NCBI GenBank assembly: GCA_964595645.1
Contig: CAZQQT010000007.1
Coordinates: 72,809 to 136,808, forward strand
Length of the DNA stretch: 64,000 nucleotides
Direction of reading: 5' to 3'
Source: an uncultured Thermococci archaeon
GTDB lineage: Archaea > Methanobacteriota_B > Thermococci > Methanofastidiosales > B48-G16
The notes under the pieces were generated by a model, which did no database searches, was not told the origin of the DNA, and worked only from the letters and a program-made list of their open reading frames with translations. The position numbers and the translations under genes were made by a program. Shown here piece after piece: positions 1-64,000 of this stretch. Within the stretch, counting starts at the first letter, position 1. Each line of letters begins with the position of its first letter.

Positions 1-524
1 GTCCAAGCGAAGACGTACGTGGGCCAAAAGGGCCAGTATCCCATAACATTCGCAGCCATATACATTAGCACAGTGAGGAAAATGGCAAAGAAAATACTGT
101 ACACTACGTAAATCACTGGGATCTTTACCTTCCAAGAAGCTTTCCATAGTTTCAAATCTTTCCATATGAAAGCCATTATTGGCGCTGCAATACCGTTACC
201 AAGCCAGACCATAGGAGGGAAAGGCGTAGGGAGGCCCCCCATGATCGATATTATGAACGAAACTATGGGCCCATATGCAAATGCAGTGAAAACATAGATA
301 GCTTCTCTGATATCAATGACAAATCCAGGAACTGGCATCGGAATGACAAGCCCTAATGCTCTCCACGCAAAACACAATCCTCCAAGCGTTGCAGCAATGG
401 CAATTTGCCGTGTTGTCAAAAGGGGTCTCTTCTTCGTTGAATTTTTGTTTTTATCTACCGCTGCCCCTATGGCGGCTCCAACTACTCCACCTAGGAGCAA
501 CCCGACTAACGTTTTTTTACTCAT
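1..524 (-). CDS. 5' portion of a polytopic membrane protein. It starts at ATG 524-522, has no stop in the window and runs off the left edge.
   Basis: Minus-strand reading frame open from 524 to 1. The translation is very hydrophobic (MSKKTLVGLLLGGVVGAAIGAAV...GLVIPMPVPGFVIDI...). The annotated + ORF 316..579 is its antisense. Confidence 0.4.
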   Translation of the reverse strand, partial: MSKKTLVGLLLGGVVGAAIGAAVDKNKNSTKKRPLLTTRQIAIAATLGGLCFAWRALGLVIPMPVPGFVIDIREAIYVFTAFAYGPIVSFIISIMGGLPTPFPPMVWLGNGIAAPIMAFIWKDLKLWKASWKVKIPVIYVVYSIFFAIFLTVLMYMAANVMGYWPFWPTYVFAW

Positions 525-591
525 ATATTTCACCGGCATAAATCGTGAGGCTAATATTTTTAAACCTTTGTTGACATAGCATGTTTACAAG

Positions 592-1158
592 ATGATAAAA
601 ATGAGAAAAAAATTTAACATTTGTAACACAACACTCTATAAAGGTGAAGAATTTATTAATGAATTACTAAAAAATCCTAAACAAACGTTTTCCAAGTTGG
701 CGGAGAAATTTGATACATATAGGCAGAATATATGGCGAAAAATAAAGAGGTTAGAGAAAGAAAAAGTAATCTGGGGATACACTACAGTAATAGATGATGA
801 AAAAATAGGGTGGAAAACTTTTGTAATTCTAATGAAAGTAAAGCCATTCACCGAAGAAGTAGCAACACTTCAGATAAAGAGGCAAAAAGAGAAAATACCA
901 GAAAGGGATGGTGTCAGAATTATAGAGTGTCTTTACGTGAATGGTCCTTACCAGTGCATAAATATTTTTGCTGCAAAGGATCTGGTTACTGCGCAGAGGT
1001 ACTATGACACTCTACGTGGCATATATGCAGATGCCCTAGAAGAAAAGCCAACACTTATGGATGTAACGTTTGCATCAATAAAACACGGGAAGATAAATCC
1101 TGAAATAGAGAAACTCAAAAAATTTGTTCCAATAGAAGACCAAGAATCTGAAAAATAA
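592..1158 (+). CDS. Lrp/AsnC-family transcriptional regulator (HTH plus RAM-like C-terminal domain)
   Basis: The N-terminus matches the Lrp/AsnC HTH pattern (...FSKLAEKFDTYRQNIWRKIKRLEKEKVIWGYTTVID...) and is followed by a ~90-aa RAM-like domain. Length 188 aa. Confidence 0.55.
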   Translation: MIKMRKKFNICNTTLYKGEEFINELLKNPKQTFSKLAEKFDTYRQNIWRKIKRLEKEKVIWGYTTVIDDEKIGWKTFVILMKVKPFTEEVATLQIKRQKEKIPERDGVRIIECLYVNGPYQCINIFAAKDLVTAQRYYDTLRGIYADALEEKPTLMDVTFASIKHGKINPEIEKLKKFVPIEDQESEK

Positions 1159-1175
1159 AAGAACTATAGAACTTC

Positions 1176-1194
1176 ACTCCTTTCTGAAAGGAGT
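1176..1194 (+). terminator. 8-bp stem / 3-nt loop hairpin (actccttt-ctg-aaaggagt) 18 nt after the Lrp-like gene stop. It is not followed by an oligo-T tract.
   Basis: Perfect inverted repeat read directly from the sequence. Archaeal terminators are usually T-tracts, so its function is uncertain. Confidence 0.2.
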
Positions 1195-1396
1195 TATACG
1201 GAAGTGCTCTGGAGATTCGTAACTGTCGGAGAGAAAGACACATTTTATAATGATGGTTAATGCCTCCCTCTTACCTATTTGAGTATTTCTTTACAAGTTT
1301 TTTCATCACGTAACGAAAAGTTTATAAATAAGGATTTGCATAATACGTATATGAAACAAAAAATGTTGTTTTGTACGATCTGCCTAAGGTGAGAGA

Positions 1397-1888
1397 ATGG
1401 CAATTTTTGGACTGATAGCAGTTGGGTTCCTCGGTATCGGCTACTTTCTATACTACTCGCTGAAAGCACTGGCATGGGTTATCTCAACATTTTACAACAC
1501 GTACTCCGCATCCACTAAAGAGAAAACGGAACGGCAGAAACAGAAGTACAGGGACAAAGTCAATGAGGAGTTCGGGAAGACATCCCGACGCAAATCCACG
1601 AGAACACGATCCCACTATAAAAAGACGTATTCATCACACTCATATCATAGTACAAAATCGAGAGTTGCATCACAATCTCATCGTAGTACAAAATCGAGGG
1701 TGGCGAAGGCACTCCATCTCCTTGAAATCTCACGGAAAGCATCCATAAAAGAGATAAAACGTGCTTACAGAAAGAAAGCGAAGAAGTACCATCCCGATAC
1801 AAACGGTGGTCATACAACAAGAAAATTCATCGAACTCACCAACGCGTACAAGCTCCTCCTCACACTTAAAAAACAGGGGGCGATCTAA
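1397..1888 (+). CDS. Membrane-anchored J-domain (DnaJ-like) protein
   Basis: N-terminal TM helix (IFGLIAVGFLGIGYFLYY). C-terminal J domain with HPD motif (IKEIKRAYRKKAKKYHPDTNGG). Basic Ser/Thr/Lys-rich linker containing a tandem STKSRVA repeat. Confidence 0.6.
   Translation: MAIFGLIAVGFLGIGYFLYYSLKALAWVISTFYNTYSASTKEKTERQKQKYRDKVNEEFGKTSRRKSTRTRSHYKKTYSSHSYHSTKSRVASQSHRSTKSRVAKALHLLEISRKASIKEIKRAYRKKAKKYHPDTNGGHTTRKFIELTNAYKLLLTLKKQGAI
1645..1703 (+). repeat. Two tandem ~23-nt direct repeats (agtacaaaatcgag(a/g)g(t)tg(c)) inside the J-domain protein gene, encoding ...HSTKSRVAS.. / ..RSTKSRVAK..
   Basis: Direct visual repeat in the sequence. Confidence 0.5.
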
Positions 1889-2158
1889 ATGGGTACACTC
1901 ACGGATCTCATCGTCGACGTCATCTCACGAAACTTAATCAGATCGAAAGGAGAACGCCGGATAGAAGGGCAGACCGCTGCGATGCTTCAGGCGCTCAACG
2001 AGGAGAGAACCGCGCAGGGAAAACCACCAATTGTTGTTGAACAGCGAGAAGGATGGGTCACAAAAGTGGCGAGAGGGTTGGCAACGTTCTTCATCGTGCT
2101 GCTGTGTGTGCTGATTATTCTCCTCATGATCGCCGCCAAAGTGTTAGTCGTTCCGTGA
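1889..2158 (+). CDS. Small hypothetical protein with a C-terminal TM helix
   Basis: 89-aa ORF starting at the ATG that overlaps the preceding stop (TAAATG). The C-terminus is hydrophobic (FFIVLLCVLIILLMIAAKVLVV). Confidence 0.3.
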   Translation: MGTLTDLIVDVISRNLIRSKGERRIEGQTAAMLQALNEERTAQGKPPIVVEQREGWVTKVARGLATFFIVLLCVLIILLMIAAKVLVVP

Positions 2159-2203
2159 TCAAGAAAAATTGAGGTACAGTATGCGAGTAATGAGGTGAAA
2201 AAC

Positions 2204-2332
2204 ATGGGATGTAAATGGATAGACAACAGAGAATGTCCTCGGGAGAATCCCACCAAAGGAGAGTGTACCAACTGTCTCCTCGCCTTAGTACATGAGGATC
2301 TCTGGAAGATTGCAGGAAGTAGTATTGTATAA
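2204..2332 (+). CDS. Candidate 42-aa four-cysteine (zinc-ribbon-like) small protein, not in the supplied ORF track
   Basis: ATG at 2204 preceded by a GAGGTGA Shine-Dalgarno-like motif. Translation MGCKWIDNRECPRENPTKGECTNCLLALVHEDLWKIAGSSIV has a C-x7-C...C-x2-C spacing. Confidence 0.2.
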   Translation: MGCKWIDNRECPRENPTKGECTNCLLALVHEDLWKIAGSSIV

Positions 2333-2448
2333 GAACTGTAGTCGTAGAAATCTAATTCAGAAAATTTAATAAGTATGCAAAAAATGTGTATGTGAGTGAT
2401 AGGAATGGAAGAAAAGTATGAAATCAGGGATGTGAGAAGTGTTAAAGT

Positions 2449-5430
2449 TTGGATGACGATATCAAATTCAACCTAAATTATTTTGATGGTGGACACACAC
2501 ATCACGTTCTTAATAAAAGGGGTTATAAAGAGATTAAATTGAATCAAGACCCTCAGTTAAAGAGAAAATTTATCAATTGGTGTAAGACTAATGATTTACC
2601 CGAACTGCTTGAAAGAGTAAAAGACCTTGATAAAGGAAAAGAAAGAAAGGATATTATACTCTTAGTACCTCCAAATTACGGTCCGTCCGAAGAATATCAT
2701 TTACTGGGAGCATCCTCGTTTTCGAAGAGATACACTGAAGAAATGAATAGCAGGATAGAAACCACTGGATACATGTACTCGGGTTGGAATTACAGTATTA
2801 AAGAAGAGAAGAAAAAACATCTCTCCGTGCCCTTCCGGTTATATGTAGGTGAGAAGAAAAAGGTAAAGGGCTATTTCCGTGTAGTTGACTTTTGGACTGA
2901 TATTGAAGAAGATAAAGACTTAGAGAAGACATTAAATGATGAAAACTGGAGAGATCATTTTCGTGATGATGAACCTACTATAGATCCTACTCAGTGGAAC
3001 AGTACCCATGAAGAAATGTGGAAAACAAGAACGATCTTCAAATATGACAAAGTCGAAAGATTCTCAGAAGAAAAAGACCTAAGTGAGTTTGAAAATATTG
3101 AAGGCGAAACACCTCAATTCTATCAAAAAGGATTTGACGTAATTTGTGAAAAGAAAGAGGAGGGAAGAAAGATGGATAAAGATATGAATATTATAGGCGT
3201 AGTGGCTAAAGTTGCATGGTCTCATAACAGATGGAAGGGGTTTGATGAGGAGGGATATCGAAAAAGAGAAAATTATAACTATAAATTTGTGAGAATAAGC
3301 GGTCACGCCCATGAATGGTGGGGATTTTATGAAGATTTCGATAAAGATTACTACTATGGACATGTGGCGATGAGTGAAAGAACACCTAAGAAAAAGTTTA
3401 AAGACGCCTTAATACCTGTTATATCATATAACATTAATAATCGGGAGTTCTATCTTGTAGGTTTTTTTGGAAATGCAAAATTTACTGGAGAAAAATATAA
3501 AACAGAAACGAAAATGAAAAAACTACTCTCAGAAGACTGTATTGATAGTTTGCCACAAATTGCTGATAAATTTGATCAGGAGGATTGGAAGGATGCTGCA
3601 GAACGTATGAGAGACTTTATAAAAAACAAAATAAAGTATGACGGGAATATTAAAGCACCGAAAAAATTTTCTACAGTATTTGAAGAGGAAGCATATATTA
3701 AAATCGATCCACAGGAGGATCTAACCGTGGGGAGACTCGGACAGGCTCCCTACATGTACATCGGACATACCGAAACAGTCCCTCCAGAAAATGTTCATAA
3801 GTTACTGCTTAAAGCAAAAGAAAGACACGAGACGATCTTAAAAAATACTCAAGATGTAAATAAGGAGGAAGAAATTGAGGAGATAATTGAAAAAATTGAT
3901 CGTGTGGTAGATAAATACTTTTCCGAAGTGGAAAGAACTGCAGGACCCATAAATTATTACCTTGAAGTCTCTGCAGCGCCTTGGCAGGGTCCGATAGGAA
4001 AAATATTGGAAACAGGAGTAGATAGTAAATACAAAATGATGCAGGAATTAACTCCTGGAGACGTTGTAATTCATTATAGACCAAGCAGAGTAAGAAAGTA
4101 TCCCCAACGATTTGTTGGCTATTCGAAAGTTAAGAAGAGCGCAAAAACATTTAGTAGAGATGAATTGGTGCAATTTTTAAAGAATCGTGACATTTTGAGT
4201 GAAAAGTATAGAGAATTTGCAGAAGAAGGTGTTCTAAGCTATGATAAAGCTTGGATAGTGGAATTAAAAGATTTTAAAGAATTTAAAAATGAGAAAAAAC
4301 CAAGCTACCACACTGTAAAAGATCAACTTGGATTTAAGGTTACTGAAGGCTACCTTCATTCGTTAGATAAAGAAATTGCTGAAGGAATAATTAATCTAAG
4401 CGATCTAAAAGAACCGAACGAGAGAAAGGAAAAATGGAAAGACAAAAAACAAGATCTTGGCTACGAGATAGAGAGAAAATTCACTATCAATGGCCTATTT
4501 TTCCCCGAAGGAGAAAGGGAGACTCTTGAAAAACAGATCACTACGGCAATAAGAAACAGGAAACATATCATTCTCATTGGAGCTCCTGGAACGGGAAAAT
4601 CAAAGCTGGCAAAGGAAATTTGTGAATTCTATGTGGGGAATAAAAACTACATTATGAGTACTGCAACGTCTGACTGGTCAACGTTTGATACGATCGGTGG
4701 GTACCATCCTGACAAAGAAGGAAAACTGAATTTCAAAAGTGGTATATTCTTGCGATGTTTCAGGGACAGTGAAACTCTTAACCCTGAGGATCGATGGTTA
4801 ATAATAGATGAAATAAATCGGGCGGACATAGATAAAGCGTTCGGTTCATTATTCTCAGCCCTTACTGGAGACACCATCACACTGCCATTTGAGGTTGCAG
4901 ATGAACAGATAGAGGTCGTAGGAGATCCAAATGATGACGATGAGATTCAAGGGAACAAATTCATAATCCACCCAGACTGGCGGATTATCGCGACGATGAA
5001 CACCTATGACAAAGCTTCACTCTATGAAATGAGTTACGCATTTATGAGACGGTTTGCGTTTGTTCCTGTAGATGTCCCCAATGAAATTGACGAAGATCTA
5101 ATTCGAGAATATTTAGACATTTGGCATCTTGAAAGAGAGGAAAACGCTGAGTTAGTTGATAAAGTAACGAAGCTGTGGAAAACTATCAACAACTCCAGGA
5201 AAATAGGTCCGGCGATCATTAAAGATATCTATGAGTACCTCACTGAAGAGGATGATCTCACCAGCGCCGTGATCATGTACGTGTTGCCACAGTTTGAGGG
5301 ATTGCCAGAGGACAAAATATGCACCTTTGTGGATGAGTTAGATATTATTGAAGCAAAAGATGAACTCATAGATTTCTGCGTGGATTTCTTTGGAATTGCA
5401 CGAGAAAAATTCAAAAAATCATCTGAGTGA
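2449..5430 (+). CDS. McrB-family AAA+ GTPase with a long N-terminal extension. The specificity subunit of a McrBC-like modification-dependent restriction system.
   Basis: C-terminal third has Walker A (ILIGAPGTGKSKLAKEI) and the McrB-type signature (WLIIDEINRADIDKAFGSLFSAL). The first ~650 aa contain at least one PUA/EVE-like segment (...YYLEVSAAPWQGPIGKIL...GDVVIHYRPSRVRKYPQRFVGYSKV) and a Trp-rich segment (AWSHNRWKG...HEWWGFYEDF). TTG start. Confidence 0.6.
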   Translation: MDDDIKFNLNYFDGGHTHHVLNKRGYKEIKLNQDPQLKRKFINWCKTNDLPELLERVKDLDKGKERKDIILLVPPNYGPSEEYHLLGASSFSKRYTEEMNSRIETTGYMYSGWNYSIKEEKKKHLSVPFRLYVGEKKKVKGYFRVVDFWTDIEEDKDLEKTLNDENWRDHFRDDEPTIDPTQWNSTHEEMWKTRTIFKYDKVERFSEEKDLSEFENIEGETPQFYQKGFDVICEKKEEGRKMDKDMNIIGVVAKVAWSHNRWKGFDEEGYRKRENYNYKFVRISGHAHEWWGFYEDFDKDYYYGHVAMSERTPKKKFKDALIPVISYNINNREFYLVGFFGNAKFTGEKYKTETKMKKLLSEDCIDSLPQIADKFDQEDWKDAAERMRDFIKNKIKYDGNIKAPKKFSTVFEEEAYIKIDPQEDLTVGRLGQAPYMYIGHTETVPPENVHKLLLKAKERHETILKNTQDVNKEEEIEEIIEKIDRVVDKYFSEVERTAGPINYYLEVSAAPWQGPIGKILETGVDSKYKMMQELTPGDVVIHYRPSRVRKYPQRFVGYSKVKKSAKTFSRDELVQFLKNRDILSEKYREFAEEGVLSYDKAWIVELKDFKEFKNEKKPSYHTVKDQLGFKVTEGYLHSLDKEIAEGIINLSDLKEPNERKEKWKDKKQDLGYEIERKFTINGLFFPEGERETLEKQITTAIRNRKHIILIGAPGTGKSKLAKEICEFYVGNKNYIMSTATSDWSTFDTIGGYHPDKEGKLNFKSGIFLRCFRDSETLNPEDRWLIIDEINRADIDKAFGSLFSALTGDTITLPFEVADEQIEVVGDPNDDDEIQGNKFIIHPDWRIIATMNTYDKASLYEMSYAFMRRFAFVPVDVPNEIDEDLIREYLDIWHLEREENAELVDKVTKLWKTINNSRKIGPAIIKDIYEYLTEEDDLTSAVIMYVLPQFEGLPEDKICTFVDELDIIEAKDELIDFCVDFFGIAREKFKKSSE

Positions 5431-6263
5431 AGATAATGAAGGCAGGAGCTAAAACATTATTGGATGATATCGCTGAAGATTTCGTTCAGTATCTCAAAAG
5501 TGGTAATTTAAACATTAAATCGTTTTCTAAAAGGATAGATCCTACCCTCAACATCGATAATATTGAAAAATTGCTGAGGATACACTTTGTACTCACAGAA
5601 CAACGAGGAGAACACGGTGTTGGAGTAATTGATTTTATTGACAACCTCTCTGAAAGGATACGACGAATAAAAACGACGGTGAAAAAGACAAGAACGTTAT
5701 TCAGAGGAAAGGTGCGAGGAAAAATATGTTGGAAAGATACACTGCGGTATCGGTACAACTCAAATCCAAAGGATAGTACTCTTTTCGTCTGTGACAGACG
5801 GGAAAAAAATTACGAAATCTCAGAGAACCTAGTACTGAAAAGACTCCTTCAAATTATCCATGAGATTGTGTATACCGATCTACGAGTCGCGCTTGAAAAA
5901 GAGTACGAGTGGATCGGGGAATGGGCGTCGGAGGAAAAAAACCTAGAGAAAACGTTGAATCGGATATTCTTTAGAAATGTCTATCTGAGAAGAATTGATC
6001 TGACAGACGTGAAAGTCACTAATAGAATGATCAGTAGAGCGAAACGATCGAGACAGCCACTGTACAGAGAAGCAGCTGTGCTCCTCTCGCAGTATAGGGA
6101 GCTGATGAATTACGAGTTTGATCCGGAAGAGGCAAAAAACCTTCTGAAAAATACCTTCATCAACCCGGAGAAAACGGAGGTACTGTTTGAGCTGTACTGG
6201 ATAATTAAAATCATAAAAAAATCACTTTACCGATCCGAAGTTCCGGTTGATCGTTCCCGGTGA
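5427..6263 (+). CDS. McrC-like subunit, N-terminal fragment. Start overlaps the McrB stop.
   Basis: Position immediately 3' of the McrB-like gene with a GTGA overlap. Size and weak McrC-like features. It ends at a TGA that the next ORF (-1 frame) overlaps by 17 nt. Confidence 0.4.
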   Translation: MKIMKAGAKTLLDDIAEDFVQYLKSGNLNIKSFSKRIDPTLNIDNIEKLLRIHFVLTEQRGEHGVGVIDFIDNLSERIRRIKTTVKKTRTLFRGKVRGKICWKDTLRYRYNSNPKDSTLFVCDRREKNYEISENLVLKRLLQIIHEIVYTDLRVALEKEYEWIGEWASEEKNLEKTLNRIFFRNVYLRRIDLTDVKVTNRMISRAKRSRQPLYREAAVLLSQYRELMNYEFDPEEAKNLLKNTFINPEKTEVLFELYWIIKIIKKSLYRSEVPVDRSR

Positions 6264-6807
6264 GAATGTGGTAGCAGAATGGGTATCCGACGACTCTACA
6301 TACAGGATCTACCACGATTCCTGTGGGAGTTTTAAGTTCAAAGAGAGTATTGCATGGCTTAATGTTAATGCACAACTAAAAGACAAAGATAACTATCTTG
6401 GTCGGGAATTGCAAGTGATAGACATGCTGGAAAAAATGACGGGGAAGGGGTCGCAGGACAGTCTGTGGGGTGGCAGACCGGATATCGTACTCGAAAAATA
6501 CGATGAGAACGGTGACATTGTGTCAGTGCTAATAGGTGAGGTTAAATACACGGACAGCAAGAATTACGCGATTCAGGGCCTCAAAGAACTACTCGAATAT
6601 ATCGCATTGATCAAAGAAGGTGAGAACTACAAACTACGCTATGAGGATTTGTTCGAAAATATAGACGCAGTGAAGGGATGTTTATTCCTCGATGCGATCG
6701 CTGACTGGGAGATCGAAGAAGAAAAGAACATCTCAGTAGTGATGTTTGGTGAGGATTCTACCACGTTAAAAAACGTTATAGAGGGAGTGAAACGTGACTC
6801 GCGTTGA
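6247..6807 (+). CDS. McrC-like subunit, C-terminal PD-(D/E)xK nuclease fragment
   Basis: Nuclease core motif (GRPDIVL...VSVLIGEVKY) typical of the McrC catalytic domain. It continues the upstream ORF in another frame (278 + 186 aa, close to a normal McrC length). Confidence 0.45.
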   Translation: MIVPGENVVAEWVSDDSTYRIYHDSCGSFKFKESIAWLNVNAQLKDKDNYLGRELQVIDMLEKMTGKGSQDSLWGGRPDIVLEKYDENGDIVSVLIGEVKYTDSKNYAIQGLKELLEYIALIKEGENYKLRYEDLFENIDAVKGCLFLDAIADWEIEEEKNISVVMFGEDSTTLKNVIEGVKRDSR

Positions 6808-7186
6808 CCGTGCAAAAAACCGAAACATCATTGATATGGCACTCTCGTTTTCTGCGATGACAAGAATCTTTGAGAAAGGATCCACCGAAAAAGTACGGAA
6901 GAAGTTCTACAAGGATATTGACAAATTCTTCAGTATGCACCACGAAGAAGCTTCAACGAAAACAAACTGGACAAAAAAGTACTATATCGTTGCATTTTTA
7001 GAACTCAAGTATCCTCCAATTGATAGCACTAACTACAGAGAGTATGAAGCAGAAATCCAAAACAACATGCACTACCGCCGCGGAGATTTCGAGCGACACG
7101 ATAAAAGTTTTATCCTGAAAGGAACAAAGAACAGCGGGTGGCTTGAGAACCCAATCCGAATCGACGCGGGGGAGACGAGGAACTAA
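6794..7186 (+). CDS. Hypothetical protein (130 aa) in the defence island
   Basis: ORF overlaps the preceding stop. No recognisable motif. Confidence 0.3.
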   Translation: MTRVDRAKNRNIIDMALSFSAMTRIFEKGSTEKVRKKFYKDIDKFFSMHHEEASTKTNWTKKYYIVAFLELKYPPIDSTNYREYEAEIQNNMHYRRGDFERHDKSFILKGTKNSGWLENPIRIDAGETRN

Positions 7187-7346
7187 CTACCTCATGAAAA
7201 AAGAAATTGCGCAGTACAAACTAAAAAATAAAGAAAAACGAGGATTAAATAGGTGTTATTGTAGGTAGGTTGGAGGAATCTATAATTCCCTTGGTTCATG
7301 ATTGTAGAAAATAGTAGCTTCGTGTGGTTAGCGTATCTTTAAATTG

Positions 7347-7380
7347 AGATTTCTATTTGTTTTAATTTGTATAGAAATCT
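7347..7380. repeat. 10-bp perfect inverted repeat (agatttctat ... atagaaatct) with a 14-nt AT-rich spacer, 60 nt upstream of the 7442 gene
   Basis: Read directly from the sequence. Candidate operator or RNA hairpin. Confidence 0.3.
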
Positions 7381-7441
7381 AACTTTTATAGGTACTCTTT
7401 CGAAATGGAGAAAATATTTATAGAAAGACTTAGAAGTATAA

Positions 7442-8623
7442 TTGAAGGAAATTCCTATGAATAAAAATCTGGTTCAAAATTTGTATGGCGAATATGAAGA
7501 AAAAATAGATTCAATCATAAAAGAACATGGTGAAGAAGACGGTTTTATAACGGAAGGAAAGATGTGGTGGGACTATTACAAAGAGTTAATAGACGAAACG
7601 TTGGACAAGATTAAAAACGGCGAATTGACAGAAAAAGATGCTAAAAAGTTTTATAAAACTTTTGGATTTGGTCCCAAACTTTACGGCCGCACATTTATCG
7701 AAAATGGGTTATCTAGCATAGAAAAGTTATTTCTCTTCTTAGCCGATGGTGATATTCCTGCGGAAAGAAAAATCGCTGAAGTAGTAGAAGATCCAGAAAG
7801 TGAAAACTATTTTAGAGGCGTAGGTATCAACTTTGTTACTCTCTTCTTAACGACTTTTTTCCCTAAAAAATACGTGCAATGGAATAGGCAAACAGATGGA
7901 GCTTTGGAATTGTTAAAGATCTATCCGGAGAAGGAAAGAGGAGAGAAAAAATCTGAGTTCTATTCAAAAATAAATAGTGTCTGCAAAGAGATCGGTAGAA
8001 CTGTGGATGTCAATTTTTTACCGAAGATTGATAACTTCCTTTACTGTCTAAACAAAGGATATATTGGAACAGAAATAGTTGAACCTGAGTACGAAAAGGA
8101 AGCAAAGAAAAAGGAAGAACTTGAAGAAAAAGAACTGAAAACGGAAGAGGTAAGAACCCATACGAAAATGATGTACTATCTTATAAAAATAGGATTAAAG
8201 AAAAACTATAATGTGTGGGTTGCTAAAAATGACAGAAATAAAGAATATAGGGAAGAAAAATTTTCAGACCTCTGTTTAAGCGAAATACCAAATTTTACAG
8301 GACCCGATACATTAGCAATCGCAAAGTATATAGATGTGATATGGTTTAGAAAAAATACTTTACATCCTGTCCGTTTTTTTGAGATAGAACACACCACAAC
8401 AATTTATTCTGGATTATTGCGATTAAACGATGTTGCAGTGGATTATCCTATTGGCAAAGCAACGATTGTCATTCCGGAAGAAAGGATTAATTTATTTGAA
8501 ACACAGATAGATAGACGAACCTTCAAAGTGGGCACCGATTTATCGGATGTATGTGACTATTTAACTTACGGAGATCTAAAAAAGTGGTATGAAGCAGTAA
8601 ATATTGATTCAAAATACTCATAG
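7442..8623 (+). CDS. Hypothetical protein (393 aa). The C-terminal ~150 aa have possible restriction-endonuclease-like (Hjc/Mrr-type) features.
   Basis: C-terminal segment ...NYNVWVAKNDRN...GPDTLAIAKYIDVIWFRK(x12)FFEIEHTT... resembles a D...(D/E)x(K/H) nuclease core. The N-terminal ~240 aa are unrecognised. Confidence 0.35.
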   Translation: MKEIPMNKNLVQNLYGEYEEKIDSIIKEHGEEDGFITEGKMWWDYYKELIDETLDKIKNGELTEKDAKKFYKTFGFGPKLYGRTFIENGLSSIEKLFLFLADGDIPAERKIAEVVEDPESENYFRGVGINFVTLFLTTFFPKKYVQWNRQTDGALELLKIYPEKERGEKKSEFYSKINSVCKEIGRTVDVNFLPKIDNFLYCLNKGYIGTEIVEPEYEKEAKKKEELEEKELKTEEVRTHTKMMYYLIKIGLKKNYNVWVAKNDRNKEYREEKFSDLCLSEIPNFTGPDTLAIAKYIDVIWFRKNTLHPVRFFEIEHTTTIYSGLLRLNDVAVDYPIGKATIVIPEERINLFETQIDRRTFKVGTDLSDVCDYLTYGDLKKWYEAVNIDSKYS

Positions 8624-8783
8624 CACGATTCACTCCAAGATTTGATAACAACACTGTGTAGAGGAAAGAGTTGAATTCGTAAAACTCTAGAAAGATCCTC
8701 GCAAGAGAGGAAAGGAGGATAATATTCGCTTACCAGCCTCGTAGTTATTTTACAGTTCAAAGTAGATACTCACGAGGAAAGGA

Positions 8784-8797
8784 TAAATTTTAAATAG
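8784..8797 (+). promoter_or_regulatory. Candidate archaeal TATA box (ATAAATTTTAAATA) ~40-50 nt upstream of the hsdM start
   Basis: AT-rich box at the expected distance. An AGGAGGAGG ribosome-binding site lies at 8823-8831. Confidence 0.2.
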
Positions 8798-8836
8798 AAT
8801 CTAGTGGAATAATAACAAAGAGTAGGAGGAGGAATA

Positions 8837-10363
8837 ATGCAAAAAAAACTAGGAAAAATGACACTTGATAGGCTTGAATCACATTTATGGGAGTCTGCAA
8901 ACATTTTGAGAGGAAGTATCGACTCATCTGACTACAAGAATTATATTTTTGGTCTACTGTTTCTGAAACGGCTGAGTGATGTATTCGAAGAGAAACAAGA
9001 AGAAATCAGGAAAAATCATGGAGAAGAATTTATCGAAGATAGAGACTTCCATGAGTTTTATGTGCCTGAGAGAGCCCGCTGGGACAACATCAAAGAAAAA
9101 ACACAAGACATTGGTGCAGAACTAAACAAAGCATTTGAAGTCTTGGAGGAAGAAAACAGTCTTTTAGAGGGAGTATTAGTCAGCATTGACTATAACGATA
9201 AAGAACGGCTACCTGACAACGTGCTAGAAGAACTCATTCAACATTTCACAACATATGGGTTGGGGAACAAGGATCTGGAGGATCCCGATCTGTTAGGCAG
9301 AGCCTACGAATACCTCATCCGACAGTTTGCCGACGATGCAGGGAAAAAAGGAGGTGAGTTTTACACACCTCGAGGCGTGGTTAAACTGATAGTGGAGATA
9401 CTGGATCCGAAGGAAGGAATGAGAATCTACGACCCCTGTTGCGGATCCGGTGGAATGCTGATATACTCTGCAAAGCATTTAGAAGAGAATGGTCACAGCC
9501 CTTCGGAAATATCGCTGTACGGACAGGAACGGAATCTGAATACCTGGGCCATCTGCAAGATGAACATGTTGCTTCATGGGTTATACGATGCAAAAGTAGA
9601 GAAGGGAGATACCATGCGGGATCCAAAGTTCGTGGAGGAAGGAACATTGCAGCAGTTCGATATTGTGGTCGCAAATCCTATGTGGAACCAGAGTTCGTGG
9701 AGCAAAGAGTACCTCAAAAATGCCGAGCCGTATGGGCGCTTCTCTTATGGACTTCCACCAAAGAACTCGGCGGACTGGGCGTGGATACAACACATGCTGG
9801 CCAGCACACACAAAAAGGGGAAGGTCGGCGTTGTTTTGGATAACGGTGTGCTGTTCAGAAGCAGAAGTGAGGGTAAAATCAGGGAGAAGGTGATAAAAGA
9901 CGATCTCATTGAAGCCGTCATTGCCCTCCCACCAAATCTATTCTACAACACATCGTCTCCGGGAACGATCCTCATTCTCAACAAGGACAAACCTACCGAG
10001 CGAAAAGATAAAGTCATCTTCGTGTATGCCGAGGAGGAATACAGAGAAGGAAGTGCACAGAATTTCTTGGAAGAAGAGCACATCCAGAAGATCGTGGATG
10101 CTATCGAAGATTATGAAGATCAAGAGAGATTCTGCAGAGTCGTTGGATATGAAGAGATCGAGAAGAACGACTTTAATTTAAATGTTCCCAGGTATGTGGA
10201 TACTATTGAGCCGGAGGAACCGATAGATGTGAACGAAGCATGGGCTGAGTTGAAAGAAGTTGAGCAGGAAAGAGACGAGATTACGAGTGAGATGAACGGA
10301 TATCTGGAGGAGATCGGGTATGATTACTCTATGGTTGAGGGAAGTGGTGGGAAAGAAAAATGA
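8837..10363 (+). CDS. hsdM: Type I restriction-modification system, N6-adenine DNA methyltransferase subunit HsdM
   Basis: N-terminal HsdM_N region (LWESANILRGS...YKNYIFGLLFLKRLSD). AdoMet-binding motif I (IYDPCCGSGGML). Catalytic NPMW(N) motif IV (VVANPMWNQ). Confidence 0.9.
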   Translation: MQKKLGKMTLDRLESHLWESANILRGSIDSSDYKNYIFGLLFLKRLSDVFEEKQEEIRKNHGEEFIEDRDFHEFYVPERARWDNIKEKTQDIGAELNKAFEVLEEENSLLEGVLVSIDYNDKERLPDNVLEELIQHFTTYGLGNKDLEDPDLLGRAYEYLIRQFADDAGKKGGEFYTPRGVVKLIVEILDPKEGMRIYDPCCGSGGMLIYSAKHLEENGHSPSEISLYGQERNLNTWAICKMNMLLHGLYDAKVEKGDTMRDPKFVEEGTLQQFDIVVANPMWNQSSWSKEYLKNAEPYGRFSYGLPPKNSADWAWIQHMLASTHKKGKVGVVLDNGVLFRSRSEGKIREKVIKDDLIEAVIALPPNLFYNTSSPGTILILNKDKPTERKDKVIFVYAEEEYREGSAQNFLEEEHIQKIVDAIEDYEDQERFCRVVGYEEIEKNDFNLNVPRYVDTIEPEEPIDVNEAWAELKEVEQERDEITSEMNGYLEEIGYDYSMVEGSGGKEK

Positions 10364-11871
10364 GAATCCTCTTGGATACGAACATATTGATATATCGGGA
10401 ATCAAACCAGATTCTTTCTGAGGACATCCAAGAGCTGACAAAAATACTGAATCGAGGTGACTTTGATATTCTAATTCACCCCGCAACTTTTGATGATATT
10501 AGTAAAGACGGGTATGAAAAAAGAAAAAGGATTATGGAATCTAAGTTCAAAACATATTCTACATTAGAAAAACCTCCGAACCCATTGGAAGATCAAGAAT
10601 TTTTAGATCGCGTTGAATGGTATTCACATCCCGAGGACGAGATTGACAATAAAATTCTTTATGCAGTATGCAGAAATGCAGTTGATTTTTTAATCACTGA
10701 AGATCATGGGATACATCACAATGCTAAGGAGATTGGTATTGATGAACGTGTTCTTCTTGCACAAGACGCTTTGAAATTATTTGAACAAAAGGAAGAAAAA
10801 CCTCCGAATGTACCTCCATCGTTGGAAAAAAATTATGTTTACAATTTGGACATTTCCGATCCTATTTTCGATAGCTTAAAAAGAGATTATCCGGATTTCG
10901 AGGATTGGTTTGAGAAAATATCGAAAGAGGGAAGGAAATGTTATGTTAACCGTAGAAAAGACGGTAAAGTAGGTGCTTTGTTGATATATAAACTGGAAGA
11001 AGAAGATATGACCAACACAAGTCCACCTTTACCATTGAAAAGGAGATTAAAAATATGTACCTTAAAAGTCACTCATGTCGGTTATAAGATAGGAGAACTA
11101 TTCATTAAAACCTCAGTAGACATGGCATTGAAAAAAGGTTGTGAACAAATCTATCTCACACATTTCACAGAACCCGACGATAGATTGGTATCATTGATAA
11201 ACGATTTTGGGTTTTACAAAGGAGCGGTTAAACATTGGGATGATGGTCGAGAAGAAGACATTTTTTTGAAAGAACTATTTGCCGGAGATGACGTAGAACA
11301 ATTATCCCCGCTAGAGATCTCTGAAAAATATTATCCAACATACTATCATGGAAGAAATGTTCGCAAATTTATTGTACCAATAGTCCCAAAGTACCACGAT
11401 AGGCTATTCACCGACTGCGGGGGACGACAAACCTTTTTACATGAACATGCTGGCGAGTTCGTAACGGAGGGAAACACAATAAAAAAAGCTTATTTAAGCC
11501 ATTCAAAAACCGGAATGGTAAGACCAGGCGATATTCTGCTCTTTTATCGTTCTCATGATCAACAAAGAATAACTTCTCTCGGTGTTGTGGAAAAAGTTCA
11601 TGATGAACTTACAAATGCAGGTGAAATAGCCAGTATTGTGGGTAAACGTACTGTCTATTCGTTAAGAGAAATAGAAGAAATGTCAGAAAAAGAAACAAAG
11701 GTAATTTTGTTTAGACATCACTTTCACTTGCCTCTTCCACTAGATTATAAATTCTTGAGGAAACAATCCATAATCAAAGGGCCTACAAGGTCTATAACTA
11801 AAATCGACCACGATAACTATTTAAAAATGGTTGAAAAAGGTGGTATAGATGAACGTTTTACTGTCGATTAA
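10360..11871 (+). CDS. Three-domain fusion inserted in the hsd operon: N-terminal PIN-domain nuclease, central GNAT-like acetyltransferase fold, C-terminal PUA/ASCH-like domain
   Basis: PIN signature (MRILLDTNILIY...DFLITED). GNAT-like block (GALLIYKL...LKICTLKV...GYKIGELFIKTSVDMALKKGCEQIYL). C-terminal PUA-like block (GMVRPGDILLFYRSHDQQRITSLGVVEKV). ATGA overlap with the hsdM stop. Confidence 0.5.
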   Translation: MRILLDTNILIYRESNQILSEDIQELTKILNRGDFDILIHPATFDDISKDGYEKRKRIMESKFKTYSTLEKPPNPLEDQEFLDRVEWYSHPEDEIDNKILYAVCRNAVDFLITEDHGIHHNAKEIGIDERVLLAQDALKLFEQKEEKPPNVPPSLEKNYVYNLDISDPIFDSLKRDYPDFEDWFEKISKEGRKCYVNRRKDGKVGALLIYKLEEEDMTNTSPPLPLKRRLKICTLKVTHVGYKIGELFIKTSVDMALKKGCEQIYLTHFTEPDDRLVSLINDFGFYKGAVKHWDDGREEDIFLKELFAGDDVEQLSPLEISEKYYPTYYHGRNVRKFIVPIVPKYHDRLFTDCGGRQTFLHEHAGEFVTEGNTIKKAYLSHSKTGMVRPGDILLFYRSHDQQRITSLGVVEKVHDELTNAGEIASIVGKRTVYSLREIEEMSEKETKVILFRHHFHLPLPLDYKFLRKQSIIKGPTRSITKIDHDNYLKMVEKGGIDERFTVD

Positions 11872-12253
11872 ACCAAAATATGTTGAAAAGATCGCCGAGG
11901 GTGAGAAGAAACTGGAGTTCAGAAAGGTGATCTTCAAGGACGAGAACAGGCCGGACACCATATACATATATTGCACCTCTCCTGTCAAGAAGATAATCGG
12001 CTATTTCACCACCGGTGAGATCTTCGAGGACGACCCGGCCGAGCTCTGGGACAGGTTCCATAACCTTGCAGGTATAAGTGAAGAGGAGTTCTTCGATTAC
12101 TTCTCGGGAAAGGAAAGAGGATACGCCATCGGTATCGAGGACTTCAACCAGTTCGACAACGCTATCGACCCTTACGAAGTGATCCCGGGATTCACACCAC
12201 CCCAGTCCTTCTGCTATATGAACGACGATCTCCAGAGGTATCACGATGTCTGA
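11849..12253 (+). CDS. ASCH-domain (PUA-like superfamily) protein
   Basis: Highly typical ASCH N-terminus (MNVLLSIKPKYVEKIAEGEKKLEFRK) and core (GYFTTGEIF...PQSF). It overlaps the upstream stop and the hsdS start. Noticeably more GC-rich than the flanking genes. Confidence 0.65.
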   Translation: MNVLLSIKPKYVEKIAEGEKKLEFRKVIFKDENRPDTIYIYCTSPVKKIIGYFTTGEIFEDDPAELWDRFHNLAGISEEEFFDYFSGKERGYAIGIEDFNQFDNAIDPYEVIPGFTPPQSFCYMNDDLQRYHDV

Positions 12254-13568
12254 GTACAAGGAAGTGCAGATCGGGCCCAAGACGGTGGAGATACCTGTGG
12301 AGTGGGATAAAGTTAAAGTTGAAGGTATTTTCGAGATAATTAAAGGGCAAAGTTATAAAAGTAAATATTATGCTGATGAAGAGGATGGGTTTATATTCAT
12401 TAATTTAAAATGTATAAACAAGAAAGGAGGATTTAATAAAGAAGGTATAAAATTTTATCAGGGACCTTTTGCAGAGAAAAATTTTGTTGAACCAGGAAAT
12501 TTGATAATGGCCAATACAGATTTAAACCGTGACGCAGAAGTAGTAGGATATCCTCTTTATGTACCAGAATTTAATAATGAAAAAAAAATAGGAATATCTA
12601 TGGATGTCTCAGTGTTAAGAAAAAAGAACAGTTGTGTAATTGATAAATATTTTTATTATTTATTTAGCAATGAGATTATTCACGGTGCAGTACAAAATTT
12701 TGCTGAAGGATCAACTGTATTACATCTTGATTTAGATTCTGTAAAAAATTTAACAATCCCCCTCCCACCACTCCCCGAACAGCGCCGTATCGCAGAGATC
12801 TTATCTACCGTGGACGATGCCATCCAGAAGACGGATGAGGTCATCGAGAAGGCGGAGAGGTTGAAGAAGGGGCTGATGCAGGACCTGTTGACCAAGGGGA
12901 TAGGGCACGATGAGTTTAAGGAAGTGCAGATCGGGCCGAGATCTATTAAAATCCCCAAAGAATGGGATATTAAGAATTTACAACCGTCCAATGGGATTGT
13001 AAAAAAAGTTACTGATGGATCCCATTACTCACCACCCCAAATAGAAGAGGGTGAATATCTTTACGCAACCGTTACGAACTTTAGCGATAGGGGTATAGAT
13101 TATGGAACATGTAATAAAATAAATGAAGAAGAATATCTTAAGATGGTAGAAGGGGGTAATAAACCTCTGAAAGGAGATGTACTTTTCAGTAAAGATGGGA
13201 CTATTGGAATCACTGATGTATATGAAGATGATGAAGATGTGGTATTACTTTCGTCCATTGCAATCATTAGGCCTATACAAAATCAAGTAAATCCAATTTA
13301 TTTGAAATATTTTCTATCTTCAAAAGAAATCGAACATCAAATACGTTCTTTTAAAAGTGGAACTGCGATTCGCCGTGTAGTTCTTAGAGATATCAAAAAA
13401 TTCAAAATTCCACTACCATCTCTACCCGAACAGCGCCGCATCGCAGAGATTCTATCAAATATCGACAGTAAAATCCAAAAAGAAAAATCCTATAAACAAA
13501 ACCTCCAGAAACTCAAAAAAGGATTGATGCAGGACCTGTTGACAGGAAAAGTGAGGGTGAATACATGA
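12246..13568 (+). CDS. hsdS: Type I R-M specificity subunit HsdS with two target-recognition domains
   Basis: Two-fold internal repeat architecture. Each TRD is preceded by (E/Y)KEVQIGP(K/R) and followed by the conserved coiled-coil LP(P/S)LPEQRRIAEILS...KKGLMQDLLT(K/G). Confidence 0.85.
   Translation: MSEYKEVQIGPKTVEIPVEWDKVKVEGIFEIIKGQSYKSKYYADEEDGFIFINLKCINKKGGFNKEGIKFYQGPFAEKNFVEPGNLIMANTDLNRDAEVVGYPLYVPEFNNEKKIGISMDVSVLRKKNSCVIDKYFYYLFSNEIIHGAVQNFAEGSTVLHLDLDSVKNLTIPLPPLPEQRRIAEILSTVDDAIQKTDEVIEKAERLKKGLMQDLLTKGIGHDEFKEVQIGPRSIKIPKEWDIKNLQPSNGIVKKVTDGSHYSPPQIEEGEYLYATVTNFSDRGIDYGTCNKINEEEYLKMVEGGNKPLKGDVLFSKDGTIGITDVYEDDEDVVLLSSIAIIRPIQNQVNPIYLKYFLSSKEIEHQIRSFKSGTAIRRVVLRDIKKFKIPLPSLPEQRRIAEILSNIDSKIQKEKSYKQNLQKLKKGLMQDLLTGKVRVNT
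12771..12893 (+). repeat. hsdS central conserved region, copy A of an intragenic direct repeat (...ccgaacagcgccgtatcgcagagatc...ctgatgcaggacctgttgac...)
   Basis: Near-identical DNA to 13421..13545. Classic hsdS repeat that enables TRD shuffling. Confidence 0.7.
13421..13545 (+). repeat. hsdS distal conserved region, copy B of the intragenic direct repeat
   Basis: Matches 12771..12893 at DNA level. A second short repeat pair lies at 12249..12292 and 12912..12955 (gag t(a/t)(c/t)aaggaagtgcagatcgggcc). Confidence 0.7.
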
Positions 13569-16500
13569 CACAGGATTGGACTGAGTACCACCTGACGGAG
13601 AAACCAGCATTAGATCTTCTAGAAGAGCTGGGGTATACAGTCTACGATATCAATGAGACCTTTGAACGACCGGAACGAGACTTGTTGCGAGAGGTGCTGT
13701 TACTGAACAACGTACGGTCGGCGATTCAACGAATTAACCCATGGATCTCAGAGAATAACCTCAATAAAGCGGTGAACATGATCCGTCCCACAAGAATCCG
13801 GGCCGCTGGAATGATAGAAGCCAACGAGATCACCTACACCCGACTGGTCAAGTACATCTCAGTTCCTCAGGATCTGGGAAAAGGAAAAAAGAATCAGACG
13901 GTAAAGTACATTGATTTTGAGCATCCTGAAAACAACGAGTTCTTGGCACTGAACCAGTACAAGGTAAAAGGACACGAGAAAATAAAACCGGACATCGTGA
14001 TCTTTGTTAACGGCATTCCCATCGGCGTCATCGAGTGCAAAAACGAGACTACCTGCGATGATCCAGAGGACGATGCCATCGATCAGTTGCGACGGTATCA
14101 GAACATTCGGTACGAGAATGAGAATGAAGGTGCAGAGCAACTGTTTTATCCTAACCAAATACTTGTAGCAGCCTGGCGGGATTCTGCCTCCTCCTGTGCC
14201 ATTGGTGCACCAGCCCGACAGTTCAAAGCGTGGAAGGATCCCTATCCACACACAAAAGAAGAGATTCGATCCGTAGTCGGAAGAAACGTTACCCTCCAAG
14301 ATATACTCCTCTTCTCCCTCTTCAAAAAAGATCGTCTGCTAGATCTCATTCAGAACTTCATCGTGTTTGAACGCGCAGGAAACAAGCTCATCAAAAAACT
14401 GGCGCGGTACCAGCAGTATCGAGCAGTAACCAAAGCTGTCGAACGGATAAAGAACGCAGACACACTGATTGATCGGAGTGGTACTGTCTGGCACACTCAG
14501 GGATCGGGGAAGTCTCTCTCCATGCTCTTTTTGGCCCTCAAACTGCGACGAATGGAAGGACTGGGAAATCCCACACTTCTCGTAGTAACAGACAGAATCG
14601 ATCTCGACGACCAGATCACCGGTACCTTCGAACGGTGCGGATTTCCAAATCCAATCCAAGCGCAAGATACAGACAATCTCAAAGAGTTGCTCAGAAGAAA
14701 CGTCGGAAAAACGATTATGACGACGGTGCACAAATTCCAGGAACGTGTGAAGGAGAAATACCCTGTTCTCACTGAAGATACGAATGTGTTTGTAATGGCC
14801 GACGAGGCACACAGGACACAGTACAAAGACTTGGCGGCAAATATGCGAAGAGCCTTGCCCAACGCCTGCTACTTGGGATTCACGGGGACGCCTATCGACA
14901 AAGAAGAGAGAAGCACACTGCGGACCTTCGGATCCTATATCGACACCTACACCATCGATGAGTCCGTTGACGATGGAATGACGCTCAATATCCTTTACGA
15001 GGGAAGAATCCCTGAGTTACGAGTTGAAGGACGCGATCTCGACGATTTATTCGACAGAATATTCAAAAACTACTCCAACGAAGAGAAGAAAAAAATAAAA
15101 GAGAAGTACGCAACTGAACGAGACATTGCTGAAGCAAAATCCAGAATTGAACGGATATGTCTTGATATCATCGATCATTACGAATCAAAAATATATCCCC
15201 TCAAAGGACAGATAGTAACAGTGAGCAGAGAAGCAGCCGCCAGATACAAGGAAGCAATGGACAGGTTTAACGGACCTGAGTCTGCTGTGATCATCAGCAG
15301 TGATCAGAACGATCCGCCGCTTCTCAAGAAGTACCATACATCTGCTGGTGAACGAAAGCATCTTATTGAAACATTTAAAGATCCGGAAAGTAATCTCTGC
15401 CTCCTCATTGTCTGTGATATGCTGCTGACTGGATTTGACGCACCAGTAGAGCAGGTAATGTATTTAGACAAGCCGCTCAAAGAACATAATCTCCTGCAAG
15501 CGATTGCACGAGTGAACAGACGGTTTGAAGAGAAAAATTATGGTCTTATTGTGGACTACTATGGCGTGTTTGATTACCTCCAAGAAGCATTGGCCGTCTT
15601 CAATAAAAAGGATATAGAAAACGCTGTCACCCCCATCAAGGATGAAAAACCGAGGCTGGAGAGAACGTATAGACAGGTTATGCAGTTTTTTGAAGGAGTG
15701 GATCTTGATGACCTCGATGAGTGCATCCTAACCTTTAAAGACGAAGACAAACGACTGAAGTTCAAACGTGCTTTTAAAGCCTTTGCAAAGAGCATGGATA
15801 TCGTTATGCCCGATCCAATCGCGGATCCGTACCGTGAGGATCTCAAAACACTGGGGAAAATTTACAAAGCGGTGAGAAACCACTACCGTGACAGCTCTTT
15901 GGACATAAAGGGTGTTGGTGGGAAGGTAAAGCGGCTAATAGATGAACATATTCGCGCAACCGACATCAAAATACTCAATGAACCGGTCTCTATTCTTGAC
16001 AAAGAGGAGTTCGATCGTACTGTAGAAGAGCATGAAAATATTGAGACTAAAGCTAGTGAGATGGAACACGCAATCCGAAGTGAGATTAGTGTGAAAATGG
16101 AAGAGAACCCTGTCTTTTACCAATCGCTGAAAGAACGGTTAGAGGAAATTATCGAAAAGAGAGTCCAGGGAAGATTCACCTTTACCAAACAGTTAGAAGA
16201 AATGAGAGAGATAATCCACGAAATTCGAGATGTGAGGACAAAAGCCGAGAAGCTAGGATTGAATGAGCGAGAGTTTGCTCTCTACGAACTGCTCCTCGAC
16301 GAAAGAGAACATGAACGGGTGGAGACAGTGAGTGAGAGTACGGGAGCCTACCATCCTGGTGGTCCTGAACTGCATATTAATAAAAAGGTTAGAGATTTAT
16401 CCAAACAATTAATGGACGACCTTGAAGACATGAGAGTCGTGGATTGGAAGGAAAAGAAAATGATTCTAAAAGAAATGAGAAAAGTGATCAAACTCACGTT

Positions 16501-16579
16501 GAGTGAGTACAAAGAATTCAAGAAAAATCTGGATAGCGTCACAACGAAAGTGATCAAACTCGCGAGGAATATCCTATGA
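13565..16579 (+). CDS. hsdR: Type I R-M restriction subunit HsdR (SF2 helicase/translocase plus N-terminal PD-(D/E)xK nuclease)
   Basis: Nuclease motif (PDIVIFVNGIPIGVIECK). Helicase motif I (TQGSGKSLSM), motif II (DEAH: VMADEAHRTQ) and later motifs (TGFDAP, QAIARVNR). 1004 aa. ATGA overlaps at both ends. Confidence 0.9.
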   Translation: MTQDWTEYHLTEKPALDLLEELGYTVYDINETFERPERDLLREVLLLNNVRSAIQRINPWISENNLNKAVNMIRPTRIRAAGMIEANEITYTRLVKYISVPQDLGKGKKNQTVKYIDFEHPENNEFLALNQYKVKGHEKIKPDIVIFVNGIPIGVIECKNETTCDDPEDDAIDQLRRYQNIRYENENEGAEQLFYPNQILVAAWRDSASSCAIGAPARQFKAWKDPYPHTKEEIRSVVGRNVTLQDILLFSLFKKDRLLDLIQNFIVFERAGNKLIKKLARYQQYRAVTKAVERIKNADTLIDRSGTVWHTQGSGKSLSMLFLALKLRRMEGLGNPTLLVVTDRIDLDDQITGTFERCGFPNPIQAQDTDNLKELLRRNVGKTIMTTVHKFQERVKEKYPVLTEDTNVFVMADEAHRTQYKDLAANMRRALPNACYLGFTGTPIDKEERSTLRTFGSYIDTYTIDESVDDGMTLNILYEGRIPELRVEGRDLDDLFDRIFKNYSNEEKKKIKEKYATERDIAEAKSRIERICLDIIDHYESKIYPLKGQIVTVSREAAARYKEAMDRFNGPESAVIISSDQNDPPLLKKYHTSAGERKHLIETFKDPESNLCLLIVCDMLLTGFDAPVEQVMYLDKPLKEHNLLQAIARVNRRFEEKNYGLIVDYYGVFDYLQEALAVFNKKDIENAVTPIKDEKPRLERTYRQVMQFFEGVDLDDLDECILTFKDEDKRLKFKRAFKAFAKSMDIVMPDPIADPYREDLKTLGKIYKAVRNHYRDSSLDIKGVGGKVKRLIDEHIRATDIKILNEPVSILDKEEFDRTVEEHENIETKASEMEHAIRSEISVKMEENPVFYQSLKERLEEIIEKRVQGRFTFTKQLEEMREIIHEIRDVRTKAEKLGLNEREFALYELLLDEREHERVETVSESTGAYHPGGPELHINKKVRDLSKQLMDDLEDMRVVDWKEKKMILKEMRKVIKLTLSEYKEFKKNLDSVTTKVIKLARNIL

Positions 16580-17313
16580 AATCTACAGAAAAAGTCTCCC
16601 TTGGAAAAACAACAATTCACTACAAAATTGTTCGGAGTAAGAGAAAGACGTTGGGAATTAAAGTTGGACTTGAAGAAGGAGTAATTGTTAGAGCACCGAC
16701 TCACTTACCGGTGGACGTTATACGAAAAAAGGTACAAGAAAAGGGGGACTGGATTCTACAAAAACTTGAAAAAATGGGTGAAATTGAGCCGAAACCAGCT
16801 CCTAAAGAATTTATGAGTGGAGAAAAATTGCCGTATTTAGGAAGAAGATATAGGTTAAAGGTTAATAAGGAAAATAATAGTTCTAAAGAAGTTGATGTGA
16901 GATTATATCGTGGTAAATTTTATATTGGCCTCAGCTCTCAGATAAACGAGAGTGAGAGAAGGACGAAAATACGGCAAGCGCTAATCAAATGGTATAGATC
17001 GCACGCACAAAAAAGAATCGCAGAAAGAGTAGAGAAGTATCAATCCAAAATTGGTGTAACGCCTGCGAAAGTAAAGGTAAAGCATCAAAAGAAACGGTGG
17101 GGGAGTTGCTCCAACAAGCGCAACCTGAACTTCAACTGGAGAATTATCATGGCCCCGATATCGCTTGTTGACTACGTGGTAGTACACGAACTTACTCATC
17201 TTAAGTACCCACATCACTCAAAAGAGTTCTGGGATACTATTGCATCAATTCTTCCTGACTATAAAGAAAGACGTGAAAGGTTAAGGGTAAAGGGAAACAC
17301 GTTAGAATTTTAG
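16576..17313 (+). CDS. DUF45/YgjP-like (WLM/M48-type) zinc metallopeptidase
   Basis: HExxH motif in the typical context (DYVVVHELTHLKYPHHSKEFW). Translationally coupled to hsdR. This family recurs next to hsdR genes. Confidence 0.7.
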   Translation: MKSTEKVSLGKTTIHYKIVRSKRKTLGIKVGLEEGVIVRAPTHLPVDVIRKKVQEKGDWILQKLEKMGEIEPKPAPKEFMSGEKLPYLGRRYRLKVNKENNSSKEVDVRLYRGKFYIGLSSQINESERRTKIRQALIKWYRSHAQKRIAERVEKYQSKIGVTPAKVKVKHQKKRWGSCSNKRNLNFNWRIIMAPISLVDYVVVHELTHLKYPHHSKEFWDTIASILPDYKERRERLRVKGNTLEF

Positions 17314-17370
17314 ATAGAGAGAATAGTATAGTAGAAGATTTATAAAGATCATCTGCGAAGAGAGAGGAGG

Positions 17371-18081
17371 GTGTGTGGTATGAAAAATTCATTCACGCTT
17401 CGTGAACTGCCAGAAGAAGAAAGACCAAGAGAGCGTCTTCAAACTCTTGGAGTGAATTATCTCTCAATGCAAGAACTATTAGCCTTAGTAATTGAAAGGG
17501 GAAGTAGAGGAAAGAATGTGTTGACTATTGCCCAAGAACTCCTCGCTACGTTCGGGAACCTCTCCAAAATCAAAGAAGCTTCCATAGAACAACTTCAACA
17601 GGTCGATGGAATCGGGATTGCTACTGCATGTAAGCTAAAGGCCTCGCTAAAATTAGGTGAAAAAGCATTGATCGTGCACGAACGGTATGGACAAAAAGTG
17701 GAATCACCGGAAAATATATTCCATTTACTTAAAAATGACCTGGGAAACAAAAAGAGAGAACATTTTAAAATAATCTTATTGAACACGAAAAAACATATTA
17801 TAGCCATTGAAAATATCTCTATCGGATCTTTAAATAGTAGCATTGCACACCCACGAGAGATATTCCGTTCTGCTATTCAACATGCAGCGGATTCTGTAAT
17901 TTTGGTGCATAATCATCCTTCGGGTGATCCTAGTCCAAGTGATGACGATATTGAGCTCACTGAAAGACTCATAAAGGTGGGAGATATTTTGGGTATAAAA
18001 GTAGTAGACCATGTGATTATCGCTGGTAAGTCCTTCGTGAACCTTCGGGGGGAGGAAGAAACTGCTGGAATATGGAAATAA
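17371..18081 (+). CDS. radC: RadC-like JAB/MPN-domain protein (HhH plus JAMM metalloprotease motif)
   Basis: HhH region (LQQVDGIGIATACKL). JAMM motif (ILVHNHPSGDPSPSDDD). Confidence 0.75.
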   Translation: MCGMKNSFTLRELPEEERPRERLQTLGVNYLSMQELLALVIERGSRGKNVLTIAQELLATFGNLSKIKEASIEQLQQVDGIGIATACKLKASLKLGEKALIVHERYGQKVESPENIFHLLKNDLGNKKREHFKIILLNTKKHIIAIENISIGSLNSSIAHPREIFRSAIQHAADSVILVHNHPSGDPSPSDDDIELTERLIKVGDILGIKVVDHVIIAGKSFVNLRGEEETAGIWK

Positions 18082-18126
18082 AGTATCTTAAGCTCATATC
18101 AAATCTTTGCATAGGAGTACCACAAT

Positions 18127-18366
18127 TTACTTCTCCTCTTCTATCTCCTCAAGTCGCTCCTTGTATTTCCCCATCATGGAGAGCGAGATACCAAACGCAA
18201 TGGCCAGGATCATGAAGGGAATGAACGCTGCCAGCCACCACGTCGAGTCGAGCACCTCAAGTACCGCGGTAAGAAGCGCCGGAGGGAACAGTGCACCGCC
18301 CAAGATCTTGGTATATCGCCTCCAGTGAGCAAGCTGTGATCTGAGAGTTCGTTCGTCGTCATTCAT
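18127..18366 (-). CDS. Small two-TM membrane protein (79 aa)
   Basis: ORF with hydrophobic stretches (LGGALFPPALLTAVL...WWLAAFIPFMILAIAFGISL). Convergent with radC. Confidence 0.3.
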   Translation of the reverse strand: MNDDERTLRSQLAHWRRYTKILGGALFPPALLTAVLEVLDSTWWLAAFIPFMILAIAFGISLSMMGKYKERLEEIEEEK

Positions 18367-18453
18367 TATGGAGCGTATCTCACCACATCTTAAAGTAGAT
18401 TGTGCCCTGGGACCATCACAACGTTTTTAAAGTGATAGACTAGAATATTATAG

Positions 18454-18822
18454 GTGACTACTCAAATGTGCTCACATACCTCACACCACAAAAAACCCGT
18501 CGATAGACGGATAGAGAGACTCCAGGAGCTGGCAAAGGCCCTCCACTGTCCCACACGGTGGAAGATCATCGCAATCCTCGGATCGGAGACGGCAACGACA
18601 AGCGAGATACGTGACGAGCTCCACACCCACGGGTACGAGATCACGCAGTCCTGTCTGTACTACCACCTCGCCGAGCTAAAAAATGCAGAACTCATCGAGG
18701 TTGCAGCGTTCGTCGAGGAAGGACAGGGAGCCCCCGAGAAGACGTGGAAACTCACCAGCGAACAAATCGTTATCGATCTGATCGAGACGGCAGGTGACGC
18801 CAATGAAGATCATCCGCGCTGA
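18454..18822 (+). CDS. ArsR/SmtB-family winged-helix transcriptional regulator
   Basis: Recognition helix region (EITQSCLYYHLAELKNAELIEV). Overlaps the start of the downstream ABC ATPase gene. Confidence 0.55.
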   Translation: MTTQMCSHTSHHKKPVDRRIERLQELAKALHCPTRWKIIAILGSETATTSEIRDELHTHGYEITQSCLYYHLAELKNAELIEVAAFVEEGQGAPEKTWKLTSEQIVIDLIETAGDANEDHPR

Positions 18823-19729
18823 ACAGCTCGACAAATCCTTCGACGGGATCCACGCCGTTGACGGCGTCTCCTTCTCGGTATCCAAGGGCGAGATATTCGG
18901 GTTTCTCGGGCCCAACGGCGCCGGCAAAACAACGACGGTGAGGATCTTCACCGGGGTGATCACTCCCGATGTGGGAACCGCCTGGATCCACGGGAAGAAC
19001 GTCAGAGAAAATCCAACCGGTGCGAAGGAGAATATCGGTATCGTCCCCGAGACGGCAAACGCCTATATCGATATGACCGGCTGGCAGAACATGATGCTGA
19101 TGGGCGAGCTCTACGGTGTCCCGAAACAGCGGAGAGAAGCACGGGCAGAGACGCTGATGGACCGTTTCGGCCTTAAAGAGCGATCCCACGATATCGTCAA
19201 GGGGTACAGCAAGGGGATGAAAAAGCGGCTGCTCCTGGCCATGGCCATGATCCACGACCCCTCGATACTGTTTCTCGATGAACCCATCGCCGGACTGGAC
19301 GTGCAGAGCCAGCGGCTGATCAAGCAGCGAACCCGTGAACTCCACGCCCAGGGAAAAACAATATTTTTAACAACGCACAACATCCCCGTAGCCAATGAAC
19401 TCTGCACCCGGGTGGCAGTGATCAACCACGGAAAAATCGCCGCCATCGACACCCCCGAGACCTTAAAAAGCGAGATGAAAGGAACGCAGTCCGTCGAGGT
19501 ACGGTTCGCCTCACAGCCGCCGCAGAATATGCTGAAGGAACGCATCAGCGCAGAAAAAATCGAAATACGAGGCGATCGATACCGAATTTACACCGCCGAT
19601 CCCGTCGCCACGGTGGAAGCACTCCTCCAGCTCGCACGGAACGAAGGGAGGAAAATCCTCTCACTGCAGACGCTGGGCCCCAGCCTCGAAGACGTCTTTG
19701 TCGAGCTCACGGAGGGTGCGCGCCCATGA
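18794..19729 (+). CDS. ABC transporter ATP-binding protein (ABC-2/CcmA-type)
   Basis: Walker A (GFLGPNGAGKTTT), Q-loop, ABC signature (YSKGMKKRL), Walker B (ILFLDEP), H-loop (IFLTTHN). Confidence 0.85.
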   Translation: MTPMKIIRAEQLDKSFDGIHAVDGVSFSVSKGEIFGFLGPNGAGKTTTVRIFTGVITPDVGTAWIHGKNVRENPTGAKENIGIVPETANAYIDMTGWQNMMLMGELYGVPKQRREARAETLMDRFGLKERSHDIVKGYSKGMKKRLLLAMAMIHDPSILFLDEPIAGLDVQSQRLIKQRTRELHAQGKTIFLTTHNIPVANELCTRVAVINHGKIAAIDTPETLKSEMKGTQSVEVRFASQPPQNMLKERISAEKIEIRGDRYRIYTADPVATVEALLQLARNEGRKILSLQTLGPSLEDVFVELTEGARP

Positions 19730-20469
19730 TCCAACTGAGCAAATCCATTGCCGTCGCCAAGAAGAACCTTCGTATTTACTACGCGAAGGGACCGGTAGTC
19801 ATCTTCGGTATGTTGTTACCCTTCTTCTTTTTCCTGGCATTCTGGATGGGGAGGGAGATGCCCGCCACCATGCTGGGCACAGGACTCGTGGGAATGGCAA
19901 TCTGGTTTACCGCCACGTCCATCAGCCCGGTGATCACGCCGTGGGAAACGAGGACGAAGACGCTTGAACGGCTCGTCTCATCTCCCATCAGCCACGCCGG
20001 AATCTTACTCGGTGATGTCCTGTCCTCGGCGTTGATAGGTATCGTGATGACCGCAGCGCCGGTGCTAATCGCCCTTTTCTTTCTCGAACTGACGATTGTC
20101 CACCCGCTCCTCCTCTTCATCGGGATTCTCCTGGCAAGCCTGTGCTTCTCGACCATCGGCGTGCTGATGGCGGCCTTCCCCACCGATACGCCTGCAGACG
20201 TGATGATGCTCTCCACGTTGGTCAAGTTCCCCATGGTCTTCATCAGCGGGATTTTCATTCCGATCCACGAGCTTCCTGCGTGGGGAACGGCGGTGGCCCA
20301 TCTCTCCCCGCTGACCTACCTCACCGATCTCACCCGCCACTGTTTTGGCGGGGGTGACGCATTCTGGCCCTCACCACTCCACGATATCCTCATCCTCATG
20401 GGATTCACCGTGCTCTTCGCGGTAGTAGCTGTGGTATCCCACAGAAAAACACTGCCGGGCAGGCTGTAA
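19726..20469 (+). CDS. ABC-2 family permease (6 TM)
   Basis: Hydrophobic 247-aa ORF overlapping the ATPase stop (ATGA). Confidence 0.7.
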   Translation: MIQLSKSIAVAKKNLRIYYAKGPVVIFGMLLPFFFFLAFWMGREMPATMLGTGLVGMAIWFTATSISPVITPWETRTKTLERLVSSPISHAGILLGDVLSSALIGIVMTAAPVLIALFFLELTIVHPLLLFIGILLASLCFSTIGVLMAAFPTDTPADVMMLSTLVKFPMVFISGIFIPIHELPAWGTAVAHLSPLTYLTDLTRHCFGGGDAFWPSPLHDILILMGFTVLFAVVAVVSHRKTLPGRL

Positions 20470-20565
20470 TACTGCGCGAGTGTACCACGGAGCGACCTTG
20501 TTGACTGTTGAACGTGGAGAGAGGGTGCACACCATGAAACCGAGGTTTACTGAGCAGGTGATCAC

Positions 20566-22368
20566 ATGTCGAAAACGAAAAGGAAACATCCAAGAAAAAA
20601 AGGTAAGCGCACGAACACCCGCATGATCCCCACGTTGGGGAGGTTAGGCGGATACGCCCGACGCCACTGGCTGAAGATTGCCGGTGCCATGGTAGCCGTG
20701 GTGATCTCCACGGCCTTGGGGCTCGTTCCTCCCTGGCTCATCCGGTACGGCGTGGATACCATAATACTGAAAGGGAGGACGGATCGTCTCGTGATTATAG
20801 GGTTGGCAATGGTCGGTACCGCCGTACTGAAGGGGTTTTTTGACTTTGTAAAAAGTTATGTATCGGAGTACATCGCACAAACCATCATCCATGACATCCG
20901 CGTGAACCTGTACGAACATCTCACCACCCTCTCATTTTCCTTTTACGATGAATCGAGAACAGGCGATCTCATGTCCCGGCTCACCGCCGATGCAGACTCA
21001 CTTCGCCGTTTCCTGGGGAGAGTGAGTACCTACGTTTCTGAGAATATCCTGACCATCGCCGGTATTCTAGTGGTCATGATGATCTGGGACTACCGTCTGG
21101 GAATGCTGTACCTGTTGCTCCTTCCGTTCATGGTTTTCGGAATGACCATATACGCCACCAGAGTGAGACCGATGTTTCGGAAGGTACGGCGAACATTTGC
21201 CGCGCTGACCCATGTAGTCCAGGAAAACTTCGTTGGCATCGAGGTAATCAAGCTTTTTGGAAGAGAACGCGAGGAAGAAAAAAAGTTTCACGCACAAAAC
21301 AAGCAGTACATCGACATCAATATAGAAGCAGCTAAAGTCTCAGCGTTGTGGATGCCGTATGTCCATTTTCTTATGGGGTTGGGCACCGCGTTAGTTGTGT
21401 GGTACGGCGGTCGGCTGGTCATCACCGACGTGATTTCTCTGGGGACGTTGGCAGGGTTTATCAGCTACATTGCGATGCTGCTGCGTCCTGTGAGACAGAC
21501 GGGAATGATGATAAACTTCAGCAGCCAGGCTGTGGCTGCCGCCGAAAGAATATTTGAAGTGATGGACACCTCCTCGGAGATAGAAGACGCCCCCGATGCC
21601 TACGATCTACCCGCAGTGGAAGGTGAGGTAGAAGTTAACGATGTCAGTTTTTCCTACCGGGGAGGAACACAGGTGTTGAAGGATATCAACATCCACGTAG
21701 CGCCGGGACAGACAGTGGCGATAGTGGGCCCCACCGGCGCCGGAAAAAGCACGTTGCTCCATCTCCTCCCTCGATTTTACGATCCCGACGAGGGACAGAT
21801 CCTCATAGATGGACACGATATCAGGGAGGTCACACTCAACAGTTTGAGAAAACAGGTGGGGATTGTACTGCAACACACCTTTCTGTTCGGAGCCTCTATC
21901 AGAGAGAATATCTCCTACGGTAAGCCGGAAGCCCCCATGGACAAGATCATTGAATGTGCTAAAATTGCGCAGATCCATGAGTTCATTGAATCGTTGCCCC
22001 TCGGGTATGAGACGCCGATAGGAGAACGGGGCGTGAACTTATCCGGAGGGCAAAAACAGCGGTTGGCCATGGCCAGAGTGTTACTGACCGATCCGGCGTT
22101 ACTGATACTGGATGAACCCACCTCCAGTATCGATGCTGAGACAGAGGAGAGAATGCGGGAGGCCATGAAGGACGTGATTAAAGATAGAACAACGTTTGTG
22201 ATTGCACATAGACTGTGGACGGTAAAACATGCAGATAAAATTCTGGTAATTAAAAACGGCGAGATAGTAGAAAAAGGAACACATCACGAACTACTTTCTC
22301 GTGGCGAAGGGTTCTATACGGACGTATATCAACAGGTCCTGAAAAACGAAGAGGCAGGTGAGAAATAA
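20566..22368 (+). CDS. ABC exporter, fused permease-ATPase (MsbA/MdlA-like), first half of a heterodimer
   Basis: N-terminal 6-TM domain then NBD with Walker A (GPTGAGKST), LSGGQKQR signature, Walker B (ILDEPTSS), H-loop (AHRL). Confidence 0.85.
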   Translation: MSKTKRKHPRKKGKRTNTRMIPTLGRLGGYARRHWLKIAGAMVAVVISTALGLVPPWLIRYGVDTIILKGRTDRLVIIGLAMVGTAVLKGFFDFVKSYVSEYIAQTIIHDIRVNLYEHLTTLSFSFYDESRTGDLMSRLTADADSLRRFLGRVSTYVSENILTIAGILVVMMIWDYRLGMLYLLLLPFMVFGMTIYATRVRPMFRKVRRTFAALTHVVQENFVGIEVIKLFGREREEEKKFHAQNKQYIDINIEAAKVSALWMPYVHFLMGLGTALVVWYGGRLVITDVISLGTLAGFISYIAMLLRPVRQTGMMINFSSQAVAAAERIFEVMDTSSEIEDAPDAYDLPAVEGEVEVNDVSFSYRGGTQVLKDINIHVAPGQTVAIVGPTGAGKSTLLHLLPRFYDPDEGQILIDGHDIREVTLNSLRKQVGIVLQHTFLFGASIRENISYGKPEAPMDKIIECAKIAQIHEFIESLPLGYETPIGERGVNLSGGQKQRLAMARVLLTDPALLILDEPTSSIDAETEERMREAMKDVIKDRTTFVIAHRLWTVKHADKILVIKNGEIVEKGTHHELLSRGEGFYTDVYQQVLKNEEAGEK

Positions 22369-24158
22369 TGCGAGGCGGATTCGGTCGTAGAATTTCATCG
22401 GGTGATGAAGAAGATTTCTCCTTGAAACAGCTGGATAAACGAGCACTGAAATTTCTATTGAAATATCTCAAAAAACACACGAAGGTCCTATTGATCGCCA
22501 TCGCCTGTATGGTGATAGTCACGTTGGCCAGTCTCGCCGGTCCCTTTTTAATCAAGATAGCCGTTGATGACTACATCATGGAGGGGGATATGGCTGGACT
22601 GAACTGGGTAGTGATACTGATGGTACTCTCGTATGGGATATACTGGCTTTTTTCCTACTTTCAGACCTACCTCTCCAACTGGATAGGGCAGAAGATCGTG
22701 GGAGATATCAGAGAGGATCTTTACCGTCATCTTCAGGAACTCTCCATCGACTTTTTCCACAAGCGCAATACAGGAGACATCATGTCTCGGGTTACCCATG
22801 ATGTGAACGCCCTCTCCGATCTGGTGTCAACAGGGTTTGTCCACCTGCTCAATGATCTCCTCACCGTCACAGGGATTGTGGTAATAATGGTGGTATTAGA
22901 CGTGAAACTGGCCCTGGTAAGTTTCATTACCATCCCCTTCATTTTCTTTGTGGTATACGTTCTTGGCAAAAGGATGAGGAAAGCATACAGAGGAGTCAGA
23001 GAAAAGCTGGCCGAACTAAACGCTGATGTTGAAGAAAATTTATCTGGAATTAGACTGATTCAAGCGTTAAATAGAGAGTCAATAAACACGGGCAAATTCA
23101 GTAGGTTGAGCTGGGAAAATTTAAAGGCAAACCTGAAGGCGGCCTCCTACTTCTCCCTTTTATTCCCAGTAATGAACCTGAGCAAAGTGTTCGGAGAAGC
23201 GTTGGTACTGGGATACGGAGGCTGGGGAATTGTTGAAGGAACCATCTCGTTAGGAGTTGTAATGGCTTTTATGGAATATGTACGGAGATTTTTTGCGCCG
23301 CTGGCTGATTTAAGCCAGGTGTACAATACGTACCAATCTGCCGGTGCGGCCTTAGACCGAATCTATGAGTACACGTCCATCGAACCCACAATTGAAGAGC
23401 CGGAGACCCCCGTATCGCCGGGAACGGATGTAAAGGGACGGATCGAGTTTAACCATGTGACGTTTAATTACGGGAAAGAACCGGTGATCGATGGGTTGAA
23501 CCTGCGGATTGATCCGGGAGAGGTATTGGCCCTGGTAGGTCCTACCGGCGCAGGAAAAACAACGATTGTGAACCTTTTGACAAGACTCTACGATGTGGAT
23601 CACGGTGAAATTTTAATAGATGGAATCAACATAAAACAATACTCTATACACACTCTTCGATCCCTCATTTCAGTTGTGCCCCAGAATATATTCCTTTTTG
23701 ATACCTCCATAAAAAACAATATTCGCTACGGTAAGCCGGGAGCCAGTGACAAGGAGATAGTTGAAATAACCAAACAGGTACAGGCCCATGAGTTCATCAA
23801 GGATTTGCCTAAAGGATATGAGACCCGTGTCGGTGAAGGAGGAGTCAAGCTTTCCGGCGGTCAGAAACAGTTGGTTTCATTCGCCCGGGCAATGCTGGCC
23901 GATCCTACAATACTGATCCTTGATGAAGCCACCTCCAGTGTGGATGCCTACACAGAAGTCCTCATCCAGCGGGCCATGGAAACGTTGTTAAAAGGGAGGA
24001 CGGTACTGATGATCGCCCACCGGTTTGCTACGCTGAATAAGGCAGAGAGAATCGGTGTGGTAGAAAATGGAAGAGTGACCGACACCGGCACTCATGACGA
24101 GCTTATGGAAAGAAACAAGGTGTATCGGGATCTGTATACCACGCAAAAAAGGGGTTAA
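22368..24158 (+). CDS. ABC exporter, fused permease-ATPase, second half of the heterodimer
   Basis: Same architecture (GPTGAGKTT, LSGGQKQ, ILDEATSSVD, AHRF). Its start shares one nucleotide with the upstream stop (TAATG). Confidence 0.85.
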   Translation: MRGGFGRRISSGDEEDFSLKQLDKRALKFLLKYLKKHTKVLLIAIACMVIVTLASLAGPFLIKIAVDDYIMEGDMAGLNWVVILMVLSYGIYWLFSYFQTYLSNWIGQKIVGDIREDLYRHLQELSIDFFHKRNTGDIMSRVTHDVNALSDLVSTGFVHLLNDLLTVTGIVVIMVVLDVKLALVSFITIPFIFFVVYVLGKRMRKAYRGVREKLAELNADVEENLSGIRLIQALNRESINTGKFSRLSWENLKANLKAASYFSLLFPVMNLSKVFGEALVLGYGGWGIVEGTISLGVVMAFMEYVRRFFAPLADLSQVYNTYQSAGAALDRIYEYTSIEPTIEEPETPVSPGTDVKGRIEFNHVTFNYGKEPVIDGLNLRIDPGEVLALVGPTGAGKTTIVNLLTRLYDVDHGEILIDGINIKQYSIHTLRSLISVVPQNIFLFDTSIKNNIRYGKPGASDKEIVEITKQVQAHEFIKDLPKGYETRVGEGGVKLSGGQKQLVSFARAMLADPTILILDEATSSVDAYTEVLIQRAMETLLKGRTVLMIAHRFATLNKAERIGVVENGRVTDTGTHDELMERNKVYRDLYTTQKRG

Positions 24159-24173
24159 AAAATAGAAGATTTC

Positions 24174-24392
24174 TTGAAGAAGGTGGAGAACAGATATAAT
24201 CCGGAAAAAATCCTTGTGTTCGGCAGTAGAGCACGGGACGATCACCTCACTACCAGCGACTATGACGTGGTCACAAGTTTGAAGATATCCCCTTTCTTGA
24301 GAGAATCTCTCAACTCCCCTTCATTCATCATACGATGCATCATATTTCGCTACATGTACGTAGGTTGTAGTTCTCCTAAGTGCCTAGAATAA
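24174..24392 (+). pseudogene. Remnant of a minimal nucleotidyltransferase (MNT) antitoxin gene. Only the first ~35 codons are MNT-like.
   Basis: N-terminus (ILVFGSRARDDHLTTSDYDVV) matches the MNT GS-x9-DxD core. The rest of the ORF is low-complexity with no MNT similarity. Confidence 0.4.
24297..24313. repeat. 17-bp perfect palindrome TTGAGAGAATCTCTCAA
   Basis: Read directly from the sequence. Lies inside the MNT remnant, ~140 nt past the ABC exporter stop. Confidence 0.4.
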
Positions 24393-24437
24393 GAATATAC
24401 CATATTGGAGATATATTTAAATAATACGAAACGCTAG

Positions 24438-24788
24438 ATGTACATGGAGATGGAGAGAAAAATGAAAGAAGTAAAAGAAGTGTCGGAGGCAGTGAAAAGC
24501 ATTCTAGACGAGATGGGAGTCGAATATAGAGAAGTGATGTTATTTGGGAGTAGAGCTACAGATATGTCTGAAAAAGAGAGTGATTGGGACCTTTTGGTGG
24601 TCCTTAAGAATCCTATCAATGCAAAAGAAAAGAAAACCCTGTGGGTTGAGATACATGAAAAATTCCATGAACGGTTCCCCTTTACGTCTATCGACATTAT
24701 CGTAAAAGACGCAGACTCGTTTGAGAGGGAAAAAACAATCGCGAATACCATCTCCAATGAAGTGTATTTGGAAGGAATCCGTATATGA
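24438..24788 (+). CDS. Minimal nucleotidyltransferase (MNT) antitoxin of a HEPN/MNT pair
   Basis: Motif (LFGSRATDMSEKESDWDLLVV). Its stop overlaps the start of the downstream HEPN reading frame (ATGA). Confidence 0.7.
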   Translation: MYMEMERKMKEVKEVSEAVKSILDEMGVEYREVMLFGSRATDMSEKESDWDLLVVLKNPINAKEKKTLWVEIHEKFHERFPFTSIDIIVKDADSFEREKTIANTISNEVYLEGIRI

Positions 24789-25048
24789 AAGAAAAAATAG
24801 TACTCCGTTGGATGGAAAAGGCAAGGAATGATCTGAAAGTTGTCGAGCATTAAATAGGCGTAGACGACGCACCCACAGATATGCTCTTATTTCATTGTCA
24901 GTAAGCCGTTGAGAAATACCTAAAGGCCTACTTGACATGGTGCGATGTCCGAATTAGAAAAACACATGATCTTGAAACTATTCTCTATCACTGTATAGAA
25001 AAGGGTAAAAAATTTTATAGCCGAAAGACTAGAGAAAAAAGGATTTAA
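24785..25048 (+). pseudogene. HEPN-domain toxin gene interrupted by two in-frame TAA codons (at 24851-24853 and 24902-24904)
   Basis: A single frame reads MKEKIVLRWMEKARNDLKVVEH*IGVDDAPTDMLLFHCQ*AVEKYLKAYLTWCDVRIRKTHDLETILYHCIEKG.... This matches the HEPN helix pattern (..FHCQQAVEKyLKA.L) with stops replacing expected Q/L codons. Confidence 0.6.
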
Positions 25049-25218
25049 AGGTACTAAAAATAATGAATAGAACGAGAAGATTACTATATAATATTATTTA
25101 TTTCAAAAAGCGTTGAAAACGCACCAAGGCTCTGTATATCAAGACCCTGGTACCTGTAAGTGTACTATTCTGTGATCGGAAAGGAAAACATATTTAACGA
25201 TATACCCACAAAGAGGGT

Positions 25219-26235
25219 ATGGGATCGGTGGAGAACACACGAATTATCGTGATATCAGACACACACCTGGGACACAGCCGCGCGAATGTCACAGCGTTCA
25301 ATGCGTTTCTACAATGGCTCGCCAAGGGAGATCTCCGGGTACGAACAACAGACGGGGAACGGGAGCTGCCGTACCCCGATACGCTTCTCCTCCTCGGTGA
25401 TATCCTCGAACTCTGGGAGCCGGCGAACGACAGTTTCGGATCGGTGGGAGACCAGTCGAAAATGCTGCTGGAGAAACTGATCGAGCTCCCCTGTAAGAAG
25501 ATCTACGTTCTCGGGAACCACGACACGAGTCTCGAGGAGCTGCGGGCGAAGAAGTACCGGCTGCCCGGTGGCGACTTCGAGATATTCTACAACCATTTTC
25601 CCGCAGAGGTCACGGATACGGTGACCATCGGGGCACAGAAGTACTTCTTTATGCACGGCCACCAGTTCGACAAAGACACGCGGAAGTTCGGGAAGTGGGG
25701 TGAGATCGGTCCGTCGATCCTCCTCTCCCTACAGAAAATCAATAAGAAGATGTTTCGTCTTCACGGGTTCGGATCGCTCCTGCTCGCACTACTCTTCTAC
25801 TGTCTCCACCTGTACTTCGGCGATACCTGCCCACTCTACGGGACTGCCGCCCTCTCCCCCTTCTGGGGCACGAATCTCCTCTGGCGGATGGGACGGCCTG
25901 TGGCGAGACGGTTCTGTAAGGCGCGGGAGGAGCGTATCTACTCTATTGTGGAACATGGATGGTACGAGGCTGCACGGGACACCATCGCCGCAGACAACCT
26001 CGTGTTTGCCCACACGCACGCCCCAGGAATCGAACGGGGCGACAGGCTGGAGCGTACCACAGGGAAACGGGTAAACAAGGAGCTGCTGGTGAACAGCGGG
26101 TCGTGGTTTTCCGGGGAGACAATTGAGAACACCTTTCTCTATATCGATGCCGACGCGATCCTCCTTTTTAAATGGGGGGAGATACCGGAGCTCGTGATGA
26201 AGCACTCCGTGAGAGGAGAAGATAAATTTAAATAG
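25219..26235 (+). CDS. Calcineurin-like metallophosphoesterase with a C-terminal membrane segment
   Basis: Motifs (VISDTHLGH, LLLGDILE, GNHD, FMHGHQFD, AHTHAPG). Hydrophobic helix (LLLALLFYCLHLYF). Confidence 0.7.
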   Translation: MGSVENTRIIVISDTHLGHSRANVTAFNAFLQWLAKGDLRVRTTDGERELPYPDTLLLLGDILELWEPANDSFGSVGDQSKMLLEKLIELPCKKIYVLGNHDTSLEELRAKKYRLPGGDFEIFYNHFPAEVTDTVTIGAQKYFFMHGHQFDKDTRKFGKWGEIGPSILLSLQKINKKMFRLHGFGSLLLALLFYCLHLYFGDTCPLYGTAALSPFWGTNLLWRMGRPVARRFCKAREERIYSIVEHGWYEAARDTIAADNLVFAHTHAPGIERGDRLERTTGKRVNKELLVNSGSWFSGETIENTFLYIDADAILLFKWGEIPELVMKHSVRGEDKFK

Positions 26236-26263
26236 AAAAAGTAGAAGAGGAGTATAGAGTCCT

Positions 26264-26518
26264 ATGAAATCAGTAGATATTCCTGAGGATGTACTAGCCT
26301 CAATAAAAATACCGGAAGAAGATATGGAGAAAGTGTTAAAGGTAGAGTTGGCGATAGCTCTTTATCAGCGGGGTATTATTTCACTAGGAAAAGCAAGAAA
26401 AATGGCAGAAATGGACAAATGGGAGTTTTTGGAGGAACTTGGCAAACGAAAAATTTCGCCTCACTACACAGAGAAAGAATTGAAGGAGGATATAAACTTT
26501 GCTAGAGGTAATAAGTAA
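26264..26518 (+). CDS. UPF0175-family small protein, putative antitoxin partner of DUF3368
   Basis: 84-aa ORF (..VELAIALYQRGIISLGKARKMAEMDKWEFLEELGKRKI..) immediately upstream of, and overlapping, a DUF3368 PIN-like gene. Confidence 0.5.
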   Translation: MKSVDIPEDVLASIKIPEEDMEKVLKVELAIALYQRGIISLGKARKMAEMDKWEFLEELGKRKISPHYTEKELKEDINFARGNK

Positions 26519-26986
26519 CTCATCGCCGCTCATCCATCTTGCGAAAATAGGAAGATTAAATCTATTATCATGCTTTTTTGATGGAGTAGTTATTCCTGAA
26601 GCAGTATATAGAGAATGTGTTGTTGAAGGGGAAGATAAAAAGGACGCAAAAAGGATTAAAATGGCGGAATGGATTAGTGTAGAAAAAATAAGAAATAAAG
26701 AGCTAAAAAAAGCATTTATGATGATTTTAGATGAGGGAGAAGCAGAAACAATTGTACTAGCGCTGGAAAAGTCTGCCGATCTTCTCCTCCTAGATGAATA
26801 TGAAGCAAGAAAAGTGGCAAGAACCTACAACTTACCTATTACGGGACCATTGGTATACTGCTAAAGGCAACGTATGGAGGAAAAATACCAACACTGAAGA
26901 ATGAATTGGACAATTTAAGAGGTACGGGTTTCTGGTTGCATGAAGAATTATATAAGAAAATATTGAGAAAAGTAGACGAATTATAA
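26499..26986 (+). pseudogene. DUF3368 PIN-like nuclease gene with a -1 frameshift near 26845
   Basis: Frame 1 gives ...ARKVARTYNLPITGPLVYC*. The conserved C-terminus (LLKATYGGKIPTLKNELDNLRGTGFWLHEELYKKILRKVDEL) continues in the +1 frame. One missing A in GGA(A)CC would restore ITGTIGILLKA. Confidence 0.5.
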
Positions 26987-27003
26987 ATTTAAAACCTCTA
27001 TTC

Positions 27004-28184
27004 TTAGATCTCCGGTTTCGCTTTATACTTGAACTGTTTCTCGTACAGCTGCTCCGCCCGTTCCAGGGTATCCGCATCCTCCGGTGACTTATCGTACCGA
27101 ATACTCGTGATCCGCGCAAACCGGAGCATACCCTGACTCGTACTGCGGACTCTGCTGGATCTCATTAAACGCGACTTCCACCACAAGCTCGGGCCGAACG
27201 TAGACCGTGTACGCATCTTCATCCCGTTTCAACTCCAGCAACGTCTCCGTGAGCTCCTGGAACTGGGCGTCCGTGGGCCCCTTGAAGGTTTTCCCAGCAT
27301 ATGCCCCTTCCGGGTGGCGAGATGGTAGTTGCTCAACCAGTTCTTCCTGCGTCCATGGCCCCACTCCGCCGCGATGATGAGGAGATCCAGGGTCTCGGTG
27401 GGCTTGATCTTTTTCCACGTTTTCTCGCGTTTTCCCGGAATATACGGGCTGTCCAGCTCCTTCACCATCACTCCCTCGTGGCCGGCACTGATCGCCTCCT
27501 CCAGAAAATGACGAGTCTCCTCCTTCTCGTCGGTGATAATCCTCTTTACCATGAAGGATCCGGCGAACTCGCTGAGGAATTCCGTCCGTTTTCTATACAG
27601 TTCATCGAGGAGCGTCTCGCCATTCAAATAGAGAAGATCGAAGAGGTAGAGCTTCAGCGGAATCTCCTCGGTAGCCGCCATCACATCATGGATGCGCCGA
27701 AACCGTCGGAGGAGCTCCTGGAAGGGTAACGGTTTTCCGTCTTTCTCCGCGACGACCTCGAGAACGATCCCCTCGCTGGCACCGATTCGCATCTCTCCAA
27801 AGATCGTCTTCACGATGTGGTCTGCTCCAGCACGGAGGCCTGGCTGAGAAGGCTGGCCACAATCTGCTCCTTCCGTTTCCGCTGCGAGGTGCGCGCGATC
27901 TTGCGGAAGTACTCGGACACATCCGTGATAGTCAGCTCCTGGTCGATCAGGGTTTCCTGGTGTTTTTCCCGTGCCTTCTGGACCGTGTTCCACGAGACAT
28001 CCAGTGTCGTGCTCGACGACTCGGGAAATATCTGGCCGGTGATGAGGAGGACGGCCGGCGCGATCTCATCCTCATTCAACTGCTGCAGAAACGTAGCGAG
28101 GTACTGAATTTTCTCCAGCCGCTTTGTGGTGGACGCCACCCGCTCACAACACGCTGCCAGCGCCCGGAACTTCATGATATCCAC
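27004..28184 (-). pseudogene. Relic of an ATP-dependent DNA ligase. The N-terminal DNA-binding-domain fragment is intact. Most of the DBD and adenylation motif I are deleted. Motifs III-VI and the OB/C-terminus survive across three frames.
   Basis: Fragments: DBD (MDIMKFRALAACCERVASTTKRLEKIQYLATFL..LLITGQIFPE). Motif III-IV (EGIVLEVVAEKDGKPLPFQELLRR, LYLFDLLYLNGETL). Motif V (EGVMVKELDSPYIPGKREKTWKKIKP). OB (LDLLIIAAEWGHGRRKNWLSNYHLA). C-terminus in other frames (PELVVEVAFNEIQQSPQYESGYA; LRFARITSIRYDKSPEDADTLE). Total span ~1.2 kb versus ~1.7 kb for an intact archaeal ligase. Confidence 0.6.
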
Positions 28185-29188
28185 CTGTCCAACGACGACG
28201 TCCCGTGGAGACGGCGCATTCTCGTGGTGATCCGCTCGATGCTCGTGTCGGAGAAATCTCTGACCCGGAGGAACGCCACGAGCTCGTCCTCGCAGTACTG
28301 CGTGTACTCGAGCGTGTACTCGTCCGTGACCTTTGGATGTAAGAAAATCTCTTTGATCGCGCTATAGGTGTCCGGAAGGTTTTCGCGGATCTCCGACGGG
28401 AGATCCTCCAGATGTCCATGGGATTTGAGGAGCTTCAGGCCTGTTTTGGGACCGATACCACTGATACCCTGGGTGAAGTCGTTGCCGATGAGAATAGAGA
28501 GTTCCACGAGCTGTTCCCGTGTGATCCCATGGTGATCCAGGAACTGCTGGAGATCGATAACCTCCGGTTCGTACTTCCTGAACCGTCCTGACGACGGAAG
28601 GTGCTCCTTCCCCTGAATGGTTACGTACCGTACCTGGCGGTTCGCCCCGAATAACAGCGTGTCGTAGTCCCGGCTGGCCGCAGCGTAGACATCCTTCGTC
28701 ATGTACGCCGCCTGTACCTCCGCCTCCGACGGCGCTTGCACATACGGGATGCCGAGATACGTCAACAGTTGTTTCGCCTCCTCCACCATCTCGTTGGTGA
28801 GAGACGAGGTCATGGTTGATTTTGAGTACGCGGTGGCGTAATCCTCCTTTTCCAGTGCCTCCTTCCACTCCTCCCATGCCTTCTTCTTTACCTCCCGCCG
28901 TTTTTCGATCTCCGCTTGTTTGAGCTGAGGTGGTGTGCCATCGAACACGTAGACCAGCCGGAGATGGTGATCGCTGAGCAGTCGGGTAGCCCTGGAGGCG
29001 AGTCCGATCAGATGAGAAGTGACGTTGCCTCGGCTATCGGTGAGAGATCTCCCGCTGCGTGTCCTGATTAACGCGAGAAACTGGTAGAGCACGTTGTTCG
29101 CATCGACCGCAAGTGTCGTGCCCGAGAGCGCGGAGAGACTCACGACTTTTTTCGTGATAATCGGGGTGAAGTTCACGCCCATACCCAT
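28172..29188 (-). CDS. fen: Flap endonuclease 1 (FEN-1)
   Basis: XPG-N/XPG-I architecture (MGVNFTPII..LAVDANNVLYQFL, ...YVQAPSEAEVQAAYM). H3TH (ILIGNDFTQGISGIGPKTGLKLL). 338 aa. Confidence 0.85.
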   Translation of the reverse strand: MGMGVNFTPIITKKVVSLSALSGTTLAVDANNVLYQFLALIRTRSGRSLTDSRGNVTSHLIGLASRATRLLSDHHLRLVYVFDGTPPQLKQAEIEKRREVKKKAWEEWKEALEKEDYATAYSKSTMTSSLTNEMVEEAKQLLTYLGIPYVQAPSEAEVQAAYMTKDVYAAASRDYDTLLFGANRQVRYVTIQGKEHLPSSGRFRKYEPEVIDLQQFLDHHGITREQLVELSILIGNDFTQGISGIGPKTGLKLLKSHGHLEDLPSEIRENLPDTYSAIKEIFLHPKVTDEYTLEYTQYCEDELVAFLRVRDFSDTSIERITTRMRRLHGTSSLDRWIS

Positions 29189-29212
29189 AAGAGGGAACGA
29201 AAGTATAAAAGT

Positions 29213-30355
29213 TTACTCAAAAAGGTACGCGTACTCGTTGAACAGCGGATCGTCCATGAACGCTTTCTCCGCCTCCTGGAGACTCATGGGGAGTGAGGTC
29301 ACGCCGTTTTTTTCCCGTGCAGCCTCATCGTACTCGTAAACGTTATCTTTCACAGGATTGGGAAGCGTGCCATCGCCGGAGAGCCCTGCCTTCAACAGGA
29401 AGAAAAAGGCGAGATAGGGGTTGCATGTCGGATCGGGAGAACGTATTTCTATTCGTCCTGAAGGCGGCACACGGATCAGCGCAGAACGGTTGGAGTGTCC
29501 CCAGCAGACGTACTTCGGTGCTTCCTGCTCACCGAACCGCTTGTAGGAGTTCTTCACCGGGTTCGTCACGCGGGTTAACCCCCGGATATGGTAGAGCTGT
29601 CCCGCGATAAACCGTTTCCCACGATCCGTCAGTTTACCGTTATAGAAAAGGTTCTTTCCATTCTTTCGCAGTTCTTGGTGAACGTGCATCCCGGAGCCGG
29701 CCTCATTTTCAAACGGTTTTGGGAGGAACGATACTTCGACACCGTACTGCGTACAGAGCCGCTTTAATGTTTCTCTACAGAAAAGAATGCTATCTGCCAC
29801 GCGCAACGCAGCGGTAGGAAGAAACTCCAGCTCGTACTGGCCTCTTCCGTTCTCATGGTGAAACTTCTCCACAGAAATTCCTTCTCTCTCCAGAACCACA
29901 ACGAGATCGTCGAGGATTCGGTGGCCGAGCGTATCGGCAGTGGTGAGGTACGAGTCTTCATCTATCGGGTCTCCTCCTTGTGTCAGGAAAAACTCCAGCT
30001 CCGGTTTGAGGGTATACGCCGCGTCCTCTTCAGCTAACGCTGTCTTCAGCAGTGAACGTGTGCACTTCTTGTACGGTTTTCCGTCGGGATGGACGATATC
30101 ACACATAAGCCATCCCTCTGTTCTCTCTCCATTCACTATTTTTAAAGAGGCGAGATCCGGTTTGAGCCGCATATCGCTTCGGAAAATGCTGCCGAATCGG
30201 GGAATGGATGAACTGTCAAATCCAATGCCCTCCTCCCTCGCTTTCTCAAACACGGACGGCGTGATGGAAAGTGTGTAGATCCTCCCGGGTACATCGACAA
30301 ATTTCAACCGGATAATCGCAATTTCCTGTACGACATCCTCTATCTCATGATTCAT
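29213..30355 (-). CDS. glnA: Glutamine synthetase-family protein (short GS / GlnA-like, 380 aa)
   Basis: GS catalytic-domain motifs (KPELEFFL, HVHQEL, NPYLAF..). Shorter than canonical GSI, so it could be a gamma-glutamyl-amine ligase paralogue. Confidence 0.7.
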   Translation of the reverse strand: MNHEIEDVVQEIAIIRLKFVDVPGRIYTLSITPSVFEKAREEGIGFDSSSIPRFGSIFRSDMRLKPDLASLKIVNGERTEGWLMCDIVHPDGKPYKKCTRSLLKTALAEEDAAYTLKPELEFFLTQGGDPIDEDSYLTTADTLGHRILDDLVVVLEREGISVEKFHHENGRGQYELEFLPTAALRVADSILFCRETLKRLCTQYGVEVSFLPKPFENEAGSGMHVHQELRKNGKNLFYNGKLTDRGKRFIAGQLYHIRGLTRVTNPVKNSYKRFGEQEAPKYVCWGHSNRSALIRVPPSGRIEIRSPDPTCNPYLAFFFLLKAGLSGDGTLPNPVKDNVYEYDEAAREKNGVTSLPMSLQEAEKAFMDDPLFNEYAYLFE

Positions 30356-30942
30356 GTAATTTATTAGGAGGAAATCTATAAAAAACTTACGAAATAGGTT
30401 TTATAAACATTTGGAGAACTTCAATACGAAAAATGTAGATTTTGTTTATCTTTTATCCAATTTTTTGTGATAGTATGTACCTAACTTAGCAAGAAAAGAA
30501 CATGTGTGAAAAACACCGAGAGTGTCTTGATCACTTTTGCGAAAGGGAAAATGTTTTAGTAAAAAGGCGAAAATATAAGCTTATTTGTGTAAAAAAGCTT
30601 ATAAATAGGCTTATATCAGTAATAGTAGTGATAAAAATGAGAAAAGAAGAAATAACAAAAATCAAAAAATTACGAGGTGAGAACCATGGAAGGATTTGAG
30701 CTTGTGTACATACTGGAACACGAGATGAGACAGAAGAAGAAATAATTATTTTTTTCTCTTTTTTTCTGATCACATTTTTACATCCGCTATCCTGTGATCG
30801 TTTGCCCATCACCTTATGTCATCTTCCGTGTACCTCTATCCTGGTATGATGGACGATCGATGGAGAAGGAAAACCATCTGACATTCATATACTCCCTCAC
30901 TTCAGCGATAAAGTTTTAAATGCTACCATATACGGAATTGTA

Positions 30943-31893
30943 ATGAATAAAAGAGAAAAGAAACCAAGTTTTTGGGAGATGGTACGGTTACCCTTCCTAT
31001 TCGCTATAATAGTTCCTCTAATCTCTGGTACTGTAGTTTCAATTTCTATCTCTGGTTCTTTTAACTTTTTTGGATTTGCACTTGTATCTATTATTGGAAT
31101 CAGTCTCCACATCACAACGAACGTGTACAACGATATATACGATACAAAACAGGGGGCAGACAATGAAAAATCGAAGAAGAGTGAATTTAGTGGTGGATCG
31201 GGGATACTCGTTGAACATCCAGATCTCCTTCCACAGATGTATACGATCGCCAGAAGTGGAATCGTCGTGGGACTGATATGCACCTTCTTACTCATGTTCT
31301 TTATCGATCCGCATCTATGGGTCCCTCTCTGGGCAATCATCGGTATCTCAGTGTTTTTTAGTAAATATTACACGGCTGAACCCATCAAGTTCGCGTATCG
31401 AGGAGTGGGTGAGATCGTCGTATGGATCGGTTTCGGTCCTCTCGCTGTATTACTCGCTGGGCTCGGCCAAAATATAGGTTTTCATCCCACCTTGGTATCC
31501 ATCTCCCCTATCACCGGGTTTGCCACTCTTTTCATCGTGTGGATGGGTGAGATGGTCGATCTCCCGACGGACATTGAGGGGGGGAAGCGAGGGTTGGTGG
31601 TCCGGCTGGGATTTAAAAAGTCGAGGTACGGCTTGATTGCAGTCCATATACTCGCTCTAACCAATAGTGCGCTTGTAGCATTTCTCATTTTTAACCCGGG
31701 CTGGCCTCTCTTGATCACCCTCGTTCCCTATGCTGTATTTTGGCCAAAGATATGGTCTGGGATGAAAGGGATGAATAGATACGAGGAAAAAATAAAAAAT
31801 ATCTCTAAACTGAATTTTGGATTGTATGCTTCATTTTCTTTTTTTCTAATGGGTGGATATGGAATTGATCTGTTGTTAAAAACATATTTTTAG
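30943..31893 (+). CDS. UbiA-family aromatic/isoprenoid prenyltransferase (polytopic membrane)
   Basis: Asp-rich motif (NVYNDIYDTKQGAD) and 8-9 TM helices. Confidence 0.7.
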   Translation: MNKREKKPSFWEMVRLPFLFAIIVPLISGTVVSISISGSFNFFGFALVSIIGISLHITTNVYNDIYDTKQGADNEKSKKSEFSGGSGILVEHPDLLPQMYTIARSGIVVGLICTFLLMFFIDPHLWVPLWAIIGISVFFSKYYTAEPIKFAYRGVGEIVVWIGFGPLAVLLAGLGQNIGFHPTLVSISPITGFATLFIVWMGEMVDLPTDIEGGKRGLVVRLGFKKSRYGLIAVHILALTNSALVAFLIFNPGWPLLITLVPYAVFWPKIWSGMKGMNRYEEKIKNISKLNFGLYASFSFFLMGGYGIDLLLKTYF

Positions 31894-31894
31894 A

Positions 31895-32926
31895 TCATAA
31901 TCTCAAAAGTGCTCCTTTTTCCAATAGGTATTTGATTAAGGCAGGAATTGGACCGGGTATGCCCACAGGACTGAAGGAGATCAACCCGTTGATATCACCG
32001 AGACTTATCACCAAGGGTGTCTTCAATTTCCTATACGTCCTTAAGGATCGGCCTTCTCGGCTCCTTACAATATTTTCCGATATTATTCGAGAATGGGAAT
32101 CTGCATTATGTCCTGTTTTCTCTTCGTCTATGTCGGTTATATCGCCACCGGCAAAAATGGTAGAATAACCTTTCACTTGGAGGTGTTTGTTGACCTTTAA
32201 CGATCCATTTTCAGCGAACGATGACTCATCAAACCTTTGAAATATCCCCGTGTCGTAGCCCAGCCCAGCACTCCATATGCATACATTCGCATCGATCTCT
32301 CTGCCGTTATCAGTTTCAAATTTACCGTGTTCACGATCGATGACCTTCTCACCAAATATCAGTTTAACGCCGTTCTTCCTGAGATATCTCTCTGCAAAGA
32401 AAGAAGCCATCGGGGGATTCCTCTCGATCAGTCTCTTGTGGGAATGAACCAACACTATCTTTTTATCAGTCTTCGATGCCAGTTCCGCAGCAGCTTCAGT
32501 GCCTATCAGGCCGCCACCCACTATCAGTATAGTATCTGCCTTTTTGACCCTTCTTGACAGCTTTTTTACGTCTTTTCCTGAGTTGAGTGTGAAAACATCG
32601 CGCGTATCATCCAGATAGATCGGGTATCGAGCGCCCAACGCTACCACTAAGATATCGAACTCTGATCTCCTTTCGTCCGTAGAAAAGTATTCCGGAGTGA
32701 TCGTGACCACTCTCTCGCTGATGATCTCAGCGTTATCTAAAAATTGAGAATAGCGTTTGATAATCTTTTCGTGATACTCAGGATCGGTAATTAATTTAGG
32801 TAAAGAGGGGTAGTACTCGAAATACTCCTTTTCATCAATCAGAAACACCTCGAGATCCTTCTTCCGATCCAGTCTTTTTGCGACCATCGACCCGCAGAAC
32901 CCTCCTCCTAGGATCGCTACTTTCAT
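31895..32926 (-). CDS. Type II NADH dehydrogenase / FAD-dependent pyridine nucleotide-disulfide oxidoreductase
   Basis: N-terminal FAD GxGxxG (KVAILGGGFCGS) and second dinucleotide fold (TILIVGGGLIGTEAAAEL). Confidence 0.7.
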   Translation of the reverse strand: MKVAILGGGFCGSMVAKRLDRKKDLEVFLIDEKEYFEYYPSLPKLITDPEYHEKIIKRYSQFLDNAEIISERVVTITPEYFSTDERRSEFDILVVALGARYPIYLDDTRDVFTLNSGKDVKKLSRRVKKADTILIVGGGLIGTEAAAELASKTDKKIVLVHSHKRLIERNPPMASFFAERYLRKNGVKLIFGEKVIDREHGKFETDNGREIDANVCIWSAGLGYDTGIFQRFDESSFAENGSLKVNKHLQVKGYSTIFAGGDITDIDEEKTGHNADSHSRIISENIVRSREGRSLRTYRKLKTPLVISLGDINGLISFSPVGIPGPIPALIKYLLEKGALLRL

Positions 32927-33150
32927 ATTTGTATAGAATTTTAGATAGATAAATAGTTTATGTTTGTTTTTTATCCAGATAGAACGATGGAAAAGATACT
33001 TCGGATGTCCTCCCCATCCTGCTCTTTATTTTAAAATTTCTTACAGAAATTATCGTTGCAATATTTTATCTTTTATATAAACCGAGAATAGAAATAAATT
33101 AAAAAAACATTTTTCTATACCAACTGAGAAAGTATGAAGAGGAGTAACAA

Positions 33151-33789
33151 ATGCTGAATGCTGTAGTAGAAACCTTGAAAGAGGGTATAGACCTAGAAAA
33201 TCTTCGAATCCACGGAAAAAGCTTTAAAAAGGGGAGAATGGCGCACCACGAGTATTTTTTTCTCACTGTTGAGACGGACGAGGAAAGTAAACGGTTGATG
33301 CGTGTGAGTCTGTACCACGGAGACCCTCCTCATTACCATCCCTGGATAGAACTCTTTGGTATCACCCCCGAGCTCACCATCGGTGATAAGAAGATTGATT
33401 TTTTCGATTCGGAACTCGAGGACGCGATTCTAGATCTCTTCTCTCGTCCACTCGGGAAGGGAGGAAGAATTTTCATCGAGTACTACGATGATCCGGAAAC
33501 GAGAAACATGTTATCCGTTGGTGTTCCGAAAAGCTGTACCCGACTCGGATTCAAACTTTTTGAGCGAGGGGTTACCTGGTTTAAGGATTGGTACTTTGCT
33601 GAAGGGTTCCGTGAAGGGGGACAGAAACTGCAGGCTGAAAAACCCATAGATAAAGAACACAGGAAAAAACATCTGCGATCGATCAAACGTAACGCGATGG
33701 ACTTCCTAAAAAGAAAAGAAGAAAACAAAGATAAATTTAATAAAAGAGCAAGATCACTAATAAACCAGCTAGACGTGGATGGTGAGTAG
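33151..33789 (+). CDS. Conserved hypothetical protein (212 aa)
   Basis: ORF with a good AAGAGGAG-type upstream context. No recognisable catalytic motif. Confidence 0.4.
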   Translation: MLNAVVETLKEGIDLENLRIHGKSFKKGRMAHHEYFFLTVETDEESKRLMRVSLYHGDPPHYHPWIELFGITPELTIGDKKIDFFDSELEDAILDLFSRPLGKGGRIFIEYYDDPETRNMLSVGVPKSCTRLGFKLFERGVTWFKDWYFAEGFREGGQKLQAEKPIDKEHRKKHLRSIKRNAMDFLKRKEENKDKFNKRARSLINQLDVDGE

Positions 33790-33874
33790 ATGAACCAAGC
33801 GTGATAACTCGCAACTCTCATCGCCATGCGAAGATACCGATCAAACAAAGGTTATTAACCATTAAAATCAATGA

Positions 33875-34216
33875 GTGTATATGGAAAAACGACGGGTGAC
33901 TATTTCGATTCTCACCGGCGCAGTACTCGGCGTATTGTGCATTATCGGCGTAGGTACGAGGATCGGGTTCGAGGAGAACGAACTCTTCCTGTTCGCCATG
34001 TGGTACAACAGAGTGCTCATGGGGCTGGTGGTTGGGTTCGCCGGCGATATCACGATCATCGATGCTGATACGAACTGTATTGTTCGGGGACTGCTACTCG
34101 GTCTACTGGTCACATCGGCGATAACACTCACCAGCGGTTTCATGGATTGGCCCAGTTTTTTCGCCGGTATCGCGTACGGTGTCATCATCGATGGAGTGGC
34201 AACGAAGTGGGGATAA
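33875..34216 (+). CDS. Small polytopic membrane protein (113 aa)
   Basis: Three or four hydrophobic helices (ILTGAVLGVLCIIGV.., LMGLVVGFAG.., LLLGLLVTSAITL..). Confidence 0.4.
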   Translation: MYMEKRRVTISILTGAVLGVLCIIGVGTRIGFEENELFLFAMWYNRVLMGLVVGFAGDITIIDADTNCIVRGLLLGLLVTSAITLTSGFMDWPSFFAGIAYGVIIDGVATKWG

Positions 34217-34352
34217 CAGGACTACGATCGTTATCTTGTAGTATGTTCTATTATAAACTACCTCCGTAAGTCTGTATCCTTTTTCAGAATGCAAAATATT
34301 AATTGTCAATTTGAAATGCATTTTTGTAGTTTAAAAGTCTCTAGAAAAGAGT

Positions 34353-35711
34353 TTATAGGCTATTTATCTTGTCCACGTAGACATCTGCATCAAATTTTCG
34401 CTTCAGTCCGCTCGCGCTCATATACCGCACCTTCCCATATATCGGTCGCTCCTTCCACGCCCGATCATGCTTCCCAAAACACCACGCGACACCGGCATAC
34501 CCATTCGGATCCCGTCCATCGAGCTCGTACGTATCGTTGAGTGTGACAGCTATCCGGTACGCCTCCTTCGGCGTCTCTGCCCACTCGAGAATCTTCTTGC
34601 CCCAGTACATCCGCATGTAGCTATGCATCTTTCCCGTTTTCACCATCTCCATCTGGGCGGCATTCCAGTACGGATCATGTGTCTCTGCACGGTCGAGCTG
34701 CTCGCATGTGTACGTGTACTCTCGTGGATCCTTTTCATGTGCCATGAGCGTCTCTCTCGCCCAGCCGGTGACCGCATCGAACCTATCGTAGTGGTCATTG
34801 TAGGAGACGAAGTTTATCGCAAGCTCCCTCCGGACGATCAGCTGCTCGAGGAAGGCATCCTGCGCCTCTTTTTCTACTTCCGCGTTCCGCACACTCAGTG
34901 CGATCTGAATAGGCGAGATCTGTCCAAAATGAAGGTAGGGACTGAGATCGGAGATACACGCTGCCGTCGGATCATTACTGCACGTAGGATATTGCTCCAG
35001 CCGATCCCTGATGAACGTGCGCATTCGCGTTTCCGCGGGGGAATACCCACCGGTAAACTGCGATGATGGACCAACACTCGTATCGATATCGAGATCGTCC
35101 AGCAGTTTCTCCGTGTGCTCAACAGATATCTCAGCGAGATCGTAGTCACGCGAAGATACCTTCACCTTTCGCTGTGGCACCGGCGTCAACAATCGGGGGA
35201 GATTGGTGGTGATCTTCTTTCTGATGGTGTAGGCAGCGTACTCCTCCTTCTCTGATGCCTGCTCAACAGGAACCGCGACATCGGTTTCCACCTGTACTAC
35301 ACGACAGTCCAGATGGACGAGTTGCTGCCGCCATGCTCTGAGATGTCGAAGGTAACCGCGGTCCGTGACGACAAGTGCCGCATCCTCGCCGAGATCGGCG
35401 GCTCCTTTCCATGGAACCGTTTTCTCCACAACAAAATGGATTCCTCGTTTCTTCAGTGCGTTCTTCACTTCTTTCAATCCCTCGAGCATGAACATGTAAT
35501 GTCGGAGATTCGCCGCAGGGTATCTATCAGTCAGGCCGAAGTAGACGAGTACGGGCAGTCCCATCCCATTGGCTCGCTCAATCGCATACTCCAGTGCATG
35601 GTTATAGACCGTTCGCTGTGCGTGCTGCATCCAGTAGAGCACATACTCCTTCCCAGGCCGCTCATTGTACTCATTTAACTCCTGAATCCTCGCTCTATCG
35701 ATCTCTCCCAT
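34353..35711 (-). CDS. phr: Deoxyribodipyrimidine photolyase, class II CPD type
   Basis: N-terminal class II signature (YVLYWMQHAQRTVYNHALEYA). C-terminal FAD-binding region (WNAAQMEMVKTGKMHSYMRMYWGKKILEW). Confidence 0.85.
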   Translation of the reverse strand: MGEIDRARIQELNEYNERPGKEYVLYWMQHAQRTVYNHALEYAIERANGMGLPVLVYFGLTDRYPAANLRHYMFMLEGLKEVKNALKKRGIHFVVEKTVPWKGAADLGEDAALVVTDRGYLRHLRAWRQQLVHLDCRVVQVETDVAVPVEQASEKEEYAAYTIRKKITTNLPRLLTPVPQRKVKVSSRDYDLAEISVEHTEKLLDDLDIDTSVGPSSQFTGGYSPAETRMRTFIRDRLEQYPTCSNDPTAACISDLSPYLHFGQISPIQIALSVRNAEVEKEAQDAFLEQLIVRRELAINFVSYNDHYDRFDAVTGWARETLMAHEKDPREYTYTCEQLDRAETHDPYWNAAQMEMVKTGKMHSYMRMYWGKKILEWAETPKEAYRIAVTLNDTYELDGRDPNGYAGVAWCFGKHDRAWKERPIYGKVRYMSASGLKRKFDADVYVDKINSL

Positions 35712-35801
35712 GCGTGTTCCTCAGTATGCTCTTCTCATTGAAAAATAAAAGTGTGTCGTTTGAACCGAAATATATTTTACGCTGGGGAACGAGAGACAGT
35801 A

Positions 35802-37373
35802 ATGAAAACGAAATACCTACTCATCATCTCGTTGCTCTTCCTCATTGTCGGCGCCGCTGGGTTACAGTACGTCCCATCTCATATCCCGAGGGACACATAC
35901 ACTGTTCGTACACCCGACAATGTCACTATTTCTTACACGCTTTACCGACCTGCATCTCTCCCTGCACCAGTAGTGGTCATCGGGCACGGCGTGAGTGTCA
36001 ACAAGGAGATGATGGAAGGGTTTGCGGTGGATCTCGCGGCGAACGGATACATCGTGGCAGTCTTAGACTGGCGTGGCCATGGAAGAAGTACCGGCGAGCT
36101 CAGGAATCGAGCGGATCTCTTAGTGGATCTTGACTCAGTTATCAACGATATTCCATCGCATGTCAATGCCAAGATGGAAGATCTCGTACTCATGGGGTAC
36201 TCCATGGGCGGATCTCCCACGTACCAGTACGCATCTACACATAACACAGCGGCGTGGATAGGACTCGGTACCGGAATTCCTGAAGACATTGAAACACCGG
36301 ACAATACGTTAGTCGTCATCGGGAAATACGACGAGGCGTTCTCGCCGGAGACAGTGAGAGCATCGATGGGAAGTATAGTCAGAGGGACTATCGAGTACAA
36401 TACACGCTACGGATCCTTCACCGATGGCTCCGCCAGAAAGGTCCATCTCATTGGCACTGCAGATCATCTTATCGTTCCATGGCACCCCAACGCGATTACC
36501 AGCGTAACCCGGTGGGTAGCACGCACATTTGGAGAGGAGAAACCAGCATCAACATTTCTTCCGCGGATGGTACTGCTTGTCCTCGGTACGCTCGGGTTCC
36601 TCGGACTCCTCTACAGCGTATCCTTTCTCCTCACGAAAATTCTGGGAGTGGAATGGCACAGTGATACTCCTTCTCTCTCGGTATCATCGTTTCTAGGACG
36701 GTACTACGAATTCACGCTACTATTGGTTCCTTCGATGATTCTGTTCGTCCCGCTTTTCTTCACACCTCTCCCCTTCACCGCGCTTATCACCATGTTCACA
36801 GGCGGGTTTGGGGTAGGTGTGGGTGTATGTACATGGAGAATCCTGAAAAAGAAGGAGCAATCCATACGAACAATCCTTTCACGATCACTCTCGCAGAAAA
36901 AAATGTGGCTACTCTCGCTTGTCATCACCGTTCTTGCACTGGTGAGCGTGTATCTACTCATTGGGCGGCATTTCCTCGGGATGGTTCCCTCAATGCCAAA
37001 ACTACCGTACCTCCCACTCTACATACTCGTGCTCTTCGTTGTGTTCCTGTTCTACACACTATTTATCCAAAAAATCGCTCTCCCGATCCTTGTACCGCAT
37101 ACCGGATGGCTCGGTGCCCCACTCCTCATCTTTCTCCTGATCTACTCGTGGTTTGCGGGTGTCATCCTCGGACTCTGTCTCCTCCAGGGCAGCTTCTTCC
37201 TGGTCACGGTATTGATCATGATGGCGCCTATCTTCCTCTTCATGAGTTGGTTCAGTGCTGTGATGGAACGCCTCACCGGATCGATACTGCCGTCTACCGT
37301 ACTTCACGCGGTGCTGCTCGGAACTATTGTCACCGCAATCACGCCTTTCACGCACACACTGAACTTTTTATGA
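35802..37373 (+). CDS. Alpha/beta-hydrolase domain fused to a C-terminal polytopic membrane domain
   Basis: Signal/TM, then hydrolase core (VVVIGHGVSVNKEMMEGFA..VLDWRGHGRST, nucleophile elbow GYSMGG), then ~9 TM helices. An upstream GTG at 35751 is an alternative start. Confidence 0.6.
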   Translation: MKTKYLLIISLLFLIVGAAGLQYVPSHIPRDTYTVRTPDNVTISYTLYRPASLPAPVVVIGHGVSVNKEMMEGFAVDLAANGYIVAVLDWRGHGRSTGELRNRADLLVDLDSVINDIPSHVNAKMEDLVLMGYSMGGSPTYQYASTHNTAAWIGLGTGIPEDIETPDNTLVVIGKYDEAFSPETVRASMGSIVRGTIEYNTRYGSFTDGSARKVHLIGTADHLIVPWHPNAITSVTRWVARTFGEEKPASTFLPRMVLLVLGTLGFLGLLYSVSFLLTKILGVEWHSDTPSLSVSSFLGRYYEFTLLLVPSMILFVPLFFTPLPFTALITMFTGGFGVGVGVCTWRILKKKEQSIRTILSRSLSQKKMWLLSLVITVLALVSVYLLIGRHFLGMVPSMPKLPYLPLYILVLFVVFLFYTLFIQKIALPILVPHTGWLGAPLLIFLLIYSWFAGVILGLCLLQGSFFLVTVLIMMAPIFLFMSWFSAVMERLTGSILPSTVLHAVLLGTIVTAITPFTHTLNFL

Positions 37374-37375
37374 TG

Positions 37376-38017
37376 CTAGTGGGGCTCCACCGTTTTTGCA
37401 ATGTGTTCCCCGCCTTTTTCCGGCACGATCCTGAGGAAGAACTGCACTACAGGTCCAATAGCGAGGGCGAAGGCCACCGTCCCCACACCAACTGGTCCCC
37501 CAAGGAAAAACCCGGTAACGAGGACCGAGATCTCGATGGAGTTCCGGACGAACCGGATACTTCTCCCTGTTTTCTTACTCAGTCCCAGCATCAGGCTGTC
37601 CCGTGGACCGGCACCGAGGTTTGAGTTGATGTATAGTCCCGAGCCGATCCCCACGAAAATCACGCCCCCTGCTAACATGGCAGCCTGCGAGACATAGCCA
37701 TTCATGTAGGGAACGTAGGGATTGATAATATCGATGAAGAACCCGATGAAGAACATATTGAGCAGCGTCCCGATCCCCGGATAGATACCGAGGAAACATG
37801 AGAGAATAATGATAATAAGCCCGACGAGCTGTGAGATTCTTCCCAGTGTTAACGGCACGTGGTGCGTTACACCGACATGGAACACCCCCCACGGACTCAT
37901 TCCCAGATCCGCCTTGAGCATGAAGACAATACCCGCAGCAAACATGAAAAACCCTGCCATGATCTGCACGTAGGCGAGGGGATCTCTGTTATCGAGGTGA
38001 AACTTATCCGTGTCCAT
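37376..38017 (-). CDS. YczE/YitT-like (DUF161-type) membrane protein
   Basis: 213-aa hydrophobic ORF (..MKADLGMSPWGVFHVGV..). Confidence 0.45.
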   Translation of the reverse strand: MDTDKFHLDNRDPLAYVQIMAGFFMFAAGIVFMLKADLGMSPWGVFHVGVTHHVPLTLGRISQLVGLIIIILSCFLGIYPGIGTLLNMFFIGFFIDIINPYVPYMNGYVSQAAMLAGGVIFVGIGSGLYINSNLGAGPRDSLMLGLSKKTGRSIRFVRNSIEISVLVTGFFLGGPVGVGTVAFALAIGPVVQFFLRIVPEKGGEHIAKTVEPH

Positions 38018-38310
38018 ACCTCACTTGCAGAGTATATACATTTAAGAGGGTTTGCCCTATCAGTACAGTGAATACTTCTCCTAGTCTATAGTGTAATTTC
38101 CCTTCAGATGGTCCTGGTGCTGAGTACCAACGCTCTCCTTTTTCACGCTTCCAGAGAATATCCTCCATATCAACATTTGAACAAAGAGATGGGTTTTGCT
38201 TTTAAATCTATATAATTCTACTATTCTATATTTGGAGAAAAATAAACAGCTACCACCCAATAGGATGATTCATCAGTACTTTATTTTTGCACTATTTTAT
38301 TACCGTACCT

Positions 38311-38565
38311 TCACCTATCTAATCCATGATAGATATCCTTTCTGTGCCCTACTGTCACTATAAACACTTTTTTCTCTTCTTTATCTATTTCAAAAATCAC
38401 TCTGTACTTTCCCACTCTCAAACTCCATAGATCGATGCCCTTCAAATGTTTTCCAAAGGACTGAGGAGTTTTTCCTCACTTTTTTTATCTTATTCTGTTC
38501 TCATTTTCTTTATCTACCCTGATAAGAATTTTTACCGCTTCGTCTGAGAGGAACATCTCATGCAT
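38311..38565 (-). pseudogene. RelE/ParE-family toxin gene disrupted by two frameshifts at homopolymer runs (A7 and T5 on the coding strand)
   Basis: Three frames concatenate to MHEMFLSDEAVKILIRVDKENENRIR / KKVRKNSSVLWKTFEGHRSMEFESGK / YRVIFEIDKEEKKVFIVTVGHRKDIYHGLDR, matching the RelE pattern (..yRiiYeid.e.k.v.il.vghRkdvY). It begins 1 nt after the stop of the upstream antitoxin-like gene. Confidence 0.5.
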
Positions 38566-38566
38566 T

Positions 38567-38752
38567 TTAACACTTATCAGCTATTTTCTCATATTCCTCT
38601 AACGAAACAACATCTCCTTTCTCAATATCTCTCTTACCTCGCCCCACACTCTCCATTAACTCTTTGTCAAAGAGTATACTCAGAATTTCTTCCATCTCCT
38701 CGACTTTCATTTTCAATTCTTTGAACTCTTCTTTTGTAACCTGTACAGACAT
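38567..38752 (-). CDS. Small antitoxin-like protein (61 aa) paired with the RelE relic
   Basis: Acidic helical 61-aa ORF (..EEFKELKMKVEEMEEIL..DIEKGDVVSLEEYEKI..) directly upstream of the RelE-like relic. Confidence 0.45.
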   Translation of the reverse strand: MSVQVTKEEFKELKMKVEEMEEILSILFDKELMESVGRGKRDIEKGDVVSLEEYEKIADKC

Positions 38753-38977
38753 GCTTCCTCCTTACTACAACACTATTCAAATTTATTTATCATTAGATCC
38801 ACTCCTCAATAAAAAAATCTTTTTCCTTCTCGCAGACAGGCTTCTTTCATGTCTCCCACTAATAATTCTTCGCGTCTGTATCTTCTACTAGGTCGTTTTA
38901 CCCTCTAAAGAGCAATAATACTGATTGGGGAATCTCCACAACCGTCGTGTTTCAAAAGAAAAGTAAAAAAGAAAAAA

Positions 38978-40003
38978 TTAAAACCGTCGGTGAATCTCGA
39001 GCATATCGGTGAGCATGGCGTACCCAGCAGTGGACGCACCTGCACCGGGTCCTACAACGGTGACGTCACCGGTGACATCGGTCTCAAAGGAAATCGCGTT
39101 CAGCACGCCCATGACATTTGCCAGCGGATCGGTGAGCGGGATCGGCTCCGGTTTCACCTGTGCTTTTACCTCACCGTCCTCTCGCCACGCCTTGCCGATG
39201 AGTTTTATTCGTTTTCCATCGTTTTTCGCCTGGTTCACATCGTCCAGATTGATATTCGTAATACCTTCACACGGGACATCGTCTAGTTTGACGTTGCCGT
39301 CCATGACGGCATTGGCGAGGATCACGATTTTCGCGAGGGGATCGTGGCCCTCCACATCCGCGGTAGGGTCCGTCTCGGCGTAGCCCTTCTCCTGCGCCTC
39401 TGTGAGGACCTCATCGTACGCTCGTCCCTCCTCCATGTTGGTGAGGATGTAGTTGGTCGTGCCGTTGAGAATCCCTCTGATACTTCTGATATCGCAGCCC
39501 GCAAGATCCCTCGTGCCGAGGTTGATGGCCGGGGTACCGGAGAGTACCGTCCCTTCGATTCCCATGTACGCGTTGTGTTCCTTAGCGATCTCCATCAGCT
39601 CATGGTACTGTAAGGCGGCGGGGCCTTTGTTCGTGGAGACGATGTGTTTCCCATTTTCCAACGCCGTTCGGTAGTGGGTGAGGCCCGGCTCGCCCGTCTC
39701 GATGTTCGTAGGCGTCGCCTCTACCACGATATCCACATCGGGCTTTTTGATCATCTCAACGCTTTTCAATCCTGTCTGTTCCGCCGGATAATCCTTGATT
39801 TTTCCTTTCTCCTCGTTCATCTTCAGTACCTTACCGAGATCGAGTCCGCTATCATCGTAGATACTCCCTTTCACCACATCGCACACACCGACAACATCGT
39901 ACTCAAAGCCGTACTTCTTCGCCAAGTGCGCTTTCTTCCTGTGCATGATCTCGGCCAGTCCTGTCCCAACAATGCCGAGTCCTATAAAAACTACGTTATA
40001 CAT
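38978..40003 (-). CDS. hom: Homoserine dehydrogenase
   Basis: NAD-binding N-terminus (VVFIGLGIVGTGLAEI) and catalytic region similarity. 341 aa. Overlaps the upstream aminotransferase gene. Confidence 0.8.
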   Translation of the reverse strand: MYNVVFIGLGIVGTGLAEIMHRKKAHLAKKYGFEYDVVGVCDVVKGSIYDDSGLDLGKVLKMNEEKGKIKDYPAEQTGLKSVEMIKKPDVDIVVEATPTNIETGEPGLTHYRTALENGKHIVSTNKGPAALQYHELMEIAKEHNAYMGIEGTVLSGTPAINLGTRDLAGCDIRSIRGILNGTTNYILTNMEEGRAYDEVLTEAQEKGYAETDPTADVEGHDPLAKIVILANAVMDGNVKLDDVPCEGITNINLDDVNQAKNDGKRIKLIGKAWREDGEVKAQVKPEPIPLTDPLANVMGVLNAISFETDVTGDVTVVGPGAGASTAGYAMLTDMLEIHRRF

Positions 40004-41147
40004 TTTTTATCACCTCTTCTATGTTATCCATCGCCTTTTCTATATTCTCCATTGAGTTTGCGTAAGAAAGGCGTAAATACCCTTCGCCGTAGGTACCAAA
40101 AGCCGTTCCAGGTGTGACAGACACATTCGCTTCCTCCAGGAACCGTTTCCATACCTCTTCACTGGTGCCGTACTGTGAGATATTGGGGAACACGTAGAAC
40201 GCTCCCTTCGGCATGACCGTCGGGATACCCATCTCGTTGAGTCGTTTCACCAGGTACTGCCGTCGTGTATCGTACTCCTTTCTCATTTCCTCTACGCAAC
40301 TCTGATCACCTTCCAATGCAGCCAGCGCGGCTCTCTGAGAAACGGCAGGAGCACAGATACTGGTGTAGACGCCGATCATCCCCATGGAGTGAATGATCTC
40401 CTTTTTTCCAGCAGCGTAGCCAATTCGCCATCCCGTCATGGCGTACGCCTTGGAAAACCCATTGATCAGAACACAGCGTTCCTTCATCTCCGGGATGGAC
40501 GCAATGGAGAAGTGTTTTTCTCCGTAGATAAGTTTCTCGTAAATTTCGTCGGTAAGTACGAGAAGATCGTTCTCTATCACGATATCAGCAATTTTTCGTA
40601 GGTTTTTTTCCGAGATCACGCTTCCCGTCGGGTTCGCCGGAGAGTTGAGGATCAAGAGCTTCGTGTTCTCCGTGATTTTTTCCTCGAGATCGTCGGGGGT
40701 CAGCGCGAACTTGTTCTTCTCCTTCACCTGTACCGGCACCACACTAGCATTGAGAAATGCACCGACGTAGATATAGTTGAAGTATCCTGGATCCTGGACG
40801 AGCACCTCATCTCCCGGATCGAGCACCGCCCGCATGAGGAGATCGATGGCATTACCGGCGCCACACGTCACCATGACCTCTTCCTCTGGATCCACGTTCA
40901 CATTGTTTTCCCGTGTGAGTTTCTCCGCAATGGCATTTCTCAGCTCGGAGAGTCCAAAGTTCGAGGTGTAGTGTGTGTACTCCGATTCCAGTGCTTCTTT
41001 CCCGGCCTCAATAATGTGATCCGGCGTATCGAAGTCCGGTTCGCCAATAGAGAGGCTTGTGACCCCCTCGTACTCAGATGCAATGTTGAGAATTTCCTCG
41101 AGCATGGAAGGAGGAGCGTTCTTTATCCGTTCTGCCGTCCATTTCAT
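39996..41147 (-). CDS. Class I/II pyridoxal-phosphate aminotransferase (aspartate/aromatic type)
   Basis: PLP lysine region (NGFSKAYAMTGWRIGY) and typical length (383 aa). Confidence 0.8.
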   Translation of the reverse strand: MKWTAERIKNAPPSMLEEILNIASEYEGVTSLSIGEPDFDTPDHIIEAGKEALESEYTHYTSNFGLSELRNAIAEKLTRENNVNVDPEEEVMVTCGAGNAIDLLMRAVLDPGDEVLVQDPGYFNYIYVGAFLNASVVPVQVKEKNKFALTPDDLEEKITENTKLLILNSPANPTGSVISEKNLRKIADIVIENDLLVLTDEIYEKLIYGEKHFSIASIPEMKERCVLINGFSKAYAMTGWRIGYAAGKKEIIHSMGMIGVYTSICAPAVSQRAALAALEGDQSCVEEMRKEYDTRRQYLVKRLNEMGIPTVMPKGAFYVFPNISQYGTSEEVWKRFLEEANVSVTPGTAFGTYGEGYLRLSYANSMENIEKAMDNIEEVIKNV

Positions 41148-41152
41148 TCAAA

Positions 41153-42931
41153 TCACTCCAGTCCCAGCTCTTTCAGTTTTTTCTTGGTGGGATGGCCGTT
41201 CTCATCCCAGCCGCGCAGCTCGTAGTACTGAGAAAGCATCTTCTCAAATCGTTCTTTTCCTATTCTCGCCTCGTCGAGCTCCAGGCTTTCCTCCATAATA
41301 CGCTGTGGAACCGTCTCATCCTTTCGCGTCACGCCGTTCTTGATATTGAAGAGTTTTGTGAGATTCCAGATCCGTTCTCCGGTTTGTAAATATTCTTCCT
41401 TCGTATAATCAAAGCCTGTGGCTGTGTTCAGCATCTCTACAAATGTCTCAACGTCCAGTGGTGCAAAATCACAGAGCACAAGCGAGTAGCAACACGCCCG
41501 TTCATCCTGTCCCTCTTTCACGAACTCCGCTCGCCCATCGATACCGTACCGGGGGGTCAAATCTCCTTGTATCTCCGCATTCACAGTCCAGACCCGTTGG
41601 TGGCACGCACCGCGGTCGCTCGTAGCATAGGCCAGTCCCATACCAAAGGCACCACGAGGATCGTAGCCCGGGAACTCCAGTCCTTTGGACTGTATGGCAT
41701 ACTCCGTGCCGCCGTACTTCTCTGACATTCGCTTCACGCCCTCGGCGAGATCGTCGCCGATACCTTCACGGTACGCGATCTTCCGTATCAACTCCTTCTG
41801 GGATTTTGGATCGCTGAACGTAATATCCGCATCGATAAGACCATTTTTCGCTGCCTCTATGGCAAATGCCACCGCATTCCCGGCAGAGATGGTATCAAGT
41901 CCAAGATCGTCACAGAGATACGAGAGATACGCAACATCTTCGATACTTCCATTGCCACAGTTACTGCCCAGAAGTGCGATGGTCTCGTACTCTGGACCTT
42001 CCAGCTCGTACTCTTCACCATCAAACTCGAATTTTGTCCATTTGCCGCAGGCAATGGGACAGTTGAAACATGATTTATTCTCCTTGACAATTGTATCGTG
42101 CATCGTCTCTCCGGAGATATCCTCCGCATGTTCAAAATTTCCCTGCGAGAAATTGCGGGTCGGGAGCAGCTTATTTTCGTTCACTGGATTGACCCATATG
42201 GGTGTCCCGTACTTCCTCCGCTGGGGAATAAATGAATTTTCATTGATCATGGTGATTGCTTTTTTTACGGCAGCCTTGTATTTCTCCTCATCCGCGTACT
42301 TCAGCTTTTTCGTCCCGTTGATCACGACAGCCTTCAGGTTCTTCGATCCCATCACAGCTCCTGCACCACCTCGTCCGGCGTTGCCGCCTCTGCCACCGTG
42401 GACCTGGAGATCCGTATTGATACACGCAAACTTCACCTGGTTCTCACCGGCCACACCGATGGAGAGTACTCGTCCTTCCTCCTGTAACAGATGTTCTGTA
42501 TCAAAACAGTTCTTCCCCCAGAGATGTCCTGCATCCTTTATTTCCACATCATCATCGTTAATCGCAATGTACACTGGATTTTCTGCCTTTCCTTTTATCA
42601 CAACAAAATCATATCCTGCTTTTTTCATTTCTGCACCGAAATACCCACCCACATGTGAATCAAGATACAGCGAGGTGAGCGGTGACTTCGTAACCACACA
42701 CCAGCGTCCTGAGGTAGGCGTGAGTGTACCGGTCAATGGCCCTGTGGCAAGAATGAGTACGTTCTCTGGAGAGAGGGGATCCACGACGGGATCGATCTCG
42801 TCAAAGAGCATTTTTGCACCGAGACCTTTCCCACCAATAAACTTTCGAGCGTCCTCTTCATTCAGCTGTTCCCTAGAGACCGTCTCATTCGAGAGGTCTA
42901 TCGTGAGAATTGTTCCTGTGTAGCCATACAT
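41153..42931 (-). CDS. aor: Tungsten-containing aldehyde:ferredoxin oxidoreductase (AOR family)
   Basis: AOR_N and AOR C-terminal domains with the [4Fe-4S] cysteine pattern (CFNCPIACG). 592 aa. Confidence 0.85.
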   Translation of the reverse strand: MYGYTGTILTIDLSNETVSREQLNEEDARKFIGGKGLGAKMLFDEIDPVVDPLSPENVLILATGPLTGTLTPTSGRWCVVTKSPLTSLYLDSHVGGYFGAEMKKAGYDFVVIKGKAENPVYIAINDDDVEIKDAGHLWGKNCFDTEHLLQEEGRVLSIGVAGENQVKFACINTDLQVHGGRGGNAGRGGAGAVMGSKNLKAVVINGTKKLKYADEEKYKAAVKKAITMINENSFIPQRRKYGTPIWVNPVNENKLLPTRNFSQGNFEHAEDISGETMHDTIVKENKSCFNCPIACGKWTKFEFDGEEYELEGPEYETIALLGSNCGNGSIEDVAYLSYLCDDLGLDTISAGNAVAFAIEAAKNGLIDADITFSDPKSQKELIRKIAYREGIGDDLAEGVKRMSEKYGGTEYAIQSKGLEFPGYDPRGAFGMGLAYATSDRGACHQRVWTVNAEIQGDLTPRYGIDGRAEFVKEGQDERACCYSLVLCDFAPLDVETFVEMLNTATGFDYTKEEYLQTGERIWNLTKLFNIKNGVTRKDETVPQRIMEESLELDEARIGKERFEKMLSQYYELRGWDENGHPTKKKLKELGLE

Positions 42932-42935
42932 TCAA

Positions 42936-43880
42936 TCACTTGGGTATTGCTAGATCTGCTGGACCCTGCTCCGACAGTGTAAGCTCGGGGTTAATTTTGT
43001 TGATGAAATCCCGTATAAGCTGTGCATACTTCACTTTGTCCCGTGCCATATTCGCGAGGAAATCCTCTGAGGTCCACGGCTTGTAGATACCTCCGCCGGC
43101 AGCAAGGGTTGTTCCAGGCTCAATTTTGAAGTAACAGGGAGAAGAAACACGTGCGAGTTCTGCACCTTCCCACATTCTATTAAATCCTCCAAAAGACTCC
43201 GAAAGCATTATATGAACGTCTAATGGCATTTTTGTTGCTTTTCGTATCGATGCAAACATCTGAAGTGGGAGATCGCCCAATGGATTGAATGTGTTCGCTC
43301 CTAACTGCTCAAGCACCTTCGCACCGGCTGCACTGGCATGTCCAGCGTATATCGATACCTTGAAGACAGTATCTTTCGGGATAATACCATCTTCCCGTAG
43401 TTTGGAGAGCAGCCAGAGAGCTCCTTCATCAGTGGCAAGGAATCCTCTGAATCCAAGCTCGGTACATCGCACAATATCTGCGATGAGGTATGAGAGGTTA
43501 TCGCTCCCCCGGGTCCGCATACCAGAGAGAGAACCTTCTGGTGTTGCCAGCTGTCGTCCAATATCCCAGCCCCGGCGTGGTCCGGGTGTAATAATCACTT
43601 CCATTTCCTTCTCTTTTGCCAGTGCCGCAAACTCTTCCAGTTCCTCATCGTCTAGATATGTGGAACCCATCACCGTACTGATCAGTCTGTGCACTGGCAC
43701 ATTACGTTCTTCCATCTCGTCTACCAATGCTTCAAGAGTAGAGAGCCGTTCGACTCCAGAGATCTCTATTCGGTAGTTCGCACCATCTGGAAAGGTCAAA
43801 GAAGAGGTTGGCAGTTCGTACAGGTCTCTTCCCGGTACTCCATGTTTCTCCATGGCACTCCTAATTTTCTCTATGTCCAT
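42936..43880 (-). CDS. Conserved hypothetical protein (314 aa), possibly a TIM-barrel enzyme, co-directional with and immediately upstream of aor
   Basis: ORF with a 4-nt gap to aor. No diagnostic motif recognised. Confidence 0.4.
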   Translation of the reverse strand: MDIEKIRSAMEKHGVPGRDLYELPTSSLTFPDGANYRIEISGVERLSTLEALVDEMEERNVPVHRLISTVMGSTYLDDEELEEFAALAKEKEMEVIITPGPRRGWDIGRQLATPEGSLSGMRTRGSDNLSYLIADIVRCTELGFRGFLATDEGALWLLSKLREDGIIPKDTVFKVSIYAGHASAAGAKVLEQLGANTFNPLGDLPLQMFASIRKATKMPLDVHIMLSESFGGFNRMWEGAELARVSSPCYFKIEPGTTLAAGGGIYKPWTSEDFLANMARDKVKYAQLIRDFINKINPELTLSEQGPADLAIPK

Positions 43881-44129
43881 GTATATTCCTCCAAGTTATT
43901 TTTCTAAAATTTTTTATTCTTTACTCCTTTCAATGATATATATGTCTTCTTTGTTTAAATATTTATCCCTTTACTTAACAAACTGAGAAAAAAGCTTTAA
44001 AAATCCATAATATATAGAAAAGGATTGGATAAGTGCAGTGTTGTCTCTGACTAAAGTAGAAAAATAGAGGGGCATGCTCTCGTTTCATCTATACTTAACG
44101 CTTAAATAGACGCAAATCAATTTTCAACA

Positions 44130-45047
44130 ATGAAACGGCAAAACTGGGCATACCTTTATGCAGCCGGTGCAGTGCTGGCATGGTCAACGGTGGCTTCTGC
44201 CTTCAAGATCTCACTGCGGTACGTGGATGTGCTCCACCTCCTCCTGTACTCCACGCTGGTATCGAGTACCGTTCTTTTCCTCATTCTCACCGCACAGAGA
44301 AAACTCTCCGTGTTGAAAACCTACACAAGAGAAGAATACGTCCGCTCCGCACTGCTCAGTTTTTTAAGTCCCTTCCTCTACTACATGATCCTTTTCAAAG
44401 CGTATTCACTTCTTCCTGCGCAGGTAGCGCAGCCACTAAACTGTATCTGGCCCATCACCCTTGTGTTACTTTCGATCCCTCTCCTTGGACAGAAGATAGG
44501 ATTGAAAAGCATCACTGCCGTTCTCATAAGCTTCTTTGGCGTGGTGATCGTCGGCACCCGGGGAAACTTCACATCTCCCCAAGGATCGGATCCTCTCGGT
44601 GTCTCTCTGGCTGTGGGATCCTCTGTGATATGGTCCCTTTTCTGGATCTGTAACATGCGAGATTCCCGTGATGAAGTGGCAAAACTCTTCTTAAACTTTT
44701 CATTCAGCTTTGTGTTCGTGATACTCACTATTTTCATCGTGTCGGAGCCTACACTGCCACAGTTCGAGGGACTCATAGGGGTGACGTACGTGGGCATATT
44801 CGAGATGGGTGTTACCTTTGTCATGTGGTTAAAGGCACTCACCCTCTCAGAAACAACGGCGCAGGTGAGCAACCTCGTATTCCTCTTTCCATTTATCTCG
44901 TTGATCTTCATCCGTCAGATAGTTGGGGAATCAATACTCATCTCAACGGTAGTAGGGCTCATCTTCATCGTCACAGGGATCCTCATCCAACAGTACGCCG
45001 GAGTCTCCCAATCGACTCTCCGAGAATCTGTTGAAACGGAGAAATAG
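44130..45047 (+). CDS. EamA/DMT-family transporter (10 TM)
   Basis: Two EamA-like halves with hydrophobic periodicity. 305 aa. Confidence 0.65.
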   Translation: MKRQNWAYLYAAGAVLAWSTVASAFKISLRYVDVLHLLLYSTLVSSTVLFLILTAQRKLSVLKTYTREEYVRSALLSFLSPFLYYMILFKAYSLLPAQVAQPLNCIWPITLVLLSIPLLGQKIGLKSITAVLISFFGVVIVGTRGNFTSPQGSDPLGVSLAVGSSVIWSLFWICNMRDSRDEVAKLFLNFSFSFVFVILTIFIVSEPTLPQFEGLIGVTYVGIFEMGVTFVMWLKALTLSETTAQVSNLVFLFPFISLIFIRQIVGESILISTVVGLIFIVTGILIQQYAGVSQSTLRESVETEK

Positions 45048-45068
45048 GAACAGTCCACGTTTTATATA

Positions 45069-45461
45069 GTGAAGAAAGTAAGGTCTACCATGGACATAAA
45101 AGAGACACTTTCTCAATACCTGAGAGCACTGGAACATGGAAAGTACGATGAGATTACAGCATTGTTCGCAGAGGATGCCACCGTCACCTCTCCTCTGTAT
45201 GGAGAGATGGACGCCGCAACATTCTACAAGGCACTGTTTGAAGATACGCAACAATCGACAATTGCACCGCTACACTTCTTCACCAACGAGAATGCAGGGG
45301 CTGCACACTTCCGTTACGAGTGGATATTGGAGGATGGAACTCCCACTTCGTTCGAATGCGTAGACGTCGTGAAACTTTCTGAAAACGGTAAAATAGTGCA
45401 CTTAACGATTATTTACGATACATATACGATCCGTCAGCAGTTTGAGAAAATGAAAGAGTGA
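45069..45461 (+). CDS. SnoaL/NTF2-like fold protein
   Basis: 130 aa (..FAEDATVTSPLYGEM...FRYEWILEDGTPTSFECVDVVKLSENGKIVHL..), typical of ketosteroid-isomerase-like proteins. Confidence 0.45.
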   Translation: MKKVRSTMDIKETLSQYLRALEHGKYDEITALFAEDATVTSPLYGEMDAATFYKALFEDTQQSTIAPLHFFTNENAGAAHFRYEWILEDGTPTSFECVDVVKLSENGKIVHLTIIYDTYTIRQQFEKMKE

Positions 45462-45766
45462 TCGTTTCTGCGAAACCCTTATATACACAGAAAAGAAATA
45501 TACTACTGTAGGGATTATTAGAAACATGGGGCCTCCCCAACTAAAATATACTTCAATAGGTGGATAAAAGTGGCGAAGAAAAGAAGAACACCTTTTTGGG
45601 AGATAGCCACGTCGGTATGGCAAATAACTGGATTTATTGCCTTCATAATTCTTCAAATATGCATCCCTGTGTTCTACTTCCTTCTCGTCTTCTATTTTAA
45701 GAAATTTTTTATAGGCTAAGAGTATACGAGATGAAGAAAGTTACAAAATAAGAAAAGAAAGAAAAA

Positions 45767-47095
45767 TTACGAGCACGTGATGCCCAAGTTCTCCGCGATC
45801 TCTTCACAAAGTTCGAGCGCTTTCAAGAGTTCATTGTTCGCGTAGATCGTATTCTGTGTCGTGTTCGCGTTATCGAGGTGAGTCTGCATCTCGTCCAGTA
45901 ACGCTTCGACGTCATCTGGTATGTCCTCCGGCAAGTTCTCCTCGATACACGCGTGGTATGTATTCACCTGCGCGAGATGGTAGTTTTTCACCGGCATGAA
46001 GGACACAATGGGGTTGATGAATAGCTCCTCTCCAAGCATTGCGCCGTAGATATCATTTGGATAATTCCTGGCATCCATCCAGACAACGATGTTCTCATAG
46101 ATTGCTGGATGCCGTTGAAGATTGTTAGGATAGGTGGCTATGGGAAAGACTGTATACGTTGAGAGATCACGACCGTACAGATCATAATTACTCAACAACC
46201 CCGCAGGACCATCCATCCAGACGACGATGTCACCATAGATATCCGGATTGTAATGACACATTCCTCCTGTCGTTATCGGAAACTCTGTATGTGTTGAGAT
46301 GGTATAGCCATAGATATCGGAGACCATTGGTCCATTTCTGTGATCCTGCCAGACGACAATATTTCCGTAGATTGCTGGATAGACTTGACCATTCGGATCT
46401 GTCGTTATCGGAAACTCGCCGACATCATCTCCTGTTCCGATCCTGCCGTCCGGCCCCATGTCGTAGCCGTAGATATCGGGGTTAGCTGACCCATTTCTTT
46501 CATCCATCCAGACGACGATGGATCCGTAGATTGCTGGATGCCTCTGATGAGATCCACATACTATGCAGAGGGGAATTTCACCGCCATCGTCTCCTGTTCC
46601 GAAGAGACCGTCCGGCCCCATGTCGTAGCCGTAGATATCATCATCTGATGGACCATTTCTATCATCCGCCCACACAATGGTCTTCCCGTAGATCACCGGA
46701 TGGTACTGACCGCTCGTATGTGTTGTTACCTGAAACTCCGTATGAGTTGAGAAATTATAGCCGTAAATATTGCAATCTGTCCAGCTACCGGTATCGTCTC
46801 TGTAATCTTCCCAGACAACGATGTTCTCATGAATTGATGGATTCTGTTGCACACTCGCAGCCGTGCATATGGGGAACTCTGTATTCGTTGAGAGGTTGTA
46901 TCCGTAGATGTCCTCATTCGATGGACCATTTCTGTCGTCATACCAGACGACAATATCACCATAGATATCCGGGTCTCTTTGATCGTTTGGATCTGTACAT
47001 ATAGGAAACTCTTGTACCGTATAGCTCGCCGAAACGATACCAACTAGTGAAATCAACAATAATACTACCAATATTCCTCCTTTTATTTTTCTCAT
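45767..47095 (-). CDS. Secreted tandem-repeat protein. About eight ~46-aa repeats with a (D/N)IYG(Y/D)-x-IVVW-x-D-x-RNG consensus. Predicted beta-propeller.
   Basis: Signal peptide (MRKIKGGILVVLLLISLVGIVSASYT). Repeats visible in the protein (DIYGDIVVWYDDRNGPSNEDIYGYNLST.., PAIYGSIVVWMDERNGSANPDIYGYDMGPDG.. and so on). Confidence 0.6.
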   Translation of the reverse strand: MRKIKGGILVVLLLISLVGIVSASYTVQEFPICTDPNDQRDPDIYGDIVVWYDDRNGPSNEDIYGYNLSTNTEFPICTAASVQQNPSIHENIVVWEDYRDDTGSWTDCNIYGYNFSTHTEFQVTTHTSGQYHPVIYGKTIVWADDRNGPSDDDIYGYDMGPDGLFGTGDDGGEIPLCIVCGSHQRHPAIYGSIVVWMDERNGSANPDIYGYDMGPDGRIGTGDDVGEFPITTDPNGQVYPAIYGNIVVWQDHRNGPMVSDIYGYTISTHTEFPITTGGMCHYNPDIYGDIVVWMDGPAGLLSNYDLYGRDLSTYTVFPIATYPNNLQRHPAIYENIVVWMDARNYPNDIYGAMLGEELFINPIVSFMPVKNYHLAQVNTYHACIEENLPEDIPDDVEALLDEMQTHLDNANTTQNTIYANNELLKALELCEEIAENLGITCS

Positions 47096-47258
47096 TTGAT
47101 CACTCTCGAGTATGAAAATTTAGTATCTTCTATAATTTAATATATAAAAAGATTTCGGTTAATATTGGGTATCTCGCTCTCTGTGGGAAAAAACGATGAG
47201 AAAAATATCCTCCCAAAATCCTTTCCTCCAAAATGTGTCAGTAAAAGACAGCAAGAAC

Positions 47259-48524
47259 TCATTTCTCCATTCGTCGTTTGAGCGATCGTGCATGCCCATA
47301 TAACCCTTCCGTCTCTGCAAGCATCCTCGCTATACTACCTATCTTTTCAATTCCCGTTTTCGTCACGCGGAGAGTTGTCTGAAGCTTAACGAAATCTATG
47401 GCACTCAAGCCGCCGGTATACCGCGCACCGGTATTAGTAGGGAGTGTATGGTTGAGTCCGCTGCTGTAATCACCGAGAGCTTCGGCAGCGAAGGATCCGA
47501 CAAAGAGCGATCCGTAGTTTCGTAGGCATGGGATGTACTGGTCGGGATCGCGTAGCTGAAGTTCCAGATGTTCAGGTGCCCTTTTGTTCGCAATTTTAAC
47601 TGCTTCGTCTATTCCCTCGGTAAGAATCATCGCCCCGTGCGCTATCGCCTTCTCAGCAGTGGATCGTGTGGGGAGCCCCTCGAGCTGGTGTTGAAGCTCC
47701 GTTGCAACCCGCTCCGCCAAGGTTACCGATGGTGTAACTAAGAGTGGTAATGCATTGTCATCGTGTTCCGCTTGCGCAAGCAAATCGGCTGCAACGATCG
47801 CCGGATCCGCTGTCTCATCGGCAATGATCATGAGCTCGGTGGGGCCTGCGAGGAAATCGATGCCTACAGCACCAAGCACCTGTTTTTTTGCCGCTGTGAC
47901 GTACGTATTTCCAGGTCCCACGATTTTATCCACCTTTTTGATAGATTCTGTTCCGTAGGCCATAGCCCCTATCGCCTGGACACCTCCCACTTTATACAGT
48001 TCGTCCACGCCGACACGGGCTGCTGCGGTGAGAAGTGCTGGATGGATGGTACCCTCATAGGTTGGGGGTGAGCAGACAGCGATCTCCTTCACTCCTGCAA
48101 CAACAGCTGGAATGCAGCACATAAGCAGTGTAGAGAGAAGCGGTGCCTGCCCGCCGGGAACGTAGACACCCACACGATCTATCGGGATAATTTGCTGGCC
48201 GGCGAAGACCCCAGGGGCGATCTCCATTTCAAATGCGGTGAGCTGGGAGAACTGACGTTCGGCGAACTGTGTGATGTTCCTCGCAGCTGCATCGATTGCG
48301 TCCGCCACAGACGTATCTGTCACGTGAACTGCCTCTCTGAACTCGTGACCCTCTACTCGAAGTTTTTCCAAGACCACATGGTCAAACTCGAGGGTATAGC
48401 GCTTCACTGCCCTATCTCCTTTCTCTCGTACCTCTTGGAGTATTGTTCTCACTGTATCCAATTCCTCAGGCTCCTTGTACGTAAAGAACTCATCCGTGAG
48501 TTCATCTGCAGTAACAATCCTCAT
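47259..48524 (-). CDS. hisD: Histidinol dehydrogenase
   Basis: 421 aa. Conserved HisD regions (..GGQAPLLSTLLMC.., ..AEHDDNA..). Overlaps the upstream gene by 4 nt. Confidence 0.9.
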   Translation of the reverse strand: MRIVTADELTDEFFTYKEPEELDTVRTILQEVREKGDRAVKRYTLEFDHVVLEKLRVEGHEFREAVHVTDTSVADAIDAAARNITQFAERQFSQLTAFEMEIAPGVFAGQQIIPIDRVGVYVPGGQAPLLSTLLMCCIPAVVAGVKEIAVCSPPTYEGTIHPALLTAAARVGVDELYKVGGVQAIGAMAYGTESIKKVDKIVGPGNTYVTAAKKQVLGAVGIDFLAGPTELMIIADETADPAIVAADLLAQAEHDDNALPLLVTPSVTLAERVATELQHQLEGLPTRSTAEKAIAHGAMILTEGIDEAVKIANKRAPEHLELQLRDPDQYIPCLRNYGSLFVGSFAAEALGDYSSGLNHTLPTNTGARYTGGLSAIDFVKLQTTLRVTKTGIEKIGSIARMLAETEGLYGHARSLKRRMEK

Positions 48525-49774
48525 TCTTTTCTCCTCCGTGCAAGCTCATAAAATACCTCATCAAGGGGTATCCCTCGTTTTGCCAGCAAAACAGTAGAAA
48601 AGTATAGGAGATCGGCAATTTCCCATATCACCCCTTCGTCTGTTTCTGCCTCTACTACCTCCTGCGCTTCCTCCAGAATCTTCTCTCTGAGGAGAGGATC
48701 AGTTAGTGTGGCAGTATACGATCCCTGCTGTGGGCTGTTCAGCCTGTCCTGGACTATCTCGTAGAGCTCATACAACTCGTAGTCTCTCTCGCCGAAACAG
48801 GAGTACGATCCCGTATGGCAGGCGACACCTTCCTGCGCTACAGTAGCAAGAATCGTGTCGCCATCGCAGTCTGCCCTCATCCGTATAAGCTCCTGCGTAT
48901 TCCCCGAGGTTTCTCCTTTCTGCCACAGACTATCCCGGGATCGAGAGAAGTACCACATCTTTTCCGTCTCAAACGCTTTTCGAAGCGACTCTTTACTGCT
49001 GTACGCGAGCATGAGCACCTGTCCTGTGGTATCCTGTGTGATTGTTGGAATGAGGTCACTATCCCATCTCAGCGAAGCAATGAAGGCTTCTGTAAGATCT
49101 ATTTTTCCTGTATAGAGTGCCATGCCGAGTTGAATATCCACTCCCATCCGTGAGAGCTCCCGTATCTCCTTCATCGTGCTCACTCCTCCAGCAACGGTGA
49201 TCGGGTTCTCTGTGGTGTGTACCAGCGCTTCCACTACGTCCATGTCAGTTCCCTTCATTGTGCCTTCACGTTCCACGCAGGTAAAGAGGAACTCGGCAGC
49301 GTATGTCTCCAGATGCGAGACTGTCTCAAGGAGATCGAGTCCTGTAGTGTGTCGCCATGCGTCGGTCACGATCTCTCTGTGGAGAGCATCAATGGCAATG
49401 ATCACTCTGTCTCTTCCCACCGCCGAGACCAACGCTTCAAGAAAACCGTCGTTGATCCTGCCGCTATCAAAGGCTTTCGATCCGACGATGATCTTTTTCG
49501 CGCCGAGAGAAATGAGCTCCCGTGCATGTTCCGGTGTCCGTACTCCACCACCCACACGACAGTCCCCAATTCTCAGGATCTTTTTTACTGTCTCAGCATT
49601 ATCGCCTTTGTTCATGGCGGCATCGAGATCGATGACTGCGATCTCACCGTATCTATCAAACTCTCTGGCAAGAGAAAACACATCCTCACGTTCAAGCATC
49701 TTTTTCCTTCCCTGTTGTAACTGCACCGCCTTTCCCTCTTTGAGGTCGATGGAAGGGATGATCATCGTACGCAC
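48521..49774 (-). CDS. hisA/hisIE: Trifunctional fusion HisA-HisI-HisE: ProFAR isomerase, PR-AMP cyclohydrolase and PR-ATP pyrophosphohydrolase in one 417-aa polypeptide
   Basis: HisA barrel (MIIPSIDLKEGKAVQLQQG...GGGVRT...VAGGVST). HisI (SRSRDSLWQKGETSGNTQELIRMRADCDGDTILATVAQEGVACHTGSYSCF). HisE (GSYTATLTDPLLREKILEEAQEVVEA...IWEIADLLYFSTVLL). Confidence 0.8.
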   Translation of the reverse strand: MRTMIIPSIDLKEGKAVQLQQGRKKMLEREDVFSLAREFDRYGEIAVIDLDAAMNKGDNAETVKKILRIGDCRVGGGVRTPEHARELISLGAKKIIVGSKAFDSGRINDGFLEALVSAVGRDRVIIAIDALHREIVTDAWRHTTGLDLLETVSHLETYAAEFLFTCVEREGTMKGTDMDVVEALVHTTENPITVAGGVSTMKEIRELSRMGVDIQLGMALYTGKIDLTEAFIASLRWDSDLIPTITQDTTGQVLMLAYSSKESLRKAFETEKMWYFSRSRDSLWQKGETSGNTQELIRMRADCDGDTILATVAQEGVACHTGSYSCFGERDYELYELYEIVQDRLNSPQQGSYTATLTDPLLREKILEEAQEVVEAETDEGVIWEIADLLYFSTVLLAKRGIPLDEVFYELARRRKE

Positions 49775-50514
49775 ACTCCTCTTTTCTTTAGATACGTCTT
49801 GATCTCCTGTACTGTGTACTCACCGTCGTGAAGAAGGGATGCCAGGAGAACGGCATCTGTCTTTCCGTTTTCCACTACCTCGTATATTTGTTCGAGGGTT
49901 CCAGCCCCACCTGATGCAATAACTGGGATGTTCACGCTCTCAGAGACTGTCCTCGTGAGCTCAAGATCGTAGCCTTGCTGCGTTCCGTCTCTATCCATAG
50001 AGTTGAGCAGGATCTCGCCTGCACCAAGCGCTTCGCCTTTTTTTGCCCAGGAAATAACATCAACCCCCGAATTATTCCGTCCACCATGGGTATAGGCGTA
50101 CCATCGGGTCCCTCGTTTTTTCGCGTCGACAGAGAGTACGATACATTGGGATCCAAAAGTCTGTGCCCCGCGAGAGAGAAGATCGGGGTTGTGGAGGGCG
50201 GAAGTGCATAGTGCAACTTTATCAGCGCCTGCATTCAGAACAGCACGCATATCCTCAACAGTTCGCAATCCTCCACCAACTGTGAGCGGAATGAAGACCT
50301 CTCTCGACACGCCCCTCACTACATCGATAAGGATCTCTCTACTTTTATAGGAGGCTCCAATATCGAGAAAGATGAGTTCATCGGCTCCTTGATCATTGTA
50401 CCGTCTCGCAAATTCCATTGGATCGCCTACATCGCGGAGTTCCTTAAATCTTACACCCTTTCTCACTCTTCCCTCGTCTACATCGAGACAGGGAATAATC
50501 CGTGTTGTTAACAT
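49762..50514 (-). CDS. hisF: Imidazole glycerol phosphate synthase cyclase subunit
   Basis: IIPCLDV...GADELIFLDI...GGGLRT...ASGGAG motifs. Confidence 0.9.
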   Translation of the reverse strand: MLTTRIIPCLDVDEGRVRKGVRFKELRDVGDPMEFARRYNDQGADELIFLDIGASYKSREILIDVVRGVSREVFIPLTVGGGLRTVEDMRAVLNAGADKVALCTSALHNPDLLSRGAQTFGSQCIVLSVDAKKRGTRWYAYTHGGRNNSGVDVISWAKKGEALGAGEILLNSMDRDGTQQGYDLELTRTVSESVNIPVIASGGAGTLEQIYEVVENGKTDAVLLASLLHDGEYTVQEIKTYLKKRGVCVR

Positions 50515-51104
50515 TGTCTCACCCAGTTTTTCAGGAGGTTAAGCCCAATTTTTCCGCTCTTTTCCGGGTGAAACTGCACAGCGTAGATCTTACCCTTTCC
50601 AATCACAGAAGGGTAGGAGACACCATACTCGGTGGTGCCGATCACAATGGACTCCTCTGTACGAACGTAGTACCCGTGCAAAAAGTAAAAAAAGGAACTA
50701 TCATCGATTCCTTCCATTAACGGCGAGTTCCGTTTTATAGAAACGTTGTTCCACCCTATCTGTGGTACTTTATACCTTTCAAACTCAACGACATTGCCGC
50801 GGAAAATGCCAAACCCCCTCGTATCCTCCGCCTCTTCACTTGTTTCAAAAAGGAGCTGCATGCCGAGGCAGATCCCTAAAAACGGCCTATCCGCGCGTAT
50901 CCAGTCATCAATATGCTCATACATGCCTGAAAACACTAGCCGGAGAATCGCAGAACGGAATGCACCGACACCTGGAAGAATCAGGCCATCTATCCCTCTA
51001 AAATCTTTTTTCGATTCGACAACTTTGTATTGTGTTCCCAAGTATTCTAGCGCTTTTTTTACTGAAAGGAGATTTCCAGCTCCATAATCTACTATTCCAA
51101 TCAT
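50508..51104 (-). CDS. hisH: Imidazole glycerol phosphate synthase glutaminase subunit
   Basis: Class I GATase (MIGIVDYGAGNL..LPGVGAF..GICLGMQLL..HPE). Confidence 0.9.
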   Translation of the reverse strand: MIGIVDYGAGNLLSVKKALEYLGTQYKVVESKKDFRGIDGLILPGVGAFRSAILRLVFSGMYEHIDDWIRADRPFLGICLGMQLLFETSEEAEDTRGFGIFRGNVVEFERYKVPQIGWNNVSIKRNSPLMEGIDDSSFFYFLHGYYVRTEESIVIGTTEYGVSYPSVIGKGKIYAVQFHPEKSGKIGLNLLKNWVRQC

Positions 51105-51688
51105 ACTATCCCCTTTGTGCTTGGTATAGCGTTTTTTCGCCGTTTTTCAATAGTGCACGCCCTCTTCAACGAATGTCCGAAGGCTTTAAAGATTGCCTCG
51201 ATCTTGTGGTGATCGGAACGGCCGTAATACACGTGCACATGAAGTGTGGCCCCCAACGATCCAACAATCCCCTGAAAAAAATCGTTTAACAACTCAGTAG
51301 AGAGATCACCAACTCTCTTGTTTTCAAAGGTTGCATGCATGGTGAGATGGGTTCTGTTGGATATATCGACGGCAGTCATTGCCAACGCGTCATCCATGGG
51401 GCAGACAAAGAACCCCGTCCTACAAATGCCTCTTTTATCACGCAATGCTTTCCTAAAAGCTTCGCCCAGTACAATTCCTGTATCTTCGACAGTGTGGTGC
51501 TGATCCACCGCTGTATCACCGTGTACTTCCATTTCCAGATCAAAGACTCCATGCTTCGCAAAGGTCTCCAACATGTGCGTTAAAAACCCTATAGGTGTTT
51601 TTACAGTGCTCTCTCCCGTTCCATCAAGGTTGAGCTCTATTCGTATCTGTGTCTCCTTTGTGTTTCTCTCAACAACAGCAGTTCTCAT
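51101..51688 (-). CDS. hisB: Imidazoleglycerol-phosphate dehydratase
   Basis: IGPD motifs (RNTKETQIRIELNLDG, HMLE..HG.FDL, HHTVEDTGI). Confidence 0.85.
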   Translation of the reverse strand: MRTAVVERNTKETQIRIELNLDGTGESTVKTPIGFLTHMLETFAKHGVFDLEMEVHGDTAVDQHHTVEDTGIVLGEAFRKALRDKRGICRTGFFVCPMDDALAMTAVDISNRTHLTMHATFENKRVGDLSTELLNDFFQGIVGSLGATLHVHVYYGRSDHHKIEAIFKAFGHSLKRACTIEKRRKNAIPSTKGIV

Positions 51689-52752
51689 ATTGACACATCT
51701 CCCATTCCTTTTTCCTCTCGGGGTAGAATATCTCTCAGTACGCTAAGAAACGCGGTATTTTCGCTGCGGGTACCGACAGTTACTCGAAGATATCCGTCCA
51801 TTACTGGCAATGAGCTGAGATCCTTCACCAGTATTCCCCTTTTCTCTAAGGCGTTTTTGATACACTCGGCATCCTGTCCCACATTGACCAAGATGAAATT
51901 TGTAGCCGTAGTACGCGTGTTAACGCCCAGTTTTCTCAATGCACTGGAAAGAAACGCCTTTTCCTTCTGTATATGGTTGACCATGCGACCTATATAGGCA
52001 GTATCGGCAAGTGCTGCTCTCCCTGCAGCAACAGCTGCAGCATTAACAGAAAAAGGAGAAACCACCTTTCGAAGCTCGTCAATGATCTCTTCACTCGCTA
52101 CGGCCATACCCAGCCGCAGACCGGCCAGCCCAAATGCCTTGGAAAAGCTGTGGACTGTAATGAGGTTTTCGAACTCCTCGACGAGATCGACGTACGACTC
52201 ACCGGCAAAGTGGTAGTAGGTTTCATCCAGCACGACCAGTGAGTTGCTCATTTCCTCCATGATGTCAACGAACTCATCTTTGTCGATGCACGTGCCGGTG
52301 GGGCTTCCTGGATTCACAACAACCACAAGCTTCCCTGACTGTGATACGAGGCGTTTCGTTGGAAAGGAAAGATCCTCATTGTACATCACAGGTACCACCT
52401 GTGCTCCTCGTATCTGTGCCAAGATTTCGTACATGGGAAATGTCGGAGAGGGGAGTATCGCCCTATCTCCCTTTCCAATGTACGCGTTCATCGCCGCTTG
52501 AATCGCTCCATTGGCACCATTGGTGAGAAGAATATTTTCAGGGGGTACTGCTAAATACGTTGAAATTTCCTCAACTAACTGAGAATAATCCGGGTATAAG
52601 CTTATATCATTGGAATCCAGAGCGTGAAGAGCTTCTAGTGCCTTCGATGAGCAGCCTCTAGTATTCTCGTTGAGGTTCAGCCGTATAGCAGATTTTCGTA
52701 ATTTAGGTGGTAGATACGGTGAAACCTCAGCCAGTTCCTCACGAGCTCTCAC
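51685..52752 (-). CDS. hisC: Histidinol-phosphate aminotransferase
   Basis: Class II aminotransferase, 355 aa, PLP-lysine region (HSFSKAFGLAGLRLG). Operon context. Confidence 0.85.
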   Translation of the reverse strand: MRAREELAEVSPYLPPKLRKSAIRLNLNENTRGCSSKALEALHALDSNDISLYPDYSQLVEEISTYLAVPPENILLTNGANGAIQAAMNAYIGKGDRAILPSPTFPMYEILAQIRGAQVVPVMYNEDLSFPTKRLVSQSGKLVVVVNPGSPTGTCIDKDEFVDIMEEMSNSLVVLDETYYHFAGESYVDLVEEFENLITVHSFSKAFGLAGLRLGMAVASEEIIDELRKVVSPFSVNAAAVAAGRAALADTAYIGRMVNHIQKEKAFLSSALRKLGVNTRTTATNFILVNVGQDAECIKNALEKRGILVKDLSSLPVMDGYLRVTVGTRSENTAFLSVLRDILPREEKGMGDVSI

Positions 52753-53603
52753 AGGACCACCTTCCGCAACTCGTACTCCAGAATGTCGGTCGCACCGAGG
52801 TTTTTGAGTTGTGGTATCAGTTTTGCTGTTTCCGTCCGTTTCACCGCAATTTTTACCGCGTACCCTTTCTCCCCATAGAGTGGTGCCATAGTTGGAGATC
52901 GCATGCAGGGGAGACTCTGAATGATTTCATCGGCTCTCTCTTGAGGAACGTTCATCTCAAGCATGACCCGTTCCCGGGCGTCAAGTACCGCCTCAAACAG
53001 CGTCGTTAATTCGTCGATCTTCTCTCGTTTCCAGGGATCCTCCAACGCCTTTCTACTTCCGATAAATCGAGTGGATGAGTTCAAAAGTGTGCTGACAACG
53101 TGGAGGTTGTGCTTCTCGAGTGTCCGTCCAGTGGAGGTGTTATCAACGATCATATCAGCATCGTCAGGAGGAAAAACCTCTGTTGCACCGTGGGTCCGTA
53201 AAAATACGTAGTCGTATCCTTCTTTCTTAAGAAAATTCGTGGTGATTCTCTCGTACTCAGACGCAACGACGATCCTTCTCTCATGGAGATTTTCGTGCAG
53301 AAGATCCTCCGGTACCGCCGCCACAATTTGTACGGGATCGAACCCGAGATCCAGTACCTCCACCACATCCGCACCTGTTTCAAGTACCCAATCATGTCCA
53401 GTAACCCCGACATCGTGCGATCCCAGCTCGAGAAGTGTTGGGATATTCTGCGGTTTCATTATTTTCATTTCAAGCTCTGTGTCACTGACAGTAGGTCTGT
53501 ACGTTCGCTCCTTTACCTCTATCCGTATGCCTGCCTCGTTCAGAAGGCCGATCACATTCCCATGAATCCTACCCTTCGGTATAACAATTCGTAATGTTGT
53601 CAC
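52749..53603 (-). CDS. hisG: ATP phosphoribosyltransferase (long form)
   Basis: MTTLRIVIPKGRIHG..., 284 aa with a C-terminal regulatory domain. First gene of the minus-strand operon. Confidence 0.85.
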   Translation of the reverse strand: MTTLRIVIPKGRIHGNVIGLLNEAGIRIEVKERTYRPTVSDTELEMKIMKPQNIPTLLELGSHDVGVTGHDWVLETGADVVEVLDLGFDPVQIVAAVPEDLLHENLHERRIVVASEYERITTNFLKKEGYDYVFLRTHGATEVFPPDDADMIVDNTSTGRTLEKHNLHVVSTLLNSSTRFIGSRKALEDPWKREKIDELTTLFEAVLDARERVMLEMNVPQERADEIIQSLPCMRSPTMAPLYGEKGYAVKIAVKRTETAKLIPQLKNLGATDILEYELRKVVL

Positions 53604-53909
53604 AAAAGCACCTCCCCTCTTAAAAAGGAGATTAGTTATCGATGGTGATGCAGTCCCGACACTACCTTAGAAATACCAATGTTCGTAGGTGTACATTGTT
53701 GGTCAGGATACATCACGCCTCTTTCTCTTTGTCCCTTTATAAATGTTTTCCCAGCATAAAGTTTTAAAGGATGTACCTATTCTCATTCGCATGCTCCGTT
53801 GAAGAAAAAAGAGAGCGTTTTTTCTACATTTTTATTACTTTAATAAACTATTTCTGAATTAGAACGCGACGAAGTATTTTTCAGTGCTTTTGAGGCATAT
53901 AAGAGAAAA

Positions 53910-54746
53910 TTGGAAAAAACACAACAGCTTCTGAGAATGAGAAAATCTTTTAAAGACATATATGCAGAAGAGAATAAAGAGAGTACTATGAAAATCTTTA
54001 TTATAGCAGCTGCACTGACTCTTACTGTTGTTGCGATCTTTGTGTATACTCAGGAGGAACCACCCATGGAAGAGAAAAACATGACTCATAAAATAGAAAT
54101 GCCTCCCATCGACCTCGATACGCCAGCTGAGACGAAAACGGCAACCTTCGCCCTCGGCTGCTTTTGGGGTGCTGAGTCCACCTTTGGCTGCGTTCCGGGT
54201 GTGATCAGAACTCGTGTCGGATATGCGGGAGGCACCACCGAGAATCCAACCTATCGTAATATCGACGATCATATTGAAACCGTCCAGATCGAGTACGATC
54301 CCACGATGGTATCCTACGAAGAACTCCTCGAGATCTTCTGGAACGCGCATACCCCCACGTCACAACCGTGGAAACGGCAGTACATGTCTGTAATATTCAC
54401 TCATACAAACGAGCAAAGAGAACTGGCTTCTTCAACACGAAATCGCGAGGCGAAAATCCAGAGAGAGATCGCGACAGAAATCATAGCCTTCTCGAAATTT
54501 TATCCTGCTGAGGACTACCACCAAAAGTACCATCTCCAGCAGTATACGAAGCTTATGAACGAGTTTACAACTGTCTACCCAAATTCTAAGGATTTTATCA
54601 ACTCTACCGCCGTAACACGAACGAATGGATATGTGGGTGGGTGTGGCACCCTGGCAGATCTCCAAGAAGAGATAGACCAGCTCGGACTCTCAAAAGAGGG
54701 GAAGAAGTATCTGTTAGAGATTGTGAGTGGAAGAAAATACCGTTAA
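53910..54746 (+). CDS. msrA: Peptide methionine sulfoxide reductase MsrA with an N-terminal TM/signal segment and a ~75-aa C-terminal extension
   Basis: Catalytic GCFWG motif (ATFALGCFWGAESTFG). The physiological start may be the internal Met at 53988 (MKIFIIAAALTLTVVAIFVY). Confidence 0.75.
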   Translation: MEKTQQLLRMRKSFKDIYAEENKESTMKIFIIAAALTLTVVAIFVYTQEEPPMEEKNMTHKIEMPPIDLDTPAETKTATFALGCFWGAESTFGCVPGVIRTRVGYAGGTTENPTYRNIDDHIETVQIEYDPTMVSYEELLEIFWNAHTPTSQPWKRQYMSVIFTHTNEQRELASSTRNREAKIQREIATEIIAFSKFYPAEDYHQKYHLQQYTKLMNEFTTVYPNSKDFINSTAVTRTNGYVGGCGTLADLQEEIDQLGLSKEGKKYLLEIVSGRKYR

Positions 54747-54840
54747 ATAAGATGAAAAAAAAGAATAGAGAGGAGAGAGCACGGCACGGTATGAAAAAAA
54801 CACGAAGGGGGGCGATACGATAGAAAAGGAACGAGGAGCC

Positions 54841-55326
54841 ATGGACAGTCAGTTGAAATGGAGATGGGGTATCGGCATGACCTTAATGATCGTGGAAATC
54901 CTCCTTTTTATCATCTACCATAGACCAGCCATCGTCTGGCTCGGCAATCTCGGCTGGATACTCCTCTGGATTGCAGCATTTTTGGCAGTAATTCCTGTTT
55001 TCACTCTCCGCAAACGAGGAGGAGTGACAGAGGGGAAAAGTTATATTGAGACCACGACACTCGTGGATACTGGACTCTACGGGGTGGTACGACATCCGCA
55101 ATATCTCTCCTTTATGCTCATCTGTGTCGGCATTATCCTCGCGGCTCAGGGATGGATAGTGACAGCTGTTGGCATTCCTGCTACGCTCGCGATCTATCTC
55201 GTCATTCGCAGTCAGGATCGGTTCCTCGTTACGCAGTTTGGTGATGCGTACACAGACTATATGGAACGGGTACCGCGGGTAAACATTCTACTCGGTATTA
55301 TCCGCTGGTTGCAGAGGAAAAAATAA
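54841..55326 (+). CDS. Isoprenylcysteine carboxyl methyltransferase-like (ICMT/PEMT family) membrane methyltransferase
   Basis: Family motif (GLYGVVRHPQYLSFMLICVG) and 4 TM helices. Confidence 0.6.
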   Translation: MDSQLKWRWGIGMTLMIVEILLFIIYHRPAIVWLGNLGWILLWIAAFLAVIPVFTLRKRGGVTEGKSYIETTTLVDTGLYGVVRHPQYLSFMLICVGIILAAQGWIVTAVGIPATLAIYLVIRSQDRFLVTQFGDAYTDYMERVPRVNILLGIIRWLQRKK

Positions 55327-55453
55327 ATAGAGAAATAAAGAGCATGCATAAAAACCGCATTCTTGTTACCAATATCCTGAATTACATTATCGGTATCCTT
55401 TTCCTCGTTTAAAAGCTCTCTCAATCTATACAGTACCTTCTTCAACAAAATAC

Positions 55454-55642
55454 TCAAATCGATGATCCCCCCCCTCTCAGTCGATACAAATCGTGTTTCT
55501 TCCCCTTTACTTTTTTTATATCTGCTCCACTTCTCGACGTATAGGGATCGTTCATGAGCTCTTTTAATCGTTCTTTGAGCCTCTCCTTCTCATTGGTTCT
55601 ATCAAGATACGTTTTTACTCGTGGATGTACCCGTATCTCCAT
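55454..55642 (-). pseudogene. RelE/ParE-like toxin gene truncated at a C8/G8 homopolymer (55467..55474)
   Basis: N-terminal 55 aa are RelE-like (MEIRVHPRVKTYLDRTNEKERLKERLKELMNDPY...KKVKGKKHDLYRLR), then GGGSSI*. Removing one G gives ...LYRLRGGDHRFEYFVEEGTV, closer to the RelE core (RvGdyRiiY). Confidence 0.4.
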
Positions 55643-55840
55643 TCATATCTCATCCAAAGGTATATACGTCTCTTTCTCCTTTTGAAGTCGTTCCCACCGT
55701 GCTTCGATTAGATCTTCGACATTAATATCCTCACAGTACTTCATCAATCGATTAATAATATCATCATAAGTTTCTCCTTTATATCCAAATCGTTTTAATT
55801 TCTCCCTCGTGTTCTTTTTAATCTGGATAGTAGTCGCCAT
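55643..55840 (-). CDS. Archaeal RelB-like antitoxin (65 aa)
   Basis: MATTIQIKKNTREKLKRFGYKGETYDDIINRLM.. resembles short archaeal RelB/RHH-type antitoxins. Directly upstream of, and abutting, the RelE-like gene. Confidence 0.4.
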   Translation of the reverse strand: MATTIQIKKNTREKLKRFGYKGETYDDIINRLMKYCEDINVEDLIEARWERLQKEKETYIPLDEI

Positions 55841-55935
55841 GATCTATAATTGTTATACGTACTTTATAAATTTTATGTATAGTATCTAGAAATTATTTGT
55901 ATATATGAAATGTATACAAAAAATCTATCTGTCGT

Positions 55936-57672
55936 TCACTCCACCGTCACGCTCTTCGCCAGGTTTCGCGGCTTGTCGATGGGGAGCCCCTTCTCCTTAG
56001 CAATGTAGTAGGCGAGCAGCTGGCCTATCGTCGTAGCGGTGATGGCAACCTTCTCATCCTTGGACGTGGTGAGGAGGAAGTCGGGCGAGAGCGAGTCATC
56101 ATTGGAAATGGTAATGACCCTTGCACCCCGCGCCTCCACCTCCTTCGTGTTGGAGATCATCTCGCCATCCCCCCGAGGAATCAACGAGATGACCGGTGTG
56201 CCGTCCTCTATCAACGCAAGGGTCCCGTGCTTTAACTCGCCGCCCATCATTCCCTCGCCATGAAGGTATGGAATTTCCTTCAGTTTCAAGGCGATTTCTC
56301 TGGCAATCGGGTAGGTAAGCCCTCTGCCCAGCACGTAGATATCACGTTTCGAGGAGAGTTCCTTCGCGAGTGTCTGTATCTTCTCTTCGTTGAGATCGAT
56401 GGTCTCCCGGATTCGTTGTGAGAGTGTGGTGAGATTGACACTGAGATCATTGAGTGCAGCCAGATAGAGGAGGAGAGAGATCTGGTTGATGAATGTCTTC
56501 GTGGCGGCAACACAGATCTCCTGTCCCGCCAGTATCTCCATAGAAAGATCGGCGATCCGCTGGATACTGGAGTGAGGAACGTTCACGATGGAAGCAATGG
56601 TTGCTCCCTTCTTTTTTGCAAACTTCAATGCTTTGAGTACGTCCATCGTTTCGCCCGATTGTGAAATAGCGATTACGAGAGTCTCGTCATCCACATGAAT
56701 AAAATGTCTGAACTCTGAAGCGATAATGGCCTGTGATTCGATATTCACCTTGTTCAAAAAGTAGACGCCGAGGAGACTGGCAAAGTAGCTTGTGCCTGAT
56801 GCCACAAAACAGACCCTTTTCGCCGAGTGGATCATCTCATTGAAATCGAGGATTTTTTGGTGCTGTTCGTTGTTCAGAGAGTGGATAATCCGCTCCACAG
56901 CCTGTGGTTCCTCCTTAATCTCCTTGATCATGTAGTGATCGTACTCCTCCTTTTTTTCCTCGGAGAATCCCCATTCGAACTCCTGAACCTCCTTCTCTAT
57001 CGGATTCGCATCCTTATCATAGAATGTGTAATCGTCTCCTATCACCGCGAACTCATCATCCTCGAAGAACACCGCTCTCGTTGTTGTATCCGAAAACCCG
57101 TAGATATCGGAGGAGAGGTAGAGTGTACTGTCACCAACACCGAGTACCAACGGAGAATCCCGTTTGAAGGCGTAGATCTTGTTCTCTCCCTTTCGCATCA
57201 ACAAAACGGCAAATGTTCCCTCGGCTTCCTCGATGAACTCTGCAATGGCCCGCGTCACTCCCATACCATTTTTTTCTCTCTCCTCGATGTAGTGGGCGAT
57301 GACCTCTGAGTCGGTGTCCGAGCGAAATGTATGCCCCTTTTCACGGAGTTTTTCTTTGATAGGAAGGTAGTTTTCGATGATACCGTTATGCACAATCATA
57401 AACTCGCCGGTACAGTCGGTGTGAGGGTGTGCGTTCTCCTTGCTCACTCCACCATGGGTTGCCCACCGGGTGTGTGCAATCCCCGTGGTGAACATATGCT
57501 CCTCGATTCTCTCTAAAAAATCTGATATTTCTCCTGTGTCTTTTTCTATCGTCCCGTCATTTGAGGCATACCCCACAGAGTCATATCCTCGGTACTCCAG
57601 CCGCCTCAATGCCTGCAACATCTCTTTCGATGAAATATAACCCTGAGATACAATACCAATTATACCGCACAT
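55936..57672 (-). CDS. glmS: Glutamine--fructose-6-phosphate aminotransferase (isomerising)
   Basis: N-terminal nucleophile (MCGIIGIV), GATase type 2 domain, two SIS domains. 578 aa. Confidence 0.9.
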   Translation of the reverse strand: MCGIIGIVSQGYISSKEMLQALRRLEYRGYDSVGYASNDGTIEKDTGEISDFLERIEEHMFTTGIAHTRWATHGGVSKENAHPHTDCTGEFMIVHNGIIENYLPIKEKLREKGHTFRSDTDSEVIAHYIEEREKNGMGVTRAIAEFIEEAEGTFAVLLMRKGENKIYAFKRDSPLVLGVGDSTLYLSSDIYGFSDTTTRAVFFEDDEFAVIGDDYTFYDKDANPIEKEVQEFEWGFSEEKKEEYDHYMIKEIKEEPQAVERIIHSLNNEQHQKILDFNEMIHSAKRVCFVASGTSYFASLLGVYFLNKVNIESQAIIASEFRHFIHVDDETLVIAISQSGETMDVLKALKFAKKKGATIASIVNVPHSSIQRIADLSMEILAGQEICVAATKTFINQISLLLYLAALNDLSVNLTTLSQRIRETIDLNEEKIQTLAKELSSKRDIYVLGRGLTYPIAREIALKLKEIPYLHGEGMMGGELKHGTLALIEDGTPVISLIPRGDGEMISNTKEVEARGARVITISNDDSLSPDFLLTTSKDEKVAITATTIGQLLAYYIAKEKGLPIDKPRNLAKSVTVE

Positions 57673-57798
57673 ACGATATCAATAAAATACAGACTATATA
57701 AAATTTTCTTTCGAAATCATTTCTTTCTTTTTATTTTTACAGCAGAAAAATAAATTTTTGGAAAAATAAAGATATATATTGTTTCAAAAAGCTTTTTT

Positions 57799-58692
57799 CT
57801 AATAAAAAAAAGATAAGATAATCGCCAATACACCGAAAAGAGCCGAAATGGTCCATAAGAGTACCAAAAGTTTCTTTTCGTTAAGTTGAAAGGTAGACGT
57901 GAGAATATTCGCTACAGAAAGATACTCTGGAGGAACGAGGATTCCGTTCTCTATTTGTGTAGGCCCATATGATTTTCCAGAGAATCCAACTCGAATTTTC
58001 AGGAAAAATTCGATTATCTGAGGAACGATACATACTGCCGCAATAAACTCCATGTTGTACAGAATTCCTACTCCTGCAATAACCGTTCCTATCGAGAGTG
58101 TCCCCACATCACCGGGAAACACCCACGAGGGGTAGATATTGAACACGAGGAAGGCGCCCAATGCAGTGATAAAGGGGAGGAGGATCGCGGGATCCTTTCC
58201 TGTGATCACCATTGACACCGCCAGTGCAGTGCTGGCAATAATGCCACTTCCTACAGCCTCTCCGTTAAATCCTGCGAGGATGTTCGTAGCATTCGCCGCT
58301 GCAGTGATCCCAATAGGCACCAGCAGATAGTAGAGATACGAGAAGTCGATTGTGAAAAACACGAAGTTAATTGTTTCACTCTGTATAGAAAACACAAGTG
58401 GAATTCCGGCGAAAAGACACAAAAAAACCTTTTTTAATTGTGAAATGCCTTTAAAGTCGTCTATCAGCCCTATTAGTACAACGAGTCCGAGAGTAATGGA
58501 AAAGTAATACTTTCCCATATAGAGTAAAAACACAAAGTAGGGAGCAACGAAGGCAATACCACAGGATTCCGGCAAGTATCGCTCATAGGGCTTATGGAGA
58601 TCCCGTCCCACGTTTCCTATAGATTCCATATACTGGGAGACGAGATAGGTAAGTACAAGCGTTGCCACGAGTACGATCAACGGCGCTACCAT
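57799..58692 (-). CDS. Glycosyltransferase family 4 polyprenyl-phosphate sugar-1-phosphate transferase (AglH/WecA/MraY-like)
   Basis: Polytopic 297 aa with conserved blocks (LIGLIDDFKG, NATNILAGFNGEAVG). Confidence 0.65.
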   Translation of the reverse strand: MVAPLIVLVATLVLTYLVSQYMESIGNVGRDLHKPYERYLPESCGIAFVAPYFVFLLYMGKYYFSITLGLVVLIGLIDDFKGISQLKKVFLCLFAGIPLVFSIQSETINFVFFTIDFSYLYYLLVPIGITAAANATNILAGFNGEAVGSGIIASTALAVSMVITGKDPAILLPFITALGAFLVFNIYPSWVFPGDVGTLSIGTVIAGVGILYNMEFIAAVCIVPQIIEFFLKIRVGFSGKSYGPTQIENGILVPPEYLSVANILTSTFQLNEKKLLVLLWTISALFGVLAIILSFFY

Positions 58693-58831
58693 AGTAGTTG
58701 TAGGAAGGAATCCTTAAAAAATTTGTTGAGTTTTTGATTGACCTCTATCCTTTACTTTCGCCTTGTCTCCATAATGATATACAAACAAAGATGAAACAAA
58801 AAGGTATTTCATGCTTTGGAATTCACGTACA

Positions 58832-59407
58832 TTAATATTTACTTCTGTTTCCAAAAAATAGCCCCTTCAGCATGCTCTTTCCATCATCAAGCACTATTTT
58901 TCTTGTAAAATCTCTCGTTTCTTCCAGAGAAAGCTTCTTTACATCCTCCAATATGCCTTCACGCCATTTTATCGTGCTCTCATTTACTTTTATTGTATAA
59001 ATACTCTTTTCTAGATCGTCAGCATATTCCATTACCTTCCACACACTCACAGTGTATTTTTCTTCAAGAGCAAGTCCCACCACGATATCCATGTCCTCTA
59101 TGTCTTCTTTCCAGCTTCTTATTTCCTCTTTGGATAGATTGGAGGGGCCCATGATATCCAAATCCCCCTCAAGTTTCGAGTTCATCAGATTTTCACAGCG
59201 TCTCTCCGTACGTGAATGGTATGTTATCGAAGGGTGGATAAAGTATACTTTTTTCTCAGGCATACATACACTAACGGTCGAAGAAATAAAAATGTACTGG
59301 TTACGCTGTCCCAAAAAATTTATATACTTTCTAAAACAATAATGCTTTATGAAAAGAAAAGCTGTGACATTTTTCCTCATTGCCCTTTTCGCGGCCTCAT
59401 TCAGCAC
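58832..59407 (-). CDS. Hypothetical protein. The true start is possibly an internal Met.
   Basis: ORF only. No motif. Overlaps the 5' end of the divergent/overlapping + gene at 59349. Confidence 0.3.
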   Translation of the reverse strand: MLNEAAKRAMRKNVTAFLFIKHYCFRKYINFLGQRNQYIFISSTVSVCMPEKKVYFIHPSITYHSRTERRCENLMNSKLEGDLDIMGPSNLSKEEIRSWKEDIEDMDIVVGLALEEKYTVSVWKVMEYADDLEKSIYTIKVNESTIKWREGILEDVKKLSLEETRDFTRKIVLDDGKSMLKGLFFGNRSKY

Positions 59408-60638
59408 ATATAGAGCTCAAGAAAATCTCCCACTGGAACCTACAATCACGATAAGGGCGATACCTGAGATTGTTTCCCCAGGACAGGAGGTCACAATCAG
59501 GGTGACCGTACTCAACGATATCGGCACGTACATGTGGAATACAGAGGTATATATTGATAAGTTGATGATTCCGGAGGAGCTCCAGGACCACGTAGAAATC
59601 ATCGTGGGGAACAAAGGGGATCTGAAACTGCCGTCCCCTATGTCTACAGGAGATAAAGAGACCGTGGAACTGAAAATCAGGATAACTGAACAGATCCCTG
59701 CGGATGAACTTGATGTCCCCATCATTGTCAGTACCGAGGAGGGAATATGTGAAGGTCATGGATGTATTCCCTTCCGTACAGACCCTCCGAAGTACGCGCA
59801 TATAGAGATACTCAGGACGAAGCCTTCTGTACTACTCACCTTGGATATCAAATCCTTTTTACTCCAGGCGGAGGACTGTGGTATTATCACCACGACATTA
59901 GATGTCCCTTTTAGAATAAAGAACGTCGGTAACACCTCTGTCTACAATATTTCGTTTTATCTCGCCTCGGAGAAGCTCTACTTTGATTACGATGTAGAAA
60001 CACCTAAAAACCTCAATGAACTGAGAGAAAACGAAGAGGTCTCCGGAACATTCAAGCTGTATCTCAATGAAGTGGGAGTCAATGTGTATACTATCGTAAT
60101 CAGGGCGACGTACTACGATCGGTACAATAAAAAATTTACTATCGAGGATCAAATTACGATAGAGGTACGAAATGAAGCGTATTCCTTCTACGCGAAAGCG
60201 GAGGAGTACTACAACAACTGTAACTACACGAAAGCGGAGGAGTACTATACAAACGCAAAAAATAAATATGAAGAAGCTGGTAATACCAATATGGCACTCA
60301 AGATCGAGAGGAAGATCTACGCAATTCGAGGTAACGAGAGTTTTGAGAGTGCACAGCAATATTACTTCTCGGGTGAAGTAACGAGAGCAAAGGAACAGTA
60401 CCAACAAGCAAAAGATTACTATGACAGAGCAAAATACTGTATCATGGCAGACATCTGTCAGACCGCACTGAACAGTATAGAAGAAGGAAAAACACCGCCA
60501 CCGACATCTCCATCCAATGGAGAAACAAAGAAACCTTCTATTGGAGGGGACATAGGACGCCTCATATCAACGACGAATCTCATTTTTTACGCAATCATCG
60601 TATTCCTCACTTTAATAATAATTTATCAGAGGAGGTAA
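59349..60638 (+). CDS. Secreted, C-terminally membrane-anchored surface protein with helical (A/K)EEYY repeats
   Basis: Signal peptide (MKRKAVTFFLIALFAASFSTYRAQE). Internal repeats (YYNNCNYTKAEEYYTNAKNKYEEAG; AQQYYFSGEVTRAKEQYQQAKDYYDRAK). C-terminal TM plus basic tail (LIFYAIIVFLTLIIIYQRR). Confidence 0.5.
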   Translation: MKRKAVTFFLIALFAASFSTYRAQENLPLEPTITIRAIPEIVSPGQEVTIRVTVLNDIGTYMWNTEVYIDKLMIPEELQDHVEIIVGNKGDLKLPSPMSTGDKETVELKIRITEQIPADELDVPIIVSTEEGICEGHGCIPFRTDPPKYAHIEILRTKPSVLLTLDIKSFLLQAEDCGIITTTLDVPFRIKNVGNTSVYNISFYLASEKLYFDYDVETPKNLNELRENEEVSGTFKLYLNEVGVNVYTIVIRATYYDRYNKKFTIEDQITIEVRNEAYSFYAKAEEYYNNCNYTKAEEYYTNAKNKYEEAGNTNMALKIERKIYAIRGNESFESAQQYYFSGEVTRAKEQYQQAKDYYDRAKYCIMADICQTALNSIEEGKTPPPTSPSNGETKKPSIGGDIGRLISTTNLIFYAIIVFLTLIIIYQRR

Positions 60639-60642
60639 TGTT

Positions 60643-61047
60643 ATGCCACGATTAAAAGATATTTTTGGCGATAGAAAGCTAAAAAAGGTTAAAAAAGAAA
60701 AAGAAAGAGATAAAGAGAGAGATGAGGATCTAGAGGACATTGAAGGGATAGAGTACGAAGAGGACATTCTCACAGGCGAGGGTTTTATGGAGTTTGGACT
60801 TACCTACGTGAAACCCATGACCGTGAGAGGTGAATCCGATATCCAAAGAATCACGAAGGAACTCAACGATGGAAATATCGTCCTCGGAAACGTGGAAAAA
60901 TTAGGTGAAAGAGACCCCAACGAGCTTCGAAGACTCGTAGAACAGCTTAAAGGTATCTGTAAAGGTATTGGGGGAGATATTGTTGGTGTAGGAGACTCAC
61001 GGATCCTCGTCACCCCCTCGAATATCAAGGTGTACCGGGAAGAATGA
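60643..61047 (+). CDS. sepF: Archaeal SepF-like cell-division protein (DUF552)
   Basis: Charged N-terminal linker then a SepF core (..ITKELNDGNIVLGNVEKLGERDPNELRRLVEQLKGICKGIGGDIVGVGDSRILVTPSNIKV). Confidence 0.55.
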   Translation: MPRLKDIFGDRKLKKVKKEKERDKERDEDLEDIEGIEYEEDILTGEGFMEFGLTYVKPMTVRGESDIQRITKELNDGNIVLGNVEKLGERDPNELRRLVEQLKGICKGIGGDIVGVGDSRILVTPSNIKVYREE

Positions 61048-61054
61048 CCCAGTA

Positions 61055-61456
61055 TCAATATATAGAAATACTTACTGTCATCCGTTCCCCGCCCTTCAAC
61101 GCCTGAACGAGTGGACGCTCTAGCTCTGCGGCAGCCTTATCGGCGTGTACCATCAGCGTCCTATCACATATGTAAGAACTTTTCCTGATCACGATATCCT
61201 TTCCGTCACGAAAGGTCAGCCGCGGATCAAGGTATCCTTTCACTCGTTCAGTCAGATCCCCAACGACAAATGTAACCACGATCTCCTGCTTCTTATTCTC
61301 CTCAAGAAAATTCTTGAGATCTCGTAGTCCTTTTGTCGCGCTCACGCCGATGATACAGTCTCCTCTCTTCGTAAGATGCGTATCCTTCGTTACTTCAATT
61401 GTGGTCTCGTGAGTAGCCGTGATATTCGGGTGGCCGTACGCGTGAAAGGAGATCAT
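61055..61456 (-). CDS. DUF371-family archaeal protein
   Basis: 133 aa (MISFHAYGHPNITATHETTIEVTKD..GDCIIGVSA..) typical of the DUF371 family. Confidence 0.45.
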   Translation of the reverse strand: MISFHAYGHPNITATHETTIEVTKDTHLTKRGDCIIGVSATKGLRDLKNFLEENKKQEIVVTFVVGDLTERVKGYLDPRLTFRDGKDIVIRKSSYICDRTLMVHADKAAAELERPLVQALKGGERMTVSISIY

Positions 61457-62709
61457 AGTATCTTCTGTCTGAGCCTCTGCAAAGAGAGCTTGGCGGTCAG
61501 TACCCGTTCGGTACTGAATATCTTCACGATGATCCAGATAAGCACTATCGAGAGGATCAGCACATATCCAATGCCGCCCAGGACGAGGCTGTAGTTATCG
61601 AACATGAGCGACCGCATGGCCATCATGGGGTGGGAGAAGGGTATCGCAAACACCACAATCTTCAGTGCCATAGGAAGTGTGCTGAAATCCTTCATCATTG
61701 TCACGAACATAGGCACGAGTGCGAGAGCAACGACAGGGAGATTGAGCATTTGCGCGCTCTTGTAGTTCTCTGCGAAGGTACCGAGGATCATGCAGAGTGA
61801 GAGTGCTGCCAAGAGTGTAATGAACACAGAGAGACCAACCAAAAGGTAATCTTTCATTCCCAGCGTTAACCCGTACTGTGCCATGTCTATCTGAGAGGAC
61901 ATCCCCAGGGAGGTCATATAGTAGCCGAGTCCTGCCATATATACTACTGCCATTAGAAGTCCCACAGCGGCGCTTCCCACAATCTTTCCGAGCACGATGT
62001 AACTCCGTTTCACAGGAAGTGTGAGCAGTGTTTCCAGGGTTTTGTTCTCCTTCTCCATCCCCATTGATGAGATGACCGTCCCACCAGCCATGATAATGAT
62101 CATCATCATAATGATGGGTACAATTGACGATTGCGAGGACAGCATACCGCTTATCGTGCTGGGAGAGATTCCCTTCATTGTTTTATCTTTGAAGATGGTG
62201 GTCTCCTTCCGCACTGTCGGGTTGAGCACGATCTCCGAGGTCTCCTTATTTTCTATCAGTTTTTCAGAAATCCCCTGGCTCACCGAATGAACGAGCCCAT
62301 TCACTACCTCCGAGGAGATAGTATCTAACACGCCGGCACCGCTCATCACCCAGTAGATCTCTATCTCTCCTTGTTCGTTTTTGTGAATGTTCTCGCTAAA
62401 GCCTGATGGCAGTATGAGGAGTGCTGTACCGCCCTCTTCCTTTATTGTCTCTATGCCCTCCTCCACACTCGTTCCTGTATACACCACTTTCGCATTGTTA
62501 TTGAGAATATCAATGACAATTTCGGAAAAATCTCCGCTATCCTCATCAATCACACCAATCGTCGGTTTCTCTCCTAATTCTTCCTCAATGCCACCCATCA
62601 TGTTTCCCATTGATCCGAATATCACCGCCATGATCACGATGGGAAGAATCGTGGAGGGTGTGAGCATCTCCCGTATCTCCTTCACAATGATCGTGGTGAG
62701 CCCACTCAT
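61453..62709 (-). CDS. ABC-2 family permease with a large extracytoplasmic loop
   Basis: 418 aa. N-terminal TM, ~180-aa soluble loop, then 5 TM. Overlaps the ATPase gene stop. Confidence 0.65.
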   Translation of the reverse strand: MSGLTTIIVKEIREMLTPSTILPIVIMAVIFGSMGNMMGGIEEELGEKPTIGVIDEDSGDFSEIVIDILNNNAKVVYTGTSVEEGIETIKEEGGTALLILPSGFSENIHKNEQGEIEIYWVMSGAGVLDTISSEVVNGLVHSVSQGISEKLIENKETSEIVLNPTVRKETTIFKDKTMKGISPSTISGMLSSQSSIVPIIMMMIIIMAGGTVISSMGMEKENKTLETLLTLPVKRSYIVLGKIVGSAAVGLLMAVVYMAGLGYYMTSLGMSSQIDMAQYGLTLGMKDYLLVGLSVFITLLAALSLCMILGTFAENYKSAQMLNLPVVALALVPMFVTMMKDFSTLPMALKIVVFAIPFSHPMMAMRSLMFDNYSLVLGGIGYVLILSIVLIWIIVKIFSTERVLTAKLSLQRLRQKIL

Positions 62710-63455
62710 TGTACCACCGCCGTGAATACTTCTTCTATGTTACTAGCCGTATATTTATTCTTTAACTCAGAAGGACTGCCCTTCTCAACAATCCGTCCTT
62801 CATTGATCAGTGCGACTGTATCGCACAGAAACTCTACCTCCAACATGTTGTGGGATGAAACGAGGGCTGTAGTCCCTTCTCTCACAGAACGTTTGATAAT
62901 TCTCCGTACCTCCTGGGCATTTATCACATCCAACCCGGAGGTCGGTTCATCGAGTATGGCGAGTTTGGGATCGATCATTAAGGCCCTCCCTACCAGGAGA
63001 CGGCGCATCATTCCCTTACTATACGTATCAACTTTATCGTCAATTCTTTCCTCAAGATCCGCAATAGCAACTCCCTTTCTCACGATTTCGTTGACTTCTC
63101 TCCCCTTGCCAAAAAATTTCGCAATAAATGTGAGATAGCCTCTACCTGTAAGATTTTTGTACGCGCCCGCATCCTCAGGGAGGTAGCTGATGAGTTTTCT
63201 CACCTCCGATGCCTCTTTCTCCACATCGTGATCAAACACTTTTACTGTTCCGGATGTTGCATCCAGTAATGTCGAGATGATTCGCAGTGTCGTCGTTTTG
63301 CCGGCACCATTTGGCCCGATAAGCCCGAATATCTCTCCTTCAGGTATTGAGAAGGACGCTCCATCCACTGCGATAACATTCGCAAAGGTTTTTACTAGAT
63401 CGATAATCTCTACTGCATTGTTCATGTGATCGCTCTCTATATTACACATGGTCAT
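62706..63455 (-). CDS. ABC transporter ATP-binding protein
   Basis: Walker A (GLIGPNGAGKTTT), signature (YSKGMMRRL), Walker B (LAILDEPTSGLD), H-loop (SSHNM). Confidence 0.85.
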   Translation of the reverse strand: MTMCNIESDHMNNAVEIIDLVKTFANVIAVDGASFSIPEGEIFGLIGPNGAGKTTTLRIISTLLDATSGTVKVFDHDVEKEASEVRKLISYLPEDAGAYKNLTGRGYLTFIAKFFGKGREVNEIVRKGVAIADLEERIDDKVDTYSKGMMRRLLVGRALMIDPKLAILDEPTSGLDVINAQEVRRIIKRSVREGTTALVSSHNMLEVEFLCDTVALINEGRIVEKGSPSELKNKYTASNIEEVFTAVVQ

Positions 63456-63708
63456 CTCTTCACTTTAAAAAAGTTGCGATACGTTAAATTATCTGAAAAC
63501 AGAGCAAACGTTGATTGCACATATGATGTTCCATATCGTATGGTATCCTCTTGATGTGCGATTTTCGGATACGTAAAAAACATTTTACTAAAATTTTCTT
63601 CACATATACGTATTTAAATCGCTCAATGGCTAGTATCTATAGGTGATTAAATGGAAAAAAACGGTAATGAAACTTTGAAGAGGAGGTGTTTAAAGCACTG
63701 GACCATCA

Positions 63709-64000
63709 GATGAGGAGGGATATTCTGCGATATATTGGTGAAGAGAAACAGAGCACTTTCACAGCAATAATGAATACATTAAAAGTGGACAGTCCTACAC
63801 TCTCTTATCATCTGAGAACACTCTCACCATTCATCGAACAGAAGGATAGCAAATATTCACTCACACCCCTTGGAAAAGACGCATACGGTCTTTTATCGAA
63901 AACCTCCTCCACTGTCACGTCTACTATACTCATCGCCTCGTTAAAAAAAGAAATTTCTTGCGTGATGATAACAAATGCAATTTTGTGGGAATGTGCGTTA
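63709..64000 (+). CDS. ArsR-like winged-helix regulator, partial. It runs off the right edge, and the start may be an upstream GTG at 63691.
   Basis: ..RRDILRYIGEEKQSTFTAIMNTLKVDSPTLSYHLRTL.. matches the ArsR recognition-helix pattern. It is divergent from the ABC pair, so it may regulate it. Confidence 0.45.

What the first reader, a model, noticed from the sequence alone, without database searches (positions are those of the whole stretch)
2449..6807. McrBC-like modification-dependent restriction system with a ~650-aa multi-module McrB N-terminus and a split McrC
The AAA+ core carries the McrB-specific IDEINRA(D/N) signature. The N-terminal region is far longer than in E. coli McrB (~160-aa DNA-binding domain). 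It contains at least one PUA/EVE-like block (GDVVIHYRPS...FVGYSKV) and a Trp-rich block.

EVE/PUA modules fused to McrB are thought to read modified bases such as 5mC, 5hmC or glucosylated DNA. This suggests a combinatorial modified-DNA sensor.

The partner is a PD-(D/E)xK nuclease (GRPDIVL...IGEVKY) and is split into two ORFs at 6247-6263.
Basis: partly seen in the sequence, partly recalled or inferred. Interest (0 to 1): 0.75.

Follow-up and report, generated by a model that had tools for sequence, protein, structure and literature searches.

The report
McrBC-like restriction module, frameshifted nuclease
This is a two-gene McrBC-type anti-phage restriction module from an uncultured archaeon: its motor protein carries three unusual sensor modules, only one recognisable, and its nuclease gene is broken by one extra A, so it is an interesting variant of a known system that is probably switched off here.

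Summary
Window 2449-5430 encodes a 993-aa McrB-type AAA+ protein. It has Walker A GAPGTGKS, Walker B IIDEINRAD and the NxxD signature MNTYDKAS, and its only solved relatives are McrB.

Its ~678-aa N-terminus has three shuffled modules:
- **M1 (aa 79-240):** no known relative.
- **M2 (aa 246-493):** the Trp-rich block, with no relative in Pfam, NCBIfam or PDB.
- **M3 (aa 501-652):** an EVE/PUA-like domain. Its family profile hits PDB 6n0s, an McrB N-terminal domain, at E 5e-11.

The partner gene is split by a +1 frameshift at an A7 run (6215-6221). Removing one A gives a 459-aa protein colinear with more than 350 intact ~450-aa homologues. No McrC sequence model detects this family. A confident structure model of the closest intact homologue matches only McrC structures at E <= 0.001 (Foldseek E 2e-6, full length), and the catalytic RPD...EVK motif is intact. 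In 56 of 60 genomes examined, the gene lies directly downstream of an mcrB-like gene.

Long multi-module N-termini and EVE fusions are common in this subfamily, so the design is not unique. Modification dependence is inferred, not shown. I rate it a new variant of a known kind, of moderate interest, and probably inactive in this genome.

The parts
2449..5430 (+). mcrB-like gene, 993 aa (TTG start as called; identical to database protein P0121)
   Evidence: ORF list. Pfam AAA_5 E 1e-18. NCBIfam McrB PRK11331 local match E 1e-18. PDB McrB chains 6hz4_A, 6ut6_A, 7vsr_A and 6ut3_A are the only sequence hits.
2449..2682 (+). N-terminal leader, aa 1-78, unique to this protein
   Evidence: No similarity to the ~100-aa leaders of P0122, P0123 or P0126, and no upstream remnant of them in any frame.
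2683..3168 (+). Module M1, aa 79-240 (YHLLGAS...FRVVDFWTD...TRTIFKYDKVERF); fold and function unknown
   Evidence: Full-length copies only in P0121, P0122, P0123 and P0126; a partial M1-like stretch in the fragment P0222, where it abuts a Walker A motif. The other search stretches reaching the M1 part of the profile (P0176, P0241) were not M1 on inspection. No PDB hit with the profile. No similarity to EVE, M2 or M3. AF2 pLDDT 25-30.
3184..3927 (+). Module M2, aa 246-493: Trp-rich beta core (AWSHNRWKGFD, AHEWWGFYE) followed by a helical extension; uncharacterised domain
   Evidence: About 70 of 120 hits in the exhaustive search of 1.84 billion representatives carry it, nearly always N-terminal to a McrB-type AAA+ domain. 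No Pfam, NCBIfam or PDB relative. Nearly invariant W257, W262, E289, W291, F293.
3949..4404 (+). Module M3, aa 501-652: EVE/PUA-like domain of the type in PDB 6n0s (GDVVIHYRPS, FVGYSKV, WIVELKDFKEF)
   Evidence: Family profile A5 hits PDB 6n0s_A at E 5e-11 over the whole domain. 8 of 24 members weakly hit Pfam EVE (best 2.6e-4; the window copy 0.1). hhalign against McrB-fused EVE profile: probability 64%, E 6.5e-5. The window copy alone gives no PDB hit.
4483..5409 (+). McrB-type AAA+ (GTPase) core, aa 679-987: Walker A 4579-4602, Walker B 4801-4827, NxxD signature MNTYDKAS 4996-5019
   Evidence: 76% identical to the AAA+ part of P0122.
5427..6263 (+). mcrC-like gene, 5' fragment: N-terminal (McrB-engaging) domain. 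GTG 5427 overlaps the mcrB stop by 4 nt; the ATG at 5436 is the start used in public annotation and matches homologue N-termini. The last 15 codons are out of frame.
   Evidence: 78% identical to P0001 residues 1-260.
6215..6221 (+). A7 homopolymer: site of the +1 frameshift (intact relatives are one base shorter here)
   Evidence: Frame analysis. The conceptual A6 repair is colinear with homologues through the junction. The window has 40 nt and L005 has 39 nt between conserved flanks.
6247..6807 (+). mcrC-like gene, 3' fragment: complete PD-(D/E)xK nuclease domain (frame open from 6217). Catalytic RPD at 6469-6498 and E-V-K at 6532-6552.

Best explanation
This is a McrBC-type (Type IV-like) restriction module inside a defence island.

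**Inferred mechanism, from the E. coli and Thermococcus gammatolerans McrBC paradigm.** The N-terminal modules of the 993-aa McrB-like protein select the target nucleic acid. Its AAA+ core assembles into a nucleotide-dependent hexamer. The partner protein inserts its N-terminal domain into the ring, which stimulates hydrolysis and translocation. Its C-terminal PD-(D/E)xK domain then cuts the DNA.

**Shown here**
- The McrB-type motifs are present and McrB is the only solved relative.
- One N-terminal module (M3) belongs to the EVE/PUA-like reader superfamily.
- Two further modules (M1, M2) are rare. M2 and M3 sit almost only in front of McrB-type AAA+ domains, in varying order, so they behave as shuffled specificity modules. 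M1 is too rare (four full-length copies) to judge.
- The partner belongs to a large unannotated family with a full-length McrC-like fold and intact catalytic residues. It is encoded directly after mcrB-like genes in archaea and Bacillota.

**State in this genome.** The partner gene carries one extra A in an A7 run, exactly at the boundary between its two domains. The motor-binding domain and the nuclease domain therefore fall in different frames. The most likely consequence is a recently inactivated or off-state system.
For: - **McrB identity:**. The NxxD signature is as defined in PMC11090510.
- **M3:** EVE/PUA-like by profile.
- **M2 and M3 placement:** almost always upstream of McrB-type AAA+ domains, in orders M2-M3, M3-M2 or alone.
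- **Repaired partner:** removing one A gives a protein colinear with more than 350 homologues of ~450 aa. Invariant RPD...EVK.
- **Gene order:** mcrB-like gene then partner in 56 of 60 genome loci, and also in L003, L004, L005 and L006.
- **Frameshift:** seen identically in a second assembly with 0 mismatches over 4752 nt. Both halves are still 70-78% identical to the nearest homologue.
- **Split position:** at the end of the last N-domain helix and before the first nuclease strand.
- **Island context:** a Type I RM operon follows in the same orientation. notes this association for the E. coli-type branch.
Against: - No McrC sequence model detects the partner. Profile-profile comparison with a 73-sequence McrC alignment is only suggestive, at E 0.014 and probability 3%.
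- The window's own M3 is a divergent member. It lacks the family's LW(S/A)P motif and does not hit 6n0s or reach the Pfam EVE threshold on its own.
- Nothing shows what ligand any of the three modules binds.
- The two assemblies that agree on A7 may derive from the same reads.
Confidence: 0.7

Rival explanations
1. The frameshift is a sequencing or assembly artefact in a homopolymer, and the real genome carries an intact, active 456/459-aa mcrC-like gene.
For: The lesion is a single base in an A7 run. Both halves are as well conserved as expected for a working gene, and all catalytic and invariant residues are intact.
Against: The NCBI-derived window and the independent Logan assembly of SRR7048220 are identical over 4752 nt including A7, and the contig is reported from 2 samples. 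Seven-base homopolymers are rarely miscalled by short-read platforms (general knowledge). The sequencing platform was not checked.
Confidence: 0.2
2. The A7 tract is a functional switch. This could be slipped-strand phase variation between ON (A6) and OFF (A7). Alternatively, transcriptional or ribosomal slippage could yield some full-length protein. A third option is a working two-piece McrC made by re-initiation at TTG 6247.
For: The split falls precisely between the N-domain and the nuclease domain, so both pieces are complete folding units. ORF3 has its own potential start, overlapping the ORF2 stop by 17 nt. There is no further decay in either half. McrC homologues that lack a nuclease and use separately encoded nucleases are described in PMC11090510.
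Against: Intact relatives do not conserve an A-run at this site: AAAGGATAAC, ATCAAAGAC and ATAAAGCAA in three, and only A6 in L004. No Shine-Dalgarno-like sequence precedes TTG 6247 (read). No other split member was seen among the listed homologues.
Confidence: 0.1
3. The module is McrBC-like in machinery but not a modified-DNA restriction system. On this reading the N-terminal modules recognise RNA, unmodified DNA structures or another ligand.
For: [quoted passage not shown] 2020, reference 225 of PMC12707154). RNA targeting has been proposed for other McrBC branches (PMC11090510). M1 and M2 have no known ligand.
Against: The GTPase has the NxxD motif, not the NxD motif of the proposed RNA-targeting branch. 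The nuclease is a PD-(D/E)xK with intact catalytic residues. Canonical EVE domains are fused to most McrBs of this subfamily. The locus sits next to a Type I RM system.
Confidence: 0.15
4. The ATPase is a MoxR or dynein-type AAA+ protein unrelated to restriction.
For: Pfam's best model is the generic AAA_5 'dynein-related' family, with faint bpMoxR and AAA_3 hits.
Against: The McrB-specific NxxD signature is present. McrB is the best NCBIfam hit by 15 orders of magnitude, and the only PDB sequence hits are McrB. The gene is coupled to a McrC-fold nuclease.
Confidence: 0.02

Closest known systems
E. coli K-12 McrBC (PDB 6hz4, 6ut6, 7vsr)
   Same: Two-gene mcrB-mcrC order with overlapping stop and start codons. 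AAA+ core with GxxGxGK[ST], DEINRA and the MNxxD(R/K)(S/A) signature. Partner with an N-terminal domain plus a C-terminal PD-(D/E)xK nuclease and a full-length McrC-like fold. Adjacent Type I RM system.
   Different: The N-terminus is about 678 aa with three modules, where E. coli has one ~160-aa DUF3578 domain. The partner has no sequence-level similarity to McrC models. The partner gene is frameshifted here.
Archaeal McrB proteins with PUA-superfamily N-terminal domains: PDB 6n0s (assigned to Staphylothermus marinus McrB from my memory of Hosford et al. 2020) and Thermococcus gammatolerans McrB YTH-like domain (6p0f, 6p0g)
   Same: M3 belongs to a family whose profile matches the 6n0s sequence end to end at E 5e-11. 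It lies directly upstream of the AAA+ core, as in those proteins. The poor N-terminal model still gives ASCH and T. gammatolerans McrB N-terminal domain as its best Foldseek matches.
   Different: Those proteins carry a single reader domain, whereas this one has two further modules of unknown fold upstream. The window's M3 has lost the family's LW(S/A)P motif.
EVE-McrB fusions and the McrBC census of Bell et al. (BMC Biol 2020, PMC7641849; eLife 2024, PMC11090510)
   Same: Modular specificity domains are fused to NxxD-type McrB GTPases. Canonical EVE is fused to about 32 of 56 McrBs of this subfamily, sometimes in tandem or inserted into the GTPase domain.
   Different: The window protein lacks the canonical EVE that its closest relative P0122 has between M3 and the AAA+ core. 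M1 and M2 match no curated family model (Pfam; M2 also NCBIfam) or solved structure. Whether this partner family was in their McrC set (defined by DUF2357) could not be checked.
DUF2357 + PDDEXK_7 McrC-like nucleases
   Same: They play the same role. P0123 has the same M1-M2-M3 N-terminus on a different McrB AAA+ clade, and it is followed by a 544-aa DUF2357 + PDDEXK_7 protein.
   Different: The window's partner family gives no DUF2357 or PDDEXK_7 hit. hhalign aligns only the catalytic PD...(D/E)xK strand pair, at probability 2%.

Membership tests
McrB (AAA+ GTPase subunit of McrBC) | AAA+ core with Walker A GxxGxGK[ST] and Walker B DE(I/M)NR | tested here: met
   GAPGTGKS at aa 711-718 and IIDEINRAD at aa 785-793. 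Pfam AAA_5 E 1e-18.
McrB (AAA+ GTPase subunit of McrBC) | McrB-specific Nx(xx)D signature motif (MNxxDRS in E. coli) | tested here: met
   MNTYDKAS at aa 850-857, the NxxD type. It aligns to E. coli MNTADRS in the PDB alignment. Motif definition from PMC11090510.
McrB (AAA+ GTPase subunit of McrBC) | Closer to McrB than to other AAA+ clades | tested here: met
   NCBIfam McrB E 1e-18 against GvpN 6e-4. The bit score of 67 is far below the E. coli equivalog cut-off of 637, so this is a family-level match, not orthology. The only PDB sequence hits are McrB.
McrB (AAA+ GTPase subunit of McrBC) | GTP-dependent hexamerisation and McrC-stimulated GTPase activity | not testable with these tools
   Needs biochemistry.
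McrC (nuclease subunit) | Sequence membership in Pfam McrBC (PF10117) or DUF2357 (PF09823) + PDDEXK_7 (PF04411) | tested here: not met
   No hit for either fragment, the repaired protein or 24 homologues at E <= 1. No NCBIfam hit. No PDB sequence-profile hit. hhalign against McrC alignments gives E 0.014-0.076 and probability <= 3%.
McrC (nuclease subunit) | Two-domain McrC fold (N-terminal McrB-engaging domain plus C-terminal nuclease) | tested here: met
McrC (nuclease subunit) | Catalytic PD-(D/E)xK residues present | tested here: met
   R350, P351, D352, E371, V372 and K373 (repaired-protein numbering) are invariant across 24 aligned members, including the window sequence.
McrC (nuclease subunit) | Encoded immediately downstream of mcrB | tested here: met
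   Window: 4-nt overlap. 56 of 60 genome loci have a DE[ILMV]NR + NxxD gene ending at the partner's start. Also L003-L006.
McrC (nuclease subunit) | Single intact polypeptide | tested here: not met
   A +1 frameshift at A7 6215-6221 separates the N-domain from the nuclease domain.
EVE / PUA-like modified-base reader (module M3) | Match to Pfam EVE (PF01878) at gathering threshold | tested here: not met
   The window's M3 scores E 0.1 and 13 bits against a cut-off of 23. 8 of 24 family members give weak hits, best 2.6e-4.
EVE / PUA-like modified-base reader (module M3) | Profile-level homology to a solved PUA-superfamily domain | tested here: met
   Family profile against 6n0s_A: E 5e-11 over profile positions 2-146. 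hhalign against McrB-fused EVE profile: probability 64%, E 6.5e-5 over 92 columns. That 6n0s has a PUA-like fold rests on my memory of the paper cited.
EVE / PUA-like modified-base reader (module M3) | Binding pocket for a modified base | not tested
   No reliable model exists (pLDDT 50-70 in this region). The window copy lacks the family's conserved LW(S/A)P motif.
EVE / PUA-like reader (modules M1 and M2) | Any detectable similarity to EVE, ASCH, YTH or PUA families | tested here: not met
   Pfam, NCBIfam and PDB profile searches were negative. hhalign against EVE and M3 gives probability <= 1%. Fold-level testing failed because the model was poor.

The most novel reading that the evidence does not exclude
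M1 and M2 are new folds, or unrecognisably diverged forms, of nucleic-acid modification readers that evolved specifically as McrB specificity modules. M2 has an invariant Trp/Phe cluster (W257, W262, W291, F293). On this reading the M1-M2-M3 array lets one motor recognise several different marks. A less likely addition is that the A7 tract at the exact domain boundary of the nuclease gene works as an on/off switch for the system.
Probability: 0.2. Interest if true: 0.6.

Novelty: new variant of a known kind. Interest (0 to 1): 0.4.

Why it matters
McrBC systems are a major class of modification-dependent defence, and their N-terminal reader domains have been a source of tools for mapping DNA modifications. 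Three things here are worth knowing.

- **An unannotated McrC family.** More than 350 members in archaea and Bacillota are invisible to Pfam, NCBIfam and PADLOC, yet have a full-length McrC fold and are always paired with mcrB. Defence-system annotation pipelines probably under-count these systems.
- **Two rare, uncharacterised modules.** M2 and M3 occur almost only in front of McrB-type motors, so M2 is a candidate new reader domain; M1 is too rare to judge. M2 has about 70 representatives among 1.84 billion proteins, and M1 only four full-length copies.
- **A one-base frameshift at the nuclease domain boundary.** It is a clean natural example of how such toxic systems are silenced.

None of this changes the known McrBC mechanism.

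Tried and rejected
- **AF2 on the N-terminus.** Modelling the 661-aa N-terminus with the only five homologues available gave pLDDT 49.6. I used its Foldseek matches (ASCH E 0.055, T. gammatolerans McrB N-terminal domain) only as weak corroboration.
- **Searches for N-terminus relatives.** Word-indexed homology searches with the N-terminus, as a single sequence and as a profile, found only 5-6 proteins. The exhaustive HMMER search was needed to find more.
- **Sequence-level McrC tests.** Pfam, NCBIfam and PDB-profile searches were negative, and hhalign against single sequences and a 73-sequence McrC alignment was inconclusive. There is a recurrent but statistically weak motif match, VRGRIxW...C..E..YDIxENLVLK against VRGRlDv...C.yeEHTaDieeNQIL.
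- **Unavailable library.** The afdb50 fold library was not available.
- **Module-against-module and module-against-EVE hhalign.** M1 and M2 gave nothing.
- **Window M3 alone against PDB.** This gave only noise.
- **Literature checks that failed.** The Hosford 2020 paper on the S. marinus McrB N-terminal domain is not held, and a search for '6N0S' found nothing. The organism and fold of 6n0s therefore rest on my memory plus the reference title.
- **Source organism.** Cluster look-up returned no names, and the window contains no tRNA or Rfam hits.
- **Second frameshift.** I considered and rejected the idea that ORF 6794-7186 hides another frameshifted gene. Only its first ~50 aa match the relative's third gene, and nothing further matches in any frame.

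Full report
**1. What is in the sequence**

The + strand of window 2449-6807 carries three consecutive ORFs.
- 2449-5430: 993 aa.
- 5427-6263: 278 aa. The ATG at 5436 gives the 275-aa product found in public annotation.
- 6247-6807: 186 aa.

The first two overlap by 4 nt. The last two lie in different reading frames and overlap by 17 nt.

**2. The ATPase is McrB-type**

- Pfam gives AAA_5 (E 1e-18), with only faint hits to other AAA clades.
- NCBIfam's best model is E. coli McrB (local match E 1e-18, profile positions 173-393). The next AAA-type model, GvpN, scores 6e-4.
- The only solved structures detectable by sequence are E. coli McrB (6hz4, 6ut6, 7vsr; E ~2e-16) and Thermococcus gammatolerans McrB (6ut3; E 4e-10). 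The alignment pairs IIDEINRAD with IIDEINRAN and MNTYDKAS with MNTADRS.
- The signature is therefore the NxxD type that defines canonical McrB GTPases (PMC11090510).

**3. The N-terminal 678 residues are three modules**

Only five or six proteins among 5.8 billion share this region by word-indexed search. An exhaustive HMMER search of 1.84 billion cluster representatives found 120. Alignment of the relatives and a local domain scan define the modules.

*Where the modules occur.*
- M1 is aa 79-240, M2 is aa 246-493 and M3 is aa 501-652.
- M2 and M3 occur independently and in either order: M2-M3, M3-M2, M2 alone or M3 alone. They almost always sit N-terminal to a McrB-type AAA+ domain.
- M1 was found full-length in only four proteins, plus a partial M1-like stretch in the fragment P0222, where it abuts a Walker A motif.
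- The full M1-M2-M3 array exists only in the window protein, P0122 and P0123.
- P0123 carries the array on a different McrB AAA+ clade and pairs it with a DUF2357 + PDDEXK_7 nuclease. The modules therefore move between McrBC lineages, as specificity cassettes would.

- A 24-sequence profile hits PDB 6n0s_A at E 5e-11 across the entire domain. That entry is 'ATPase ... AAA_5', 181 aa. To my knowledge it is the Staphylothermus marinus McrB N-terminal domain, described as PUA-like (reference title).
- Eight of 24 members weakly hit Pfam EVE.
- A profile-profile comparison with canonical EVE domains fused to McrBs of this subfamily gives probability 64% and E 6.5e-5.
- The window copy is a divergent member. 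Alone it reaches neither 6n0s nor the EVE threshold (E 0.1). It has GKILETGV where the family has GK.LW(S/A)P.

*M2.* This is the 'Trp-rich block'.
- Its nearly invariant residues are W257, W262, V281, E289, W291, F293, S326, G338, K405 and S408.
- It has no relative in Pfam, NCBIfam or PDB.
- It shows no profile similarity to EVE or M3.

*M1.* It is equally orphan.

*Structure prediction.* The AF2 model of the N-terminus was too poor to use, with pLDDT 49.6 from a five-sequence alignment. Its best Foldseek matches were an ASCH domain and the T. gammatolerans McrB N-terminal domain, both in the PUA superfamily. I count this only as weak corroboration.

**4. The partner is a frameshifted, divergent McrC**

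*The lesion.*
- The second frame is open from 6217 and the first frame stops at 6263. The only homopolymer in that interval is A7 at 6215-6221.
- Deleting one A gives a 459-aa protein that aligns without a break to more than 350 homologues of ~440-460 aa. The closest are 75% and 64% identical at 99% coverage. The junction reads ...LFELYWIIKIIKNHFTDPKFRLIVPGE... against ...LFELYWVIKIIKDNFENPKFRLIVPGE....
- At DNA level the window has 40 nt where the closest relative has 39, between identical flanks.
- The same A7 allele is present in an independent Logan assembly, with 0 mismatches over 4752 nt, reported from two samples.
- Both halves remain 78% and 70% identical to the nearest homologue. The lesion is therefore recent, or not real.
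- In the model of the intact homologue the break falls after the last helix of the N-terminal domain (H247-263) and before the first strand of the nuclease domain (E278). ORF3 thus contains the whole nuclease domain.

*Is it McrC?*
- At sequence level the answer is no. There are no Pfam McrBC, DUF2357 or PDDEXK_7 hits, no NCBIfam hits and no PDB profile hit. Profile-profile matches to McrC alignments are weak, though they repeatedly pick the same motif.
- The catalytic RPD352...E371-V-K373 motif is invariant.
- By genomic context the answer is also yes. In 56 of 60 genome loci with enough upstream sequence, the gene directly upstream has DE[ILMV]NR, and 55 also match the NxxD pattern. These proteins are 421-1341 aa long.
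- The family occurs in Halobacteria, Thermoplasmata, Methanoregula, Asgard archaea, Bacillaceae and others.

I therefore treat it as a structurally and contextually bona fide McrC. It is a remote homologue that current sequence models miss.

**5. How unusual is the architecture?**

- Within this same subfamily, about 32 of 56 McrBs carry a canonical EVE domain just before the AAA+ core, and three have tandem EVE-EVE.
- Several are 1200-1340 aa long, with hundreds of unannotated N-terminal residues.
- Some M2- or M3-bearing proteins have an EVE inserted inside the GTPase domain. Bell et al. describe such insertions.
- The closest relative, P0122, is M1-M2-M3-EVE-AAA+. The window protein lacks that EVE.
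- EVE-McrB fusions are the commonest EVE architecture (PMC11090510).

What is new is the identity of M1 and M2 and the unannotated McrC family, not the principle.

**6. Context**

The module heads a defence island in one orientation.
- A short gene remnant lies at 6794-7186.
- An NmeDI_C / type II REase-like ORF lies at 7442-8623.
- A Type I RM operon follows: hsdM 8837-10363, hsdS 12246-13568 and hsdR 13565-16579.
- The PADLOC candidate pair PDC-M11A/B is inserted between hsdM and hsdS.
- A YgjP-like peptidase and RadC come next.

Co-oriented Type I RM is a noted associate of the E. coli-type McrBC branch. The closest partner homologue, on L006, is likewise followed by hsdM. Neighbouring genes and the nearest homologues point to an uncultured euryarchaeon.

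**7. Mechanism and verdict**

*Shown:* the motifs, the folds, the gene coupling, the module shuffling and the frameshift.

*Inferred from the McrBC paradigm:*
- recognition of modified bases in foreign DNA by the N-terminal modules;
- nucleotide-dependent hexamer formation;
- activation by insertion of the partner's N-domain;
- translocation and PD-(D/E)xK cleavage.

Which nucleic acid, and which modification if any, is recognised remains open. In this genome the extra A should yield an N-domain-only product (263 native residues plus 15 out of frame). A separate nuclease domain would be made only if translation restarts at TTG 6247. The simplest reading is a recently silenced system. Sequencing error (about 0.2) and a functional switch or split (about 0.1) remain open, and read-level allele counts would separate them.

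Overall this is a real McrBC-type system and a new variant of a known kind. It has two candidate new specificity domains and a McrC family that annotation tools miss. Interest is moderate, at 0.4.

Noticed in passing
window 6794-7186 (+): A 130-aa ORF overlaps the end of the nuclease fragment. Only its first ~50 aa (63% identity) match the gene that follows the mcrC-like gene in the closest relative (L005 2035-2430). The rest matches in no frame. It looks like the stump of a third gene cut by a rearrangement near 6950.
   Followed up: partly
window 7442-8623 (+): A 393-aa ORF sits between the McrBC-like pair and the Type I RM operon with no adjacent methyltransferase of its own. It has a PADLOC type II REase hit (E 2e-10) and a precomputed Pfam NmeDI_C hit.
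   Followed up: no
window 10360-12253 (+): The PADLOC candidate defence pair PDC-M11A (503 aa, PIN-like N-terminus, E 5e-160) and PDC-M11B (134 aa, ASCH/PUA-like, E 2e-48) is inserted between hsdM (8837-10363) and hsdS (12246-13568). Stop and start codons overlap on both sides, so it appears embedded in the Type I RM operon.
   Followed up: no
window 13565-18081 (+): hsdR (1004 aa) is followed by a YgjP-like metallopeptidase (16576-17313) and a RadC/JAB protein (17371-18081), which extends the defence island.
   Followed up: no
window 1397-1888 (+): A small protein has a hydrophobic N-terminus, a basic Ser/Lys/Arg-rich middle with a direct repeat (HSTKSRVA...RSTKSRVA) and a C-terminal DnaJ J-domain. 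It lies just upstream of the island, next to an Lrp/AsnC-type regulator (592-1158).
   Followed up: no
loci L020, L030, L056 (McrB-like genes upstream of the partner family): Haloarchaeal McrBs of this subfamily carry two canonical EVE domains in tandem before the AAA+ core, so tandem reader modules recur in this lineage.
   Followed up: partly
proteins P0147, P0134, P0201, P0145, P0144, P0182, P0192: In these M2- or M3-bearing McrB-like proteins an EVE domain is inserted inside the AAA+ domain, between the Walker A and Walker B regions. This matches the 'insertions in the GTPase domain' noted by Bell et al.
   Followed up: partly
window 3994-4017 (aa 516-523 of the McrB-like protein): The window's M3 and its closest relative P0122 have replaced the family's conserved GK.LW(S/A)P motif with GKILETGV and GKILVTIA. 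This may alter or abolish ligand binding in this copy.
   Followed up: no
locus L004 7610-9294: In one genome a second, canonical McrBC remnant (a McrB_lid fragment plus a PF10117 McrC) lies immediately downstream of the divergent mcrB/mcrC-like pair. The two McrC types therefore coexist side by side.
   Followed up: no
window 1-64000: There are no tRNA genes (ARAGORN) and no Rfam family at gathering threshold anywhere in the 64-kb window.
   Followed up: yes

Follow-up and report, generated by a model that had tools for sequence, protein, structure and literature searches.

A gene between two restriction systems of an uncultured Thermococci archaeon probably encodes a modification-dependent nuclease of the END design

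In a stretch of 64,000 nucleotides from an uncultured Thermococci archaeon (the window), the gene at positions 7457-8623 probably encodes a single-polypeptide, stand-alone restriction nuclease that follows the design of the END nucleases and acts in a modification-dependent, type IV-like manner; we give this reading a probability of about 0.7. Judged from its sequence, the protein matches that design in the fold of its N-terminal domain, in the replacement of the catalytic residues of glycosylases, in the homology of its sensor, and in a fused nuclease that has kept its own catalytic residues. Modification-dependent restriction of phage DNA with unusual bases is the most likely function, and defence is the role that the evidence supports best. 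The original prediction had seen here two uncharacterised genes as candidates for additional defence or anti-defence functions; this stands for the large gene, which is best read as defence, but not for the 130-aa ORF upstream, which is a chimeric pseudogene unrelated to it. The two apparent defence-island genes are one real gene and a recombination scar, and the large protein is only partly uncharacterised: it has the architecture of the END nucleases, which a preprint of 2025 described (Yee et al., bioRxiv, PMC12191111).

The locus and the gene model

The list of open reading frames has both ORFs where they had been predicted, at 6794..7186 (+, 130 aa, GTG start) and 7442..8623 (+, 393 aa, TTG start), and the neighbours identified on both sides bear out their placement between McrBC and type I restriction-modification (R-M) genes. 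Upstream there are genes for a McrB-like AAA_5 protein (2449-5430) and, following it, a McrC-like protein (5427-6807). The McrC-like gene carries a frameshift at a run of seven A (6215-6221), which may be genuine, phase-variable or an assembly error; as assembled, the McrBC module may not be active. Downstream of the large gene the type I R-M operon includes:

8837-10363, HsdM
12246-13568, HsdS
13565-16579, HsdR

A functional link of the large gene to the type I system may exist, since the gene sits 213 bp upstream of hsdM. The description of the region as an AT-rich island is also correct: GC is 0.34-0.46 across 1-18 kb, with the minimum (0.34-0.35) over the 393-aa ORF, and climbs to 0.52-0.58 at 18-21 kb. 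A promoter and terminator scan of 6700-8900 gave fewer sites than shuffled sequence, and no tRNA or Rfam family was found within the 64-kb window.

The features of the large gene are the following:

7457..8623 (+), intact two-domain nuclease gene, 388 aa plus stop, supported by homologues and an AlphaFold2 model
7457..8080 (+), N-terminal all-helical domain (aa 1-208) of HhH-GPD / Ogg2-like fold, predicted to sense non-canonical bases without catalysis
7817..7885 (+), helix-hairpin-helix segment G121-V-G-I-N125 ... W142-N143, from the ungapped profile alignment to Ogg2 chain 9o01
8081..8143 (+), Lys/Glu-rich flexible linker (aa 209-229), pLDDT <50, variable in length and sequence in the alignment
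8144..8620 (+), alpha/beta PD-(D/E)XK cleavage domain (aa 230-388), Pfam NmeDI_C (PF27126)
8333..8389 (+), putative catalytic motif D293 ... E309-I-E311-H312 (IDVIWF ... FFEIEH), a D...ExE variant, from its invariance

The true start is almost certainly the ATG at 7457, giving 388 aa rather than 393, given that a public protein of 100% identity (P0001) has 388 aa and that all homologues align from that Met. The AlphaFold2 model of the 388-aa protein (mean pLDDT 90.4) shows two domains separated by a disordered linker. The search gave 90 homologues, of which 73 are near full length and 37-72% identical. The full-length family is rare and scattered over unrelated phyla with no vertical pattern, its members occurring in Calditrichaceae, Actinomycetota, Bathyarchaeia, Chloroflexi, Aminicenantes and Coatesbacteria. 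Searches of Pfam (a set without PF27126), NCBIfam and PHROGs gave no useful match for either ORF, and a single-sequence search of the large protein against PDB sequences returned nothing meaningful. A confident assignment to a housekeeping family would have spoken against the prediction of defence; no such family claims the protein.

The two domains of the large protein

The top structural matches of the N-terminal domain are 8-oxoguanine repair glycosylases; with Foldseek it matches MjaOgg (3knt) with a probability of 1.00. Similarity to Ogg2 at the sequence level is weak (profile E=0.18 versus PDB sequences), and the glycosylase relationship of the domain rests mainly on the predicted structure.

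A profile of this domain matches 963 cluster representatives. Among the 104 long matches, the fusion partners include NucS_C (28), AAA_5/McrB-like (14), HNH (8), PLDc_2 (6) and EVE (5), and in the nearest relatives HNH and TIR_2 occur as partners, the TIR fusion being P0124. The profile reaches PLDc_2/RE_NgoFVII, NucS_C or AAA_5 proteins at E<=1e-11; proteins with an N-terminal PLD and a C-terminal sensor, the architecture of END-PaCF1, were found at E~1e-12 to 1e-14. Two of the matches also match Pfam OGG (PF21790), the family that was aligned to END-PaCF1 in PMC12191111. A candidate copy of the sensor at the N-terminus of the neighbouring McrB was rejected: in a six-frame search of the window the profile matches only the 7442-8620 frame.

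A DNA-repair or damage-response enzyme, in which the Ogg-like domain recognises oxidised or alkylated bases of the cell's own DNA and the nuclease nicks or cleaves alongside, would fit the best structural matches, and also the position of several homologues (L005, L007-9 and L014), which are surrounded by housekeeping genes and lack mobile or defence genes nearby. We consider this unlikely, given the rarity of the full-length family, its occurrence in unrelated phyla with no vertical pattern, and the location of the gene in a low-GC island between restriction systems. In addition, TIR, HNH, PLD and McrB-type effectors, which are typical of immunity, are among the other fusion partners of the sensor, and a restriction-endonuclease domain that cuts both strands would be hazardous against the cell's own lesions. 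It is conceivable, though improbable, that the large protein answers phage-induced damage in host DNA rather than phage modifications; in that case, the TIR fusion P0124 of the same sensor would mark a broader set of base-sensing immune triggers, with abortive-infection effectors included.

Regarding the C-terminal domain, the proposal that the protein ends in a restriction-endonuclease-like fold is supported. PF27126 (NmeDI_C) is precomputed for P0001 and for every homologue, and the PADLOC profile REase_II (PDLC03534) matches with E=1.8e-10; the domain does not reach the Pfam threshold for NucS_C. The D-VIW...FFEIEH motif holds up: its D293, E309 and E311 do not vary among the 67 full-length homologues (alignment A2), nor among 17 remote homologues whose N-terminal domains are of other kinds, EVE-fused proteins included (alignment A5), so that the loss of conservation which would have told against a catalytic motif is not observed. 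Among the other sensor-bearing cluster representatives, NmeDI_C is carried by only 2 of 145.

A conserved co-occurrence with hsd or mcr genes, which had been proposed as a check, is not seen in the genomic context of the homologues. Of 11 distinct loci with full-length homologues, nine have no methyltransferase or R-M gene nearby, one (L004) has the homologue directly upstream of an N6-methyltransferase plus an S subunit, one has HsdR upstream, and none has McrBC next to the homologue; a conserved hsd/mcr linkage was consequently rejected on the loci fetched. Some homologues adjoin integrase or transposase genes.

These data bear on whether the protein could be a conventional type II endonuclease of the NmeDI family, which cuts unmodified DNA at a specific sequence while HsdM, or a methyltransferase encoded elsewhere, protects the host. 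The cleavage domain takes its name from R.NmeDI, itself a true type II enzyme, one homologue is labelled 'type II restriction enzyme' by JGI, the REase_II match favours this assignment, and an N6-methyltransferase is found immediately downstream both in L004 and in the window. Nevertheless, we hold it to be quite unlikely: the PADLOC NmeDI-type profile is covered only at positions 169-294 of 351, that is, in its C-terminal half, the N-terminal half being different and of glycosylase fold; no C5-methyltransferase gene overlaps the large gene, unlike in NmeDI; the downstream hsdM has its own S and R partners; and to this are added the nine loci without an R-M neighbour and the fusion of the same cleavage domain to EVE modified-base readers.

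The residues of the N-terminal pocket are relevant to whether this domain is an enzyme. In the profile alignment N125 falls on the catalytic Lys of Ogg2 and N143 on the catalytic Asp, with an identical spacing of 18 residues. A comparison of the Ogg2 chains (9o00, wild type; 9o01, D>N; 9o02, K>S; 3knt, K>Q) indicates that this Lys and this Asp are the residues altered in the inactive variants used for crystallography. On this alignment both catalytic residues are lost in the large protein (Lys to Asn125, Asp to Asn143), and their replacement suggests that the domain is enzymatically inactive. Within the family the Lys position differs between two clades, one with Asn and one with Ala (GVGRAF). 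None of the 67 family members or 104 diverse superfamily members departs from N143, and Asn143 and Tyr169 are strictly invariant across the superfamily; this Asn in place of the Asp may serve catalysis or some other purpose. The pocket proposed to receive a flipped base is lined by W37, Y66, F126, W142, N143 and Y169.

A still active glycosylase with non-canonical chemistry would restrict by base excision, the strand being broken by the PD-(D/E)XK domain or by AP-lyase activity. There is a precedent in the Dag proteins, stand-alone HhH-superfamily glycosylases reported to act in defence against 7-deazaguanine-modified phages (bioRxiv 10.1101/2025.10.29.685425), and the strict conservation of Asn143 and Tyr169 denotes strong selection on the pocket region. 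However, this appears very unlikely, considering that Asp to Asn and Lys to Gln or Ser at the same positions are the substitutions with which crystallographers inactivated Ogg2, that the Lys position is not conserved in the family, and that the END preprint judged its own sensors inactive (PMC12191111). A related proposal, also improbable, is that the Asn143/Tyr169 pocket constitutes a new catalytic or covalent-trapping variant of HhH-GPD, which would excise a modified or damaged purine, or trap the lesion, and couple this to double-strand cleavage by NmeDI_C. Restriction by the large protein would in that case be a hybrid of base excision and phosphodiesterase action.

The 130-aa ORF

The 130-aa protein had been said to have no recognisable features; in fact it is made of fragments of a P0095-type gene and an Nmad3 gene:

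6794..7186 (+), 130-aa ORF, read as a chimeric pseudogene and junction scar from partial database matches and tblastn fragment mapping
6806..6949 (+), relic of a ~195-aa gene of the P0095/P0096 family, covering its first ~50 codons, 63% identity to P0095 aa 6-53
6947..7180 (+), relic of an Nmad3-domain gene that corresponds to aa 96-172 of the 225-aa P0092, 60% identical over 78 aa
7173..7262 (+), frameshifted continuation of the Nmad3 remnant (...KRGLNRCYC), tblastn identity of 70% over 30 aa, corresponding to P0092 aa 171-200

Only six database matches were obtained for this ORF, each partial and none end to end, and its two halves match two unrelated proteins. Codons 5-52 correspond to the N-terminus of the ~195-aa gene, which in an intact locus (L094: EVE-McrB, McrC of 455 aa, P0095, RadC) comes third in the McrBC operon; only its aa 6-53 are present in the window. 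The rest derives from a gene whose relatives P0092 and P0094 match Pfam Nmad3 (PF18754), although the ORF itself falls short of this model (~247 profile positions). With tblastn, the tail at 7173-7262 lies in frame +3 and the preceding Nmad3 segment in frame +2, with a combined E=2e-34. The missing halves of both source genes, including Nmad3 aa 1-95, are absent from the whole window, and Pfam, NCBIfam, PADLOC and PHROG gave no matches for the ORF.

From its sequence, we take the 130-aa ORF to be functionless, an in-frame chimera of two unrelated gene fragments followed by a frameshift. A deletion or insertion probably joined the 5' end of the third McrBC gene to an internal piece of Nmad3, leaving the scar at 6794-7186, and the segment seems to be decaying, since the neighbouring McrC is also frameshifted. 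Even though an open frame of 130 codons overlaps the McrC stop in an operon-like way and NCBI annotates a 116-aa product for it (P0091), a functional small protein, such as a regulator or an anti-defence factor, is hardly credible when no end-to-end homologue exists, the Nmad3 reading frame runs on out of frame past the stop, the adjacent McrC is damaged and none of the four profile collections has a match. A conserved pair formed by an Nmad3-like gene and the large gene was also rejected: in the 94 loci fetched, neither Nmad3-like nor P0095-like sequence is found near any homologue.

Proposed mechanism and comparison with known systems

The N-terminal domain is proposed to descend from a HhH-GPD glycosylase of the Ogg2/EndoIII type that lost both catalytic residues. 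As a sensor of modified or hypermodified phage DNA, and not as an enzyme, it would probably still scan DNA and flip out non-canonical bases; the trigger would be modified bases, perhaps purines in particular, as in the case of END-Mag. The flexible linker would join the sensor to the NmeDI_C PD-(D/E)XK domain, in which D293, E309 and E311 are expected to hydrolyse the backbone, and by analogy with R.NmeDI the cut is probably made as an oligomer at some distance from the sensed base. Host DNA would be spared, since it would lack the modification, and for this reason no cognate methyltransferase would be needed.

If this reading is right, the END-nuclease principle reaches as far as uncultured bacteria and archaea of anaerobic and sediment lineages, with the NmeDI_C cleavage domain as an added effector family for the END-type sensor. 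It would hint that such environments commonly hold phages whose genomes are modified, and nucleases of this kind could possibly be used as reagents to detect hypermodified DNA.

R.NmeDI of Neisseria meningitidis (PMC2095814) has a C-terminal cleavage domain of the same family (PF27126). It is a type II enzyme that recognises RCCGGY through its own N-terminal half, cuts unmodified DNA as a tetramer 12/7 on both sides, and has an overlapping gene for its cognate methyltransferase (PMC2095814). In the large protein, the domain of glycosylase fold stands in the place of this N-terminal half, and a cognate methyltransferase is not evident. The Ogg2 glycosylase/AP lyases (MjaOgg, 3knt/3fhf; Tm1821, 3n0u; SsOgg, 3fhg) share with the N-terminal domain the fold, the size of ~205 residues and an ungapped HhH; they differ in that identity is only 13-15%, that Asn125 and Asn143 take the place of the catalytic Lys and Asp, and that the large protein carries a nuclease fusion.

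The EVE-NmeDI_C proteins (P0076, P0077, P0081, P0082 and P0086) likewise combine in one chain a modified-base reader with the same cleavage domain and its invariant residues. Their reader is an EVE domain of the PUA superfamily, in contrast to the HhH-GPD domain of the large protein, and the modifications sensed are presumably different. The Dag proteins are stand-alone HhH-superfamily glycosylases reported to defend against phages modified with 7-deazaguanine (bioRxiv 10.1101/2025.10.29.685425). In both cases a fold of the HhH superfamily seems to have been recruited against modified phage DNA; the Dag proteins are reported to be defence-active glycosylases, whereas the large protein lacks the canonical catalytic residues and has its own nuclease.

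The END nucleases are the closest in design. Their architectures, as given in PMC12191111, are PLD-iEndoIII, NucS-like PD-DExK-iEndoIII and McrB-iEndoIII; the sensor-HNH and sensor-TIR fusions found here are not among the END fusions in the available text of that preprint. END-PaCF1 (PLD-iEndoIII) and END-Mag (PD-DExK with an archaeal-Ogg-like sensor) restrict only phages with hypermodified DNA (PMC12191111). Judged from the proteins with N-terminal PLD and C-terminal sensor, the sensor of END-PaCF1 and its homologues is homologous at the sequence-profile level to the N-terminal domain of the large protein, and by architecture both follow the same sensor-plus-nuclease logic. They differ in domain order, with the sensor N-terminal in the large protein and the order reversed in END-PaCF1; in the nuclease superfamily, PD-(D/E)XK versus PLD/HxK; and in the hosts, uncultured anaerobic or sediment lineages versus Pseudomonas and enterobacteria for END-PaCF1 and its homologues.

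END-Mag (MDV2503288.1) restricts phages with modified G (PMC12191111), and its likeness to the large protein is one between a system with phage-restriction data and a protein known from its sequence. The nuclease of END-Mag is called 'NucS-like', versus NmeDI_C in the large protein. As END-Mag is described, both proteins lack the glycosylase catalytic residues; END-Mag needs no methyltransferase partner, and the large protein may need none either. The closest solved relatives of both sensors are archaeal Ogg2 structures (3FHG for END-Mag; 3n0u, 3knt and 3fhg here), and in both cases a single polypeptide from a lineage of sediment metagenomes combines a PD-(D/E)XK nuclease with a HhH-GPD sensor.

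The two ORFs and the surrounding island

The two ORFs lie, as had been predicted, in an AT-rich island between an McrBC module and a type I restriction-modification (R-M) operon, as can be seen from the ORF list, the domains of the neighbouring proteins and the GC content, which is 0.34-0.46 over 1-18 kb, reaches its minimum (0.34-0.35) at the large ORF, and is 0.52-0.58 at 18-21 kb.

Genes of the island
Upstream of the 130-aa ORF: McrB-like protein, 993 aa (AAA_5, E=9.6e-19; NCBIfam McrB, 1.1e-18)
5427-6807, upstream of the 130-aa ORF: McrC-like gene
6794..7186, + strand: 130-aa ORF, GTG start (mechanical ORF list)
7442..8623, + strand: large ORF as listed, 393 aa, TTG start (mechanical ORF list)
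Downstream: type I R-M operon, HsdM (N6_Mtase, E=1.4e-112), HsdS and HsdR (SWI2_SNF2 + HSDR_N)
10360-12253, between hsdM and hsdS: PDC-M11A and PDC-M11B, PADLOC candidate defence genes
Within 16576-18081, directly 3' of hsdR with stop/start overlap: YgjP-like metallopeptidase gene (E=1.5e-63)
17371-18081, after the YgjP-like gene: RadC

The 130-aa ORF, regarded in the original prediction as a gene of its own, turned out to be a pseudogene assembled from pieces of two genes. A search of 5.8 billion proteins returned only six matches, none spanning the whole ORF, and tblastn placed the following pieces on the window.

Gene remnants in and beside the 130-aa ORF
6806-6949: aa 6-53 of the 192-aa protein P0095, 63% identity
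6947-7180: aa 96-172 of the 225-aa protein P0092 (matches Pfam Nmad3), 60% identity
7173-7262, next reading frame: aa 171-200 of P0092 (...KRGLNRCYC), 70% identity

The two P0092 segments together give a combined tblastn E=2e-34, and the missing portions of both source genes were found nowhere else within the window. In the metagenomic locus L094 an intact order is present, EVE-McrB (1186 aa), McrC (455 aa), P0095, which overlaps the stop of McrC, and RadC; the 5' piece of the ORF is therefore the stump of the third gene of the McrBC operon. The P0095-type and Nmad3-type families were absent near all large-gene homologues in the 94 fetched loci; the 130-aa ORF and the large ORF are unrelated.

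Relative to L094 (5148-6300), the region from ~6950 to ~17370 falls between the P0095-like stump and RadC; in it are the stump of the Nmad3 gene, the large gene, the type I R-M operon and the YgjP-like gene, and it looks like a second defence block inserted into an McrBC-RadC island. In the window, a one-base frameshift breaks McrC into two ORFs that overlap, 5427-6263 and 6247-6807: the 455-aa McrC of L094 spans both frames at 70-78% identity, its aa 1-264 aligning with 5436-6227 (frame 3) and aa 261-454 with 6217-6804 (frame 1), with the switch at or near an A7 run (6215-6221). The frameshift may reflect true pseudogenisation, phase variation or an error in the assembly, and the McrBC module may be inactive as assembled.

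Other features of the island were also observed. The McrB-like protein has a very long N-terminal region (2449-4500, ~690 aa) without a Pfam match, to which the HhH-type sensor profile gave no match; its L094 homologue bears an EVE domain. P0095 and P0096 represent a ~195-aa family without a Pfam match (L094 5148-5726, L002 8001-8594, window 6806-6949), found after McrC with an overlapping stop in one locus and before an Mrr-type restriction gene in another; its members may assist or regulate type IV restriction systems. PDC-M11A (PADLOC E=4.7e-160, PIN_3 at the N-terminus) and PDC-M11B (PADLOC E=1.6e-48, weak ASCH match) form a candidate system nested within the type I operon.

A proposed glycosylase-fold sensor joined to an NmeDI_C nuclease domain

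Both ORFs had been proposed as defence candidates; this stands for the large gene, whose nuclease motif is genuine and was rightly diagnosed, and fails for the pseudogene bundled with it. We consider it likely (probability about 0.7) that the large gene encodes an END-type modification-dependent restriction nuclease. The ORF is intact: the start Met at 7457 is common to all homologues (n=90; 73 near full length, 37-72% identity), and the identical public protein P0001 has 388 aa. The AlphaFold2 model (mean pLDDT 90.4, input alignment of 67 sequences) shows a helical domain (aa 1-208), a disordered Lys/Glu-rich linker (aa 209-229) and an alpha/beta domain (aa 230-388).

The C-terminal domain belongs to PF27126 (NmeDI_C), present in all homologues in precomputed Pfam, and aa 226-343 match PADLOC REase_II with E=1.8e-10, limited to positions 169-294 of a 351-position model of the same length as R.NmeDI. 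The predicted motif D-VIW...FFEIEH is real and corresponds to D293, E309 and E311, invariant in the 67-sequence alignment and also in 17 remote relatives with different N-terminal halves, some of them EVE. R.NmeDI, a tetramer, recognizes RCCGGY and requires two sites, cutting 12/7 to either side; its gene overlaps that of its cognate methyltransferase (PMC2095814). Separately, six NmeDI_C proteins (P0075, P0083, P0087-P0090) carry another unannotated N-terminal domain (...GNSLF...RYSKxH...GFFGLR...DGQYKVQ...), neither EVE nor HhH sensor, that may be another reader module for NmeDI_C; NmeDI_C-only matches are present in many Alphaproteobacteria.

For the N-terminal domain, the top Foldseek matches were MjaOgg (3knt), 3n0u and SsOgg (3fhg), with probabilities of 0.96-1.00, and MutY, EndoIII and OGG1 came next. 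The profile of the domain aligned without gaps, although weakly (E=0.18), with the helix-hairpin-helix stretch of an Ogg2 chain, 9o01. Deposited Ogg2 chains carry Asp→Asn (9o01), Lys→Ser (9o02) or Lys→Gln (3knt), while 9o00 and 3fhf, taken as wild type, bear the unsubstituted K and D; these are therefore the residues that depositors mutate to kill the enzyme. The large-gene product has Asn143 at the Asp position and Asn125 at the Lys position, spaced by the same 18 residues as in Ogg2. All 67 members of the family and all 104 diverse members of the superfamily have Asn143; the Lys position varies by clade, with Asn in one and Ala in the other. Given Asn at both catalytic positions and the invariance of Asn143, the domain is best read, from sequence and model, as a glycosylase-derived, presumably non-catalytic base reader.

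Sensor partners and distribution of the homologues

The sensor is a module shuffled among different proteins: among 1.84 billion proteins, its profile matched 963 cluster representatives at E<=1e-3. Partners in 104 longer matches were NucS_C (28), YhcG_C PDDEXK (21), AAA_5 (14), HNH (8), HNH_2 (7), PLDc_2 (6), EVE (5), RE_NgoFVII (3) and MrcB_N (2), and two of the 104 matched Pfam OGG (PF21790); further matches had PLD at the N-terminus and the sensor at the C-terminus. Since an NmeDI_C-type C-domain occurs in only 2 of 145 other sensor representatives, sensor plus NmeDI_C forms a small clade. The nearest sensor relatives bear HNH, and one, P0124 (519 aa), the closest without NmeDI_C (E=6.6e-62), bears TIR_2 (E=1e-23); with TIR as effector, the output would be signalling or abortive and not DNA cutting. 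HNH fusions are likewise common.

Full-length relatives come from a few MAGs of scattered phyla (Calditrichaceae, Actinomycetota, Bathyarchaeia, Chloroflexi/Anaerolineales, Aminicenantes, Coatesbacteria, Acidiferrales). Conserved co-occurrence with hsd or mcr genes was not found in 11 distinct loci: McrBC was beside none, and hsd-type neighbours were present in two, an N6-methyltransferase with an S subunit directly after the gene in L004 and HsdR with YgjP upstream in L018. The other nine had no R-M gene, their neighbours being housekeeping, integrase or transposase genes. This context is in keeping with an enzyme that is self-sufficient, works independently of a methyltransferase and ends up in a defence island from time to time; it does not support a conserved hsd/mcr partnership. 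The L018 homologue comes shortly after an HsdR-YgjP pair, a pair also present in the window.

Comparison with END nucleases and Dag

END nucleases, defined in 2025 as a nuclease fused to an inactivated EndoIII/Ogg sensor (Yee et al., bioRxiv 2025, PMC12191111), share with the large-gene product the fold, the lost catalytic residues and the intact fused nuclease, and the sensors of those architectures are homologous to this one at the sequence level. In the same work, END-PaCF1 (PLD + sensor) experimentally restricts phages with various hypermodifications, END-Mag, from a pelagic-sediment metagenome, restricts phages with modified G, and McrB-sensor fusions are also mentioned; TIR and HNH partners are absent from the fusions described in the sections consulted. 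END-Mag joins an archaeal-Ogg-like sensor to a PD-DExK nuclease termed 'NucS-like', and the large-gene nuclease, which belongs to the NmeDI_C family, may differ from it in this. By analogy, we infer the substrate, cutting geometry and anti-phage activity of the large-gene product. The stand-alone HhH-superfamily glycosylases called Dag, reported in a second preprint to act against 7-deazaguanine phages (bioRxiv 10.1101/2025.10.29.685425), are a related solution, catalytically active where this sensor presumably is not. The large-gene product would be a new, uncharacterised addition to the END kind, with a different PD-(D/E)XK effector family and from poorly studied lineages.

Follow-up and report, generated by a model that had tools for sequence, protein, structure and literature searches.

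Six plus-strand open reading frames occupy positions 8837 to 17313 of the window (the whole 64,000-nt stretch of archaeal DNA analyzed here) and form an intact-looking archaeal type I restriction-modification (R-M) operon, in which a candidate defense cassette encoding a PIN-GNAT-EVE fusion and an ASCH protein lies between hsdM and hsdS. The genes follow one another head to tail with no intergenic space, and their five junctions overlap, in gene order, by 4 (ATGA), 23, 8 (ATGTCTGA), 4 (ATGA) and 4 (ATGA) nt. A first-pass annotation of this DNA, whose domain calls all proved correct in profile searches, had described seven genes joined throughout by ATGA- or TAATG-type overlaps. There are six such genes, a seventh, radC, lying beyond this interval after a 57-nt gap, and overlap holds at all five of their junctions, but is of the ATGA type at only three and of the TAATG type at none. 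The features are:

8789-8796, + strand: candidate archaeal TATA box and putative promoter element, TTTAAATA, 41 nt before the hsdM ATG
8825-8832, + strand: Shine-Dalgarno-like GGAGGAGG, 3' of the candidate TATA box and before the hsdM ATG
8837-10363, + strand: hsdM, type I N6-adenine DNA methyltransferase subunit, 508 aa
10360-11871, + strand: PDC-M11A, PIN / GNAT-like / EVE (PUA-like) fusion, 503 aa, 4-nt overlap with the hsdM stop codon
11849-11871, + strand: PDC-M11A/PDC-M11B dual-coding overlap, 23 nt
11849-12253, + strand: PDC-M11B, single-domain ASCH protein, 134 aa
12246-13568, + strand: hsdS, specificity subunit with two target-recognition domains, 440 aa, 8-nt overlap with the ASCH gene
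13565-16579, + strand: hsdR, restriction/translocase subunit, 1004 aa, 4-nt overlap with hsdS
16576-17313, + strand: DUF45/YgjP-like (SprT-family) zinc metallopeptidase, 245 aa, 4-nt overlap with hsdR
17371-18081, + strand: radC (JAMM/JAB metallopeptidase family), not overlapping, likely true start the ATG at 17381

A standard type I backbone with a DUF45 peptidase gene

HsdM matches Pfam N6_Mtase (1.4e-112) and HsdM_N (7.5e-32), scores 259 bits against TIGR00497 hsdM, above the cutoff of 242.75, and carries the SAM-binding and catalytic motifs of a methyltransferase, with DPCCGSGG as motif I and NPMW as motif IV, a variant common to the related loci L003 and L088 and to Haloferax pHGLR3. HsdS, in which Pfam recognizes two Methylase_S stretches (2.2e-37), has the paired target-recognition domains and the conserved spacer repeats of a specificity subunit; the LPEQRRIAEILS repeat is present twice. 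HsdR matches TIGR00348 hsdR (1.1e-165), comprises the Pfam domains HSDR_N, SWI2_SNF2, T1R_D3-like and T1RH-like_C, and combines a PD-(D/E)xK nuclease with an SF2 ATPase/translocase, its translation showing PD...ExK, GSGKS and DEAH motifs. This backbone is standard for type I R-M and looks intact.

The last gene of the operon encodes a YgjP-like protein (PF01863, 1.5e-63) with a HELTH motif of the zinc-binding HExxH type, and its position at the 3' end of hsdR is that expected of the hsdR-linked family. Among ten sampled plasmids from Bacillota, Alphaproteobacteria, Gammaproteobacteria, Cyanobacteriota, Bacteroidota, Deinococcota and Halobacteria, a DUF45 homologue adjoins hsdR in nine and lies directly downstream on the same strand in seven; hsdM-hsdS-hsdR-DUF45 is a widespread arrangement. 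Haloferax gibbonsii pHGLR3 has the same gene order (HsdM 58% and HsdR 49% identical to the proteins described here) in an uninterrupted backbone that lacks the cassette and in which hsdM and hsdS overlap by 4 nt, and the hsdR/DUF45 junction is likewise a 4-nt overlap in pSYSX (Synechocystis), Deinococcus and Roseicitreum. Other operons of this order either lack a cassette between their hsd genes or carry another in its place (Fic, HigB, Shedu-like, DUF3800). The order M-x-x-S-R-protease had been called unusual, a description that does not survive this comparison: hsdR followed by DUF45 is common, and embedding of the cassette, PDC-M11, within type I R-M loci was already known (PMC7641849).

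The embedded cassette is a PDC-M11 pair

Both PADLOC PDC-M11 profiles match over their full length (1.6e-48 for the ASCH protein against PDC-M11B), PDC-M11A shows the PIN / GNAT-like / PUA-like (EVE) architecture, and the ASCH-domain gene lies directly downstream of it, as is characteristic of the PDC-M11 class. PDC families were defined through 'guilt by embedding' and have candidate status only (10.1101/2024.01.29.577857); the embedded arrangement has been described from comparative genomics, and the defense role of the cassette is a candidate one. The same two-gene architecture characterizes the (PIN)-GNAT-EVE + ASCH operons of Iyer et al. 2013, Matelska et al. 2017 (PIN_15/PIN_17) and Bell et al. 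2020, from which the present pair differs in nothing substantive, its ASCH protein being fused neither to an HTH nor to HsdS; HTH-ASCH fusions occur in other clades (PMC7641849; Matelska et al. 2017).

The biochemistry of the two proteins is predicted from their sequences. The PIN domain of PDC-M11A scores 23.5 bits, below the Pfam cutoff of 27, and a PDB sequence search with it returned no match. Motif A of active GNAT enzymes (acetyl-CoA pyrophosphate-binding, R/Q-x-x-G-x-G/A) is absent, the PDC-M11A family reading V-G-x-K-x-G instead; this deviation agrees with Matelska et al. 2017 and makes acetyltransferase activity of PDC-M11A doubtful. PDC-M11B is homologous to Zymomonas ZmASCH (5gus/5guq, 1.6e-15) and its octapeptide G18-x-K20-x-x-E23-x-R25 is kept in at least 96% of 67 homologues. 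ZmASCH (PDB 5GUQ/5GUS), the closest characterized ASCH relative, works on RNA (PMC5615036; 10.64898/2026.02.27.708502), being a reported ssRNA ribonuclease with no known R-M linkage. ASCH proteins in general have been reported as tRNA ac4C deacetylases; for the PDC-M11B clade both activities are candidate ones. Neither cassette protein matches PrrC or an ABC ATPase in Pfam, NCBIfam or PADLOC, and a test for a type II toxin-antitoxin pair (VapBC-like or GNAT-toxin) found no small RHH, HTH or AbrB antitoxin, the partner being a 134-aa ASCH protein without HTH.

The PDC-M11B start codon, ATG, lies inside conserved Asp-Glu codons of PDC-M11A and is preceded, at a distance of 6 to 10 nt, by the GGTGG of the PDC-M11A Gly-Gly codons. 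Of 66 homologous loci, archaeal and bacterial, 60 have an overlap of exactly 23 nt and an ATG start for PDC-M11B; the nucleotide consensus is GGNATHGATGAACGTTTTACTNTCNATTAA, and this is the one deeply conserved overlap of the operon. It goes unmentioned in the accessible portions of the published descriptions of (PIN)-GNAT-EVE + ASCH operons, and its near-universality offers a concrete handle on the balance of PDC-M11A and PDC-M11B.

Autonomy and recurrent embedding of the cassette

The pair has at least 1971 homologues, and we surveyed 79 species-representative cassette loci. The two genes are adjacent in 68 of these, and where PDC-M11B was not detected the locus in most cases stops no more than a few hundred bases from the PDC-M11A gene. 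Embedding is recurrent: for 20 of the 79 loci (~25%) a type I or DUF1156/DUF499 system is found no more than 8 kb away, which independently reproduces both published associations, the frequent linkage to type I (HsdR/M/S) operons (Bell et al. 2020, PMC7641849) and that to COG1743/DUF1156-DUF499-SNF2 systems (PMC7641849; Matelska et al. 2017). In the other ~75% an R-M neighbor is not detectable. Immediate neighbors across the loci are heterogeneous, with housekeeping genes among them. When embedded, the cassette accompanies differing hsdM families (25-49% identity) in varying positions (S-A-B-M, A-B-S-M, M-x-A-B-x-S-R, where A and B are the cassette genes). PDC-M11 is therefore an autonomous mobile cassette and not an obligate restriction-enzyme subunit, since the pair stays together, yet only about a quarter of its loci are near such systems, of differing family and position. 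An embedding rate of ~25% is nonetheless far above the ~1% expected for random placement (a rough estimate, not a computed value), which makes a functional interaction of some kind with R-M systems plausible.

Identity of the locus to other PDC-M11 members is ~50% for most and 64-66% for the nearest. In the closest lineage, the loci designated P0002 and P0003 read hsdM, optionally one extra gene, PDC-M11A, PDC-M11B and hsdS, and their hsdM genes are 78-86% identical over the recovered parts; the composite is inherited within this lineage. The same 8-nt PDC-M11B/hsdS junction recurs in the P0002 loci and in L088-L090 and L015, and the hsdM/PDC-M11A junction of L088 and L089 is an 18-nt gap, not an overlap. 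Comparison of gene order across related hsd loci, which had been proposed as a check, recovers the composite in P0002 and P0003, but finds the backbone to be common and the cassette mostly elsewhere.

Transcription and translational coupling

The archaeal TATA-box motif TTTAWATA has a single plus-strand match between 8600 and 17313, the one upstream of hsdM, and is enriched in the window as a whole (15 matches, 5.1 expected). Within the operon there are eight T5-T7 runs (about 4.7 expected), which could act as partial archaeal terminators, and internal promoters may be present within its coding sequence. In archaea, short overlaps lead to strict termination-reinitiation coupling (PMC6728339; PMC10666635), and this, together with head-to-tail genes without gaps and the sole TATA match, makes one transcript with translational coupling a reasonable inference.

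For most prokaryotic groups, surveys place co-directional overlapping pairs at ~15% of gene pairs (PMC6728339). By crude gene calls, the window has 39 co-directional pairs, of which 18 overlap, 11 by exactly 4 nt, and in the his operon (47259-53603) six successive junctions overlap; the pattern of the R-M operon is not above this local background. The first-pass annotation had read the overlaps as complete coupling that imposes strict stoichiometric co-expression. Its first half is upheld insofar as the overlaps allow translational coupling, but they do not show a fixed stoichiometry: the level of a downstream protein may differ several-fold from that of the upstream one (Huber et al., PMC6728339), and the type I enzyme itself is R2M2S1, as given in a V. 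cholerae T1RM study (PMC11411939).

A model for a composite defense operon, and its alternatives

We favor, with a probability of roughly 0.7, a model where the locus is a composite defense operon, a standard hsdMSR-DUF45 backbone with an inserted mobile cassette. The operon would lie in a low-GC genomic island (35-45% GC, against 52-57% in neighboring sequence) of a methanogen-like archaeon, the PDC-M11 cassette having presumably been inserted exactly at the hsdM/hsdS junction with short overlaps re-established on both flanks. The six genes would most likely be expressed from one promoter upstream of hsdM and the downstream ones translated largely through termination-reinitiation, the overlaps probably reflecting a compaction of operons general in this genome and not setting protein ratios. 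The R-M enzyme would then provide a first-line, methylation-based barrier and the cassette an independent, toxin-antitoxin-like or abortive-infection second layer, whose likely effector is the PIN RNase of PDC-M11A. The EVE domain of the same protein may read or process nucleic acid that is modified or acetylated, as may the ASCH partner, which would also restrain or reverse the action of PDC-M11A, and the ancient 23-nt overlap would link the synthesis of the two. What had appeared as an unusual super-complex is thus better described as a common backbone carrying a known mobile cassette, with overlaps that fit the general habit of the source genome.

The first-pass view, that the six proteins form one machine in which the PIN-GNAT-EVE, ASCH and DUF45 proteins are accessory subunits or regulators held in fixed ratios by coupling, seems to us unlikely. 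It draws on the overlap at every junction, the strong enrichment of the cassette near R-M systems (20/79 loci), the conservation of the composite in the nearest lineage, the recurrence of the 8-nt ASCH/hsdS junction in a distant Methanoperedens locus, and an ASCH-HsdS fusion in Methanohalophilus noted by Bell et al. (PMC7641849). Against it stand the majority of cassettes without an R-M neighbor and often beside housekeeping genes, the variable position and partner family, the gapped hsdM junctions of L088 and L089, the abundance of overlaps in the source genome, and ratios that coupling does not fix (PMC6728339). One form of this integrated machine would be akin to PrrC, whose latency EcoprrI maintains. 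PrrC is, by analogy only, likewise an RNA-targeting effector gene inside a type I operon and serves as a conceptual model of a latent RNase guarded by an R-M enzyme; it has no homology to PDC-M11, is a single gene combining ABC-ATPase and nuclease, and is almost exclusively embedded in type I R-M (10.1101/2024.01.29.577857), unlike PDC-M11, which is mostly found outside R-M operons. TgvAB is also a two-gene cassette inside a type I operon, and its protection is 10- to 100-fold better inside its type I cluster, which would favor integration, yet it is an independent, complementary defense (PMC11411939); it differs from PDC-M11 in its protein families, in acting by type IV, modification-dependent DNA restriction, and in being experimentally validated.

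By analogy with DarTG, PDC-M11 could instead be a reversible nucleic-acid-modification toxin-antitoxin, a scheme that we regard, all steps included, as quite improbable. The GNAT-like domain would acetylate RNA, DNA or aminoacyl-tRNA where the EVE reader directs it, or such RNA would be cut by the PIN domain; erasure of the mark would fall to the ASCH partner, in line with the recent reports of ac4C deacetylases among ASCH proteins; the 23-nt dual-coding overlap would set the ratio of the two proteins; and the R-M enzyme of a type I operon around the module would hold it latent, or the module would sense failure of that enzyme, as for PrrC and EcoprrI.

We give little credence to a third proposal, that the cassette reads the mark of its partner methyltransferase, EVE and/or ASCH binding m6A-modified (or unmodified) DNA or RNA. 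Such reading would tie the PIN effector to methylation status, as a post-segregational or anti-restriction-sensing fail-safe, or extend restriction to modified invaders. In R-M-linked loci the cassette does often lie directly 3' of the methyltransferase gene, following hsdM in the window, L003, L010 and L088/L089 and a DUF1156 methylase in L074, L075, L076, L080 and L044; PUA-like domains (YTH, EVE, SRA) are known readers of modified bases, and Bell et al. propose that EVE-associated type I systems target modified DNA (PMC7641849). Against this, most cassettes lack an adjacent methyltransferase, and ZmASCH acts on RNA.

Finally, it is scarcely credible that the overlaps are an annotation artefact of genes that are really separated, since, although the open reading frame listing takes the first start codon after a stop, can therefore over-extend frames, and inflated overlaps to 32-62 nt in several related loci, the start codons of all five downstream genes are backed by N-termini that align with family consensus or profile starts (MRILLDTN at the family start in PDC-M11A; Met in the start column of the alignment for 96% of the ASCH homologues aligned; MSEYKEV in HsdS, with near-identical DNA opening the hsdS of L088; HSDR_N from residue 6 of HsdR; YgjP-like from residue 24 of the DUF45 protein).

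The composite operon that we favor is a compact, apparently intact natural example of embedded PDC-M11, which can be compared with close relatives that have the cassette (P0002, P0003) or lack it (Haloferax pHGLR3), and it is a reasonable starting point for first experimental work on the widespread PIN-GNAT-EVE/ASCH pair.

At the 3' boundary, RadC scores 238.8 bits against NF000642, above the cutoff of 180, and no T5 run occurs before 18424, so that radC is a possible co-transcribed seventh gene. The gap that separates it from the DUF45 gene contains a TATA-like TTTATAAA, which precedes the ATG at 17381 by about 30-35 nt and may give radC a promoter of its own. In L041, a radC homologue directly follows hsdR.

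A PDC-M11 Cassette Embedded in a Type I Restriction-Modification Operon

The plus strand between 8837 and 17313 carries six long ORFs that together constitute a type I restriction-modification (R-M) operon interrupted by two accessory genes, A (PDC-M11A, a PIN/GNAT-like/EVE (PUA-like) fusion) and B (PDC-M11B, an ASCH protein). Profile searches bear out the gene labels of the first-pass annotation, which had counted seven coupled genes over this interval; six are found there, and a co-oriented radC follows after a 57-nt gap, with no T5 run between DUF45 and 18424.

Features of the operon and its immediate surroundings (window positions)
8837-10363, plus strand: hsdM, 508 aa (N6_Mtase, 1.4e-112; above the TIGR00497 cutoff)
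10360-11871, plus strand: A, 503 aa (weak PIN_3 match; PADLOC PDC-M11A, 4.7e-160, end to end)
11849-12253, plus strand: B, 134 aa (weak ASCH match; PADLOC PDC-M11B, 1.6e-48)
11858-12280, minus strand: 140-aa ORF antisense to the ASCH gene and longer than it
12246-13568, plus strand: hsdS, 440 aa (two Methylase_S stretches)
13565-16579, plus strand: hsdR, 1004 aa (TIGR00348, 1.1e-165)
16576-17313, plus strand: DUF45 metallopeptidase, 245 aa (YgjP-like/DUF45, 1.5e-63)
17371-18081, plus strand: radC (JAMM metallopeptidase, HNHPSG motif), beyond the interval first annotated

All five junctions overlap, as had been claimed, by 4 (ATGA), 23, 8 (ATGTCTGA), 4 (ATGA) and 4 (ATGA) nt in gene order; only three are of the ATGA type, and none is of the TAATG type also proposed. 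The start codons are credible, as every N-terminus agrees with the start of the family profile or of homologues. The antisense ORF, which had ousted the ASCH gene from a greedy longest-ORF call, is almost certainly spurious. Motif IV of HsdM reads NPMW (residues 280-283, window 9674-9685) in place of the usual NPPF/Y/W; we rejected this as a sign of enzyme inactivation, the same motif being present in the HsdM proteins of two compared loci (L003 and L088) and of Haloferax pHGLR3, and regard it as a conserved subfamily variant.

The Cassette Is an Autonomous Module

The locus belongs to an already described kind, a PDC-M11 cassette within a type I operon: Bell et al. 2020 (PMC7641849) present exactly this A/B pair, together with an ASCH-HsdS fusion in Methanohalophilus, and according to them no module among those described had been characterised. 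B is homologous in sequence to ZmASCH (1.6e-15), and at least 96% of the 67 relatives compared share its GxKxxExR octapeptide. GNAT motif A is degenerate in the A family (V-G-x-K-x-G vs. the expected R/Q-x-x-G-x-G/A), a degeneracy also noted by Matelska et al. Both the C-terminal PUA-like domain of A and the ASCH protein resemble ZmASCH, one structurally and the other in sequence; similarity between the two is not detectable in sequence, and their paralogy was rejected on that basis.

To place the pair in context, we surveyed one genome per species, which returned 80 loci. In 68 of 79 loci gene B sits right beside gene A; where no B was detected, the locus mostly ends no more than a few hundred bases from gene A. 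The immediate neighbors of the pair vary and include methyltransferases, YhcG nucleases and HsdS, as well as methionyl-tRNA synthetase, topoisomerase VI and purine-biosynthesis genes. With the enlarged query set, a type I or DUF1156/DUF499 system lies within 8 kb in 20 of 79 loci (9 of the 34 with at least 3 kb on either side); this 25% is a strong enrichment over a random-placement baseline of about 1%, itself our rough estimate, yet a minority. Embedding has recurred, with hsdM families that differ among the embedded cases (25-49% identity) and with different positions, namely S-A-B-M, A-B-S-M and M-x-A-B-x-S-R-DUF45. The nearest relatives, P0002 and P0003 (protein A 64-66% identical, hsdM 78-86% identical over the recovered parts), keep the order hsdM-(x)-A-B-hsdS, and the 8-nt ASCH/hsdS junction of the P0002 loci is identical to that in the window; the composite has thus been inherited within this lineage, having originated through insertion of an autonomous module.

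Variants of the cassette were also observed. In Methanothrix/Methanotrichaceae loci (L074-L080), PIN-less GNAT-EVE plus ASCH cassettes (matching residues 106-502) accompany a DUF1156 methyltransferase/DUF499/SNF2 system; in L074, L075 and L080 they immediately follow the 3' end of the DUF1156 methyltransferase gene and have DUF499 on their other side. MAGs of Methanovorans and Methanolobus (L063, 2348-4048; L064, 11505-13202) encode ASCH as part of a 566-aa fusion protein with an additional GNAT domain, and these genes retain the 23-nt overlap with gene A.

The hsdM-hsdS-hsdR-DUF45 Backbone Is Widespread

Literature searches linking type I R-M to DUF45, YgjP, COG1451 or SprT returned nothing relevant, and the association was therefore tested empirically on plasmid annotations. 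A tblastn search against 72,556 plasmids placed homologues of the DUF45 protein in 569 records; among ten phylogenetically spread matches inspected, nine adjoin a type I hsdR, seven of these directly downstream and on the same strand, with 4-nt hsdR/DUF45 overlaps in Synechocystis pSYSX, Deinococcus and Roseicitreum. Haloferax gibbonsii pHGLR3 features the same backbone without the insert, hsdM-hsdS-hsdR-DUF45, with HsdM and HsdR 58% and 49% identical to the window proteins and a 4-nt hsdM/hsdS overlap. Other passengers (Fic, HigB, DUF3800) sit between hsd genes in several plasmid operons, fitting the 'embedded defence gene' pattern familiar from PrrC, from TgvAB (PMC11411939) and from the survey in which Payne et al. 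applied guilt by embedding (10.1101/2024.01.29.577857). With the hsdR-DUF45 adjacency common, the uninterrupted backbone at hand in pHGLR3 and the embedded cassette already described, the gene order is not unusual, contrary to what had been proposed.

By analogy with ClpXP-mediated restriction alleviation (PMC12707154), we speculate that the probable target of DUF45 is the R-M system itself, e.g., through proteolytic control of HsdR. A second metallopeptidase family, that of radC, may be recurrently linked to PDC-M11-containing type I operons: in L041, another such operon, the gene right after hsdR is a radC homologue (17256-17963, 39% identical), and L057 has one (2490-3429) some 5.5 kb upstream of its cassette. 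In L082 (Geobacillus pEF60063-1), an ArdC-family anti-restriction gene (7631-9714) adjoins the DUF45 gene, which is convergent with the type I operon; as a metalloprotease domain is present in ArdC proteins (PMC7213743), two metalloprotease-type genes flank one R-M system there.

Gene Overlaps and Coexpression

Chains of overlapping genes are normal in this genome, as seen in the seven-gene histidine operon (47259-53603, minus strand, hisD and hisC included) with its six successive overlaps of 4, 13, 7, 4, 4 and 4 nt. Across the whole window 18 of 39 co-directional neighbor pairs overlap, 11 of them by exactly 4 nt, a count resting on a crude gene call; in most prokaryotic groups co-directional overlapping pairs make up ~15% of gene pairs (Huber et al., PMC6728339). 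The overlap pattern at the operon is hence not special. Overlapping pairs are strictly coupled via termination-reinitiation in Haloferax and Escherichia coli (PMC6728339), and genes for heteromeric complexes are enriched in short overlaps (PMC10666635). Translational coupling is thus a fair inference here, although it would characterise the genome at large and not this operon in particular. The first-pass annotation is accordingly confirmed in part as an observation and supported in part as an interpretation: coupling and co-expression are plausible, whereas the strict stoichiometry it derived from the overlaps is not implied by them.

The exception is the 23-nt A/B overlap, which belongs to the cassette and not to a 'super-operon', and which, of everything at the locus, argues best for translational coupling being important. 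An alignment of the ASCH genes, read at their conserved Met column, shows that in 60 of 66 loci, archaeal and bacterial alike, B starts with ATG and overlaps A by 23 nt, with a nearly fixed nucleotide sequence, GGNATHGATGAACGTTTTACTNTCNATTAA. The ATG of B lies inside conserved Asp-Glu codons of A, and upstream Gly-Gly codons provide a GGNGG Shine-Dalgarno-like element. A programmed +1 frameshift yielding an A-B fusion was considered and rejected: fused homologues of about 640 aa are absent from the top 120, and dual coding of two conserved peptides suffices to account for the nucleotide conservation.

The operon would be read as one transcript from a predicted hsdM promoter. The sole match to the archaeal TATA consensus TTTAWATA on the plus strand of 8600-17313 lies at 8789-8796, 41 nt before the hsdM ATG and preceding its GGAGGAGG Shine-Dalgarno, and eight T5-T7 runs inside the operon (about 4.7 expected), with T6-T7 runs at 10686, 11261 and 15686, make partial internal termination possible, each of these signals being weak evidence. 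They replace a scan for sigma-70 promoters and intrinsic terminators, which returned fewer sites than shuffled sequence and was set aside as uninformative in a host that is most likely archaeal.

A Possible Two-Layer Defence

We propose that the R-M enzyme would serve as first-line defence and that the cassette would add an independent layer of toxin-antitoxin-like or abortive-infection type, in which the PIN RNase of A would be the effector, the PUA-like domains might read or process modified RNA or DNA, and ASCH might counteract A. ZmASCH is an ssRNA RNase (PMC5615036), and ASCH proteins have been reported as tRNA ac4C erasers (preprint, 10.64898/2026.02.27.708502).

The Operon Lies in a Low-GC Island

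The stretch from the window start to about 18100 has a GC content of 35-45%, the sequence immediately beyond one of 52-57%, and this sharp step (about 0.40 to about 0.55, window about 18100-18450), just past radC, is the right edge of a low-GC island whose left edge falls before the window start. The low GC, together with an AAA_5 NTPase cluster and an NmeDI_C-like nuclease gene housed in the same stretch, places the operon within a horizontally acquired defence island. Flanking genes encode a Methanosarcina-type beta-propeller repeat protein, a class II photolyase and an archaeal-type homoserine dehydrogenase, and relatives of the cassette are overwhelmingly from methanogens and other archaea; a methanogen-like archaeon is therefore the most likely host.

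Directly upstream in the island, four plus-strand ORFs at 2449-7186 overlap by 4, 17 and 14 nt and encode, in order, a 993-aa protein that bears an AAA_5 NTPase domain at its C-terminus and proteins of 278, 186 and 130 aa; beyond AAA_5 they gave no Pfam match and no meaningful PADLOC match, and they may form an uncatalogued defence cluster. At 7442-8623 on the plus strand, a 393-aa ORF has NmeDI_C as its recorded annotation and weakly matches a type II REase in PADLOC (1.9e-10), and the sole methyltransferase nearby is hsdM, 213 nt downstream.
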